Assembly: GCA_964016885.1 (NCBI GenBank)
Contig: OZ024742.1
Span: 74,958,001 to 75,022,000 of the forward strand
Length of the DNA stretch: 64,000 nt
Origin: Eledone cirrhosa
Taxonomy: Eukaryota
Direction: 5' to 3'
This document shows positions 1 to 64,000 of this stretch, piece by piece. Each line of letters starts with the position of its first letter. Position 1 is the stretch's first letter. Under the pieces are notes generated by a model that saw only the letters and a list, made by a program, of their open reading frames with translations, ran no database searches and had not been told where the DNA came from. The translations under genes were made by a program, and so were the position numbers.

Positions 1-284
1 TTCTGAATCGAAAACGTTACTTGTATATTTCTTTATAAATGTAATATAACAACGTTGCATTTATATGTTAAAGTGTATGTATCGTTCATATATCATAAGT
101 GTATGTATCGTTCATATAAATAGGTGTTTTACAACACACTTACAGTTCAAACACTTATGTAGAATTATTGTATGTAATCTTACCGCGTAATGTAGCTCAA
201 CTTTTTCCAATATATGGTATGTTGCCTTCATGTAAGCCGTAATTACACACGTCCGATTATCGGACACTGACCACAACGGTCGCC

Positions 285-286
<2 letters not shown>
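1..286 (-). mobile_element. 5' UTR end of an R4/Dong-like retrotransposon (family A) continuing off the left edge
   Basis: 1-136 aligns with 20200-20336 (5' UTR of the family A copy) and extends about 150 bp further before an (ATGT)n array. Confidence 0.75.
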
Positions 287-315
<29 letters not shown>

Positions 316-356
316 TGTATGTATGTATGTATGTATGTATGTATGTATGTATGTAT
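287..356. repeat. (ATGT)n microsatellite; further arrays near 965, 1662, 2346, 5934, 6604, 16389, 20337, 20670, 36884, 38016, 38323 and 40892
   Basis: Directly visible. Confidence 0.98.
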
Positions 357-964
357 GTCAGGTCACCAGTTGGTGCTACTGGTAACATGTATCCCAGTAC
401 AACCTGTCTCATGATCGGGTCGTTGGCGACTAAACTGGCAACCCCACCAAGGTTTCTTGATGAGGAGGGTGACTTTGGACATCCTGCAGGACTAAAATCA
501 AAACCTGTCAAAGGGCAAAGGAGCTCTTAAGTGTCAATGGCCATCCAAAATCACCGGGAGAGATGACCCCTTAGCATTTGTCAAGGCAGAATTCTAGGAG
601 AAGGAAAACTCTGATATAACACCTGCAACCTTGATGGTATCCAATGATGTTGACTTGTTCTTCTTTTTGGTAAATATCATCTTGGTTAAGAGAGTGGGAC
701 TGGCTTTGTGCAGTGCCTTTGCTCACTATAAAAGCTTCACGACACAGGCATTGCTTTATATCTGGAGATCTCGCTGCACTTGTCGTCATATAGTACCATG
801 GGCCCAGTACTATGTGTCAATAATTGTCACAAGTGTAGTGTTTGTACCAGAGTTTTCAAGTCGCTGGCTGGGCTAAAAAGTCACACTCGTTCAGCGCATC
901 GGTAGGGGTCCTCCTACATGGATATAAAGTAGTGGCCGTACTCGAAAACGAGTTGGCAGCCACC
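357..964 (+). mobile_element. Non-autonomous RTE-derived element, subfamily 1, full length
   Basis: Near-identical to 1740-2345 and 34680-35287; 822-905 encodes [27 protein letters not shown] (C2H2 typical of RTE C-termini); 3' hairpin CTCG-AAAA-CGAG followed by a microsatellite. Confidence 0.8.
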
Positions 965-1051
965 ATGTATGTATGTATGTATGTATGTATGTATGTATGT
1001 ATGTATGTATGTATGTATGTATGTATGTATTTATGTAGGTATATATGTATG

Positions 1052-1662
1052 TTCTTCCGGTTTTATAATTTCCCAAAGTTTTTCCCAATGGAGAGAGAGT
1101 AGGTTTCTAACATAGTCACAAGACTCTCTCCTTGGAATTGACACAACATCAACTAGGTAGATTATGTCTGCACGTATGCATGCATGTGTAGATATGGATG
1201 TTATTGCATGTGTGGATGTGTATGTTTTGAGTTATATGTGTGCATGTGTATATGCTTTGTATCTGTACATGTGTACATGCAGTTATTAGATGCAAAGGTT
1301 TTGGAATGTTTTACATATTTTTACTGTTCCATTAATAGATTGTACTTGTAATTTCCTAACTAGTTGTGTTCTTTCTGTTCCTGTGAAGCCTAGCTTCTCA
1401 AGATTTGTATTGAGTCAGTTACTAACATACCCCAGTGCCCCAATAATCACAGGCATAAATCTGAAGGTGTAATCAGGTGGAGTATCTGCAGATTTCTCAT
1501 TAGTTCTGTATAAATATTCTCCGTTTCGCTAATCTTAGATATTATATTGGCATCTGCTGGGCAGCTAATTTCCACTACTGTGCATGCTTTCTTCTCCCTG
1601 TCCTATATATCTGGTCTATTATGCCTGCATTTTATTGGGGTTTTTACTGGAACATTCTACCA
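1052..1662 (-). mobile_element. 5'-truncated R4/Dong-like element, family B (RLE C-terminus and 3' UTR)
   Basis: Aligns with 38336-38942; flanked on both sides by (ATGT)n. Confidence 0.85.
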
Positions 1663-1739
1663 TGTATGTATGTATGTATGTATGTATGTATGTATGTATG
1701 TATGTATGTATGTATGTATGTATGTATGTATGTATGTAT

Positions 1740-2345
1740 GTCAGGTCACCACTTGGTGCTACTGGTAACATGTATTGCAGTACAACCTATCCCATGGTCG
1801 GGTTGTTGGCGACTAAACTGGCAACCCCACCAAGGTTTCTTGGTGAGGAGGGTGACTTTGGACATCCTGCAGGACTAAAAACAAAACCTGTCAAAGGGCA
1901 AAGGAGCTCTTAAGAGTCAATGGCCATCCAAAATCACCGGGAGAGATGACCCCTTAGCATTTGTCAAGGCAGAATTCTAGGAGAAGGAAAACTCTGATAT
2001 AACACCTGCAACTCTGATGGTATCCAATGATGTTGACTTGTTCTTCTTTTTGGTAAATATCATCTTGGTTAAGAGAGTGGGACTGGCATTGTGCAGTGCC
2101 TTTGCTCACTATAAAAGCTTCACGGCACAGGCATTGCTTTATATCTGGAGATCTCTCTGCACTTGTCGTCACATGGTACCATGGGCCCAGCACTATGTGT
2201 CAATAATTGTCACAAGTGTAGTGTTTGTACCAGAGTTTTCAAGTCGCTGGCTGGACTAAAGTCACATTCGTTCAGCGCATCGGTAGGAGTTCTCCTACAT
2301 GGATATAAAGCAGTGGCCGTACTCGAAAACGAGTTGGCAGCCACC
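1740..2345 (+). mobile_element. Non-autonomous RTE-derived element, subfamily 1
   Basis: Copy of 357-964 with the same termini (GTCAGGTC...GCAGCCACC). Confidence 0.8.
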
Positions 2346-2368
2346 ATGTATGTATGTATGTATGTATG

Positions 2369-5300
2369 TTTTCTCTTTCTCTTAATTTCGAGTATATTTT
2401 TTTGACCGGCCACCTTCCTGGTGGCAAGGTTGAAAAAGAAAAAAAATTGTCATGCCTTGAATCGCAAGAATGTTTTGCAAATTTTGAAGGTGCCAGCTAT
2501 CGCAGCCATTTGCAGACTATGAATTAGGGAGCTGCGCTTTTTGTCCGCAAATCCAAGTTCAGTCATACTTTGGTCCAAGCGGGTTGGTATATAACCCGTA
2601 GCACCAATAATGATGGGTATGAAGCTAAAGGTGTATCTTGGATACTGGATTTGTAAACTCCTCATCAATGGTCCGTAGATGTCCTCCTTCTCCTGTATTT
2701 TTCTGACAACGTTTACACAAGTGGGCAGCTGATCTCCACAACAGAACACGTTTTCAATGTGTGGTCCCAAACTACAATATCAGGCCGGTTGTGCTTTAAT
2801 TTGGTGGCAGTTTTTATTTTCAGGTTCCACCAGTATTACTTAGTGCCATCTGTCTCAATATATTCTTCCTCGTTTGTTGTTAATTTTGTTTTCCGAAGTG
2901 CGTTCCAGATGGTTCTAGCTATCCCATCGTGTCTCATGGGGAGGTAGTAGCGAGATGACATTCTTTCGCAGCGGGCAACAATGTGGCTTACATCCTCGAT
3001 CTTTGTTTTACATAGCTTACATTTATTGTCAGCTGCTGGCCCTCCTCTTTTGTGCAGCAGATATTTGGTAGGGAGTTCTTGTTCCTGTAATGCATAGAGA
3101 TATCCCTCAAGGTGTGATGTCATAAACTTGTCGGAACTCCATGCCAGGCTTTTTGAGTGGTTTATCCCCTCTATGGTCTGTGATTTACGCCTCAAGTATC
3201 CATGCACAACCTTTTCTGCAAATTGGTCAATTTTCTTATCTTGTTTGAACATTGAATAGGATTTTCCGATTTCTCTGGGTGAGAGATTTATATCAGGCTT
3301 TATTCCATATCTCTCCTCCAGATCAGTCGCTATTCTAATGATATTTCTGTTTTCATGCTCATAAACCTGGGCAAGATGGTTGCCAACCTTTTTCCTCTGT
3401 TGAAGGTGTTGCTTCAGTGTTACTATCCGGGTCTCATATGTTGTTAATATTGATTTTAGACCCCGGCCACCTTCCTTGCGTGAGAAGTATAGCCTATCCA
3501 CATCACCATTGATGTTAAAGTTGCCAGTAACACTGAGAAGTTTTCGAGTTCTAACATCCATCTCACTTAGTTCTTGCAATGACCAGTTCAGTAGGCCAAA
3601 TGTTGGCGTTAGAATTGGCACAGCATAAGTATTGTGGGCAATGTATTTGTTGTATGCTGACAGTTCTGATGACCATATTTTCTTTACTCTTCTGAGGTAT
3701 TCAGTTCTGGTTCTCTCCTTATTTATGGGTCCATCATATCTGACATTCTCATCCTGTCCAAGATATATGTAGTTGTCACCTGACTGCAGAGGTTGTATTG
3801 TCAGGCCGTTAATCTCTAGATTTCTAGTGGAGGGCACAGCTCTTCCACGTTTTACTGCCATATATGCACACTTGGACTCACCAAATTTCATTTTGATGTC
3901 GGTTGAAAATTGTGTAATGAGGTCCAATTGTTTCTTGATGTCATTGATATTTGGCCCATACAACTTCAGGTCATCAACAAAGAAAAGATGGGAGATACTT
4001 CTGGGCCCACTTCTTTGTCCACCTTGTTTCCTGAGTAGGTAAGATAGTGGATTCAGTGAGAGAACGAAGAGTAGCACTGACAAGCTATCACCCTGAAAGA
4101 TGCCCTTCTGGTAATGTATCTTATCAGTCTTAACCTGCTCCTTCTCACCTCTAAGGATCAAACTGGTGTACCAGTTCTTGGTCAGGCGTTCAACAGCAGC
4201 TACCAATGGTTGTGGGACTTTAGCTAACTGTAAAGCCTTAACAATCCACCCATGAGGTACACTATCAAATGCTTTTTGATAGTCCAGCCACACGACAGTC
4301 ATGTTTCTGCGATTCTTTGTTGTTTTTTCCTGAATCATTTTGTTAGTTAGTAGGTGATCTATGCAACCCCACACCTCCCTCTTTCCACCAGCTTGCTCAG
4401 GTGTTATGATGTTGGTAGCACAGTGATCCTGTAAGAACAGGTTAAGGCACCCAGTATATAATTTATACATGATGTTTTGGCAGGCAATTGGGCGGTAATT
4501 TTTAGCAAGGGTGGTTTGGCTATTTTGGGGAATGAGGAGAGTAGTGGCAGTTGATAACCATCTGGGCAGTTCTTGTGTGCCCTTAATGGTTTCTGTAAAC
4601 AGCCGTATGAGATCTTGCCGATAGAAAGTGAAATTCTTCAACCAGTATCCTGTAATGAGGTCTGGGCCTGGCGATTTCCTATTCGACATTTTCTGTAGAG
4701 CTGTTTTCAGTATTGACCCATCTATGTCATATTGTTTTGTCTGGACATGTTGGCAGTAGTCCTGTTCCAGTTGTTTTAGCCAATTAGTTTGTCTGTTGAA
4801 TCCGTCATCCGTTTCCCATACAGATCTCCAGTAGCTCTCAACCTGTTCTTTTGAAGGGGTGTCGTTTACAGGGATTGAGCTTTTGCCACCGAAGCTGCTA
4901 TAAACTGATTTAGGATCTCTGGCAAACAATCTATTTAGCACTTGTCGTTTATGTGCTGTTGACTTATATTTTAGTCTTTCTGTTGTAGCTGTGAGTTGCT
5001 GTTTCAACTGGTGTAATTTGGAGTTCAAAGTTTTAAATTTTGTATCTCCAAATCGTCTCTCTAACTTTTTCTTTAGGTCTTCCTGGTGTCGTGTGAAGTT
5101 GCTCTCTATGATGCATTTCATAACGACTGCGATGTGTGAGATACTTCGTCTCAGGGACAAAATTTTGGTTTTTAAATTACGCATCCACGCTGGTTCAGGC
5201 TTTCCGTTTGTATCTTGATTGCGTGGTTTTAGATGTATGTTATATGATAGCAATGTGACAGCTGAAACATATAACAAAACATTAAGCGTTTCAAATGTCG

Positions 5301-5933
5301 TTTCTACACCTTTAGATCGTATAGCCTTCAGATAACTGCCAGCTATTTCGTTCACCGCTTCCAATTCCAATTTAGTGGGTTCTTTACTGATTCTGGTGTT
5401 GTATGGTCTGTCACTCACAGTAAGGCTGTGTATCTCTTGAAACATATCGTTCCATATCACTTGTAGGGTGTCCACAAGTTTTTGGTGCTCTGTTTGTTCA
5501 GTAGAGTCATGAATTTCAGACTCGTTGTTGATGTGGTGACAATTACTACTAGAGTCAGCTGACCTTTCTCGCTGTTCTTCAGTGGAAGTGGGATGGATTT
5601 CAGCAAAATTGTTGATGAGCTGTTCACTGTTAGATTTAGCTGGCCATTCTCTTTGTCTGTCAGTGGAGGTGGGGTGGTTGTCTACAAGGGCTGTATTTGT
5701 AGTATCACTCAATTCCGTTAGATGTATCAATTTACATCTAATGATACGTTTTGCCTGTTCATTTAAATGCTTTGGAGAAAAGTCTAATTCTGGGTGTTTG
5801 GAGTTCCATAAAGTTTTTAGCCTTTGCATAAAACCGAACTTTTGGGGTTCAGATTGTTTGTATGCTTCATATAATACTTTGTTAAGCTCGTAGCTCCACT
5901 GTATACAGCGGTTGTAGTTGCGATTTGGTCGAA
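2369..5933 (-). mobile_element. R4/Dong-like RLE non-LTR retrotransposon, family A copy 1 (slightly 5'-truncated, disrupted)
   Basis: RT motifs KSPGPD, YRPIAC, LDYQKAFDSV, GIFQGDSLS, FFVDD; CCHC knuckle CKLC..H..C; RHD; premature stop at 2836 and a frameshift near 2718; (ATGT)n at both ends. Confidence 0.92.
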
Positions 5934-6065
5934 TGTATGTATGTATGTATGTATGTATGTATGTATGTATGTATGTATGTATGTATGTATGTATGTATGT
6001 ATGTATGTATGTATGTATTATGTATGTATGTATGTATGTATGTATGTATGTATGTATGTATGTAT

Positions 6066-6602
6066 GTCGAGTCACTCTTGTGTGCTACCGGTATTATGTA
6101 ACCCAGTACAACCTGTCGCATGGTCGGGTCGTCGGCGACTAACCGGCCACTCCACCAAGTTTACTCCTTGGTGAGGAGGGTGATTTTGGACACCCTGCAG
6201 GACAAAAAACAAAACCTGACAAAGGGCGGAAAAACTCATAAGAGTCAACGGCCATCCAAAAGTGTGTAAATGTGTATATACACATGTACCGCACAGTTAA
6301 ACCACTGGGAATGAACGACCCCTAGCCTTTGTCAGGGCATTCTTCTAGGAGGAGGCAACTCAGGAAACTGGGATAACTCCGATATAAAACCTGCGGCTCA
6401 GTAGTTACCGATGATGTTGATATTTTCTTCATTTCAGGTTATAGCTACTGTCGCAGAGAGAGTGGGATTGGCTCAGTGCACAGCCTTCCCTCACTTTAAA
6501 AAATATCTTCACGCACAGGCATTGGACGATGGAATTAATTAATAACTATTAATAATGGTATATCATGCAATGTCCATACTCGATAACGAGAGGGCAGCCA
6601 TC
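6066..6602 (+). mobile_element. Non-autonomous RTE-derived element, subfamily 2
   Basis: 5' ~450 bp is a diverged homolog of 357-750; 3' hairpin CTCG-ATAA-CGAG and GGCAGCCATC end; ATGT flanks; no C2H2 segment. Confidence 0.75.
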
Positions 6603-6787
6603 ATGAATGTATGTATGTATATCCATATAAAGAAATTCGTTTTCAAATATAAAAACTGGAAAGGTGTAGGTGAAAACGTTATATCAGCTCAAAATACTAT
6701 AATTTATTAGAATACACACGGCTACATAAAGCATTAACAAAAAAATTATATGAATTCCTACTATGTTAGATTATTTACACGTCGATT

Positions 6788-6860
6788 CGTTGGCGTAATC
6801 TTAGGATACTCGTCCGGCAAACGAGAGGTGTGGGTTTGATCCCATGTGTGCTGATGCCCA
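6788..6860 (+). pseudogene. tRNA-like remnant or SINE head
   Basis: A-box-like TGGCGTAATCTTAGG, stem CTCGT/ACGAG with a 7-nt loop, B-box-like GGTTTGATCCC; no convincing acceptor stem. Confidence 0.35.
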
Positions 6861-6963
6861 TTTTTCCACCTCATTATTAGAGTAAATTAAAGTCAAAAAT
6901 ATTCCGGAGAAGCTTCTATTTCAATTCTAAACTTTCCTATATATATATGTTTGTTCTCCAGCC

Positions 6964-7200
6964 TTCTTCTTCTTCTTCTTCTTCTTCTTCTTCTTCTTCT
7001 TCTTCTTCTTCTTCTTCTTCTTCTTCTTCTTCTTCTTCTTCTTCTTCTTCTTCTTCTTCTTCTTCTAGGGAGGGTCATGGGGGAAGAGTCCTCAAACACT
7101 CCTTCCAGTGGGCCCTGTTAGAAGTAATTGATCCGACTGGACCCCCAAGTGAGACCAGCTGAGCTCAGGCATGTTATCCAATCATCTAGTTCGCCGTCTT
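6964..7200 (-). mobile_element. Probable RTE LINE 3' end with a (GAA)n tail
   Basis: Minus strand reads NRAHWKECLRTLPP* and then runs into a long (GAA)n array (6964-7067). Confidence 0.5.
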
Positions 7201-7601
7201 CTGCCGGTTGGTTTTGTCCGTAAATTCTGGATTATAAAGAGTGGAGGAACTACATCTTGCTTCTATATTTTGTGACTCGGTGTGAGAGCGCCTATATGTA
7301 TACATGAGAGAAGTACTATTTACAAGCTCATAACACGTCTTCCAATCTCTTGTAATCCTTTCTTTTGCTTACTTTTTTATTTTTATTTTCAATCTCTTTT
7401 TCATTCTTCTTGCTAGACAAATCTTTGATTTGGGTTCTTCTATAGGGCGTCCACATGCATTTCTATCGCTGTAGCCATTCTGTTTTTACGTGTGCATGTG
7501 TTCGTGTCTATGTGTCTGCTGGTCTATGTGTAGGTAAGAGGGAAGCTCTTATCCTGTCTGTCTGTATTTATTTCTTCATTCTAGACAGACCTAATGTTTG
7601 A

Positions 7602-7602
<1 letters not shown>

Positions 7603-7692
<90 letters not shown>
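7603..7692. repeat. (TG)n microsatellite
   Basis: Directly visible. Confidence 0.97.
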
Positions 7693-7693
<1 letters not shown>

Positions 7694-7746
7694 ATGCGAG
7701 TTCTTGCTAGCATTTTTATCCCTTATACTTTCTTTCTTCTTTTCAG

Positions 7747-9253
7747 GAAAGCGGTGTATGATGGTAGCGTGAAGTTTGCAAAAGCCCTTGTGAAGTTCGG
7801 AATTAAAAAAAGAGATTACGTGGCTGTTTCTGTAGGTAACTGCGTAGACTTGATGATTTATAATGCTGGAGTTATCATGGCCGGAGCAATTTCAGTTAGT
7901 GTGGCAGTAAACTCACTGGACATTGGCGTTCTTATACAAGGATGCAAAGCTGTGATATTCGATTCGAAAGAAGCATTAGAAACATTGTTTAAAATTGCTC
8001 AAATTTCCGACAATAGTAAAATTGTAAGTGAAATATTCCCAGAATTGAGATTAGTTATTTCAATCTCCAACACATATTGTCCACCTAACGTTTTATCTGC
8101 TACAAAACTTATGACGGATATCAATGACAGTGAGGAAATAGCTCTACCTTATTTGGATCCGGAAGACATCGTTATTATCAGTAAAACCTCTGGTACTACT
8201 GGCCAACCAAAAGATGTCTATCACTCTCATTTTAGTTGGTTGAATTGTGCACGTGAAATGATGCATCTCTGTAACATAACCTCAGATGACGTAACATACA
8301 GCAGTCGTCCTATGTTATATATCGGTGGCTATCCATTCGGTCTGATGACGGTAGGAACCACTCATGTAACAGGAAATGTTAAACTACTAAACGACAATAA
8401 TAACCTAAAATTTATTCAAAGTATATGGGAAAAGGAACGGTGTAATATACTCTGGCTTCTTCCACAACATCTAAAATTATTCAGAAATTGTGGGTATCTC
8501 TCTAAAGTAACTATTTCTGGTGGAGATATGCTTACAAATGAATTAGTAGAGAATTCCTTATCTTTTAGTCAAACGGTAGCCGTCGTCTACGGCAGTAGTG
8601 AAGCTACATTTGTAGGTATACGGTTATTTTCAAAAGAAAACATTTCTGAACACATTCCAAAAATGATTGGTAAACCCATGCCCGATACAGAAGTAAAAAT
8701 TGTAGACGATAACGTAAAAACACTTAATATAGGAGAGGTTGGCAATATATATATTCGAAATAAATGGACAAGTAAAGGAAATGTGGCTGGTGCTTCACTA
8801 ATTAAAAATGGTTGGCAGCCAATGTCAGATATAGGTTACATGACACAAGAGGGGGATATTTTCATGATAGGAAGAGATAAGGATTTTATCAAGAAGTATA
8901 CAGTGAAACTATCTATCAAAGCAATTGAAGAATATGTCAGTTACTTTCCTGGTGTACTTTCTGTGGTCGTCGTTCCAATACCTGACGAGGAAGTTGGTGA
9001 ACGTGTGTGCGCCTGTGTTACTATTGAATCGAATCACGAATTCAATGAAGAAGGATTCAAACAGTTAAGCTTGGAAAGAATGCGAGGGGAAGACAATATT
9101 GATATCGTATCGATGATCCCGGATTATTTCTTGCAGTTTATACATTTCCCCTTATTAGCCAGTCAGAAATTTGATAGAACAACAATCAAATCATCGGCAA
9201 TTGCTCAGATCGTGCAATTGAATAAAGATAGAAAAATTACAAACATAAAGTAA
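7747..9253 (+). CDS. ANL-superfamily acyl-CoA synthetase-like (ACSF2-like) protein, large terminal exon; first exon probably upstream of the window
   Basis: TSGTTGQPK P-loop, YGSSE, SD..GR, C-terminal Lys; pyrimidine tract and TTTCAG acceptor ending at 7746, same position and phase as in the paralog. Confidence 0.9.
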
Positions 9254-9608
9254 ATTAGAACTTTCTTCACAATTGAATTAAGAGTAAAATTTATTCGGTT
9301 CTTAAGGTCAATAATTAGCGAATATCAATACACCGAATTGATGGAACTAGGAACAGGGAATATATTTTAATTGTAGAAATTCACCAGTTAACCTAAATTT
9401 CTGATACTAATTCATTCACAATCTAAAATAAAATTGTCTTGAAAACCAGACAGGGATATTTTCACGTATTTTAATTGCTTTTTAATGAATGTCATTCAGT
9501 TTCTACAAATCCCATGTTTTATAGTTGATATATTAAAGTATTAACTTTGAAGAAAGTAACTTTTCACTATATTTCGATTTATAATGTAAATCAAAATATT
9601 TGATGCCA

Positions 9609-9880
9609 GCGGTGAATTGGCAGAATCGTTAGAGAGTCTGACGCCATGCTTTGTGGCATAGAGTTATGGCCCTTTACGTTCTGAGTTCAAATCTCGCCGA
9701 GGTTAACTTTGCCTTTCATCCTTACGGGTGAATTACCCAAATGCATTACTGGTGCTTTATTTTATCAACCCCGTAAGGATGAAACGCAAAGTTAACCTCG
9801 GCGGGATTTGAACTCAGAACGTAAAGGGCCATAACTCTATGCTGTAAAGTATGGTGTCTGACATTCTACCGAGACTGACA
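9609..9880. mobile_element. Inverted fused pair of tRNA-derived SINEs
   Basis: 9609-9729 is a + strand head and core; 9732-9880 is a minus-strand copy. Confidence 0.8.
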
Positions 9881-10282
9881 ATGATGTCTGGAATAGTCTC
9901 ACGTCGACAAATTTAAAGGTGAATTTAATCGATTAAACCGATCTCAGTATTTGGTTAGTACTTATTTTATCGACTCTGTCAGAATAAAAAGCAGGGTTGT
10001 CCTTGATGAGATTGAAACTAAAGATAAAGGTACGTAACCAAATAATTAAAAACATTTCACCGGCAATCAAATGATTATGCTATTAACTGCTCTCGAGCTT
10101 TACTATAACGAATATTTCTAATATTTACTCTAATGAATATTTCTAACATTAACACTTGTGACACAATTTTGCAGGGAGATTATAGATGATTAAACCTAGT
10201 CCAGTATTTGATTTGTAAATATTTTATAAACTCCAGAATGAGTATTTGAGGTACAGTATTATATAATTTTCATACCTATATA

Positions 10283-10418
10283 ATAATGTTCTACTTTTTG
10301 GCACAAGGCCAGCAATTACCAGTGCATTACTGGTACTTTATTTTAACTCAGAATGGCAAGGGCCGTAACTCTATGTGTCAAAGCATAGCGTCCGACCATC
10401 TACTGATATTGCCAATCC
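10283..10418 (-). mobile_element. tRNA-derived SINE, internally deleted
   Basis: Matches the family tail GTTTCTACTTTTGGCACAAGGCCAGCAATTACC and the head. Confidence 0.75.
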
Positions 10419-10769
10419 AAATAATGATCGTTTGTAAATCCCTATTTAATCACTAGAAAACATGCCCGCAAAAAGACCCCCAACAAAAATATAAAAAAAC
10501 GTATTTCTAAATTTAGTCTTACGTCCCAAAAATTTGAGTGAGTGTGAGTCCAATTAATTGATTCCCATACTGTAAAATCTCACAATTTCATGAGAGGCCA
10601 TTGACACTATAAAAATAATTGAACAGTATCTAATAAAAAGAAAACACTACTAAAAGAAACAGAAAAAGAAGATGAAGAGAAAATGAAAGGTAAAAAGGAA
10701 AGAAGGATCAAGCAGTGATACAAAGGGGGAGGGGGAACAATCATTAAACCCCACTCTGAGCGGTGCATT

Positions 10770-11000
10770 AGCCATGCCCCGCAGATAAATCGGCAAAAGC
10801 ATTACTGCGGAGAATGGCCTGAGACACCTGCTGCAGCTGCCGCCCCAACTCGCAGGCTACCAACTATCAGATTTTATGGAGGAAATCAGCAGTTCGGGGA
10901 CCAAGGACGCTAGAGGTCTCCACGGAGATCGGTGCAACGAGAAAGCAGTCGGCCAGGCCATGGTATTTGACTATTTTCCTCACCTCTGTGGTAATGCGGG
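10770..11000 (-). mobile_element. CRE-like RLE retrotransposon 3' fragment
   Basis: KYHGL..PISVETSSVLGP..FL followed by SQAILRSNA, resembling the CRE C-terminal ETxG..GP and QRGNA motifs. Confidence 0.65.
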
Positions 11001-11254
11001 GACCAAGGGCGCCAGAGATCTCGACTAAGACCGATACAAACACGAAGCGGTCGGTCAAGCACCAGTATTTAATATTTATCAAACAAAATAAAAAGTGATA
11101 CTACAACCCACATTTTAACGTTCAATACACGACAATGTTATAGCTTCGGAAGGAAAACATGACATTTTTTAAGGCACCTATAAATGATGGGATGAATGAG
11201 TGGAAGTGACCTTAACTAATAGATTATGTTCGGACTGGAGGCCTGATCCGAATA

Positions 11255-11544
11255 CAGTGGAACCTCGGTTCACGAGCAATTTTTCCGAACATAAAACATC
11301 TCGGCTCACGTTGGTGTCTCGAGTAACGAACATGCAAGCCCGCAACAATGGTTGGCTTTGAGTAGCGGCGGGAAAGCATCACTTGCTGTGTAGTGAGTTA
11401 CTATGATGAAATCTATCTGTCTCTCTCGCACAGTATTTCTCTCTCTCAACATTTCGTATGGGAAAAATAGTTTCGGCTTACGAACATTTCGGGTGATGAA
11501 CGGCTTTCAGAAACGAATTAAGTTCGTGAGCCGAGGTTCCATTG
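11255..11544. mobile_element. Tc1/mariner (pogo/Tigger-like) MITE
   Basis: TIRs CAGTGGAACCTCGGTTCACGA and TCGTGAGCCGAGGTTCCATTG; TA on both flanks. Confidence 0.85.
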
Positions 11545-12104
11545 TACTTGCAACTATGTGGCCTCCACTAAAGAACTTAATGACCAGATGGTGCTGTTAA
11601 AACATTCGATGAACTTTAACAGTTTCTGTATCATTCACAAAGCTTGGATCAATCCGAGTCAAGGGTCAGAGGAGAGTTGGCAAAAGTACACGAAACTAGG
11701 TGAAACAATGCTGTTATTAATAAGAGGGGTTGAAATTAATGCATGTAAGATTTCACAGCTTTAGCATCACTCCTACATAGTCAGCCAAAGAACATTTCAG
11801 CCGACCTTTGTATTCTCAAATAGAATGATGGTTGGTGGCAATGAGGGAGTCTTTATGTGGCCGTTCGACGTCCGAGAAAAAGCAGCCAAAACTGCATGAA
11901 TTAGGCATGATAAAACATAGCCATAGGTATCCCTAAAAATACAGTCTGATTATATTTGGAATACCTTTGATCTTTGGTCTAATCCAGCAGGACTGACTTG
12001 GGGGTTAAACAACAAAACAACAGCAGTAGTATATTCATAGTATATTCAAACAAGAAGATCAAACCAAATAGTTTTCCTGTTACAAATAAGGTTTTCTTCT
12101 AAAT

Positions 12105-12109
<5 letters not shown>

Positions 12110-12200
<91 letters not shown>
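12110..12200. repeat. (CA)n microsatellite
   Basis: Directly visible. Confidence 0.97.
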
Positions 12201-12202
<2 letters not shown>

Positions 12203-12454
12203 TAAATACACCACCTCACACACACATGGGTATCTTAGGAGTTAGAGTGGTTTAGGAAGGGATATATATGAATATATATAATGCTTTAGTGCATCTCAAG
12301 TGAACAAGCTGTAACCACGTAACTATATTAACAATAATACTAACACTGATTCTAATTCTTTAATTCCAATCCTAATTCTAACTGTAACCGTAACCCTAAT
12401 TTTAGATCTCATAACACGCAACTTTCTACAACTTTCTACACCCGTGCCTTCATA

Positions 12455-13325
12455 ATATAAAAATAAAAATATTGTTTACAGTGCTCAGGTGCACTACAAC
12501 TCATCAAAAAGTGTATGTATAGTACATAGGGTAATGTACAAACGTCAGGAAAATGAACAGTCGTGATATACACATGTGTGCATGTGTATGGAAGGGGTAC
12601 ATCAAGTGTAGTTTTCGCGAATTTCGAGAAGCATGAGGGTTTTAAAGAATGCAGTGTCTCGGCAGCTAACAACTGTCGCAGGCAGTTTGTTCCATGCTTC
12701 AGCAACTCTAAGCATGAAAAAATGTTTCCGAAAGTCATGGGAGCTGTGCTGTTTTCTGATTTTGTAGGCATGTCCACCTGTGTTAGACACATGGAGATCA
12801 AAAAGGTGCTCAGGGCTGTTGTTGGCGAGATGGTTAATAACTTTGTGGGTGTTTACCAAGTCCATTACCAGACGTCGGAGCTTCAATGAATCCATGCCCA
12901 GGGAAGCAAGGCGTTCAGAGTATGGTAGGTGTCTGATGGAGGGTATGCGCTTGGTTGCACGTCTCTGAACAGTTTCCAGGAGGTCAATGTTCTGAGCAAG
13001 ATAGGGGTTCCAGTCTGATGATGCGAATTCCAAGTGTGGTCGTACCATAGCTGTATACAGCTTTAAATAGATGGCTGGAGAGCGGCTAACAAAGGTCTTG
13101 CTGAGTGATGCCAAGACACCCTCGGCCTTCTTGACAATCTTAGAGACATGCTTTGTCCAACGCAAATCGCTGCTGACAGTAATGCCCAGGTCACGTTCAC
13201 AAGAGGACTTCTTGATATCAGTGTTGTGGTGGGAGTATGTGGACGCTGGATTTTTCCTCCCAAAATGCATGGTGGTACACTTGTCCACAGCCAGCTTCAG
13301 TTGCCAGTCTGTGATGATATCATCT
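12455..13325 (-). mobile_element. CR1-clade LINE, 5'-truncated
   Basis: WQLKLAVDKC, ERDLGI, LYTAMVRPHLEF, QRRATK, Y.ERL..L, RVAEAWNKLP. Confidence 0.9.
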
Positions 13326-14073
13326 AAACGAACAATAAAACACAAAACACATACCGTTTTTAAATAAGCTTTATCTTGTTTATTGTATTTTATTACATTC
13401 TAGCTTCTCACTATTGCTTACTCTTCTTAAGATGCCCTTACCCGCTCACACTGCGACATATATATATATATAATAGATTTAGGATTTAGCTTCATGCATA
13501 GCTGTATACAGATATGTATTAGAATTTCGTATTTCTAAAGAAATACGATATGTTTACAGGTAACATTTAGAAAGCCACAGCTCCGAATTATATGACCAGA
13601 ACCCTATAATTGAATGAAGCTACATGTCCAGTGTATGTATCCAATTTCAACCAGTCTTTAAGAAAAATAAAAGATTTATGTTAAATCGTATTCGTTATTT
13701 GCATTAAGTTTTATATTTTAATGCATAATTACAACACATCGCATTACTTCGCAGTTTTTATTATCATGTTAAATATCTTAGTGATATATATTTATGATAA
13801 GGTCGAATTTAACTATGCGGGTATGATGGTCAGTTGTGGGAGTAGCTCTTTTCGAAAAAAAAACGAAAAAAAACGTGGTTTCATTTTATATTTCTTGTAT
13901 CATCATATATAAGTAATCAGTTGTAATCTTTTATTAAACAACCCTATAACATTCTACATCATTATAATATGATATTGAAATAAAATAAATAAAGGGAAAG
14001 AAAAAGATAAAAAGAGAATGAAGCAACGAAGTAAAATGAAGTAGGGAGAGAGGGATATCATCTACATTCCAGT

Positions 14074-14250
14074 TTAAGTAGTGATTCGGGTGTGCCGCGC
14101 AAACAGAATGGTGAAGGCATTGCCACAGAGAATGGCCAGCAAGACCTCACAGAGCTCCTTGCTCATGCGGAGTGCTGTCTTTCCAATTTTACGGAGGAAA
14201 TCGGCAGTGTAGGGACCAGCAGACACCAGAGGTCTCGACGGGGACCAATA
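14074..14250 (-). mobile_element. CRE-like 3' fragment
   Basis: GPYTADFLRKIG...AILCGNA; similar to 10770-11000. Confidence 0.55.
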
Positions 14251-14260
14251 TGAATTACTA

Positions 14261-14455
14261 CGAGGTTTGGCTGAAAAGTGCATAGGTTGACCAAGATACT
14301 CCCATAGAATGATCAAATGGGGCTTACTTTTCACATAGTCCCTGGAAAGAATCAAGACAGTTATTAATAAGAAGAGTTGGAATTAATGTATGCAAAATTT
14401 CCAAGCTCTAGCATCACTCTTTCATAGCCAGCTTATGAACTTTTCAGCCGACCAT
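14261..14455. mobile_element. Mariner-like MITE (~190 bp); other copies at 41072-41260 and partial at 11700-11812
   Basis: Imperfect TIRs GGCTGAAAAGTGCATAGG and GCTTATGAACTTTTCAGCC; shared internal sequence. Confidence 0.7.
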
Positions 14456-15491
14456 CAAACAAGCTAGATTCCACAGTTTGTGTGAAGGTGTGTGGCAATC
14501 CGAAGTGGCAGAGACAAAATAGAAAGAAAGAAAAACAGATGAGGTGGAAGAAAGAATAAACCGAGAAAGCATATTGATGATAACCAGAGAGCAAATGTGT
14601 ACTTCCCGAGCCCTTCACAAGACTAGGGATATTATATATGGTATGGTTGTAAGCAAAAGTTGGAAAAGTAGTTGAATAGTTGTCAAATATTGGGTAGCAT
14701 TTGTGTTGTGTAGAAAATGTTTTAAAGGAATTTGAAGATGTATTTACCTACTGGGTATAATTCTTCCATGTTGTAGAGTAGATTATGTCAACTAACGTTT
14801 ACATGTTTATTATGATTAGGAATTCTAATTGAGTGTTATGTAAACTAACTTAAATTTTAACTTCCACGTAGAAAGTAATTGTTATATTACTGGGCGGTGA
14901 TGTTAAAGAGTTAACCACAGATAATTGACTGAGTTTAAAATATAGGCTTTATCTACGTTCCTAGTAATATTCTTGGGGGGATTAGAGTGTAGACAAGACC
15001 TGTGATTCAGATAAGGTTCGAACCAAACATAATATGACATGGTAGAGAAATAATTCAAAGCTGCGTGACAGAATTGGAAAGACTGGGGATAACAGAGCTC
15101 AATACAGTTAGAAAAGAAGCTAGATATCAAGGATGAAGCTGAAAATAAGTGTGTGTGTGTGGAGGGGGGGGGGTATATTGTTAATGAGCGTGATGCGTTC
15201 CGGATTGCAATGAAGTGCATATCTTGGTGACGTAATTAATTAAATAATACCTATTTATGCTAGAATATAGCTTGTATTAGAATATTTAAAGAAATTTTAA
15301 TGTAAATATGGCTAGAGTTTTTGAATTAGAAGCCTTGTTGTAGAGTAACTATTTTAGCGTTGTCTGACGCAGATAAAAAATCTCCAGATTGCATAAGGAT
15401 AATTTCTTATGTTTGTTCTGTACAGAACGGAAGTAAATGTTTCTAATTAAAAAAAAAAACTATAGTTATAGCTTTATTAAATTTAGATTAC

Positions 15492-15578
<87 letters not shown>

Positions 15579-16440
15579 GAGAGAGAGAGATGCCGATGTT
15601 TTCTTTGTACTTAATACGAATGAGCATCTCCAGCCGATATTTCAGACAAAAAAGCTTAGAAGCGCCAAACTTATACTTACCGAGTAAATGTCACCGACGA
15701 TGGATAAATATCCAGAAACACGTGTTTGACATTCTCATACGGTTGCTGAGATAGCTATTATATTATCGCACATTACAATATTCGTAGAGAGGCTCATATA
15801 TGCTTATTATACTTAAACATATGCCTTCATATACACCTTTATTATGAGCCACACTACCCATAAACAATTGTTTTATGGGAATCTTGTTCATGGAAAAGGA
15901 AACAGTGTAAGGTGAATTAAAGGAGAATTTGAAAAATGTAGCAATTGATAGAATAAACTTGGAAATCTCGCAACGGATCAATTTACTCGGCGTTCAAAAA
16001 TAGGGGATGTTGTGAAAACCTTTAGCCAAAACATAATAATAATTCAAGTAAACATTAAGAGGAAAACAGCTGATGCCTGAATGGAAATTGTCAGTGGGCA
16101 GATTTGAATGGTCATACACAAAGATGACGTCCCGAACTATCAACCAATCGGAGTACTGCGCAAACAGGATGAAAGCAGATGATAGAAGTTAGAAGGGTCG
16201 GAGTCCAGCAGTAAGAGGATTTGCTTCGAAATCACTAGACGTACCTGAGGAACTTGCGAATCCAGAGTCAAGTTCGATCCACAAACAGATCGCACCTCGA
16301 GCTGTTCGTCGGAGAAACAATTGTAATACGTAATAAATTGTATCCGATGCATCACGGATTCTTCGTTTTCCATATTATATATATATATGATGTATGTATG
16401 TATGTATGTATGTATGTATGTATGTATGTATGTATGTATG

Positions 16441-19400
16441 TTTTCTCTTTCTCTTAATTTCGAGTATATTTTTTTGACCGGCCACCTTCCTGGTGGCAAG
16501 GTTGTAAAAGAAAAGAAATTGTCATCCCTTGAATCGCAAGAATGTTTTGCATATTTTGAAGGTCCCAGCTATCGCAGCCATTTGTAGACTATGAATTAGG
16601 GAGCTGCGCTTTTTGTCCGCAAATCCAAGTTCGGTCATACTTTGGTCCAAGCGGGTTGGTATATAACGCGTAGCACCAATAATGATGGGTATGAAGCTAA
16701 AGGTGTATCTTGGATACTGGATTTGTAAGCTCCTCATCAATGGTCCGTAGATGTCCAACTTCTCCTGTATTTTTCTGACAACGTTTACATCAAGTGGGCA
16801 GCTAATCTCCACAACAGAACACGTTTGCAATGTGTGGTCCCAAACTACAATATCAGGCCGGTTGTGCTTTAATTTGGTGGCAGTTTTTATTTTCAGGTTC
16901 CACCAGTATTCCTTAGTGCCATCTGTCTCAATATATTCTTCCTCGTTTGTTGTTAATTTTGTTTTCCGAAGTGCGTTCCAGATAGTTCTAGCTATCCCAT
17001 CGTGTCTCATGGGGAGGTAGTAGCGAGATGACATTCTTTCGCAGCTGGCAACAATGTGGCTTACATCCTCGATCTTTGTTTTACATAGCCTACATTTATT
17101 GTCAGCTGCTGGCCCTCCTCTTTTGTGCAGCAGATATTTGGTAGGGAGTTCTTGTTCCTGTATTGCATAGAGATATCCCTCAAGGTGTGATGTCATAAAC
17201 TTGTCGGAACTCCATGCCAGGCTTTTTGAGTGGTTTATCCCCTCTATGGTCTGTGTTTTACGCCTCAAGTATCCATGCACAACTTTCTCTGTAAATTGGT
17301 CAATTTTTTTTCTTGTTTGAACATTGAATAGGATCTTCCGATTTCTCTGGGTGAGAGATTTATATCAGGCTTTATTCCATATCTCTCCTCCAGATCAGTC
17401 GCTATTCTAATGATATTTCTTTTTTCATGCTCATAAACCTGAGCAAGATGGTCGCCAACCTTTTTCCTCTGTTGAAGGTGTTGCTTCAGTGTTACTATCC
17501 GGGTCTCATATGTTGTTAATATTGATTTTAGACCCCGGCCACCTTCCTTGCGTGAGAAGTATAGCCTATCCACATCACCATTGATGTTAAAGTTCCCAGT
17601 AACACAGAAGTTTTCGAGTTCTAACATCCATCTCACTTAGTTCTTGCAATGACCAGTTCAGTAGGCCAAATGTTGGCGTTAGAATTGGCACAGCATAGGT
17701 ATTGTGGGCAATGTATTTGTTGTATGCTGACAGTTCTGATGACCATATTTTTTTTACTCTTCTGAGGTATTCAGTTCTGGTTCTCTCCTTATTTATGGGT
17801 CCATCATATCTGACATTCTCATCCTGTCCAAGATATCTGTAGTTGTCACCTGACTGCAGAGGTTGTATTGTCAGGCCGTTCATATCTAGATTTCTAGAGG
17901 AGGGCACAGCTCTTCCACGTTTTACTGCCAAATATGCACACTTGGACTCACCAAATTTCATTTTGATGTCGGTTGAAAATTGTGTAATGAGGTCCAATTG
18001 TTTCTTGATGTCATTGATATTTGGCCCATACAACTTCAGGTCATCAACAAAGAAAAGATGGGAGATACTTCTGGGCCCACTTCTTTGTCCACCTTGTTTC
18101 CTGAGTAGGTAAGATAGTGGATTCAGTGAGAGAACGAAGAGTAGTACTGACAAGCTATCACCCTGAAAGATGCCCTTCTGGTAATGTATCCTATCAGTCT
18201 TAACCTGCTCCTTCTCACCTCTAAGGATCAAATTGGTGTACCAGTTCTTGGTCAGGCGTTCAACAGCAGCTACTAATGGTTGTGGGACTTTAGCTAACTG
18301 TAAAGCCTTAATAATCCACCCATGAGGTACACTATCAAATGCTTTTTGATAGTCCAGCCACACGACAGTCATGTTTCTGCGATTCTCTGTTGTTTTTTCC
18401 TGAATCATTTTGTTAGTTAGTAGGTGATCTATGCAACCCCACACCTCACTCTTTCCACCAGCTTGCTCAGGTGTTATGATGTTGTTGGTAGCACAGTGAT
18501 CCTGTAAGAACAGGTTAAGGCACCCAGTATATAATTTATACATGATGTTTTGGCAGGCAATTGGGCGGTAATTTTTAGCAAGGGTGGTTTGGCTATTTTT
18601 GGGAATGAGGAGAGTAGTGGCAGTTGATAACCATCTGGGCAGTTCTTGTGTGCCCTTAATGGTTTCTGTAAACAGCCGTATGAGATCTTGCCGATAGAAA
18701 GTGAAATTCTTCAACCAGTATCCTGTAATGAGGTCTGGGCCTGGCGATTTCCTATTCGACATTTTCTGTAGAGCTGTTTCCAGTATTGACCCATCTATGT
18801 CATATTGTTTTGTCTGGACATGTTGGCAGTAGTCCTGTTCCAGTTGTTTTAGCCAATTAGCTTGTCTGTTGAATCCGTCATCCGTTTCCCATACAGATCT
18901 CCAGTAGTTCTCAACCTGTTCTTTTGAAGGGGTGTCGTTTACAGGGATTGAGCTTTTGCCACCGAAGCTGCGATAAACTGATTTAGGATCTCTGGCAAAC
19001 AATCTATTTAGCACTTGTCGTTTATGGGCTGTTGACTTATGTTTTAGTCTTTCTGTTGTAGCTGTGAGTTGTTGTTTCAACTGGTATAATTTGGAGTTCA
19101 AAGTTTTAAATTTGGTATCTCCAAATCGTCTCTCTAACTTTTTCTTTAGGTCTTCCTGGTGTCGTGTGAAGTTTCTCTCTATGTTGCATTTCATAACGAC
19201 TGCGATGTGTGAGATACTTCGTCTCAGGGACAAAATTTTGGTTTTTAAATTTCGCATCCACGCTGGTTCAGGCTTTCTGTTTGTATCTTGATTGCGTGGT
19301 TTTAGATGTGTGTTATATGATAGCAATGTGACAGCTGAAACATATAACAAAACATTGAGGGTTTCAAATGTCATTTCTACACCTTTAGATCGTATAGCCT

Positions 19401-20335
19401 TCAGATAATTGCCAGCTATTTCGTTCACCGCTTCCAATTCCAATTTAGTGGGTTCTTTACTGACTCTAGTGTTGTATGGTCTGTCACTCACATTAAGGCT
19501 GTGTATCTCTTGAAACATATCGTTCCATATCACTTGTAGGGTGCCCACAAGTTTTTTGGTGCTCTGTTTGTTCAGTAGAGTCATGAATTGCAGCCTCGTT
19601 GTTGATGTGGTGACAATTACTACTAGAGTCAGCTGACCTTTCTCGCTGTTCTTCAGTGGAAGTGGGATGGATTTCAGCAAAATTGTTGGTGAGCTGTTCA
19701 CTGTTAGATTTAGCTGGCCATTCTCTTTGTCTGTCAGTGGAGGTGGGGTGGTTGTCTACAAGGGCTGTATTTGTAGTATCACTCGATTCCGTTAGATGTA
19801 TCAATTTACATCTAATGATACGTTTTGCCTGTTCATTTAGATGCTTTGGAGAAAAGTCTAATTCTGGGTGTTTGGAGTTCCATAAAGTTTTTAGCCTTTG
19901 CATAAAACCGAACTTTTGGGGTTCAGATTGTTTGTATGCTTCATATAATTCTTTGTTAAGCTCGTAGCTCCACTGTATACAACGGTTGTAATTGCGATTT
20001 GGTCGAAGGAGACTTGTACTTTTTGCCATGATGAGTTCGTCTATTCACTAATATTTTGTATTTATTTTTTTTAAATAGTCGATGATCTTCTTTAAAAGTT
20101 ACGACAAAGTTCTGTCAGAATCAAATTTAAAGTTATTCACAGCTTGGGTAATATTTCTTTTCAGTTAGTTTTTAATTCTACAACTGTGTTTTAAACGTTG
20201 TTCTTGAATCGTTTGAATCGAGAACAAAAAGAACCGTTACTTAGTATATTCCTTTACGAATGTAATATAATATAACAACGCTGTATTTATATGTTAAAGT
20301 TTATGTATCATTCATATAAATAGGTGTTCTACAAC

Positions 20336-20336
<1 letters not shown>
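16441..20336 (-). mobile_element. R4/Dong-like RLE retrotransposon, family A copy 2, near full length with three frameshifts
   Basis: ORF pieces 20029-19493, 19701-17587, 17636-17265 and 17280-16522 give N-terminus, RT, CCHC, RHD, RPDIV..D and EISCP nuclease; highly similar to copy 1; (ATGT)n at both ends. Confidence 0.93.
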
Positions 20337-20366
<30 letters not shown>

Positions 20367-20445
20367 TGTATGTATGTATGTATGTATGTATGTATGTATG
20401 TATGTATGTATGTATGTATGTATGTATGTATGTATGTATGTATAA

Positions 20446-20669
20446 TGCACAGGCATTGCTTTATATCTGGAGATCTCTCTGCACTTGTCGTCACATGGTA
20501 CCATGGACCCAGCACTATTTGCCAATAATTGTCACAAGTGTAGTGTTTGTACCAGAGCTTTCAAGTCGCTGGCTGGACTAAAAAGTCACACTCGTTCAGC
20601 GCATCGGTAGGGGTTCTCCTACATGGATATGAAGAAGTGGCCGTACTGGAAAACGAGTTGGCAGCCACC
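20446..20669 (+). mobile_element. 5'-truncated RTE-derived element, subfamily 1
   Basis: Matches 743-964; between two (ATGT)n arrays. Confidence 0.8.
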
Positions 20670-20762
20670 ATGTATGTATGTATGTATGTATGTATGTATG
20701 TATGTATGTATGTATGTATGTATGTATGTATGTATGTATGTATGTATGTATGTATGTATGTA

Positions 20763-20809
<47 letters not shown>

Positions 20810-20850
20810 AAGGCATGTATTGAGTTAGAAACTCAAAATAGTCTCATTAT

Positions 20851-20923
<73 letters not shown>

Positions 20924-20940
20924 TATATATATATAGAAAT

Positions 20941-21015
<75 letters not shown>

Positions 21016-21311
21016 GAAACGAAATTTCATTTCCCACTCTTAGTATGGCTGTTACTTAAATATAAGTATGTACACGTACATACATATATGTATACAGACG
21101 TACAGTAGTATGTATATATACATACATGCACACATATATATACGTACGTATGGATTCACCGAACATTTATTATAATGCTCGGTGTGCTTGTAAACAAACA
21201 TCCCGTATCAAGCCGTAGTGTCTAGCAACCATCGTTGCTCGTTTGTTCAAACACACCGAGCATTATAATAAATGTTCGGTGAATCCATACGTACATATAT
21301 ATATGTGCATG

Positions 21312-21349
21312 TGCTGACGATAGCTAATAAGCTTGAAATTAGTACAGCG
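21312..21349 (+). ncRNA. Type I hammerhead ribozyme with a disrupted helix I 5' strand
   Basis: CTGACGA-TAGC.taataa.GCTT-GAAA-TTAG-TA-CAGCGT. Confidence 0.6.
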
Positions 21350-21466
21350 TTCCTTTGTCAGTGTTGAAGAAACGAGCAACGATGGTTGCTAGACACTACG
21401 GCTTAATACGGGATGTTTATTTACAAACACACCGAGCATTATAATAAATGTTCGGTGAATCCATAC

Positions 21467-21533
<67 letters not shown>

Positions 21534-21775
21534 CATGTATGTATATATATATACATACTACTGTACGTCTGTATACATATATATATGTACGTGTACATAC
21601 TTATATTTAAGCAACAGCCGTACTAAGAGTGGGAAATGAAATTTCGTTTCATTTTTTCCATTTATCGTTTTCGGTACACCCGGCTGATTAACCCACTCGA
21701 TATGCAAATTGGGCTACTCAGCCGTTAATATGCATAAGGTAAGTATATATGTTCAACAATCTGTCAGGAAGGTAT

Positions 21776-21818
21776 ACGTTGCTGACGATAGTTAATAAGC
21801 TTGAAACTAGTACAGCGT
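21776..21818 (+). ncRNA. Type I minimal hammerhead ribozyme
   Basis: ACGTTG-CTGACGA-helix II-GAAA-CTAG-TA-CAGCGT; GUA cleavage triplet. Confidence 0.8.
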
Positions 21819-22019
21819 TCCTTTGTCAGTGTTGAACAAACGAGCAACGATGGTTGCTAGACACTACGGCTTAATACGGGATGTTTGTTTACAAACACAC
21901 CGAGCATTATAATAAATGTTCGGTGAATCCATACGTACATATATATATGTGTGCATGTATGTATATATATATACATACTACTGTACGTCTGTATACATAT
22001 ATGTATGTACATGTACTTA

Positions 22020-22105
<86 letters not shown>

Positions 22106-22326
22106 AGTATGTATGTATGTATACGTACATACACATATGTATACAGACGTACAGTAGTATGTATATATATACATACATGCACACATATATATATATGCAC
22201 GTATCCATTTACCGTACATTTACTATAATGCTCGGGTTGTTTGTTTGTAAACAAACAAACAGCCCGAATTACGCCGTACAGTGTTTAGGCAACCACGTCA
22301 CCTTTTTGTTCAACACTGACACAGGA

Positions 22327-22370
22327 ACGATGTACTAGTTTCAAGCTTATTAGCTATCGTCAGCATCGTA
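22327..22370 (-). ncRNA. Type I minimal hammerhead ribozyme
   Basis: Minus strand ACGATG-CTGACGA-TAGCtaataaGCTT-GAAA-CTAG-TA-CATCGT with a perfect 6-bp helix I. Confidence 0.85.
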
Positions 22371-22770
22371 TACCTTCCTGCCAGATGGTTGAACGTCTGA
22401 AAGTATATACATTCCTTATGCATATTAACGGCTGAGCAGCCTAATTTGCATATCGAGTGAGTTCAGTCGGCCGGGCGCACCGAAAACGATAAATGGAATA
22501 GAATGAAACGAAATTTCATTTCTTACTCTTAATACGGCACTTACTTAAAGGTAAGTATGTATACGTACATACACATATGTATACAGACATACAGTAGTAT
22601 GTATATATATATGCATAGATGCACACATATATATATATATGTACGTATCGGTTTACCGAACATTTATTATAATGCTCGGTTTGTTTGTTTGTAAACAAAC
22701 AAACAGCCCGAATTACGCCGTACAGTATTTAGGCAACCACGTCACCTTTTTGTTCAACACTGACACAGGA

Positions 22771-22814
22771 ACGATGTACTAGTTTCAAGCGTATTAGCTA
22801 TCGTCAGCATCGTA
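22771..22814 (-). ncRNA. Type I minimal hammerhead ribozyme
   Basis: Same motif as 22327-22370, 444 bp away. Confidence 0.85.
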
Positions 22815-23189
22815 TACCTTCTTGCCAGATGGTTGAACGTCTGAAAGTATATACTTTCCTTATGCATATTAACGGCTGAGCAGCCTAATTTGCATATCGA
22901 GTGAGTTCAGTCGGCCGGGAGCACCGAAAACGATAAATGGAATAGAATGAAACGAAATTTCATTTGTCACTCTTAGTACGGCACTTACTTAAATGTAAGT
23001 ATGTATACGTACATACACATATGTATACAGACGTACAGTAAGTACATTTAAGTAAGTGCCGTACTAAGAGTGAGAAATGAAATTTCGCTTCATTCTATTC
23101 TATATATATATATATATTAATATATATATATATTTCGTTTCTGAATTTGTTTAGCAAGATTCTTTATCTGAAAACGTGTGTTGAAACCG

Positions 23190-24122
23190 ATATTGTTATG
23201 CTTTGGGAGGGTCATGTTGCCAATAAGAAACACACGCACCAGTGCTTCACTCCAATTTATTATAAATTAAATTTATAAATTTAAGAATTTATAAATTTCC
23301 GGTTGGTTGGTTGGCTTCATAACCGGATGGTTGTTCATATATTGTCAAAGTTCTTTGGTCACACATTCTGTGACCTCTTCAGTGACTGGGAATTATTTTC
23401 TTTGTTTTGTGCCTCTCCTTTGTTCTATCCTACGCCATTTCCTTTTTGTTAGTGTTGTGTGCTTAGTTTGCGCATGTGTTATATCTGGGGTATGTGAGTG
23501 TTTTTATTTGTTTATTTATTTGTTTATTTACATGTTACTGGTTGGTTGTTTGTTCTATGTGTGTGTGTTTTCATTTTGTCCTTAATTGTAAGTTGTGATG
23601 TTGCTATTCCATTTCTGTTTTCTATTTAATTTTGGTTGGAGTTCATTTATGTTTATTGCCTCTGTGATTTGTCTAAACATTGCGTCTTTTCTGTGTGTAG
23701 ATTTTATTTTTATTTCTATGTTCTCTAATTTGCCCTTATGTTCTATTTTAGCATGTTGGTGGAAACAACCAACCAGTAACATGTGAATAAAAAAATAATT
23801 AAACAAATAAAAACACACACAGACACCCGGATGTAACACATGCGCAAACTAAGCACACGACACTAACAAAAACAAGATGGCGTAGGACAGAACAAAGGAG
23901 AGGCACAAAACAAAGAAAAGAATCCCAAATCACTGAAGAGGTCACATAATGTGTGATGAAAGAACTTTGACAATATATGGACAACCGTCCGGTTATGGAA
24001 CCAACCAACCGGAAATTTATAAATTCTTAAATTTATGAATTTAATTTATAATAAATTGGAGTGAAAGCAACTGGTGCGTGTGTTTCTTATTGGCAACATG
24101 ACCCTGCCAAAGCATAACAATA
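23190..24122 (-). mobile_element. Penelope-like element 3' fragment between ~350 bp inverted pseudo-LTRs
   Basis: 23190-23550 is the reverse complement of 23765-24122; centre encodes HAKIEH..DAMFRQITEAINI..PKLNRKQKW, like PLE GIY-YIG C-termini; hammerhead-like motif at 23929-23971. Confidence 0.7.
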
Positions 24123-24153
24123 TATATATATATATGTATATCATATATATATC

Positions 24154-24374
<221 letters not shown>

Positions 24375-24454
24375 AAGGCACGTATTGAGTTAGAAACTCA
24401 AAATAGTCTCATCATATCATATATATATATATCATATATATATATATCATATAT

Positions 24455-27400
24455 CTTAGTCTTAGTCTTAGTTACTCCAGTCCCTTGTGGAACATTGGGC
24501 AACGAGCTTCCTCCACTTGATCCTGTCACTGGCGGCCCTTCTAGCACCTCTCCAGGTAATTCCCATCTCCCGCAGATCCTCTCTGAATGTTCTTCGCCAT
24601 GTTTTTCGTGGTCTTCCCCGTTCTCTCCTGCCACCTTCTGGTACCCAATCCATGGCAATATGAGCAGGTCAATCTGCTGGCAAACGAAGGATGTGGCCCG
24701 CGAACTGCCGTCTCCTTTTTCGGACAATGTCCCTTAACCTCTCCAATCCTGACCTCATCACTTCCTCGTTGCTAACTTGGTCTATACACGAAATTTCAAT
24801 ATGGTCCGAATGCAACGATGGTGGAATACATTAAGCTTGTTACATACACTTTCCGTACTCTTCCATGTCTCACAGGCATATATCGCTATTGGTACTACAA
24901 TGGACATGTAAACACGGAATTTGACGGCGTTGCCGATGGAACACCTGGACCATACCGGACGGAGTCGCTGGAAGACCGCCGCTGCTTTTCCCAGCCTTGT
25001 GCGCACATCCACCTCAGCATCCCCATCGTCAGAGATGTTGCTGCCAAGGTATTGGAAGTCGTTTACACATTCAATGTTACGCTGACCAAACATGATGGGA
25101 GGATTTGGACGGTCACCTGTCGACATGGTCTTGGTTTTTTCACAACTGATGCGCAGGCCAACTTTCTCTGCATTGTCATTTAGAACGTTTGTCACCTCTT
25201 GCAGGTCTTCTCGGGAATGGCCTATCACTGCGATGTCATCGGCAAAGTCCTGGTCGCTTAATTTCCTTCCATCCCAACTGATGCCAAAACGAGGGTCACT
25301 CATTGTCCTCTTCTTGATGAAACGAGGGTCACTCATTGTCTTCTTCTTGATGAAACGAGGGTCACTCATTGTCTTCTTCTGGATGAAACGAGGGTCACTC
25401 ATTGTCTTCTTCTTGATGACAATGAGGAAAAGGAAAGGCGAAAGGATGCAGCCTTGTCGAACACCCGTCAAGATGTCAAACATTTCCGTGTTTCCGTCCT
25501 TTGTCCTAACGCAGCACCTGGAATGTCGGTACAGCGACCTGAAGATGTTAATATATTTCTCTGGGACACCGTAGAGTCTTACAATCTTCCACAATGACTC
25601 CCGATGAACACTGTCCAAAGCTTTCCTGAAGTCAATGTAGTTGACAACAAGGGACTTGTGGAACTCCCGACATTGTTCAATGATATTTCGGAGAGTGAAG
25701 ATCTGCTCTGAACAAGACCTTCCACAGCGGAAGCCAAACTGTTCGTCTCGAAGATGACGATCTACTTCTGCTCTCAGCCGGTTCAGGATGACTGTGCAGA
25801 ATACCTTCCCTGGCACTGATAGCAACGTGATCCCTCTCTAGTTGTTGCAGTCGCTGAGACAGCCCTTCTTCGGTAGTGGTACAATCACTCCATTTCCCCA
25901 GTCCTCCGGCACCTCCACTTCTTGCCAAATCACATTGCATAAATGGGTGAGCTGCTCCTCTATTACATCCTTGCCGTACTTCAGAAGCTCTGCAGGAATC
26001 TCATCGATCCCTGCCGCTTTGTTATTCTTTTGGCAGCGGATGGTCTTGGCCACCTCAGCTCTTGTGATGTCGTCTAGTCGTACATCCATCCGGTAGCTCG
26101 CTTCCTCTCAGTCAAGCTCGAAGACTGTGTTGGGGGATGGCCGAATGTGTTCGTTCCACCCCTGGGCCTGCTCTTCACTGGCTGCAAGTATCCGACCATC
26201 TTTGCTCATGATTGGCAAACTGCTTCCACTTCGTCCTCCAGTTAGCTCTCTGACAATCCGGTACAGCGTCTTGGAATCATTTCGATCTGCTTCCACCTGT
26301 GCCTCTGCAGCCCGATCTTCTAAGCACTGGCGCTTGTATTTTCGACAGCTCTTCTTTACTTCCTTGTCAAGACGTCTGTACTCTTTGTCCACTTCCTTCC
26401 ATTGCTGTCGAGTTTTGGTTTGATCTCTTTTGTTCTTAACATCCTTCCTCTCGTGAATGAGATTACAAGAAGTACTGCTGATCCACTGTTCCCAGTTGGT
26501 CCCACTTCTTCTACCGATAACTACATCAGCACTCGCCCTGACCGTCTGAGCAAACATCTGCCACTGGTCCTCACGGTTCTGTACGTGCTGTAGTTCTTGG
26601 AACTTATTCCTGATCTCCGGGTAGAATCCCTCTGACGTGGATTGGTCTTCCAGGCTTGCGACAGCATATGGCCTCACGATCTTATTTGCTTTGTTCTTCT
26701 TCAACGTCAAGCGGATTTTTCCAACCACAAGATGATGGTCAGATCCGACGTCTGCCCCTCCGTAGGTGCGAACATCGAAGAGAGAGGAACGCCACCTCGT
26801 GCCAATGCAGATATAATCAATCTCATTCCTGGTGTTGCCATCAGAGGAAGTCCATATCATCTTGTGAATCCGCCTATAGGTGAAGAATGTATTCCCGATG
26901 GAGAGGTTACTGATACTGCTCAGGGACAGCAACCGTTCCCCGTTGTTATTGGTGGAATCAGTTGAACCGTGGGGGCAAATGGCTGAATGCATTTCTCTCC
27001 TGTCTCCATCTAGCTTGGCATTGAAGTCTCCAATCACCAGCCTAATGTCTGACCTGGCTGTTTCCTCTAGGACATCCTGTAGTTGGATAAAGAAGGTATC
27101 CTTATCTTCATCTGAGACAGTTTAAGTCGGGGTGTAGACTTGCATTACGGTCACCTTGGCTAACCTTGTGCTCAATCTGGCAGTAATAATTAGTTCACTC
27201 ACTGGCCTCTATCCCACAAGAGCCCGTGATACATCTCCGGTGAGGATGATACCAACTCCGTGGACATGGTAGTCATCATCACCGGAGTAGAGAATAGTCA
27301 TGTCTCAGCTGTCGAGTCCTCCCCGTCTTGTCCACCTCGTCTCCCTGATTCCCATGATGTCAAGGCGATATTCTCTCATCTCTTTCAGCACCTGCTCCAT

Positions 27401-27501
27401 CCGCCCGTCCCGAAAGAGAGTGCGGACATTCCAGGTGCCTATTCTTGTGTTTGATTTGGCGTTGAAGATAGGACTTATTCGCGGTCGGTCCTCCTTTCGG
27501 C

Positions 27502-27505
<4 letters not shown>
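24455..27505 (-). mobile_element. RTE-clade LINE (APE + RT), near-complete but disrupted
   Basis: RIGTWNVRTL, IGDFNA, EIDYI, GSDHHLV, KAAGID, IDFRKALDSV, GVRQGCILSP, FADD, YLGS, GRPRKTW; (GACTAA)n tail; TA-rich flanks. Confidence 0.93.
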
Positions 27506-27564
<59 letters not shown>

Positions 27565-27647
27565 ATAATAATAAATTTGAAGACTAAAATCCAAAGAGGG
27601 CTCGATAAGGATAAATATATATCAAATATATAAGAACCGTAGTGCAA

Positions 27648-29896
27648 ATATTTATTAAAATAACAGATTAAAGTTTAAGCAAAGAATCTCTGCTTTCATC
27701 CTTAACGGAATCTTCTGAAACTAACAAAGTCTATCTGTAAACACAGAAGTGAATATTTCAAAAAAACGTTGCAACCGGAGTAAGACAGGAAGACGATACT
27801 TTGGTTCGTGGAAATCTTCCCTGGCAAAGAACCGGAAAAACGAAAATAATACGTCATTAATAGGAGCGGTGAAAAACAATTACGCGCAAAGACAGAACCA
27901 CGTTTATGGTATAAAAGAAGTCGTAGACTAATGTTCTCTTAGGTAGTGCATAGAGACGTTCTCTGGCAATGAACGGAAAAAACGAAGATAATACGTCATA
28001 TGTGGAGCGTAGATAACAATTGCACGCAAAGACAAAACCACGTAAATGGTATAGCTGAAGTCGTAGACAAAAATTCTAACTAGGAAACCGAATGAATCTC
28101 CGCTTCAGAGTAAAGAATAAAGTAAATAAATACAATACAGAGGTAATAGAAATTAAATAAATACATACACGCATTCAAATACGTACATACACAAGCATAC
28201 GCGAAAACACTTGCCATAGCTATACAAAACCACGCACATATAAATATGTGTGTGTGAGTGCGTGTATACAAATAAATAAATAATTAAATAAACGTATATA
28301 AATAAATAAATAAATACGTATATAACAAGCGCACACACATACCTATATGTAAATACACAAATGTTCGGAGACTACGTCAACCAAAACATGAAGTACACAT
28401 ATACACACACCCTACATACGTACGAACCTGCATACTCACACAGACGCAAAACGCTCGTATACACATAACCAAACCATATGTACCAGAAAATATAAAATTA
28501 TACGCCATAACATATACAATCAAATATACGTACGAGAAAGTATACGTACATTGACAAAATATACAGGTAATAAATACTTACCTATGCAAATAAGTAATGG
28601 TATAAACAAAACATATACTTAGCTACCACATCAAGACGTAAAATATCCACGTGTAGATCGTACTATCCGTTAGGGTATAATGTGGGGCTGTAATACAGGA
28701 AAGTTTTGTACAATTTATGTTTACAAGCCGAAATTGCCTAAGATTTTTTGTTTAAGATGTGGTCTGTGGCGTAGAGTATTTCCAGGGCCTCATTGGCGCA
28801 GAGGTCAGATGGTCTTTTATTTCCGTTATACGATCTAGCCCTAGCTAGGATCTCTCAGTGTAACTTATATTGGGTGTGGTTGTCTTTTAGACTCCAGATA
28901 TAAGCTGGAAGTGACGTCATATTCCTTTTTAGAGGGTAACGAAAAGAATGGGTAAGCATGTAAAGACGCTGCTTGAATCTATTGGCGGTTAACCCTATGT
29001 AGGCCCTACGAGACGTGGGTGTTACAACCTTACATTTGTAGACAATGTTACTAGAGAGGCATATCCCGGATAGGGGGTAATCAACCCGATTCCTACAATT
29101 ACAGTTAGTATTAACTACAGGGTTGCACGTGTTCCTACGGCTAGGTAGTTTAGCTAAATTTGAAGCTGTGATGTTATGTGCAAGGTTAGGAGTCGTAGAG
29201 TAAGGAATTTTAATAGTATTTCTATTAAAAATTTTACTATATTTATGTGTAGAGGGAAAATGCTTCGTAATAAGGGAAAGAAAGATCTTAGCTAATGGTG
29301 TGGCCACCTCCATATTATATGGTGGGTTATACCAACAAATGCGACGGGATCTATTTCTTCTAGGTCTATTTTCGTACTCTGTATATGCTACCTTATCGAC
29401 AAGAGCTTCATTGTAATAAGTGGAATGGTCGTTGAAAATATGCTCGTTAGTAGATAGACGGGAAAGCCTCAACGAAACGTTTCTTACCAGGTTCTTGGTT
29501 ATGCTGGCATGATGGTTGGAATGCTTACTTGTGTAATTAAGCGTATCATTCGGCTTTCTATACGGGTAATACAACCCATTCGATAAATTGAGGGTAACGT
29601 CGAGGTAATTAACGACCGAGAGATTGGCCTCAACCTGTATAGAGAGGTTGAAGCCTTTAAAGAAGGCTGTGAGTTCTTTTCTGAACCTGTCGCAAGCACG
29701 AGGTCCGCACTTAGTCATGGTCAAAAGACCATCATCATGGTACAAACCACCGCCCGCGTTGGGGAATTCGTCCTTGATAGAGAAAAGAAGGAAAAGGCCG
29801 ATAGGATCAGTAACCTCCGCGACTTTGTTAGTTTCAGAAGATCCCGTGAAGGGTGAAAGCAGCGATTCTTTGCTTAAACTTTAATCTGTTATTTTA

Positions 29897-29905
<9 letters not shown>
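27648..29905 (-). mobile_element. Penelope-like element, 5'-truncated, with an inverted terminal repeat
   Basis: ORF 28855-29745 has YHDDGL, NYLDVTL, YRKPN, WYNPPY and NIVYKC..YIGLT (GIY-YIG); 27648-27731 is the reverse complement of 29821-29905. Confidence 0.85.
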
Positions 29906-29927
<22 letters not shown>

Positions 29928-29931
<4 letters not shown>

Positions 29932-30640
29932 TAAAGTTAGTCCTTCATCAGTGATCTTCCAACCATCATTGGTATTTCATCGCTTTAAAGACCATATACC
30001 TCCGGTGTGTGCGAGCAACGGCTAAAAAAAGTCGTTGGGACACGTAAATAAAAGGGAACACGAGTGTAAACAAACAAAATGGTGAAGCAACGAAAAGTGA
30101 GGAAGAAGGAGTCAAGTCCCAAATTTCTATGAATTTAAATTCGGTGAAATCGTGAACGAGAGAGAATAAAGACCATCAAACCTGGTTGGAATGTAAGCAA
30201 GGAAGGAATTCCGTACAGGTCTAACGGGAGGAAGAAGGGATCTAGTCTGTGATTTCGGTGAACGTAAGTTCTGTGAAATCGTAGACGAGAGAGAGAAAAA
30301 AAGCGACCTGCCAGACCAAGGGTGCGAAAGAAAAGAATTACGCACAGGTCAAACGGGAAGAAGGAGGAGGAGGAGGAGGAGAGGTAGTAACAGATAATGA
30401 GTGAGTGAAGGGTGAGGAAGAGGCTAACAGAGAGAGAGTGACTGCTAGAGAGGGTAAAGATACAAAGAAAGAGGAAGCAGTAAGAACGAAATAGACAGCG
30501 GGAAAAAAAAATGTGTAAATATGAGATAAACGGTGGAAATCGATTAGATATATTGCCAATCTATACACAATTAGGTACAAAATCAAAGTTAGAAGAAACA
30601 ATGTATATAAGCATACCAAAATTATGTCTCTACCCCATGA
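29928..30640. repeat. Unclassified GA-rich repeat family; related copies at 33495-34000, 34085-34600 and 35460-35780
   Basis: Shared TCCTTCATCAGTGAT..CCATATACCTCC..GCGAGCAA start; always next to (TA)n. Confidence 0.7.
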
Positions 30641-30995
30641 AGTTTCATTCGCTTTTTGGAAATATCAGATAAAGGATAAATTCACGAGTTTCGAAATCAT
30701 CAGGAAACAAACTCAATTGGACAAAGATTTTTCTTAAATGATCCCCGCCAGAAACGAATTCAAACTGGCTAAGAACTGTGACGTGGCTAGTGGTCAAGTC
30801 AGAAAGCGCAGCCGAATACTGCCTAAATTGTTTCTCAAGAGAAAATACTGTATACATTTTATCAAATGATTCTATGGACGTACTTTCTTATATATTGCTC
30901 TGATTGTTGATTATTTAATTAATTAATTCGTCATTGAGCCACACCGTGAATGGTTGCCAAAAACACATATATATAACTAGTTTATGTATATGTAA

Positions 30996-31094
<99 letters not shown>

Positions 31095-31937
31095 CACGCT
31101 GCAGTACCCGGCAATAGCCAGGAAAGGTGAGGTTATTCGCAGTTCCCAGAGAGCGCCTGAAAATGCTAGCCTCCCTGGGTGCCGATAGTAGATTTTCAAT
31201 GCAACCTTTGCTAGGTGTGTTTATGGCAGATCAATTTTTTGTGTGGAACTATCAATAGCTGCTTAAGTCATAAGTCCTTCTTCCATCCAGCTTTCTTCAT
31301 TCAGAGTGAATAAGCCGTTGGAGTTTGAGCTCGGAGAGTATCAAACTTATTCAACAAACTTATGTATAAGAATAGCAAACTTACTGCCTAAGCGCTCAAA
31401 AACAAATACAGAACAATTGAAGAAGTCATCGCAATTATTGAATAAATTATAACCGAGTGAACATATTCAGGCACTTTTCTAGCACCCTGTATATCACCGT
31501 TTGTAAAGCCCTCCGAATGACTGAAGCAATTCAATAAAACCCCCTATAGTAGACATAACCCGAGAAAACACACCATGATAAGTCGGATAAACAATCAGAA
31601 GTGTTGGCCCTAAAGAGGGCCTTGTAACGTTCACTGTTTCAAAGTGTCAATAATGGGGGAGAAGTTACATCTTCGTGTTAATCTTCCAACGATCCGTCAC
31701 CTCGAAATATCGACAAAATAAACTCTACACTTAAAGACGGCATACTACAATTAACATGCCGCGAGTACTAATATTCGTCAACATACGATTTGGGTTTTAT
31801 TCTTCGGACTAATCTCATGGCAAGCAAACTTCCAGGTCATTGATCATCACAATTTTTTGTAACTTATCACCGATTCCTGCAGTTGATATTAATTTGACCT
31901 AAGTGTGTGCACGTGTTCAGAATCCATATAAGTGGAT

Positions 31938-32012
<75 letters not shown>

Positions 32013-32519
32013 CTATTTTCCCATTTTGACGCTATAGTCACTTATATAGTATGGAATACTGTTGGCTTCTTGCTACAATACTTTCTATACCTTTTATTTA
32101 TATATATATATATAGATAGATAGATAGGAACGAGTAAGACCCCTGGGGTCCTACTCGTTCCTATTACCCACTCTACTACCCTAAGTATTGAGTACTTTGT
32201 TGCGTTATGGTCCATCTGGTTCCTTACCACATTTCCTTCGTTATATATATATTTATATATATATATATATTTATATATTATATATCTGCTTTGTTTGAAA
32301 TTTCTTTATGTATATTTTTAATAAGTTGTTGCCTCGTTTCGGAGGACTGAGTTATGGGAGGAAGGGGGGTAGTGGAAGGGAGGGTTTAACATACAGTAGT
32401 AGTATCTCTTCTTCCCCCTCTCACACTGAAACGTCTTCTCTTTCCTCCTCCATTCTAAATATGTCCCCAGGGGTTCCATTATTGATTTTTATTGGAATCC
32501 AATTAGCAATTCCTGTTTC

Positions 32520-32637
32520 TGAATATTAGCTTAACATGTGTGTAAAGTTTCATCAGGATCGGATCACGGGTGTAGGCGCCAACTGTTTATACACATATAC
32601 ACATATACACAGACAGAAATTGCCACTTATATTGTAG

Positions 32638-32640
<3 letters not shown>
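32520..32640 (+). mobile_element. Possible Helitron/Helentron-like 3' end
   Basis: AAGTTTCATCAGGATCGG..ACAGACAGAA..TTATATTGTAGAT pattern resembles DINE-like termini. Confidence 0.4.
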
Positions 32641-32691
<51 letters not shown>

Positions 32692-34016
32692 TTGTTTGTG
32701 TGTGTATGCATGTATATACGCCCCTGAGCACCACTAATTATACGGTGATCATTCATTCATTAGGTAATATAATTATAAATAGACATACTTAGGGCAAAAA
32801 TTAAACCGGCTACTTTAGGAAAAACACCGCCAAATTCAACGACACTGTTTGAGTTTACCGCGAGAAATCAAAATTTCGAATGCTTTTGACTGCTAACAGA
32901 ATATGATGTCAGCTACATCGGATCTCGATTTATATTTCCTGTTGATATGCAGATGTTATTTATAATACATATAATCGCTAATTAACTGTTTCTGATTAAA
33001 TTATTATTTATATATGCATATACAAGTTACACCTATATAGAAACGCACGTAGAAATTAAAGAATAGATTTAAGTTGTTAAGCTTGGTTTTTCTTCATTTT
33101 TAATAAGTAAATTCATGCTAAATTTTTTTTTCCCTCATAAATATTATTCCATTGAAAAATAAAAATGCCTGAATTACGTCCCCTGCAATGAACAATATCC
33201 TCTCGATATAAGGACAAAGATAAAATGAGTTGCGTCCCTTGTGTTCAGCAAGACCATACGAGACGAACCGATAAATAGAAACGAAAAACATTCTTCGAAA
33301 GACTGCAACGGAAATCTGTTTGAAAGGCTGTAAACACAGCTGGAACCAGTAAAAGTAAACAAAAATATATAGAAAATATATAAATAATCATCAAATTACT
33401 TGGCACATTATTACAGGAACCTTCTAAATAACCAAAAGGTCAGTCATTGCATTCTCAAAACTAATTTTCCCTACTATATATATATATATATAAAACATGA
33501 GAAGAAAGAATACTGCGTGGTTGCACATGGGTTACATATGATAAAAATAGTCCTTCATCAGTGATTTTCCAACCTTCATTGGTATTTTATCGCTTTAAAA
33601 ATCATATACCTCCAGTTGGTGCGAGCAATAGCTAAATAAAGCTATTGGGACAAGTAAATCACGTAAAGCAAGCGAGACAAGTAAACAAACATAGACGGAT
33701 AGCAACGCAAAGATAGGAAAATACAAGCACATGGGAGTCCGATCAGCTTTAGCTGTGTGGTTTTCATGGGCGAGAGACTACAGACCGTCCGACGCGAGTG
33801 AGGTGTGAGCAAGAAATGACCCCACTTCAGGCCAAACGGGAGGAAGAGAGAAGGGGAGAAGCAGAAAGTGAGTGAGCGGAAGTGCGAGGAAGAGGCCAGT
33901 CGAGAGAAAGTGTAACTGACAGAGGGGGCGAAAGAAGACGAGAGAAACAGAGAGAGCGGGGAAGCAGTAAGAGAGAAACACACAAACGCAGCTGGGGAAA
34001 ATATATATAAAAATAT

Positions 34017-34086
<70 letters not shown>

Positions 34087-34599
34087 ATAAAATATAGAGA
34101 AAAATACTGCAGGTAGCACATGGATAACATGTAATAAAATGAGTCACTCATCAGTGATTTGCCGACGATCATAGATATTTCATTGCATTAAAAATCATAT
34201 ACCTCACGTCGGTGCAATAATAACCAAAATAAGTTATTAGGACAATTGAAACGCGTAAAGCGAGTGAGACAGGAGAACAACAAAGAGTATATCTAACCGT
34301 AGGGGAAAGAAACAAGCTTCAAAATGATTCTGTTTAGCATAAGCTAGGTGAATATATGAGCGCTTTAGAAAAAAGACCTGACACGAACGATGGCCATGTG
34401 AGAAGAGAGAAAAATAGCCTTCGTGGTGTACAGGATGAAATGAAGAGAGGAGAAACAGTGAGTGAGTGAAAGTGTGAGGAAGAGTTAACTGACATGACAT
34501 AGGGGGCGAAAGAAGGTAGGAGAAACAGAGAGAATGGGGGAGCAGTAAGAGAGAGAGAGAAAAAAACACAGAATCGCAGTTTGGGTAAATATATGTAAT

Positions 34600-34679
<80 letters not shown>

Positions 34680-35285
34680 GTCAGGTCACCAGTTGGTGCT
34701 ACTGGTAACATGTATCCCAGTACAACCTGTCTCATGGTCGGGTCGTTGGCGACTAAACTGGCAACCCCACCAAGGTTTCTTGGTGAGGAGGGTGACTTTG
34801 GACATCCTGCAGGACTAAAAACAAAACCTGTCAAAGGGCAAAGGAGCTCGTAAGAGTCAATGGCCATCCAAAATCACCGGGAGAGATGACCTCTTAGCCT
34901 TTGTCAAGGCAGAATTCTAGGAGAAGAAAAACTCTGATATAACACCTGCAACCCTGATGGTATCCAATGATGTTGACTTGTTCTTCTTTTTGGTAAATAT
35001 CATCTTGGTTAAGAGAGTGGGACTGGCTTTGTGCAGTGCCTTTGCTCACTATAAAAGCTTCACGGCACAGGCATTGCTTTATATCTGGAGATCTCCCTGC
35101 ACTTGTCATCACATGGTACCATGGGCCCAGCACTATGTGTCAATAATTGTCAGAAGTGTAGTGTTTGTACCAGAGTTTTCAAGTCGCTGGCTGGACTAAA
35201 AAGTCACACTCGTTCAGCGCATCGGTAGGGGTTCTCCAACATGGATATAAAGTAGTGGCCGTACTCGAAAACGAGTTGGCAGCCA

Positions 35286-35287
<2 letters not shown>
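34680..35287 (+). mobile_element. Non-autonomous RTE-derived element, subfamily 1, full length, inside (TA)n
   Basis: Near-identical to 357-964. Confidence 0.8.
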
Positions 35288-35353
<66 letters not shown>

Positions 35354-35781
35354 ATATTATTCAAAATGTTAATAAATGAAAAATATTCTCATAATAAAAA
35401 AACATATATTTTATTATACATATTTCAAATATATATATATATACATATACATTTATGATAATAAGGGCGCTGCGGAGTTGCAAATGGGTTACATATGAAA
35501 AAAGTTTGTCCTTCATCAGTGATCTTCCAACTATCATAGGCAATTCATCGCATTAAAGACCATATACCTCCGGTTGGTGCGAGCAACGGCTAAAAAAAGT
35601 CGTTGGGACACGTAAATAAAGGGGACGCGAGGGTAAAACAAACAAAATGGTGAGGCAACAGAAAGTGAGGAAGAAGGAGACAAGTCCCAGATTTCTATGA
35701 ATTTAAGTTCGGTGAAATCGTGAACGAGAGAATAAAGACCATCAAACCTGCTTTAAATGTGAGCAAGGAAGGAATACACCC

Positions 35782-35813
<32 letters not shown>

Positions 35814-36400
35814 ATATTGTAGGAATTGTGTGAACAGCCATAGCTGCTATTGCGCATAGCAAAAGTTGGTGTTAAAATAAGAACGAAGAACGACACTATA
35901 GCTCTTCTGTGACACTCTTTCCACCCCCTCCCTTTCCCGTTATTTTTCTTATTTCTTTCTCTTTGTTTTTTTTCTAAATTTCCCTATTCTTTCTTTCCTT
36001 TAGCTCCGCCCCCCTCTTTTTTTTCTTACTAAATAAGGGTTGTTTTTTACTTTTGAATACATTTCCTTCTGTTTACATATTTTATAATGTATGAGATTTC
36101 TTGTAATGTTCATTTTTTGTCATATACAATGTCTTTTAATGTTGAAAAAGTCTGAAGCAAAGGTTGGGGGAACGATTATAATATATTTATATATACTACT
36201 ATATGTAAATATACTACGTATGAATGTATATACAGTGTATTTTGCAATACCGTGTATGCTTAATTAAAAGCATTTTGAAGACCTTACGCTATTGTTTTAT
36301 ACTACGAATATATAAATAGAGAGAAAGAGATAGTGGTTCTGAGAGAGTAGATTGAAAGAGAGACATAGAGGAGGGAGGGAGAGGAGATAGAGAAGGAGAG

Positions 36401-36442
<42 letters not shown>

Positions 36443-36598
36443 GTTGTTTTGTATATATATATGTGAGTGTGTGTATGTGTATATGGATATGTCTGTGTAT
36501 ATGTGTGTGTGTGTCTGACCAGTGTATATAGATCACAGACACCCACATATATATATACACATTCACATACATATATATATATGTATATACACACATAC

Positions 36599-36653
<55 letters not shown>

Positions 36654-37356
36654 TATGGGCCTTCCAGTTTCATTTCACATTATATACATGTCTGTGTTTC
36701 TTTTAATTATTAAAACATTATTTTTAAGTGAACATGATTTAAAAAAAACTATTTTCAAGTGCGCGTGACTCAACGGTTAAAGGGTGGTCTAGTAGTAAAT
36801 AATCTTCCAAGAGGAGATAAGTTACTTGGTTAACCATAAAGGAAAAGTATGTGTTGTTTTTCTCTTAATTTCGAGTACATTTTTGTATGTATGTATGTAT
36901 TCTCAGGTCCTTAATAATAAGTGTATTATAATATACAGGGGGTGGAGTGTGTGTGTGGAGAATCGGTAATTTTTCTAGGTTGCCTCCTTTTTAAAAAAAC
37001 CATAATTAATCATTTAGCTTAAATATCGAAAGCCCATCCCATCCAATTTTATATGGTATGAGATTTCTTATCATGTTCATTTTTGGGTCATATATAATGT
37101 TCTTTTTCTTCTTTCTTTCTCTCTCTTTTTTCTATATTACCCTATTCTTTCTTTTTGTTTCCCATTTTTATTTTTTCTTACTAAATAAGGTTTGTTTTTT
37201 GCTTTAGAATAAGCTTCCTCCTATTTACATATTGAGAGCCCCACCCATCCTATTTTATAACGTATGAGATTTCTTGTAGTGTTCACTTTTTTTTGTCATA
37301 TATAATGTTTTTTAATGTGGAAAAATTCTGAAGCAAAGGTTGGGGAAACGCTTATA

Positions 37357-37537
37357 ATTGTTTCTACTTTTGGCACAAGGCCAGTAATTATCCAGTACAT
37401 TACTGGTACTTTATTTTATCGACTCCGTAAGGATGAAAGGCAAAGTTAACCTCAACGGGATTTGAACTCAGACCGTAAACGGACGTAATTATGCTAGAAA
37501 GCATGGCGCCCAACCCTCTACCGATACTGCCAATTCA
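37357..37537 (-). mobile_element. tRNA-derived SINE with Meta-like core
   Basis: GAGTTCAAATCCC B-box; core AACTTTGCCTTTCATCCTTACGG.GTCGATAAAATAAAGTACCAG. Confidence 0.85.
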
Positions 37538-37835
37538 CATATAATGTATGTATCTTAGTTTGATTAAGTTCTTGTCCTTGATATCTCTACCTATGCGAAT
37601 GTTGATGACGTATTTCTCTTACTCCTCCTACCACCTGCCACTACATTAAAGTTATAAAAGCATTCCAAGCGTTGTGGGTGTTTATACGTGGCAAAAACTA
37701 CGTATATATATAGTGAGTATTTTGTATGTTGCGGAGGATTACTAGTCAGTTGAGAATACACCCAACTAGGAAGTGAGAAGGAAAGTACTTTCATATAACA
37801 GATTTTCGAGGTAAGGGACTACTATAGTAAATAAT

Positions 37836-37980
37836 TGTTTCTACTTTAGGCACAAGGCCAGTAATTATCCAATGCATTACTGGTACTTTATTTTATCGAC
37901 CCCGTAAGGATGAAAGGCAAAGTCAACCTCGGCGGGATTTGAATTCAGATCAATAAGGGACGTAACTATGCTGGAAAGCA
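37836..37980 (-). mobile_element. tRNA-derived SINE, 5'-truncated, 18-bp TSD
   Basis: ACTACTATAGTAAATAAT at 37818 and 37981. Confidence 0.9.
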
Positions 37981-38084
37981 ACTACTATAGTAAATAATCT
38001 TCTTCCGAGAGGAAGATGTATGTATGTATGTATGTATGTATGTATGTATGTATGTATGTATGTATGTATGTATGTATGTATGTA

Positions 38085-38162
<78 letters not shown>

Positions 38163-38174
38163 TGTGTGTGTTAT

Positions 38175-38232
38175 GTCAGGTCGCTGTCGAGTGCTACTGG
38201 TAACATGTAACCCAGTACAACCTGTCTATGGT
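38175..38232 (+). mobile_element. 5' fragment of the RTE-derived element
   Basis: GTCAGGTC..GTGCTACTGGTAACATGTAACCCAGTACAACCTGTC. Confidence 0.65.
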
Positions 38233-38335
38233 CGTGAACGTGACCCAACGGGCGGTCTAGTAGTAAATAATCTTCCAAGAGGAGATAAGTTACTTGGTTA
38301 ACACTCATAAAAGGAAAAGTAAGTATGTATGTATA

Positions 38336-40891
38336 TTCTTCTGGTTTTATAATTTCACAAAGTTTTACCAATAGAGAGAGATTCGGTTTCTAACATAGAC
38401 ACAAGACTCTCTCATTGGAATTTACACATCAACTAGGTAGATATGTATATATGCATGCATGTGTAGATATGGATGTTATTGTATGTGTGGATGTGCATGT
38501 TTTGAGTTGTATGTGTGCATGTGTATATGCTTTGCATCTGTACATGTGTATATGCAGTTATTAGATGCAAAATTTTTGGAATGTTTTACATATTTTTAAT
38601 ATTCCATTAATGGATTGCACTTGTAATTTCCTAACTAGTTGTGTTCTTTCTCTTCCTGTGAAGCCTAGCTTCTCAAGATTTGTATTGAGGCAGTTACTAA
38701 CATATCCCAGTGCCCCAATAATCACAGGCATAAATCTGAAGGTATAGTCAGGGTGGAGTATCTGCAGATTTCTCATCAGTTCTGCATAAATATTCTCCTT
38801 TTCACTAATCTTTGATATTATATTGGCATCTGCTTGGGCAGCTAATTTCCACTACCGTGCATGCTTTCTTCTCCCTGTCCCATATCATATCTGGTCTGTT
38901 ATGCCTGCATTTTATTGGGATTTTTACTGGAACATTCAACCAGTACTCTTTCATATTATGTACATGGATGTCTTCCACATTGCTGTAGCTTTTAATGTGT
39001 TTATTATCGGGGCTACCTTTTTTTACGAACTGAATGGTACAGTATTTTGGCCACTACATCATGCCTCATAGGTAGATAGTACCGCGATGACATCTTTGGA
39101 CAGCTGCTGATGACATGGGTGATATCCTCGATGTTAGTTCTGCAGAGTCTGCACTTGTTATCACATCTAGGTGTTTTGCCTGCATCCCTATCTCTTTTGT
39201 GAATCAGGTATTTCGTTTTAATCTCCTGTTCCTGGATTGCAAAAGCATATCCTTCAAAGTGGGAGCCAATATAGTGGTTGTTGGTCCAAGATAGACTACT
39301 TTTCTTATCTATATTACTCTCACTATGGAGCTTCCTGGCAATATATCCATGCATGATTTTTTGCTGATAGGCATGCAGTTTTTCATCCATGGAATCACTG
39401 CGATACTGCTGAGCGTCATCCCTGGGTGTGAGTTTTTGATTATCACACGGGGAATATCTCTCGAGAAGTTCCTTCCCAACTCTCATGATCTTATCTGTTT
39501 CATGCAGATAGACTTGCTCGAGAAACGGGCTCCTACGCTTCGAAGTTCGTAGATGTTGTCGGAGAGATATGATGCGACATTCAAATGTTGTCTGGACTGA
39601 TGTTAGGCCTCTGCCTCCCTGCTTACGTTTCAAGTAAAGGCGGTCTATGTCACTGTTGGTGTGGATGTTTCCGGTGTTGTTCAGTATTTTTCGAGTACCA
39701 AATTCAACTGCTCGGATTTCGTCTATCGTCCAATTGAGTATTCCAAACGTTGGTGTTAGGATAGGCACAGCAAACACATTGTGAGCCACTGTTTTGTTTT
39801 GCGCAGTGAGTTCCGATGATCAGATCTACGCGTTCTTTATTACAGATATCTTTGTTGGTGAGGAGTGAGGTTTTTTTCTGTTTGTTTTCATGTAAGGAGC
39901 ATTGTCACATATCCTATATTTTTTCGTAGGTCAGCAATCTTTTTTTCTATTTTAGTTATATATGATGGTATTTTTGGTGGTGTTCTGTTCTTGTTAATAT
40001 CTCTGCTATCACCAAGATAATGCTTCACTGTCGTTGCTAGGGCATATAAACAGGCGTTGATTTGCCAAAATGTTGGGGTTTTTATCCGTCGTAAATATTC
40101 ATCCCCTATTTCACCAATAACACGTAATATTTCATTATTTGTTTTTTTATTAAACATTGTCGTTTTAACACGTTCAGCAAGAGAGATATTTATACATGAG
40201 TTAATTTCTCTCTGGAAGATTTCGTTGAGGGAAATTTTCAATTGTTTATACTTTTGATTATCATTATCGATAGTATTTTCCACAACAGTCGAGGTAGACT
40301 CGGATGGTACACGTGGTGTCAAATTTCTTCGATTATTATTATTATCGATAGTGTTTTCCCCAGCATTCGAGGTAAACTTAGATGGTACACGTGGTGTCAA
40401 GTTTCTTACAGGCATAGTTGTTTCAAGACGCTGTGCGACCTGGCTGCTAAGATGTCTAGTAGCATGGCGACCTGTAGCACGTGTTGTTGATAACATGTTT
40501 ATTGTGGGGGATTGTTTTTTGCCATTTTATAACAATTAAATAAATCATTATTAAGTTCGCAACCCCAAGAGAAATGCGATTTATAATTTCGGTTTCTTCT
40601 GTAGCTACGACTGAATAAAGTTTGATTACCTTCCTTGTTATTTGTCTTCGGTACTTCCTTAATATATTTGTTGATGTTGTGTTCAACCATGCTCCTTGTA
40701 AAATGAATTATGTATTTAGTCGGATATCTCTACGAATTCGAATCAAAGGTGTCTTCAGAAGGTATAGTTAGGAGAATAACCAGTTATTCAACCTGACTGT
40801 AGTTGTGGCATTACTCTCGGAGATAGTATTCATCTTAAATTTAATAAATAGTCTCCCACGCCAAAATATGCGACTGATCACGTTGACTGTC
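38336..40891 (-). mobile_element. R4/Dong-like family B element, both ends present, RT deleted
   Basis: N-terminus RNRNY..W..ELN..L..CY homologous to family A; junction near 39825 jumps to AHNVFAVPILTPTFG; CCHC, RHD and RLE present; ATGT flanks. Confidence 0.85.
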
Positions 40892-41481
40892 TATGTATGT
40901 ATGTATCTATGTATGTATGTATGCATGTATGAGTGTTTGTATGAATGAATGAATGAATGAAATTATAACCCAAATCTGTTCAAATCTGCTAATTTATCGT
41001 CGCTGCAATAAAATTTAAAACCGAGTTATTTCCCCAAATTAGATAAACTGCAATCCCTTACATGCAATTGAAGAGTTATCTGAAAAGTTCATAGGCTGAC
41101 TAAGATACTCTCATGGAATGACGAAATGAGGTTTATTTTTCAACATACTCCCTGGGAAGAAACAATGCAGTTATTAATAAAGAGTTAAAATCAATGCATG
41201 CAAGGTTTCATAGCCTTCAATCCTTCATAGTCAGCATATGGACCTTTCAGCCGATCCTCATATTTTACCCAAATTACGTAAATTGCAACCAAGAGAGATC
41301 TGCGATGATATTCGTATGATTTTTGTTTTTATATTATTTGTAGTTGTGTTTTTAATGTTATTGATTTTGAACATTAGCCCCAGTCAGCAATGCTAATCGA
41401 AAAATCATACTAATCGAAAAATCATGATACGCTCATCCAGTTTTTTCTCTATATTACATACAGAATGGACTCGTTAATAAT

Positions 41482-41648
41482 CGTTTCTACTTTTGGTACA
41501 AGGCCAGAAATTACCCCAGTGCATTTATCGACCGTAAGGATGAAAGGCAACGCTAACCTCGGCTGGATTTGAACTCAGAACGTAAAAGGCCATAACACAA
41601 TGCTGCAAAACATGGTGTCTGACGCTCTATCGATACTGCAAATCCACC
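41482..41648 (-). mobile_element. tRNA-derived SINE, 14-bp TSD
   Basis: GACTCGTTAATAAT at 41468 and 41649. Confidence 0.9.
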
Positions 41649-42795
41649 GACTCGTTAATAATGGGTCATAGTCAGATTTTTAGCATGGACAATTGATTAA
41701 GTTATTATTTAACTATTGCCTTAAAAACATAAAGTGATTAACATAGAAGTTCCATTATTGATTTATTGTACAAGTACATAGCATTTTTTGAAGAGAAGTT
41801 TGCAGTTCAGTTCTAATACCCAATCTAAGTTTATCCAAGAAAAGTCATTGTCGTGCAGAATCCTTTAAATCCAGAAGTTTTATTCAACTTAATAGGTGAC
41901 CTCTTCAACATCCAAATGGAGGCCAGCTTAAATATTCTTGATCTGGTGTAAACATATCAAAGTCATGCAAGCTTGCATGTTAGCATAAAAAATTACATCA
42001 CACCTTCCAAAAGTGAATTAGTTTGTTATTTGAGTTCTCTGTCTAACACCATTTGAGGTGTTTGTTCTTGTATCAGTTGTTAAATCACAATCTTCATTAA
42101 CTGAAGCTGGGATACATTTAGATATCTGTTAATAGAGCCTGAAAGACAATCAAATATTTATTGATATAAGCTGGAATACATTCAATGATAGAAATTGGAA
42201 TACATTCAAATGTTTATTAATAGAAACTGGAATACACTCAAATCTTGAGCGACTAACTCTGCATTTTGTTCGCTGTCATTATTTACACAAGAGGGCCGTA
42301 AATTCTAGTATTGGTAGAATATCGGACAAAATGCTTTGTGGTATTTAGTTAAATCTGAGTTCAAATCCCGCCTTTCATCCTTCTGGGGTAGATTACATGA
42401 AATACCAGTTAAGTTTGGGATTGATATAATCGATTTCCACTTCTGCCAAATTGCTGGTCTTGTGCTAATTTTAGAAATAATTATTTGGACCAGCTGATTT
42501 ATTCTATTGACAATTCATAATCATTGCTAGTTTGTGCTTTATCATATCTTCAGCATCGCTGCCAAGCTTCAATTTCATATAACATTATTAAATTTCATAT
42601 ACACATTGTTAATTATTAATATTAGTAGTTTACAATTATATATATATTGTGTTGAATAACATTACACCCAAGAAAATAAATGGATGGAAAATATCATTTT
42701 TTATCATGGTCACATTGGTCCAACCCACTATAATTATTAAGTTTCAAACGTGATACAGCATTAGTAGGTCGTATTTCAGATAGCTGTGTGAAATC

Positions 42796-42964
<169 letters not shown>

Positions 42965-43792
42965 ATATATATATATATGAGTGTGAGTGTGTGCCTATCT
43001 CTCTGTCTGTATGTCTGTCTGTCTATGTAACTATCTATTTATTTATAAATCTATTAATCTATACACTAGTCTATCTATCCGCAGATGCCAGCCACATTAT
43101 ACCAATCTTTATCTCTGATAAAGAGGTACGAATGACATAATCGTTGGGATTGCGTACTGCTATTACTGTCTTCATCTTATCATATTTGTAGAGTTTAACT
43201 AACTATTGGTGGGATAAGTAATTCTATCGGGCCACCATCATTGTACAGATCCACGCATGCAGAAGTTTGTGGCGATATTAGACACTTGTGAATATAAATA
43301 TTACATTTTGACTCAGTAATCTCAACAGGTATCAGTGAGACTTTGTACACCAATACTGGTCACTGCAGCCTGGGGTACATGCTAACTGCATACACCAGAA
43401 CGTAAATTTGTCTAGGCCAACTTCTTGATATTAACTCCTCCATATTCATCTTTAAGTGATCAATAATAAAACCTCTTCTGCTCCCTCGTATTCCCCTTTT
43501 TCCATCTCTCTTCAACGAGAGTCATACTATGCGATTACTTTGGATTGAAAAGCATTCTTACACAGAATGTGAAATCATCGAATTTGTTGGTAGATCCAGT
43601 GGGTTGTTACTCTGGAGTATGTTAGAGTCTCCCCAGACAGTGGTCAATTAAACCCAGTAGAATTCAATCTGAAAAATGTGTAACATAATATCCAGGAGAA
43701 AAAAGCCAACTCAACAGGCTGCTGGATTGATCTAAATAAATTATTAATTACTACTATGATGTTGGGTACACATTCTAACGCTCACCAACAGT

Positions 43793-43880
<88 letters not shown>

Positions 43881-43881
<1 letters not shown>

Positions 43882-44249
43882 AATTTAGCTTCGGCATAGC
43901 TGTATACATACATGTATGTGAATTTCGTATATCTAAAGATATACGGTATGTTTAATAAATAAACATTTTGAAAGCCCAGCTATAAATGGAAGGCTGACGG
44001 CCAGCGCCGTCTAGCGAATTCCAGCAGAAGCAGCGGAGGAAAACTGTCAATGCATTTCGAGCTTCTGGCTCTCATTAGGAAAGTGCTTTCCCTTGCTTTC
44101 TGCTAGAGCATGAAACAGGCGAAAATATATAGTTTTTACATCTGTGTAGGTGGACTGATTAAAATGTTTATTTATTAAACATACCGTATATCTTTAGATA
44201 TACGAAATTCCCATACATGTATGTATACAGCTATGCCGAAGCTAAATTT
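43881..44249. repeat. Foldback element with ~89 bp inverted arms
   Basis: 43881-43969 is the reverse complement of 44161-44249; diverged single arm at 13478-13575. Confidence 0.85.
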
Positions 44250-44452
44250 TAATTCTATTTTAAAGTTGAGCCAACTTATACAACATCATATGCGAATGAG
44301 GTTAATCAGCCCACCTACACTGAAGACATACATTGCGATTCACCTATATGACTAACAACTGACTCATAACTTTATTTGACCATAAAAAAAGTGTTTATGA
44401 TACCTGTCTATAAAGCATTGATTTATTTTTGTCAAGGAACATCATTATCACG

Positions 44453-44598
44453 ATGTCTAGCTACCTTCACCGTCCAAGTAATATAACCTTCAGATATCAA
44501 ACGATCCCACAACGCTTGAGTTTGTTAGCCGAACAGAAACCAAACAAAATAGCAGTTGTTAACTATAAAAGCAAAGAAGTTCGGCATCAAATAACTCG
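44453..44598 (+). CDS. Acyl-CoA synthetase-like gene 2, exon 1
   Basis: MSSYLHRPSNITFRYQTIPQRL..LAEQKPNK.AVV...IT resembles ACSF2-type N-termini; donor CG|GTATGT; phase 2 joins in frame to 46855. Confidence 0.85.
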
Positions 44599-45399
44599 GT
44601 ATGTATTGTCTTTAATTCTATATTAATTTTCTACCGTGTCCTCACGATTCATTTGTTAAATTATATTTCAATAATAAAATCGATTATATATCTAATATAT
44701 TTATTTCTTGATATTTATTTATATATTGATACTTAACCAACTGTTCATATGATTTTTTTTCTGTAAGACTTTTCAGGTGTTTAAAACGCTTTGATGTCTT
44801 ACTTAAACAATTTCCTATTCTTTATACACATTGTTTATATCAGTCACTTATCTCATATTATCCATATCCAGGGTTGAGTATTTGACGTTACTAAAATATA
44901 TCAACCCCCATAGGAGTCAATATCGATCAAGTGGCTATATTATTTGCATTTTTATTTGTAGAGTAGAAGTGGCAAAATCATAAAGAGAACTACAGTAAAA
45001 GGCTAGATCTCCCAATGTGAAATAGTCATAAGGAATAGAGTTAAGGGACCATTGATAGAAGGAAACCAAGCAATGTTTAACGATAGAATTAGAACGAAAT
45101 GGAAGTGCTATACTAGCGAACTCAATTCAGACAAACATAAACAAGAGCTTGGATGTAGACATAATGAGACTATAGTTCAAAGTCTTCATATTTTCAGTGA
45201 TAAATTGTGCAGATGACTTGTTTAGTTGTTGGCTAGAAGTCCTATATTCAAATATTTTCCAGTGTATAAGGCTAACTTGCTCCTGCCCCCAAATGTAATG
45301 TCAAACTGTGCCAGTACTTATAAGCATGACAGTATTTCCCACACGTGGATCCAGGAAACACCAATAATAAAAAATATACTAAATATGTCATGAGTAAGT

Positions 45400-46300
45400 G
45401 GTAAACCAATCTGCATTAAGAAGAACAGTCAAGAGAATATTCCAAGAGGACTCCCTCTTTCAACTCTTGTTCTGTCTAACAATTCCACCCTTAACTGAAA
45501 TGCTAAACACGGATTGTGCTTGGATACAAATACTATGGCCGGAGAATCAACCATCTCGTCTCATATATGGATGATCTCATGTATATGGATGATCTCATGC
45601 TGTACGTTGCAGAGGATATAGCCAACTACAAACACTGCTGCAGATAGTTTCTCAATTTACTAGAGAAATAGGTATAAGATTTAGACTTAAGAAATATGTA
45701 ATTGTTTCTAATTTAGGCACAAGGCCAGCAAATACCCAGTGCATTACTGGTACTTTATTTTATCGACCCCGTAAGGATGAAAGGCAAAGTCAACCTCGGC
45801 GGGATTTGAACTCAGATCGTAAAGGGACGTAACTATGCTGGAAAGCATTGCGTCCAACCCTCTACCGATACTGCCAATCCACCACCCTTAGACTTAAGAA
45901 ATATGGCAAAGCAAACGGAAGAGAGGACGATTAGCTAAGAATAATATCATGATAGATAAAGAAACTTATATAAGTGAATTAGATCAAACACAAAATTATT
46001 TAGGAATCAATGAATTAAACAATATGCAACACGCACAAAGGAAAGAAAATATTAGAAAGGAATATTATAAACAATTAGATTACTACTTAAAACAAAACTA
46101 AATGCAAAACAAAAGTAATGGCAGAAATACCTTTGCAGTTCCCAGCTACAGTTTTAATATTCTTAACTGAACAATAAACAAACTAGCAAAATGAGAAAGA
46201 TAATGGCTGCATTTTGAATACGCCATTAAACCCCAAGATAGTGAAAGATTATACTTATCACGAATACCTGTAAAACTTACATAAGAGAAGAATGGAACAA
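45400..46300 (+). mobile_element. Degenerate R4/Dong-like RT remnant in the intron
   Basis: IFQEDSL, INHL, YMDDLMLY and YLGI remnants; interrupted by a SINE. Confidence 0.6.
45699..45887 (-). mobile_element. tRNA-derived SINE, 18-bp TSD
   Basis: TTAGACTTAAGAAATATG at 45681 and 45888. Confidence 0.9.
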
Positions 46301-46547
46301 CTGGATGTAGTAGGAAGATTTTACTCTGGCCGCTTACAGACAATAGATTTGACCGAGGTTTTTTAGGTATGAATGTGAGTGAAGTATTCGTAGAAAAAAG
46401 CAAGAACGTGTCATAATGATGAACACATAAAAGAATAGCTTATTAAGTGTTCAAGATTTGAATATGATATACCAAGCACTCTATAAGTAAAGTAATATAA
46501 AGATTTCATTAATGTTTAAATACTGACTTTCATATTAAATTTATAAT

Positions 46548-46731
46548 TGTTTCTACTTTAAACACAAGGCCAGCAATTACCCAGAGTGCATTACTGGTAC
46601 TTTATTTTATCGACCCCGTAAGGATGAAAGGCAAAGTCAACCTCGGCGGGATTTGAATTCAGATCGTAAAGGGACGTAACTATGCTGGAAAGCATGGTGT
46701 CCGACTCTCTACCGATACTGCCCATCCACCA
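46548..46731 (-). mobile_element. tRNA-derived SINE, 16-bp TSD
   Basis: ATATTAAATTTATAAT at 46532 and 46732. Confidence 0.9.
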
Positions 46732-46854
46732 ATATTAAATTTATAATGCGATTAATATTTAAATGTAAAATGGTCGTTGTGATAACATGGCATATATTTT
46801 TATATGAAAGCTATTGCCATATGCATTAGTTCTATTTTCATTGTTTTATTGCAG

Positions 46855-48340
46855 AAAACAAGTTTACGATGGCGCAGAAAATTTTGCCAAAGCACTGGTT
46901 AACTTAGGAATTCAGAAAGGTGAGTTAGTTGCCTTCTCTGTATCCAACTGCGTTGAATGGCTAATATATGAGATCGGCATAATGATGGCTGGAGCAATTT
47001 CAGTAAGATTAATGCTTGGATTGGCAGATTTTAAAACAGTATTATATGGCTGTAGCTTAGTCATATTTGATTCCGAATATGTTTGGGAAAATTTTCTTCG
47101 TCTTGCTGAAGTTTCAGATAATGGGAAGGTTTCGAGTGAAATATATCCGATGTTGAGATTAGCCATTGCTGTCTCAGAAGCCGAGCGTCCTGAAAATGTT
47201 TTATCTGCAGCTCAACTGATGGCAAATGTAAGTAACAAAACTGATATAATCTTACCATACATAAGTCCTGATGATATTGCTATAATTGCACAATCATCCG
47301 GTACCACTGGTGTTCCTAAGCGAATTTGTCACTCACACTTTAATTGGATTAGTGGATTTTATGTACTTCACATTGATATTGGTGTTACTGAAGAAGATAT
47401 TGTTTATTCTAGCCGTCCGATGGGTTATGTTGTAGGGAACCCAACAATGTTTTTATCACATGGCTGCACACATGTCACGGGAGATGTGAAAATGCTAAAT
47501 AACAACCAAAATCAAGATATAATCATGGACTTGTGGAAGAAAGAAAAATGTAGCATAATATGGATGGTTCCACAAAAATTAAAACTAATAAAAGATACAG
47601 GGTTTCGAGTAAGACGTATTTTATCGGGAGGTGATTTGATACTAAAAGAGTGGATTGAAAATACATTTCACATGGCAGAGAAATTTTCTCTTGTATATGG
47701 ATGTACAGAAGCTGTAGTAATATCGCAGAGATTATTTTCCAAGGAAGATATTGACCAACATCAACGAGGAATGTTAGGTAGACTTCTTCCAGATTCTGAA
47801 GCTAAAATCCTTGATGAAAATAAAAAGATTGTCCCATTTGGAAGGCACGGATCTCTGTACCTTCGTAGTAGATGGATGCAAAAGATATTTCAAGATGGTA
47901 GCTCTTGCTTAGAAGATGGATGGTTGGCTACTTCAGATATTTGTCAATTGATGCCCGAAGGTGATTTGATAATGATTGGAAGAAGTACAGATTTTATTAA
48001 AAAATCTATGGTGAAATTATCCATAAAAGTTATTGAAGAATATGTCGGGAATCACCCCAGCGTTGAAGATGTGGTTGTGGTTCCAATACCGGATGAACAA
48101 TTTGGTGAATGTATTTGTGCATGTGTTACAATTGTATCAGGTCATAAATTCTGTAAAGATAATTTACTGAAATTTTGCACAGAAACAATGCCGCTTCCAA
48201 GTAAATTTGACCATGTAACAATAGTTCCAGATTATTTCTTACAGTTTACAAGTTTTCCAAAACTTGCCAGTGAAAAATTTAACAAAACTTCCATAAAGGC
48301 TTCAGCCATTAAAATAGTGAATGAGTCATATGGAAAGTAG
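46855..48340 (+). CDS. Acyl-CoA synthetase-like gene 2, exon 2 (spliced product about 543 aa)
   Basis: SSGTTGVPK, YGCTE, TSD, GR, VVPIPDE.FGE; acceptor TTGCAG ending at 46854; colinear paralog of 7747-9253. Confidence 0.92.
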
Positions 48341-50510
48341 ACTTTACTTAAAACTCGTTTATTTCTAACTAAGAAACTATATCAAACGGAACTTGTTTTT
48401 TTAATATGTTGTTCATAACATATATTATCATTCTTATAAATGTAATTTCTGAAGAGCGTTAATAAAAATGAAAATACTACAGCTGTAATTGAGATTATGT
48501 TGATATCTGAACATTGAATATAATTCCTACATTTTTTAAAAAAAGTGGAGTAATAGAATAGAAGATAAAGTAAAGGAGTGAGAGGTGAAATATAGGAAAA
48601 AAAATTATATATAAATTATATTAATTCTATCCTCATTGTCAACAAGGTTAGAACAGCCATTTTAATGTTTTTCCTACGTCTACAAATGATATACTCTGAA
48701 TCAGAATTGAAACTGCGTTATGGACACGATTTGCCATGATCTAACACATGTGCTACATTGTACGGCTCTAGATAAATATTGCTTTCCTTGCACAAAATGA
48801 AAGTTTCATATTTCAGGAAAGAAAATATTGGAATTGTGACATTCATGAAATTAACTTTTTTCAGCATACCGGTAAAATAAATCAGAGTTATTAACTTTGA
48901 GAAATATATACGCTGTATGAGAACTGCATAGAAAAAGTCCGGATTCCGAACTAGAGCCATATCATATATTTTATATTACCTCCAAAGAAACTCACGAATC
49001 GCATATGCCATCATGTTCCTCTCCATTTATTTGTTGATTGATTTTCGAAGTAAAGAAAGGATAATACAATAGTCTGCAATTCCAACAGCATTTTTTCTAA
49101 TAATAAAAATATGGTAGGTTGGTAGAATCTTGAAACCTTGTGATATTTGTTCTACTACTTTGACTTCTGAGTACAAATTCCATCGTGATCAAATTTCCAC
49201 TTCATCCTTTCAGTATCGATAAAATAAGGTATGCGTTAAGTCTTCTCGATTTATTCAACGTAACCTGTCTCCAAACTTTAGAAACTATTTTTTGCTGATA
49301 AAAAAAAATCTTCGTAATCAGCAGAAATTACAAGTATGTCTGCAGTATATGACAACAGTTTATACGTTTATGTAAAAAGTATTGTTTCTATTACTAAACA
49401 GTGCAGTTATGGTTGTGTGGTCTGCGTGATGTTAGATTCAATTCTTTTACATGACATCCTGACAGATATTTTCTAGTACAGCTTTGAAATCAGGTGTTCC
49501 GTTGGAGGATAACTTTCACTTCTCATCCCACATATCTCCAGAGACATGAAAAATCTCTCGGACATTAAAAAAAAGTTATACAACTGTTTGAAATTTTCCG
49601 CCTTAAACAGAGAATCCATACACTACAGATGCTTCTTATGTTTTAACTTCAACTCATCCCTGATGAAGTAATCGTATGATCATTAGATGTATCTAGTACT
49701 ACGTTTATCTCAGGCTTAGTTTGATGCAGATTTAACTGATCTTTCTATTAAACCGAGTGACTACGTTGTAGCTCCTCCTTTAGATCGAATATAGCACGGT
49801 CGATATACTACTGTTGACAAATTCTTTTCGTCAAGATATATTGGTAAAATGCATAAGCTTCCATCAAATAAATACTACAATTCGGTTTCGATTCTCACAT
49901 GACACTATATTAATACCTCTTGGCTCTCTACTACCTGTAAGGAATGTTACAGAGGAAACAACCTCCCATTTTTTTCCTCGCATTTAATATTGGGTCTTTG
50001 AGCTAAGATAATGAGTAGCCAATATTCTCTTTACCTGATTAACTATCCTTAAAGAGCAAGAAATCTACTCACAGGAAGATGATATTGTGATTTGAATTCG
50101 ATTTGTGACAATCTTTCAACAGTAATTGAAATGGATTTAAACACAAAAATCATATGTGCTTCATTCTATAAAATTTGTAATTTTGATTCAAAATAAGAAA
50201 TAATTTGTAACCTACAGATATATCATTTTGTAACTTACAGATCCTATCAGATTTGCCTTTTTATTTACATCAATGATGCCGAAATTAATGGTTATTAATC
50301 GATCTATTTTACATCAATAAATAGTCATACAGGACGGCTTAATTCACTGTTGTTGCAATTTGTTCTTTTATATTATCGTTGTTGTTGGTGTTGTTCGTGA
50401 TGTTACTACTATATTTTGAAATACGATGTTTTTCTCTACTACTTTGCAGCAGTTATGTGACCAGTTCAAATAAACATAAAATCCCTAATCAAAGGAAGCA
50501 ACATGTATTT

Positions 50511-50558
<48 letters not shown>

Positions 50559-50669
50559 GAGAGACTTGAATCTAATAAGAGCAGCTGTTTGGATTGAAAT
50601 AACGTCATAATTTCTCAACGAATAATCGCATAGTTTGTCACGGAGATGACAAATTATTATTTTAAGTCA

Positions 50670-50856
50670 AGGGTGGTGGATTGGCAGCATCGGTAGAGGG
50701 TCAGACGCCATGCTTTGCAGCATAGAGTTACGCCTCTTTACGGCACCTGAGTTCAAATCCTACCGAGGTTAACTTTGCCTTTCATCCTTATAGGGTCGAT
50801 AAAAGTACCAGTAATGCACTGGGATAATTGCTGGCTTCGTGCCAAAAATAGAAACA
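50670..50856 (+). mobile_element. tRNA-derived SINE
   Basis: Family match; flanked by the direct repeat ATTATTTTAAGTCA. Confidence 0.88.
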
Positions 50857-51119
50857 ATTATTTTAAGTCATCAGTTCTACCTATATATATTAATTTTTTT
50901 TTTAGCAATCAATAAATTATTAATCTGGCAAATGAACAGGCTAATGGGAGTGTTTAAATTAAAATAAAAAAAGATTCTTTTAGGAGCAGTAATATACATC
51001 ATTTAATATTGCCTAGACAAAATGTATCCAATACAATGCATATATATATATATATATTGCCGATCGACTTTCGTCAAATCGGACCGAGGAAAGAATGTTT
51101 CCGTTGGTCTTTCCAATTG

Positions 51120-51153
<34 letters not shown>

Positions 51154-51320
51154 CACAGATAAATCTACCAATCAATAGTAGGGTCTAAATTGTATGAAGA
51201 ACTCAATGTAATCCGTATGTAGATATAGATATCGTGAAGCAAAGTTTAAAATACAAAATTTTCAACGATATAATTCATTGGATACAGAGTCAAAAATAGA
51301 AATATTAAAACAATGAAATT

Positions 51321-51374
<54 letters not shown>

Positions 51375-51382
51375 GTATACAC

Positions 51383-51430
<48 letters not shown>

Positions 51431-51530
51431 ATGTATGTATATATATATATGTATTATATATATCAAGGTTTAGCAAATAAGAAAAAGTTTCAAAATAAAT
51501 TTCAAAAAATTCATTGAACTCACTATGGTT

Positions 51531-51617
51531 ACCTTTACCGAATCGGTTTCGAGTCTCAAAAATAAATGGACAGTCCTTGCGGCCTTCCATTTTAAAGATA
51601 AACTCTTGTCAGAAGGT
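51531..51617 (-). ncRNA. Type I hammerhead-like motif with long helix II and a core G8A change
   Basis: ACCTT-CTGACAA-GAGT...ACTC-GAAA-CCG.att.CGG-TA-AAGGT. Confidence 0.6.
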
Positions 51618-51969
51618 TGTTTTCACTCGGAGAATATAAAATTTCCGAGTTCAAATTACGAACTGGCGCTATTCAAAATTGTTCCCGAGATGAGAATGAA
51701 TGATGTGGAAGCAATTCTGTCCAGTGCCGTGTGTAAAGATAGAAGCAGAGGCAGGGATGTCAGTCTACTTCCACTATTATATATATATACATAACGAAGG
51801 AATTGTGGATAAGGAACCAGATGGACCATAACGCACCAAAGTACTCAATACTCAGGGTAGTAGAGTGGGTAATAGGAACCCGACGGCAGAGCTCAAGCCG
51901 TTTAGACGGCTATTTCTGAAATAGCCGTCGAAACGGGTTGAGCTCTGCCGTCGGGGTCATACTTGTTCC

Positions 51970-52027
<58 letters not shown>

Positions 52028-52073
52028 CATGTGCGACCACGCAGTATTCTTCTTTCTTCTCATGTTTTTTTTA

Positions 52074-52157
<84 letters not shown>

Positions 52158-52833
52158 GGCTTAGTAAAATCGAATCTCTGGTTGTGTGCAAGCAAATTCG
52201 ACTTACTATATGAATGAGTTAGCAAAGCACTCGACAAGGTAGGTCCTTAGTGTAATAACATACGTTAAAATAGCTTGACAAATTGAATATTGTGGTAGGC
52301 AAAGTCCAACACACAATACCAAAGTAACGAAAGAACTAACAGGTTGAAAAAATACACCTGGACAAATGAAACGTTATACGTTTAAAATTTTTCTATGAAT
52401 CCGATATCAAATATCAGACTTACGTAACTGGCAAGCTCATAGTATTTATGATCGAACAGAGGACTCAATTTGATCAACAGGAATTTCATTCTACCAAAGA
52501 ACGGGGCGAGATACTAAATGTTGCAGCTAGCAGCAGCGAATCAAAGATTTAGTTGTCACGTGTTATTTACAACAAGGGAAATAACCCCCGGTTTTTGGCG
52601 GATCATTCAAAGTGTTAGACAAAGGAAATATTATAATTTCCGCTAACATTCAGAATAAGCTCTCGACCAGATGTTATTAAACAAACACAAATAATTAACC
52701 AATCAACAGAATTGTCTAATTAAATTAATTAGTTAATTATTAAATCTAGGAGAAAATAATATAATTGGAGACTTAGTAAAATCGAATCTCTGGCGGTGTG
52801 CAAGCAAATTCGACCTACGATATGAATGAGTTA

Positions 52834-52886
<53 letters not shown>

Positions 52887-52887
52887 T

Positions 52888-53372
52888 CGCTGTATGTGGC
52901 TGACTACAATAAATGTAATCTGAGTTTTTCGAATATTAATAATAATATTCGATTCGTTTGCAATTATTAAAGCCATTTCAGTAGAATAACCCCGTTATTC
53001 TTGCTCTTGGGTTGGCATGTAAACAGAACTGCAGACACTAACGTTTTTGGGTATTACCCTTCATCAGTACAGTTCACTGTTCACCTGACAACTGTCAGAG
53101 CTAGTGAAAATATATGATATTTTCTGATTGGCATATTAGCAGACTGGCTGATCAGTCAGATCTGCATATTAGCAGATCCACTGATCAGCCAGATTTACAT
53201 ATCAGCTGACAGGCCAGTTTATATGCCAACACAAGAGCAAGAATGAGGGGCTCATTCTACTGACATGGCTTTAAAAAAGAGGTTGTTTGCATAATTACAA
53301 ACGAATCGAATATTATTATTAATATTTCGAAAAATTCAGATTACATTTATTGTATTTAGCCATGTAGAGCGA
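52888..53372. mobile_element. Foldback with ~140 bp inverted arms and an internal hammerhead-like motif (probably PLE-related)
   Basis: 52888-53024 is the reverse complement of 53217-53372; minus 53027-53074 reads AACTGTA-CTGATGA-AGGGTaatACCC-AAAAAC..GTC-TGCAGTT. Confidence 0.65.
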
Positions 53373-53399
53373 TCATTTTTTTATTTTTTTATTTATTTG

Positions 53400-53845
53400 A
53401 ATATGGCAAAGCCGGCCATTAATCGTTCGTATACAGGAAACTGACTGGCCAAGGAGACCATGTCAATAGTGCCTCTGCCATTCCTAAAGCCACATTGAGA
53501 CTCAGGAAGTACCTCAACAGCAATGTGCTGTATCAATCTGTCCAACAATATCCTGCACAAGATCTTCCCAGCCACAGATAGCAGTGAAATAGTCTGTAGT
53601 TGCCACAGTCATCTTTGGCTTTTTTTCCTATGTAAAGTAACACCATCAATTCACCTTTCCAGTCCTGCGGTACAACTTTTTCATTCCAAACATTCACGAG
53701 GAGATCAGTGAGGCAGTTTAAGAAGTTATCACCATCACACTTGAATATCTCGGCACTCAGTTCATCCATTCCAGCTGACTTGCCATTGTTTAATTTGGCA
53801 AAGGCCTTCGCCACCTCATATAATGAGGGAGCATCAGCCACTACC
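53400..53845 (-). mobile_element. RTE LINE RT fragment
   Basis: GKSAGMD..AEIFK, VPQDWK, CGNYR, AGKIL, LPESQCGFR.GRGTIDM. Confidence 0.85.
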
Positions 53846-53996
53846 AGCTTTAAACACCGCGTCTCTATAGTTTGATTTCAATTCATTCAATTCATTCAAT
53901 ACCGTTGAAAATTTGGATAATATGCGTTGACGTGATTTTACAGTGTAAATATAAAATATTTATCTCTGAATTCATATGACACTCCTTCAACTATAT

Positions 53997-54072
<76 letters not shown>

Positions 54073-54420
54073 CCTTTCCATTTATTTTAAACATATTTCT
54101 CGAGTTTTATTTATTCGACAACTTTCAATTCGGTTATACAATGCTTGCAATAACAAAAAGAAAAAGAAAGAGGGGAAAAAATTAAATAACGAAAGTAAGG
54201 AAAAGGTTCAGGGGAAGGGAAGGAGGAAATGCAATGTTTAAATAAAAGAAGAGAGTAAAAAAAAACTGTGTGGAAACTTAAGAAATACCAAACAGTACTA
54301 AAAAAAAACAAAAATAAACACATCCTAGTTTAAAACAGTAAAGAAAATGTAAAGGAAGGGGTGAACAACCGAGTCGACACCAGAGCAAAAGACAGCAGCG
54401 AGGGGTACTGGGCGACCTCT

Positions 54421-54563
54421 CTAATGACTTTTGAGGCCAGCCAGCACACTTGCAGCGTTGCCTCGGGTGATGGCGAAGCTAATGCCCTGGAACAGCCAAG
54501 CGCCATCGCGAGATTCGCCAGTTACTTCTATTAGGCGAGCCGCCAGTGAAGAGAGGAACCTCT
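54421..54563 (-). mobile_element. CRE-like 3' fragment
   Basis: LAARLIEVTGESRDGAWLFQGISFAITRGNAASVL. Confidence 0.7.
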
Positions 54564-55124
54564 CATACATACATATATACATACATACATGCATACATAT
54601 ATACATACATATAAACACATACATAATATATAAATATGTATATGAAGCTACTAAAGTGAGACAAATTGTCTCAATTCGTTTAAATTTTCTAAATATTGGT
54701 TTAAAAAACAAGATTACGGAGAATACAGAATAATTACGAGAGGAATTAGCATATGGTCATGATTAGATGTGACACATTTGATAATATCTATCTGAGGTGT
54801 GTGTGAAGGTTAACGTCGTAATCGGTGTATCAGTTGTAAACAATTATATAGATTGCAGAGAAATGGAAATTTCGTGCGTGACAAATTTAAGATAAAGCGG
54901 GAATCCTGTTTCGTATAGTTATGTTCTTAGTCCCAGTATTGTAAAATAATAGCTTTGAAGTCGTGACAATCTGCTCCTTTTAAAAAATATATTGACTATC
55001 AGTAATAATACTGCTCTCTCTGGACGGTTTTCTGCTAGTATATACCACCACCCCACTCTCAAGAGCGTGAAATTAATAAACATTTGTTGTACTGCCTCTC
55101 TGTTTTGTTCCCGTTCAATTTTCC

Positions 55125-55183
<59 letters not shown>

Positions 55184-55286
55184 CTGTGTGTGTGTGTGTG
55201 TAAAAGGTGAACAGAAATAACAACACAATCGATACAGTATATGGAAGGTATATATTAGGTTAACGCTTGAAATAGCGGGAAGAGGT

Positions 55287-55322
55287 TCTTAACGTTTCGG
55301 ACGCTAGTGCTTCATCAGAAGA
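55287..55322 (-). ncRNA. Minimal hammerhead of PLE pseudo-LTR type
   Basis: TCTT-CTGATGA-AGCACtagcGTCC-GAAA-CG-TT-AAGA with palindromic AACGTT helix III. Confidence 0.6.
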
Positions 55323-55594
55323 AAGAATGAGAAATTAGAAAGATTGAAGGGACGGGCAGGGTGGAATTAGAAAAAAATGTTTTTAGAGAGATATAACAGG
55401 TCCGTTCATGTTGCCATCTGTTGGAAAACTGTTGAGGCTAGTGTGATGTGCAAAGACACCAGCAAAACGGACGCAACACAGGAGAGTCCCTTCTCGTTAG
55501 CCAACTGCTGCTACAAACTAATTTGTTGCAACTGAAAAAATGAGATAGAAACAAAGTCCAATATATTAGCCAAGAAGAGAAATGCCAAAAGGCG

Positions 55595-55674
<80 letters not shown>

Positions 55675-56367
55675 AGGTGTAAAGTTTAAATAAATATCAA
55701 TTTGAAAAAGTGTCCCGCAAAAGGATTGTAAAAGAAATAAAAACCACAAAACAAAACAAAAGATGAAACACAGGACAGTCCCTTCGTATCAGTCAGCCAG
55801 ATGAGGTCCGCAGTGTCGGTGCTTTAAGGTCGACACCACTAGCTTCAGTTCACAAGAGACAGTTACAAATGGACACAAAACAGGAAGATTGATCTTTCGA
55901 CTGTTTACAAATGAGATAATATATATATAATATACATATATTATATTAAATATCAGTATCACTAACATAGTGTGGTTTTAAGTAGGCGTGTATATGAATG
56001 CATATGCAATTAACATATATGAGTCTCACTACAGATATTTTAGGCTATGATCATACCACAGGTATCTCAGAAATCTGTGAGAATGTTAGACATGCGTTTC
56101 TTAATTATATCCGCCATCAATGACATTTACTCACTTCGTATGCTATGTTAGTACTATTGTTAATTAATCTTAGCTGGTCAAGCTCGCATTATATGCAAAT
56201 CAGCAACTCCTGTCGATGTTTGATACACACAAAAGCATACAAACTATAAGCTTATTCTTATTTCAGTACAGAGTGAATAAATGTAACCGATGACGGATAA
56301 AAGCCTGGAAACACCTTAAAATATTTTTAGCGAGACTTTTGCATATTCATTATACATAAACATATAC

Positions 56368-56550
56368 GGTGGATGACAGTATAAGTAGAGGGTCGGACGC
56401 CATGCTTTGCAACATAGAGTTACGCCACTTTATGAACTGAGTTAAAATCCCGCCAAGGTTAACTTTGCCTTTCATCCTTACTGGGTCGATAAAATAAAGT
56501 ACCAGTAATGCACTGGGATAATTGCTGCCCTTGTGCCAAAAGTAGAAACA
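56368..56550 (+). mobile_element. tRNA-derived SINE
   Basis: Family match; direct repeat ATTATACATAAA at 56349 and 56551. Confidence 0.85.
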
Positions 56551-56619
56551 ATTATACATAAATATATCGTATAAGCCTTCAAACACAACTTTATATATAT
56601 ATATATATATGGTTTGTTG

Positions 56620-56828
56620 AGCTAATTTTCACTCTCCATGGCTTTCTCCTTTTCAGAGAGTTTTACCAACACGTCTCTGCCAGAATGGGCCCTAACAACG
56701 CCAACATGTTCGTTGTCTACATTGAGGCTTTCATCTTCTCCCAGTACCCTTTTTCGACCCCTGAGCTATACGGTCGTTACATTGGCGATGGTATCGGCGC
56801 CAACTGTCTCTCTCTCTTTCTCTCTGTT

Positions 56829-56912
<84 letters not shown>

Positions 56913-57570
56913 GTGAACAGCTCGACTCCCTTCTTTCTTTCTGTCTTTTTATCCTGCCCTCACCTTCCCCACCTCCGATTCATCTCTTCAGTCCAATTTG
57001 TCGCCATCACTCTGTCTTTATCGACTACACTTACCACACACTCTCTACATCCATCTTCTTTAAGCCCACTGATTCACATACCTAGGTCGACTTCACCACC
57101 TCCCATTCCACCCACATCAAACTCTCCATACCCTACTCCCAATTCCTCCGCCTTCATCGGACCACGATATCGAGACCCAGTCCCAAGATATGGCCTCCCG
57201 CTTCATCCAGCCTGGATATTCCACCATCCTGATCCAAGCTGCCCTTTTCCGCACCCGTGAAACCGACCGTACCACAGCTCCCAACACCCCTTTAATCGTG
57301 CCCGCAATCTCCGTGATTTCCTGGTACTCATTTCCTTCCCTTCCTCTCCTACGACTCTACCCGACTCTCGTCCCTGTTTCGTCCCCGCTGTAACACATGT
57401 CCCTTCATTGTTAACCTTATCACTCCCACAGGTACTAACGGTTCTTTTCGTATCCACCACCACTTCACCTGCACATCCATCCACGTAGTCGATGCCCTCC
57501 GGGTCCATATACACCGACAAACATGGCACCACCTGGCGTACCGTTTCACTGAATACTTGAGGGACAGACG
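56620..57570 (+). mobile_element. Degenerate Penelope-like RT/GIY-YIG fragment
   Basis: MGPNNANMFV, LYGRYIGDGIG, FFKPTDSH, SIPYSQFLRL and HFTCTS remnants; interrupted by (CT)n. Confidence 0.75.
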
Positions 57571-57794
57571 ACACGGATTTACTGCATTTATTTACTACAT
57601 ACAATATAAATAAACTATAATTCTAAAACAAAACTATTTATGTAGATGCCGATTCATTAAAATATTATGTGTAAGTCAACTAAAGCTATATGAAAACAAA
57701 CAAATAATCTTTAACCATAAACATGCATATCGACATTACTGTTATACAAATAGTAAATTAGTTAACATATATACGAACGTAAAGAGTAAAGAGT

Positions 57795-58120
57795 AAAGAC
57801 ACCTTTTAGTCACAAGAGATCATGGGATTTGCACCTAGAAAATTCCCCTCCAAGGCACAAGTCCGAGCAAGGTTGTTTTGGGAAGACCAGCAGTCACCCA
57901 CGTACACCTCTCTCTCCTCTCCACACCACCGATGTTGTTCAAGGGAAAGGTAATGGCTGATACAGTTTGGCACCAGTGGCGTCGCAATTCATTTCTACAG
58001 CTGAATGAGCTGGAATAATGCAAAATAAAGTATGTTGCTCAAGAACACAACACACAGCCCGGTCCGGGAATCGAACTTACAACCTCATAATGGTAACCCC
58101 GACGTTCTAACCACTAAGCG
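57795..58120 (-). mobile_element. Second tRNA-derived SINE family (CORE-like)
   Basis: Minus strand CGCTTAGTGGTTAGAACG..GTTCGATTCCCGG..TGTGTTCTTGAGCAA; related to 58948-59285. Confidence 0.75.
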
Positions 58121-58740
58121 TATATATACGTACATATAAAACGAGAGAAACACAAATGCATACACACACATGCACCCCCCCCCCACATATATATATATAT
58201 ACACACACACACATACACACACACACACACAAATAGATATATATATTATATTATATATATGTGTGTATATACATGTGTGTGTGTGAGTATACGCTTGCGT
58301 GGAGCCTCAAATTCATCGGATACCTACATTGGATTTTTACCCGGACTCTAGTTGAACTTCCACTTGGATAATAAGGAGCACTGGAAAAGTTTCAAATGTG
58401 TTCGTCCCAACGCAGATGATTATAATTACATTCGATCTCTATAAATTATTGCTGAGAAAATCAGCTAAAAACTCAGGAAATATAACTCTTCAAAGTGAGA
58501 ATGATGTAAGGGAAATAACTCAGTGTTAATCGTGTTGCAGACATGTCAAATTCATTGATTAGTTTTGCTTAATTTATTTTCTACACTATTTTACTGCAAT
58601 TTCTTATAGTGATACGTTAGAAACAATATCTACAAGAAAACTACTCAATTCTTTTTTTATCTTCCAAATTCGACAGTCGTTTCTATAACAAAATGTTTAC
58701 AATACCCAATACGGATTATAAGATATGATTATAAGTTACT

Positions 58741-58926
58741 AGGGCGATGAATTGGCAGTATCGGTAGAGGGTTGGACGCTATGCTTTCTAGCATAGTTAC
58801 GTCCCTTTACAGTTTGAGTTCAAATCCCACTGAGGTTAACTTTGCCTTTCATCCTTACGGGGTCGATAAAATAAAGTACCAGTAATGTACTGGATAATTG
58901 CTGGCCTTGTGCCTAAAGTAGAAACA
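58741..58926 (+). mobile_element. tRNA-derived SINE, 13-bp TSD
   Basis: ATTATAAGTTACT at 58728 and 58927. Confidence 0.9.
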
Positions 58927-58947
58927 ATTATAAGTTACTTGATCAAA

Positions 58948-59285
58948 TCGCATGGCTTATTGGTTAGAGCGTTAGGCTTACAATCAGGAAGTTGTGAGTT
59001 CGATTCCCGGATTGGGTGATGAATTGTGTTCTTGAACAAGACACTTTATTTCCCGTTGCTCCAATTTATTCAGCTGTAAAAATGAATTGTGACATCACTG
59101 GTGCCAACCCTAATTGGCCATTGCCTTTTCTTTGGATAAGATCGGTGGTGTGGAGATGGGAGCCTGATATACATGGGCGACTGCTAGTCTTCCATAAACA
59201 AACACGGACTTGTGCATCGGATGGAAAATTTCTAGGTGCAAATCCCATGGTCATTTGTGACCGAAGGGGGTCTTTATCATTTTAC
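58948..59285 (+). mobile_element. Second tRNA-derived SINE family (CORE-like)
   Basis: A box TGGCTTATTGG, B box GTTCGATTCC, TGTGTTCTTGAACAAGACACTT. Confidence 0.75.
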
Positions 59286-59421
59286 CTTAATAAAAGAACA
59301 CAAGCACAACAAGGAACATTACATACATAAAGCAACTATTTCTCCTTTGAAAACAATTTCTTTAATTTATCTTTTATTTTTCTGAATAAATGATGGAGTA
59401 GTATTTATAAGTAATTTATTT

Positions 59422-59637
59422 CATTGGTAGAATCGGTAAGAGTATCGGATAAAATGTTGTGCGGTATTTGTTCCGATCTTTTATATTCTGAGTTCAAATT
59501 CCGTCCAAGTTAGCTTCACCTTTCATCTTTCCAGGGTTGTTAAAATAAAGTACTAATAACACACTGGCTCAATTTAATCGACCTTTCCCCACATCCTTGA
59601 AATTGCTGGGCTTGTGCAAAAAGTATAAGCAATTATT
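59422..59637 (+). mobile_element. Older, longer tRNA-derived SINE; similar copies at 42305-42482 and 61362-61570
   Basis: Same head and core plus an extra 3' segment. Confidence 0.7.
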
Positions 59638-59895
59638 ATAATTTGAAACATCATTCAAATTCTACTTCTCATTTTTTGCCGAGTGAACCTGATATCGGAG
59701 GCAAAATTTGATAATATACACATTTAACAATCGATTGGCACACGAATGGCACCACAAGGGCATAACAAACAGTAAATTTCTTTGCAGTGTATTTAAATCA
59801 ATTAGCCCTTCCCAGGACATGGACAGTGCCAGTCAACTCTATGTTCTGTATCTCCTGCAGAGATAGCTTTCCAGGCATCTGGTCCATTATTATTA

Positions 59896-60070
59896 TTGGC
59901 AGTATCGGTAGAGGGTCGGACGCCATGCTTTCCAGCATAGTTACGTCCCTTTACGATCTGAGTTCAAATCCCGCCGACGTTGACTTTGCCTTTCATCCTT
60001 ACGGGGTCGATAAAATAAAGTACCAGTAATGCACTGGGTAATTGCTGGCTTTGTGCCTAAAGTAGAAACA
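59896..60070 (+). mobile_element. tRNA-derived SINE within (ATT)n
   Basis: Family match; ATTATT on both flanks. Confidence 0.85.
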
Positions 60071-60099
60071 ATTATTATCATTATTCATATTCATTTGCA

Positions 60100-62945
60100 C
60101 AGTGATGATCTTATTAACACTGGATCATTTAATTGACTCCTTAAAAAGACAATTCTTTCCGCAGGATATTTGCTATTCCGAAATATGTTGTTTTCTGCAA
60201 TGTCCTAATGTTGGGGCTGATTCCAATTTTATCAAGATTTTTCTGGAGGTTTTCTGACACCGACACAAGTACTTCAATCACAATTTGTACCAGTCTTGCT
60301 TTCATATTCCACATTCTATCGGCATCTATTCTCAAGTCTGCATACTTATGATTTTCTCGTTTTCTTTACCATTGATTATATAATCTCTTGGGCAAGCTAC
60401 ATTGATCAACAAACACATTCTTTCTATCGAAGTTATGTCTGGCCTTGTATTTTCCAGACCTCTATTTGTCTGGATTGTAAAGTCCCACAAGACTTTCAAG
60501 GACCTTCTCTGGTTTGTGCTGATATCATTTCTCATTGGTTGCGAACCATATTTCTTTCATAAAGACTTTATCGCGAGGCCTTTTGCCGTCTGGGCAAGCA
60601 AGCCACAGGCACTCACGATGTGTGTCACACTTTCCAACGTGTTCCTACATAACCTACACTTATTTGTTTTATTCGGCTTATACATATTATTTATCGCTTG
60701 ATCTTTGACTCTCTGTCTCTCTCTGAAGATTATCTTTTGTCAACCAATCCTATGAAGATCCTACATTTATTCCCTTCGTTTCTCTTTCAAATTGACCATG
60801 TTATTCCTTACCCTCTCTTGTGCTCAGTTTGTCACACAGGAGTATCTGTTCTTAATTTTGTTTACATTCAATGGTTTTAATGTATAGGCCTCTGCTTTTG
60901 GCAACATACCGTAAAAGTCTAAGGACCTGAATTCGTTAGCCTTGCAACCTTGCAATTAATCCCCTATAGATTTAACCAACATTCTGTGGGTTTTTCAGCA
61001 TTAGGTGCAACGTTTGCACCATTCACTCTGACTGTGTTCTAAAGAACATTTTCTGATTTGCAGAGAACAATCTGTTCTGTTTGCACTGATTTTGTTTATT
61101 TGTGTAGCGCCTAACCCTAATAGATTTTGTCGTAATTTGCTGTTTCATTTCTTCCATCACTACATTCAAACATTTCAACTTTAATTTATACCTCGTGTCC
61201 ATATGTCGTTTCTCCTTTACTTCCATTTTTCTTATGCCATACATCGATTTTCACTAGATCTTTTCAGAGCTGAGTTATTTCCCTTTCCAATCTTATCTTC
61301 CACCAGGGTTCCTTACATTTCGTCCTTTAAATTTGATTAATTCCTAATCACTGACACACAATTTGGTAGTATCGGTAGAGCTCCAGACACCATGCTTTGC
61401 GGCCTAGAGTTATGGCCGTTTATGTTCTGAGTTCATATCCCACCGTGGTAAGTTTTGCCTTTCATCCTTACGGGGACGATAAATAAAGCATCAGTAATAC
61501 ACTGGGTCGATTTAAAATCGACTTTCCCAACCCCTTCAAATTGCTGGGCTTGTGCCTGAAATAGAAACAATTATTATTATTATTGCGTGTCTTCACGGCA
61601 TTATCGGGTAAAGTTATGTGCGTATTAGGTACGCACAGTGTGTCTCTGGTGTTGATTTTTATTGTATTGAGTGTACTCTTCATAATATGAAGGCAGCGCC
61701 CAGTAGCGCTATTTCTACAGTCCTGAGGTTTGGTTATATATTTGTCTGTATTTATCGCAGATTATTTTGTTTTGTCTTTCGCTGACACCTTTTCTGATGT
61801 ATGTCTGTGCCACCTTTTTTCTGTTGGTATTTCATAGATTTGGCATAACGTCCAGTGTATGTAAATCTCAACTCTATCAAATCTATGCATATATTCTGTT
61901 TGGGCTAAAACATGGCAGCCTGAGACAATGTAGTTAGTTGTTTCATACCCACTATTACACCTTCTGCAATTACTTACGGTGTTCTACTTCATTATGTATT
62001 TTTGGTTGTTACTAATGGGGCGAATTTGATCCTGTGTTGCAATTAGACATTCTAGTTGTATAAGACCCCTTTTCCCTGTGTTCTTTCTACATCCGAATTT
62101 AGTGGTGTATTCTAAATTCAAATACTATGTTTCTGGCGTTCCGTCTAGTCTTGCTAGACCTTTAAGTGCCCAGTTTAGAATTTTAAAACTGTAGTTTATT
62201 GCTGGGATCGCTAGAACATTGGTGCATTTCGTTCTGTCTTAAGTAGTAATCTAATCCGTCTATAATGCTCCTCTTTGATAATTTCTTTTGTCTCTATGTA
62301 TTGAATCTCCGTCTGTATTGTATATCAGTATTTGTATATCTCTAATCTAAGTTTTTTAATTAGGGTAATATTAGTGTTTTTCACCAGTTTGCCTCTCTCC
62401 AGGATTGTCTTGGTGTATTTTTCTAGATCAAATTTCATTTCTGTTTCTTTTGTCAATCCATTTATTATTTGCAGCAGTGTTTCAAGTTCTCTCTCGTCTG
62501 TAACGTACAGCTTTAAATCGTCCATATACAGGAGCTGGTTAGTTTTCTTGTTGAAGCATTCATAACCAACTCCATTCTTGTTTAATACCTCAGATAATAG
62601 AATCAATGCAAGGCAGAATAGGAGTGGTGAAAGGGAGTCCCCTTGAAATATTCTTTTGTTAACTGAGCTGGATTCAGTTTTTATAAACCCATCTTTTGTA
62701 TATATCAACAACTGCTCTTGGCATGTTTGATGAATTTTTTATTTTATTATTGGCCCTACTATATTTATGGATAGTGTGTTCACTGTCAAAAGCCTCCTGG
62801 TAATCAATTCATGCTATGCTGAGATGTATTTTCTTTTTCTGCAGTTTTCTGCTATGGCTTGCTGATGAGTAATTGGTCTTTACAACCATATGAACATTTG
62901 CAGCATCCTTTCTACTCTTCTACGATATCATTGCAGTTAGACAGG
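60100..62945 (-). mobile_element. Degenerate R4/Dong-like fragments (probably more than one element)
   Basis: IFQGDSLSPLLFCLAL, LLYMDDLKLY, LWDFTIQT..RPDI, RMWNMK, RVRRY..QNRLF..NQK. Confidence 0.75.
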
Positions 62946-62989
62946 CATATTGTTGTTGCTGTTGTTGTTGCTGGTATTATTATTATTAT

Positions 62990-63403
62990 TGTTCTTTGAG
63001 TCTCAGTCATTGATGTTAGTTAACTGGAAAGTTTGTTGAAATGAATATCAAGCCACTACCTGCAGCCTCAGATATTCAGGACGTATCGGAGGGTTCTTGC
63101 TGTTCCCAGCAAGCATGCCGTTTGAAGCGTTCCAATAAGCGTGAAGGGGCCAATTTTCTTTAACCATCCCTGGAAACCTTTTGAGATAGTACCTAGTGCG
63201 CCTATGACAATCGGAACCACTTTGACTTCATGGCAGTTCCAAATCCTTTTTACCTCCCACTTTAACTCCTGGTATCGGTTAATTTTCTCTCTCTCCTTCT
63301 TTTGCACTCTCGTGTCGACTGGGCAGGCCACATCCACAATCAGACACGATCTTTTTTCTTTGTCCAAAACCACCAGGTCAGGTCCATTGTGTTCCAACTG
63401 GAA

Positions 63404-63405
<2 letters not shown>
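62990..63405 (-). mobile_element. 5'-truncated Dong-like element (RLE domain and 3' UTR) inside (ATT)n
   Basis: PDLVVLD..IVDVACP.D..KEREKINRY.ELK.E..RIW..VPIVIGALG..LLGTAR.LR; ATT arrays on both sides. Confidence 0.88.
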
Positions 63406-63452
<47 letters not shown>

Positions 63453-64000
63453 GGCGACCTACGTAGTAAATCGTATCATCGTGAGCTCCGCAAAGGTTTG
63501 TTGTTTCTGTTTGTTAAAAATTGCCATTTATGGAAAATGTTTATTCTTAACTGTATATAAGCGCACATATATTGTTTTCCGAAAAGGACACCCCAAAAGA
63601 TTGGGGCCTTGTGCCCAAAATTTAAACTTTTATAATTATCAAAAAAATTTCTTTTAAAAAAAACATGGAAGTCTCACAGCCACACGAAGCTGACAGCCTC
63701 CCTCACAAACTAACACCTCACACCGACACCACCATTGTAAATATTACTACGTTTGCCAACACTAAAGATATAAGCAGTAGCAATATTTTAAATTTGTCTC
63801 AGACAGACATTCATTTCCCGCCATTACCAATGACTGCAGGTGTTAAAGCCGCCACCACCACCACCGCGACAACCAGCACCCCCACCACCACAGCGACAAC
63901 AGAAACAAAAGATAAAAATAAATTAACTCGCGATGTCGAAATGAATTCAACCAAAATGAACTCTTCCACACCGAACACCACTGACGCCACCACCACCACA

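Follow-up and report, generated by a model that had tools for sequence, protein, structure and literature searches.

The first 6,620 bases of the window, the whole stretch of 64,000 nucleotides of Eledone cirrhosa analysed here (contig OZ024742.1, positions 74,958,001 to 75,022,000), hold a chain of six retrotransposon copies, which most likely accumulated by separate insertions into one intronic ATGT repeat, each of which would split the array into two usable ones, in a genome where this target is nearly half saturated. The chain is ordinary for this genome, and the idea of a special landing pad is not supported. Chains of 5-7 elements with strict polarity recur at many loci, and long chains probably number in the hundreds, this locus being one of them. 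Stacks of this kind are common here, the likely reason being that one crowded target becomes two usable targets with every insertion.

The six elements agree with the earlier sequence-only reading in their orientations and in the ATGT spacers that separate them (Table 1). Apart from repeat units, just a few stray bases lie between elements, in short spacers of 24-135 bp. The chain extends beyond the left edge of the window to a total of 10.6 kb; the outermost R4-A copy contains stops and frameshifts, and positions 120-286 of its 5' tip have 100% matches at 40 places in the genome. The shorter chain noted at 16.4-20.8 kb and the looser one at 38.0-40.9 kb are likewise present.

Table 1. Features of the chain, its host gene and the other chains, in window coordinates (negative positions lie to the left of the window)
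Position	Strand	Feature	Remark
-4225..-4080		Coding exon 1, acyl-CoA synthetase gene	outside window
-3969..-3930		(ATGT)10 array	outside window; adjoins outer end of full-length R4-A
1..286	-	R4-A 5' tip (5' UTR)	part of full-length 4.2-kb R4-A reaching position -3929
287..358		(ATGT)18 array	
359..964	+	S1	606-bp non-autonomous RTE-derived element
965..1052		ATGT array	16 perfect units, then imperfect
1053..1661	-	R4-B 3' piece	609 bp, 5'-truncated; second R4/Dong-like family
1662..1741		(ATGT)20 array	
1742..2345	+	S2	second full-length S copy, 95.9% identity to S1
2346..2369		(ATGT)6 array	
2370..5932	-	R4-A	5'-truncated at ORF start
5933..6067		ATGT array	21+12 units
6068..6602	+	S3	RTE-derived subfamily 2
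6607..6618		(ATGT)3	chain end
7747..9253	+	Coding exon 2, acyl-CoA synthetase gene	
16390..20761		Second chain	(ATGT)13, R4-A 16442-20337 (-), (ATGT)26, S 3' piece 20448-20669 (+; 222 bp), (ATGT)23
34682..35287	+	Full-length S copy	(AT)n on both sides; missed in the sequence-only reading
38016..40920		Looser chain	(ATGT)19/(GT)n, S-type head 38177-38234 (+; 58 bp), ~100 other bases, internally deleted R4-B 38337-40892 (-), short ATGT runs

The proposed location within intron 1 of an acyl-CoA synthetase gene was borne out by the flanking exons, which join in frame with intact splice sites and have the same Octopus vulgaris protein as their best match. With exon 1 placed to the left of the window, the chain fills 10,588 of the 11,826 bases of the intron (90%); the paralog's intron measures 2.25 kb.

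R4-A and R4-B share about 50% protein identity, and their 3' ends have 2,059 (R4-A) and 5,698 (R4-B) exact matches. Their placement in the R4/Dong clade is a putative one drawn from architecture: a single ORF with reverse transcriptase (RT), then a CCHC finger, then a restriction-like endonuclease. The motifs C-x2-C..H..C and RPDIVVWD..VEISCP..K are present and align with relatives, and we take them to be the CCHC finger and the PD..(D/E)xK restriction-like endonuclease. The R4-A copy at 2370-5932 remains open over 1029 codons that include RVT_1 and zf-RVT, and its frame breaks before the endonuclease part. Pfam scans of R4-A and P0001 found neither an Exo_endo_phos (APE) domain nor an N-terminal finger. 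R2 and NeSL elements carry an N-terminal zinc finger/Myb, which the Dong/R4 clade is not known to have. The only significant solved matches to the closest relative were R2 proteins, and no named R4 or Dong reference was among 60 matches. The 9 matches from an Rfam scan of positions 1-7000, at E up to 1, were repeat-driven miRNA/snoRNA noise and none was a ribozyme family, diverged ribozymes being able to escape Rfam; a 5' HDV-like self-cleaving ribozyme is described for the Dong/R4 clade (PMC3774820). The R4-B piece was also considered as a fixed 609-bp element; this was rejected, as other copies continue past the breakpoint.

The S family comprises about 30,000 copies (29,568 exact matches to its 3' end genome-wide). 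S1 consists of an RTE-like 5' UTR part, an ORF-end zinc-finger remnant and a 3' hairpin, and S elements in general join an RTE 5' UTR part to a 3' end with the ORF deleted, the organisation of a bipartite non-autonomous RTE. The head, of about 200 bp, has no Rfam match to tRNA, 5S or 7SL in positions 1-7000, i.e. the mark of a SINE is absent. A full-length element, RTE-P, with APE, RT and C2H2 finger domains, was found by tblastn in the loci examined and is a putative RTE, judged by its architecture and motifs. In S3 an S-type head (83% to S1) is combined with an RTE-P-derived part, which matches RTE-P at 89% over 268 bp (5' UTR) and 90% over 41 bp (3' end). For S1 the analysis found no close autonomous RTE: its matches to RTE-P are 69%, 86% and 83% over 229, 35 and 30 bp, and the peptide from the S1 ORF end, used as a protein query for such a partner, gave 1 candidate, none being scored.

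Both R4 families have (ACAT)n on the sense strand at both ends as their target, not the (TAA)n of Dong. The R4-A junction was in exact phase in 21 of 30 position-picked copies, and R4-B was followed by ACATACAT in 24 of 30. Within loci, 5'-truncation junctions entered an ATGT-type repeat in 16/16 R4-A and 14/15 R4-B cases, as did all 29 of the other full-length R4-A 5' ends. Since the repeat lies on both R4 flanks, it is the target and not only a tail. RTE-derived elements stand in the opposite orientation, with AT(G/A)T after the 3' end: 9,680 ends precede ATGTATGT and 9 precede ATACATAC. This, with the single polarity of all 36 element neighbours of position-picked arrays, upholds the fixed opposite polarity claimed for the two clades. 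The claim of a shared ATGT niche stands in that R4-A, R4-B and the RTE-derived elements all adjoin ATGT; it fails as a statement about ATGT alone, because 9,135 RTE-derived ends precede ATATATAT, S being about equally frequent in (AT)n and in ATGT, and because one full-length S copy of the window itself lies in (AT)n. In position-picked copies the first four bases after S were ATAT in 18/30 and ATGT in 12/30, so that 30/30 lay inside repeat arrays; the phase of the junctions is ambiguous, since some repeat bases may belong to the element ends. ATGT stands directly at the 5' end of 53 of 63 full-length S copies, even inside AT tracts, and the first bases of S1 itself probably include preceding ATGT. 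The 3' flank of S tracks local context (ATAT in AT tracts, ATGT in ATGT tracts), and the proposal that S adds an ATGT tail was rejected on these grounds.

Occupancy and co-occurrence were estimated from position-picked loci; the baseline loci all lie within the opening 29 Mb of a single contig, which is array-poor relative to the average. An element adjoined 36 of 78 array ends. Both sides were occupied in 8 of 39 arrays and neither in 11, as q-squared predicts, and the two ends were independent (Fisher p=1.0, odds ratio 0.97). Neighbours were seen at 29 of 57 R4-anchored arrays (51%) and 15 of 39 position-picked ones (38%; p=0.30). Independent ends and the lack of a clear excess at R4-anchored arrays give no support to a special landing pad. 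Co-clustering itself is well beyond chance: an S 3' end lay within 1 kb of 25 of 55 position-picked arrays, 24 of them on the same strand, against 0.55 expected under uniform chance. Of 99 gaps between S copies in ATGT arrays 17 were of 1.5 kb or less, compared with 2 of 99 in AT arrays, and 400 kb contained 334 AT runs and 57 ATGT runs; S thus clusters in the rarer arrays and not the commoner ones, which we count for target splitting.

Chain lengths bear on the claim that each insertion leaves a target for the next. Over 82 loci, 5 with six or more elements, a geometric distribution (lnL about -142) fitted far better than a Poisson (-161 to -171), with a negative-binomial shape of 0.6-1.1, and the gap persisted after removal of the longest chain; the 39-array sample alone does not separate these models, and the automated count divided one locus too finely and fell short at two. 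The claim is thus supported, with the caveat that plain differences in insertion rate between loci also produce a geometric shape. That the insertions also add new ATGT held in part: informative target-site duplications flank 16 of 106 S copies (0-6 in 20 shuffles), one of them 145 bp long, whereas the longer arrays on the 5' side of R4 copies can be explained otherwise.

In the mechanism we propose, the strand nicked by R4 enzymes would be ATGT and that nicked by an RTE enzyme ACAT or ATAT, the TpA step apparently being the same for both. Target-primed reverse transcription from opposite nicks would then fix the opposite polarities. S and S3 may borrow the RTE protein, RTE-P being a candidate source for S3 and a relative for S1. 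Array length could be restored by slippage and target-site duplication, and insertion into an intronic repeat would presumably be tolerated. Neither an empty allele nor an R4 or S insertion nested in known element bodies was found in the loci searched; a SINE-like element of about 185 bp was the only one seen nested in element bodies.

A bolder version, which we consider unlikely, has two unrelated endonuclease classes cutting opposite strands of the same TpA and the elements manufacturing the shared target: RTE-derived copies would introduce ATGT into AT tracts and duplicate flanking sequence, while new (ACAT)n would be written on the 5' side of each R4 insertion, so that retrotransposons, not slippage, would make most ATGT arrays of this genome. 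Somewhat more plausible, though still doubtful, is that long, accessible or weakly selected arrays are hot spots that take many insertions while splitting, with which this is compatible, adds little. The negative-binomial shape of the chain lengths at one setting (0.63), the bunching of long chains at C1 18.8-20.9 Mb and the higher, non-significant occupancy of R4-anchored arrays would fit such heterogeneity; the independence of left and right ends and the similar median tract lengths of occupied and free arrays (91-103 bp) would not, and R4-A often lies 4-6 units from an S end, so that short leftover arrays are reused.

It is improbable that the repeats are element-made 3' tails, as in lepidopteran RTEs, with the chain growing by insertion into tails and not into a pre-existing microsatellite. 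RTEs do end in and generate simple repeats in the accounts of PMC2887409 and PMC6007223, and the ATGT at S 5' ends in AT tracts is in keeping with this, but 5'-truncated copies also carry the repeat on their 5' side, the context-dependent S 3' flank means that no fixed tail is copied, and 11 of 39 arrays are free of elements on both sides. Local tandem duplication or a co-mobilised composite unit is very improbable: although duplicated sub-chains exist elsewhere (L253/L254, L295-L298), this chain has no repeating unit, its three families differ, as do the 5' truncations, and chain-mates show no greater identity among themselves than with copies elsewhere (S1 and S2 differ as much as their median of 95.5% to other S copies suggests). 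Equally remote is a misassembly joining unrelated copies at microsatellites. No sequence record was seen to run across the chain, three public contig sets from one sample and RAD-seq of others giving pieces below 330 bp, too short for an assembly check; against it, the window contains no N, both flanks belong to one gene, the spacers are short, and strict polarity recurs in chains at many loci.

The system is of interest in several ways. To R4/Dong-like enzymes it gives a four-base target, ACAT, and to RTE-derived elements a microsatellite preference with strong strand bias; neither was found in the literature searched. It also offers a measurable case of target depletion, about half of ATGT array ends adjoining an element. 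It is relevant to how introns and genomes grow in octopods and to the use of ATGT microsatellites as markers, and young R4-A copies make a natural site-specific RNA-templated integrase open to study.

Known precedents cover parts of this system: Dong (TAA), Waldo (ACAY), bipartite RTEs and double-insertion tandems. No ACAT target for Dong and no such chains were reported in the literature searched; Repbase, Dfam, Kojima and Fujiwara 2004, and Fell et al. 2025 (a screen of 4,464 assemblies, via PMC13586686) with supplements could hold one. In Octopus vulgaris, Dong-R4 elements occur in abundance and have been active recently, with 5 families and 1,129 insertions (PMC13282606). Bombyx Dong, DongAg and snail DongBg resemble R4-A in their single ORF with RT, C-terminal zinc finger and restriction-like endonuclease, and both R4 families in having microsatellite at both ends, but their target is TAA (PMC3812793), whereas here two families about 50% identical have ACAT in common. 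Waldo elements of the R1 clade (WaldoAg1/2, WaldoFs1) target ACAY microsatellites, ACAT included (PMC3812793), but are APE-type whereas R4-A has no APE domain; the target is convergent between different clades. Bipartite RTE derivatives (Bov-A, RTESINE1/2, RTE-N; Kojima 2018, PMC5786205) have a 5' UTR and 3' end without ORF, as S does; S differs in its strong confinement to AT/ATGT microsatellites, its polarity of >1000:1 and its ~30,000 copies, and S3 in its composite structure. The RTE signature of Nishiyama and Ohshima 2018 (PMC6007223), in which the first target bases match the element's 3' repeat, is seen here too, but inside repeat arrays in 30/30 position-picked copies, whereas theirs is loose and lies close to a run of T. 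A surviving preferred site is reused in double-insertion tandems such as R1 arrays (McGurk and Barbash 2018, PMC5932611) and by Utopia, several families of which share U2 genes (PMC4640811), as it is here; the Eledone chains differ from both in mixing clades, in their opposite polarity and in using a dispersed microsatellite as target.

The chain of six elements proposed by the sequence-only reading, R4-A(-), S1(+), R4-B(-), S2(+), R4-A(-) and S3(+), is present in the window sequence with the orientations and ATGT spacers described. Upstream DNA showed that its first member belongs to a 4.2-kb R4-A, of which the window takes in the 5' tip; this R4-A is itself preceded by (ATGT)10, and the total chain length is 10,588 bp. 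Coding exon 1 of the acyl-CoA synthetase gene lies further upstream and matches an O. vulgaris protein at 69%, the same protein being the best match of exon 2 (63%). Spliced through GT..AG, the two exons form a single open frame across an intron of 11,826 bp, which confirms that the chain lies inside the gene. Misassembly is unlikely because of this gene continuity, the short spacers and the recurrence of such structures at other loci; public sequence records compared with the chain were short, and not one extends across it. The window contains no N in an assembly of 3.0 Gb. Its proteins find their best named relatives in Argonauta and Octopus, so an octopod is the likely source. S1 and S2 are 95.9% identical, against a median of 95.5% to other copies; chain-mates are thus at background level, which argues for a chain built by separate insertions. 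Feature coordinates are listed in the table.

Coordinates of features in and around the window (negative positions lie upstream of its start)
Feature	Position	Strand	Remarks
Acyl-CoA synthetase coding exon 1	-4225..-4080		located with octopus acyl-CoA synthetase N-termini
Upstream limit of first R4-A	-3929	-	
R4-A 5' UTR tandem duplication	12-102; -145..-50 (L031)		diverged, 83% over 97 bp, ~157 bp apart
Further R4-A copy	16.4-20.3 kb		truncation falls within the 5' UTR tandem duplication
Short repeats with (AT)n on each side	20848-24454, 29922-30209, 33475-34678, 35490-35775		a 444-bp tandem pair among them; may be additional AT-array families
Broken APE-RT element, distinct family	24454-27121	-	33-bp internal tandem repeat, short 6-bp repeat at 3' end; no ATGT association
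S copy using (AT)n	34,682		
SINE-like repeat, ~185 bp	37354-37538, 45699-45886, 46543-46743, 50672-50861, 56368-56555, 58748-58931, 59895-60075		many copies; elsewhere some sit inside R4-B and S3, with duplications of ~17-20 bp
Second acyl-CoA synthetase paralog	44453-48340		same two-exon layout, 2.25-kb intron at equivalent place
Satellite, ~8 kb (L358)	G000:C1:11,252,400-11,262,399		unit ~31-35 bp built around ATGT runs, which R4/S elements have not colonised

In R4-A, RT is accompanied by a CCHC finger and a restriction-like endonuclease motif, with no APE domain; R4-B shares about 50% protein identity with it. Among solved structures, the closest relative of R4-A had significant matches to R2 proteins only. 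The putative R4/Dong clade label of both families is based on architecture and on octopus Dong-R4 reports, rather than on a named Dong or R4 reference; those reports describe Dong-R4 elements as abundant and active in octopus (PMC13282606, PMC8967140). The S elements (S1/S2 and S3) have no ORF. RTE-P, which is full-length and carries APE, RT and C2H2 fingers (L163/L164/L314), matches S3 at 89% across 268 bp of 5' UTR and at 90% across the last 41 bp, with weaker matches to S1. Because of these shared ends, the S elements fit bipartite RTE derivatives, a class described previously (PMC5786205). RTE-P is flanked by ATGT arrays, in S orientation, at L164, L301 and L314. S3 is a composite element. 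Its second half, which resembles RTE-P, is also found alone elsewhere, and other copies carry ~90-110 additional bases at the join that are missing in the window copy (L043, L083, L299, L323). In some S copies a 5' segment is inverted in a manner reminiscent of twin priming (L098, L204/L205, L317). Others are preceded, at a distance of a few bases, by short abortive duplicates of the S 5' end (L020, L024, L182, L218), which suggest template jumps at the 5' junction.

The ATGT repeat is the target of the R4 elements and not only their tail. Of 29 R4-A loci with top scores, 9 extended beyond the locus and 4 carried internal deletions, leaving 16 true 5' truncations, every one of which enters the ATGT repeat. 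The 5' ends of all 29 other full-length copies likewise pass into ATGT-type repeat. For R4-B, 14 of 29 loci stop at a deletion in the reference used, and 14 of the remaining 15 reach ATGT within about 30 bases. In copies picked by genome position, ACATACAT directly follows R4-B in 24/30 and follows R4-A in exact phase in 21/30, the rest of the latter being mostly near variants. The 3' flank of position-picked S copies was ATAT (18) or ATGT (12) in 30/30. Exact 3'-end matches across the genome numbered 29,568 for S, 5,698 for R4-B and 2,059 for R4-A; the S end was followed by ATGTATGT 9,680 times, by ATATATAT 9,135 times and by ATACATAC 9 times. S thus has a polarity of over 1000:1 relative to the ATGT strand, while (AT)n and ATGT serve it equally often as targets. 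Read literally, the junctions would have the R4 enzyme nicking the ATGT strand and the RTE enzyme nicking its complement, both at the same TpA step, a position that could shift if element ends include repeat bases.

Co-clustering at ATGT arrays exceeds uniform chance, with an S end within 1 kb of 25/55 arrays against 0.55 expected, but shows no clear excess once the shared target is considered; the target is simply crowded. Of 39 distinct arrays picked by position, 15 had an element directly at the left end and 21 at the right, in the expected polarity in 36/36 cases; 8 arrays were occupied on both sides and 11 on neither (left/right odds ratio 0.97). A far-side neighbour was present at 29/57 R4-anchored arrays (60, less three duplicated loci) versus 15/39 position-picked ones (p=0.30). 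With the ends of an array occupied independently and no clear surplus of neighbours at R4-anchored arrays, a special landing pad was not established. Clustering of S copies was seen within ATGT arrays, where 17/99 gaps between copies were within 1.5 kb, and not within AT arrays (2/99). AT runs outnumber ATGT runs about sixfold (334 vs 57 in 400 kb sampled from 80 regions, a single satellite region being excluded).

Whether insertion also adds repeat, as had been proposed, was examined in both groups. S target-site duplications take in flank repeat, informatively in 16/106 copies versus 0-6 in shuffles; one copy (L019) has a 145-bp duplication that includes unique DNA, and ATGT stands at the 5' junction of 53/63 full-length copies. 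Perfect runs are longer 5' than 3' at R4-A (medians 15.5 vs 5 units, p=0.006; 28/44 copies with both flanks) and at R4-B (14.5 vs 4 units, p=0.03; 26/60 copies), one R4-A (L240) having seven ATGT on its 5' side and one on its 3' side. An enzyme needing more target upstream than downstream, as the R2 enzyme does, would give the same asymmetry. A search for R4/S insertions nested in known element bodies found no empty sites, and added repeat was not established. That each insertion leaves usable target is better supported. If one array becomes two usable arrays per insertion, chain lengths should be geometric; a fixed rate per locus predicts Poisson. Across 82 loci in one region, the first 29 Mb of contig C1, 30 held no element, 18 one, 17 two, 6 three, 2 four, 4 five, 3 six, 1 seven and 1 eleven, by an automated count that divided L170 too finely and came out too low at L322 and L323. 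Over four sampling settings the geometric fit (lnL -141 to -143) surpassed Poisson (-161 to -171), also with the longest chain removed (-137 vs -148 to -155), and the negative-binomial shape was 0.6-1.1. Rate differences among loci yield the same shape as target splitting. Single polarity was kept in 32/34 multi-element chains. Extrapolating from the 5/82 loci holding at least six elements, all in this one region, would give several hundred such chains genome-wide.

The window chain is real and ordinary for this genome. Microsatellite-targeting LINEs described previously include Dong on TAA, Waldo on ACAY, Kibi, Koshi and Mino (PMC3812793), together with Togen and some HERO (PMC4640811). Tandem elements are known to form when a site that outlasts insertion is used again (PMC5932611), and RTEs are known to choose their sites in relation to 3' repeats (PMC6007223, PMC2887409). 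In the literature library searched, neither Dong-like elements with an ACAT target nor mixed chains of this kind were found. Target-specific retrotransposition as such is known; the ACAT target of Dong-like elements and the mixed chains would add a variant to this known process.

Follow-up and report, generated by a model that had tools for sequence, protein, structure and literature searches.

A young Dong-R4-type retrotransposon family of Eledone cirrhosa that very probably targets (ACAT)n microsatellites

A retrotransposon family of the Dong-R4 type, here called family A, almost certainly has (ACAT)n microsatellites as its true target in the genome of Eledone cirrhosa. Two long minus-strand copies, 97.7% identical and both flanked by ATGT arrays, lie in the 64,000-nt stretch of DNA that we analysed (the window). 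Throughout the sampled genome the points of 5' truncation adjoin (ACAT)n, which indicates that the repeat is the target and not only a 3' tail.

The original prediction set five family A ends in the window against plus-strand ATGT arrays (286, 2369/2370, 5932/5933, 16441/16442 and 20336/20337) and placed the element antisense to the ATGT strand; both statements hold at all five ends. As it also claimed, the two 3' junctions are alike, each reading GAGAAAGAGAAA followed directly by ACATACAT, and the three 5' end points differ, one being the true 5' end, one a truncation within the UTR and one a truncation within the ORF. The features of the window are as follows.

1..285, minus strand: authentic 5' terminus of a full-length family A copy (L170) whose body lies upstream of the window
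286..358: (ATGT)18 array abutting the 5' terminus of L170
359-964, 1742-2345 and 34682-35287: other window copies of family B
1053..1661, minus strand: 5'-truncated fragment of family C between ATGT arrays, one of them at 1662
2346..2369: (ATGT)6 array separating family A copy 1 from the 3' end of a family B copy
2370..5932, minus strand: family A copy 1, its truncation lying within the ORF, 98.0% identical to L143
5933..6067: ATGT array where copy 1 is truncated
16389..16441: (ATGT)13 array abutting copy 2 on its 3' side
16442..20336, minus strand: family A copy 2, 5'-truncated 324 nt into the 5' UTR, with three indels, 99.3% identical to L143 over 3,895 nt
16522..20029, minus strand: ORF remnant of copy 2, 1,169 aa in intact copies
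16560..16900, minus strand: putative restriction-like endonuclease (RPD at 16852-16860, EISCP, K..Y), its motifs aligned with those of relatives
17041..17094, minus strand: CCHC zinc knuckle (zf-RVT, E 2e-6), followed by an RHD motif at 16999-17007
18040..18051, minus strand: reverse transcriptase (RT) catalytic motif FVDD, given as the motif position (RVT_1, E 3e-24 on copy 1)
19802..19978, minus strand: candidate Myb/SANT-like three-helix domain, residues ~18-76, preceded by RPNRxY (a lead only)
20337..20443: (ATGT)26 array where copy 2 is truncated at its 5' side
20448..20669, plus strand: family B, a 5'-truncated non-autonomous retroposon sharing the array of copy 2 in opposite polarity
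38325..40891, minus strand: internally deleted copy of family C, an older Dong-R4-type family, with a zf-RVT match and ACAT flanks

Both window copies are defective in the manner described earlier. Measured against the intact natural copy L143, copy 2 has indels near 19553, 17605 and 17312. Copy 1 has lost 3 nt in frame, meets a premature stop at 2836-2838 and lacks another 1 nt further along; stop and frameshift both fall in its endonuclease region. The full-length copy at the edge of the window, L170, is 97.4% identical to L143 and has ACAT on both sides. Comparison with intact copies bears out the proposed start at 20029, stop at 16522 and product of 1,169 aa. The intact ORF of about this length therefore does exist, as had been proposed, but its reconstruction from the window copies proved unnecessary because the genome holds natural intact 1,169-aa ORFs.

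An exact 20-mer search of the 3.0 Gb assembly returned at least 2,090 family A 3' ends, a lower bound since variant 3' ends exist. For closer study we took the first 80 listed 3'-end matches in positional order, minus one nested in another stretch, which left 79 loci; L156 gave no terminal alignment, and the 78 copies analysed comprise 66 young (>=96% identity) and 12 old (<96%). The full element measures 4,221 nt (L143) and has a tandem repeat of ~140 nt in its 5' UTR. As is usual for non-LTR retrotransposons with a restriction-like endonuclease (RLE), copies share a constant 3' end, vary in 5' truncation and have no LTRs; 11/78 are full length, the others being truncated at scattered points. 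Identity to L143 is >=99% in 27/78 (L143 itself counted), and the natural 1,169-aa ORF is found in four of the 79 positional copies (L092, L136, L143 and L147), which differ by 5-14 residues. Among the best 150 RT matches, about 43, counted by eye, lie in a 1,174-codon open frame. Judged by sequence identity among its copies, family A is young.

The 3' ends can be scored across the genome. ACAT follows directly in 1,552 of the 2,090, and a pattern count of the 3' end followed by N{0,1}CATACATAC returned 1,327/2,090; the latter served as positive control for the corresponding count of TAATAA, which was 0/2,090, so that a strict Dong target of (TAA)n does not describe this family. The ATGT strand likewise follows 0/2,090. 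At the 5' end we required at least four ACAT within the 40 nt before the alignment start, a score passed by 0.66% of 113,840 positions in 400 kb of evenly spaced background sequence. By this score 63/66 young copies have an ACAT flank, and 64/66 once L157 is resolved as a full-length, ACAT-flanked copy that an insertion interrupts internally. Among truncated young copies the fraction is 53/55, so the enrichment of (ACAT)n at truncation points genome-wide, a check set in advance, came out as predicted. ATGT immediately upstream was found at none of the copies, that is, none sits in the opposite orientation. The two exceptions among the 66 adjoin (ACAG)n and (AT)n, and the 5' ends of L099 in (ACAG)n and of L146 and L238 in (AT)n show that specificity is not absolute; one of the three family A fragments in the background sample is also flanked by (AT)n. 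Among old copies, 2/12 pass at the alignment start and 7/12 have an ACAT flank after chaining past later insertions. The 3' junction has the phase ACAT in 61/66 young copies and CATA in 9/12 old ones.

The protein has the R4/Dong-type architecture originally assigned to it, with RT, CCHC knuckle, RHD and PD-(D/E)xK-like endonuclease motifs following one another in a single ORF. Within the 1,169 residues QGDSLS stands at 622, FVDD at 660, CCHC at 980-997, RHD at 1009, RPD at 1058 and EISCP at 1075. RVT_1 and zf-RVT were the only Pfam matches; this search returned no APE domain, the C-terminus carrying restriction-like motifs, and it returned neither an N-terminal zinc finger nor a match for the Myb-like region. 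An alignment-based model of the N-terminus has three helices at residues 22-74 (pLDDT ~97), and Atlas ranks Myb families first for this region (Myb_Rap1, 0.85), which we treat as a lead only. Fold searches with the N-terminal model, which comprises a coiled coil as well as the Myb-like part, returned coiled-coil matches only, and a model of the entire ORF from its sequence alone was of no use (pLDDT 34.7). The original prediction placed the target specificity in the endonuclease; the predicted Myb-like domain is at least as good a candidate for its determinant.

A second family in the same assembly provides an internal control. L232, from a background stretch, is a 29%-identical relative of family A, and its family, with YMDD at the RT motif (read in L342, which has a 1,071-codon open frame), lies outside the FVDD clade. 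A pattern search of the genome found 2,957 exact 3' ends of this YMDD family, a DNA search having returned none. TAA repeats stand at 30/30 of its 3' ends examined and at 11/13 visible 5' ends. That two R4-type lineages have different microsatellites at their ends in one assembly argues against an assembly artefact. A placement of family A with R4/Dong is supported indirectly by its full-length 29% homology to this TAA-targeting element, as against RT-only matches to R2; our trees are built from relatives other than named R4, Dong and Rex6 elements.

Relatives share or change the target. The family C protein is 43-52% identical to that of family A; CATA repeats stand at 20/20 of its 5' ends (copies chosen by their own 5' sequence), and the 3' ends seen read ACCAGAAGA followed by ACATAC in 14/14. 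A metagenome scan contributed seven loci, L358-L364. L358 and L359, from one assembly, are 45% identical to family A and CATA-flanked at both ends with the same polarity; L360, a single copy, has (TACT)n at its 5' end; L361 and L362 offered no informative flank; and L363, 29% identical to A, ends in (ATT)n. In an RT tree of 158 segments, built from unnamed relatives without a named R4/Dong reference and rooted on an unnamed distant protein, a single clade (support 1.00, stem 0.51) unites families A and C with L358-L361, a protein of Argonauta and ten unnamed proteins; within it family A is sister to the Argonauta protein. The nearest named protein is that of Argonauta hians, at 52%. The FVDD motif (18040-18051), which the original prediction read correctly, is no peculiarity of family A; it is a subclade trait, found in 19/153 RT segments. 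Clade members with an aligned N-terminus also have RPNRxY immediately ahead of the Myb-like tryptophan (L360 has RRNRDY there), a motif missing from the four outside elements aligned. A single switch from TAA to ACAT, on the long branch to the FVDD subclade, is the likely history. We would go further only with somewhat less than even confidence: that this is an old, widespread and unrecognised R4/Dong subclade, marked by FVDD and an RPNRxY-Myb module, which switched from (TAA)n to tetranucleotides (ACAT in four lineages, TACT in a fifth), shares its genomes with TAA-Dong and with a non-autonomous family of opposite polarity that targets AT/ATGT, and lengthens the arrays it enters.

How the arrays and the element came together can be approached from the junctions. 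The extent of AT interruption correlates between 5' and 3' flanks (rho 0.53, p 5e-6, n=65), as is expected if one pre-existing array was split, and variant motifs shared by the two flanks exceed permutation (16 vs 8.8, p 0.003). At the level of single motifs, 1/11 correlations is significant (AT) and 10/11 are not, and regional mutation bias could produce the AT correlation. No empty allele was present among the contigs of four runs, of which X7 alone gave a 3' loose end, beginning ATGT followed by TTTCTCTTTCTC (plus strand, 118 records). A constant long target-site duplication was considered and rejected, 16/65 copies allowing <=6 nt. Of 52 truncation junctions scored, 36 are clean, the other 16 having extra or divergent bases and being left out; microhomology of >=2 nt occurs at 16/36, against a null of 18.5% (p 3e-4).

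Perfect ACAT runs measure 42 nt on the 5' side and 17 nt on the 3' side and are longer 5' in 48 copies versus 14 (p 5e-6). Either the protein requires repeat units on the upstream side of the nick, or units are added at the 5' junction. The second possibility leads to a reading that we consider unlikely but worth keeping in mind, in which short ACAT seeds or AT-rich repeats serve as the target and the element itself makes much of the flanking array by RT slippage or 5' repair synthesis; it would both use microsatellites and create them, which is compatible with protein-directed targeting. This 5' excess speaks for it, as do the summed median array of 69 nt, where background arrays of >=3 units have a median of 12 nt, the 14/66 young copies that scored one repeat only of the first four 3' bases, and the positions of L146 and L238 in (AT)n. 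Long arrays would, however, also be given by a length-weighted choice of target; interruption of the flanks is common to both sides of the element; and family B copies without A already have ATGT or AT arrays, an end of family B or its relative lying within 200 nt of 22/66 young A copies.

Guidance by RNA, in which read-through ACAU at the RNA 3' end would anneal to the nicked ATGT strand while the protein is only loosely specific, strikes us as improbable as the main explanation. It would suit the constant 3' phase, with ACAT at most young junctions; tandem arrays of A and C would permit the read-through, and R2 insertion has been described as redirectable by homology arms (PMC13708176). Yet four lineages at ~45% identity have kept one target alongside a subclade-specific protein motif, and under RNA guidance alone one would expect targets to drift. 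Random or AT-biased insertion, with (ACAT)n as a 3' tail and the 5' arrays as neighbours' tails or assembly artefacts, could draw on the frequent occurrence of copies in tandem with other repeats, but we judge it extremely improbable: 53/55 truncation points lie directly at ACAT with strict polarity, very few copies sit in (AT)n, (AC)n or (AG)n although these arrays are commoner (background arrays of >=20 bp number 315 AT, 49 AC, 35 AG, 18 ACAT and 8 AAT), the TAA family of the same assembly has a different repeat at both its ends, and independent metagenome assemblies agree.

We return to protein-directed target-primed reverse transcription (TPRT) into (ACAT)n in one orientation as the quite probable route for family A. 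In R2, TPRT proceeds by a nick, priming from the 3'-OH, cDNA synthesis and joining of the second strand. The family A protein would recognise the ACAT repeat and insert by the same principle. From the phase of the 3' junction, its endonuclease would nick the ATGT strand to leave ...ATGT-OH or ...ATG-OH, and the free 3'-OH at ...ATGT would prime cDNA synthesis on the RNA 3' end (...GAGAAA); the end of the cDNA may then anneal to the ACAT strand by 1-5 nt. Recognition would, as far as sequence can suggest, fall mainly to the RPNRxY and Myb-like N-terminal module, bound to repeats upstream of the nick.

How RLE retrotransposons change targets is an open question that bears on their use as gene-insertion tools, and most work on them concerns R2 and 28S rDNA. 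Natural intact ORFs for an ACAT element (L143) and a TAA element (L342) coexist in one genome, and the (TACT)n-flanked relative L360 is one target base apart from the ACAT family, so that domain swaps can test the Myb-like module against the endonuclease directly. If the wider subclade reading is true, TAA, TACA and TACT form an allelic series for reading the DNA-recognition code of RLE retrotransposons, backed by dozens of natural intact ORFs. For cephalopod genomics, a major active LINE class would be restricted to microsatellites, with consequences for ideas of LINE-driven brain variation and for the use of ATGT markers.

Dong-R4 families are already described from octopuses (O. vulgaris and O. 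bimaculoides). The class is abundant and recently active there, with 5 active families, 1,129 insertions and 4.73 Mb reported (PMC13282606), which works out at ~4.2 kb per insertion, the size of family A; a full-ORF Dong consensus exists for O. bimaculoides (PMC9115989). The accessible portions of PMC13282606, PMC9115989, PMC10294476 and PMC8967140 name no target site for octopus Dong-R4, with which we compare by description, and an orthologue of family A is probably present in octopus repeat libraries. The original prediction knew of no earlier description of this target. ACAT repeats as such are known from Waldo (WaldoAg1, WaldoAg2, WaldoFs1; R1 clade), which targets ACAY, including ACAT (PMC3812793); for R4/Dong none was found in the literature searched, whose scope lay outside Repbase and Dfam, nor is an ACAT target mentioned in the parts seen of PMC3636483 and PMC13708176. 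On balance we lean towards an ACAT target being unrecorded for the R4/Dong clade. Waldo differs from family A in having an APE-type endonuclease and in belonging to the R1 clade, so the common target would be convergent. Other microsatellite targets include AC for Mino, TC for Kibi and TTC for Koshi (PMC3812793), and (TG)n for Togen (PMC4640811).

The nearest solved proteins are those of R2 (9nl3, 9dou, 8gh6), matched over the RT region (E 3e-28), and R2 supplies the model for TPRT; unlike in family A, its target is 28S rDNA and its N-terminus combines zinc fingers with Myb (PMC7998251). R4 and Bombyx mori Dong have HDV-like self-cleaving ribozymes at the 5' end (PMC3774820); in family A an Rfam search gave no match to such a ribozyme and a descriptor gave none, nor did it in the TAA-family control. 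There is also a likeness to Dong itself (Bombyx mori Dong, DongAg, DongBg and Darwinula Dong; R4 clade), which like family A has a single ORF with RT and RLE, no N-terminal zinc fingers, a Myb/SANT-like N-terminus (predicted in family A) and a microsatellite target (PMC7998251, PMC3812793). A divergent Myb/SANT domain has been described for R4/Dong, and in most insects, molluscs and cnidarians the target of Dong is (TAA)n (PMC7998251). Family A departs from Dong in its (ACAT)n target, its FVDD and its RPNRxY, and is ~29% identical to the TAA family of its own genome. It is well supported that family A and its relatives represent a target switch at the level of a subclade, within a known class of site-specific retrotransposons.

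Three ACAT elements that are distant from one another, namely an intact natural copy of family A (L143) and two CATA-flanked metagenome loci (L358 and L359), have GGACGTGTG in common in their 5' UTRs, and a long hairpin is predicted in each of these three sequences. Among the same three ACAT elements, the basal stem of the hairpin varies compensatorily, GUGUAAU/AUUACAU versus GUGGAU/AUCCAU. The hairpin regions are:

L143, 581-720: 5' UTR hairpin
L358, 88-200: 5' UTR hairpin
L359, 115-225: 5' UTR hairpin

Family A shares ATGT arrays in the window with family B, a non-coding retroposon of 606 nt for which a genome sequence search returned 26,704 exact 3' ends. These and the remaining window features are:

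359-964: family B copy
1742-2345: family B copy
20448-20669: family B copy
34682-35287: family B copy
6068-6602: family B relative
7595-9253, plus strand, flanking the region: AMP-binding (acyl-CoA synthetase-like) host gene, long open frame
46808-48340, plus strand, flanking the region: second such gene, long open frame
24782-25837, minus strand: separate RT-bearing element fragment (RVT_1, E 1e-26)

No link between the AMP-binding genes and the element was seen in the window. AT directly follows all 30 family B copies considered, 16 of which are 5' truncated; most sit within arrays of (AT)n or (ATGT)n, with polarity the reverse of that of family A. The 5' part of family B may resemble RTE 5' UTRs, and no partner LINE was found at the 30 loci inspected. 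As a candidate microsatellite-targeting non-autonomous family, B may constitute a separate finding. Pieces of both families also lie within a kilobase-long mixed ACAT/AT array (L163:1-4250), which itself gives rise to spurious 'ORFs', the longest reaching 1,158 aa.

Further A-related families, with 70% and 83% nucleotide identity, also terminate in CATAC repeats (L005:1903-2758 and L028:911-1072, respectively). The single copy of an FVDD-clade element, L360, carries (TACT)n at its 5' end (1-60), a one-base variant of the target, and a non-repeat 3' flank. The genome of family A also holds a TAA-targeting Dong-like family with 2,957 ends:

L232, 1-1607: TAA-family copy
L342: TAA-family copy, open frame of 1,071 codons

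A main-clade element, L363, ends in (ATT)n (3820-3867), its polarity the reverse of that of this Eledone cirrhosa TAA family.
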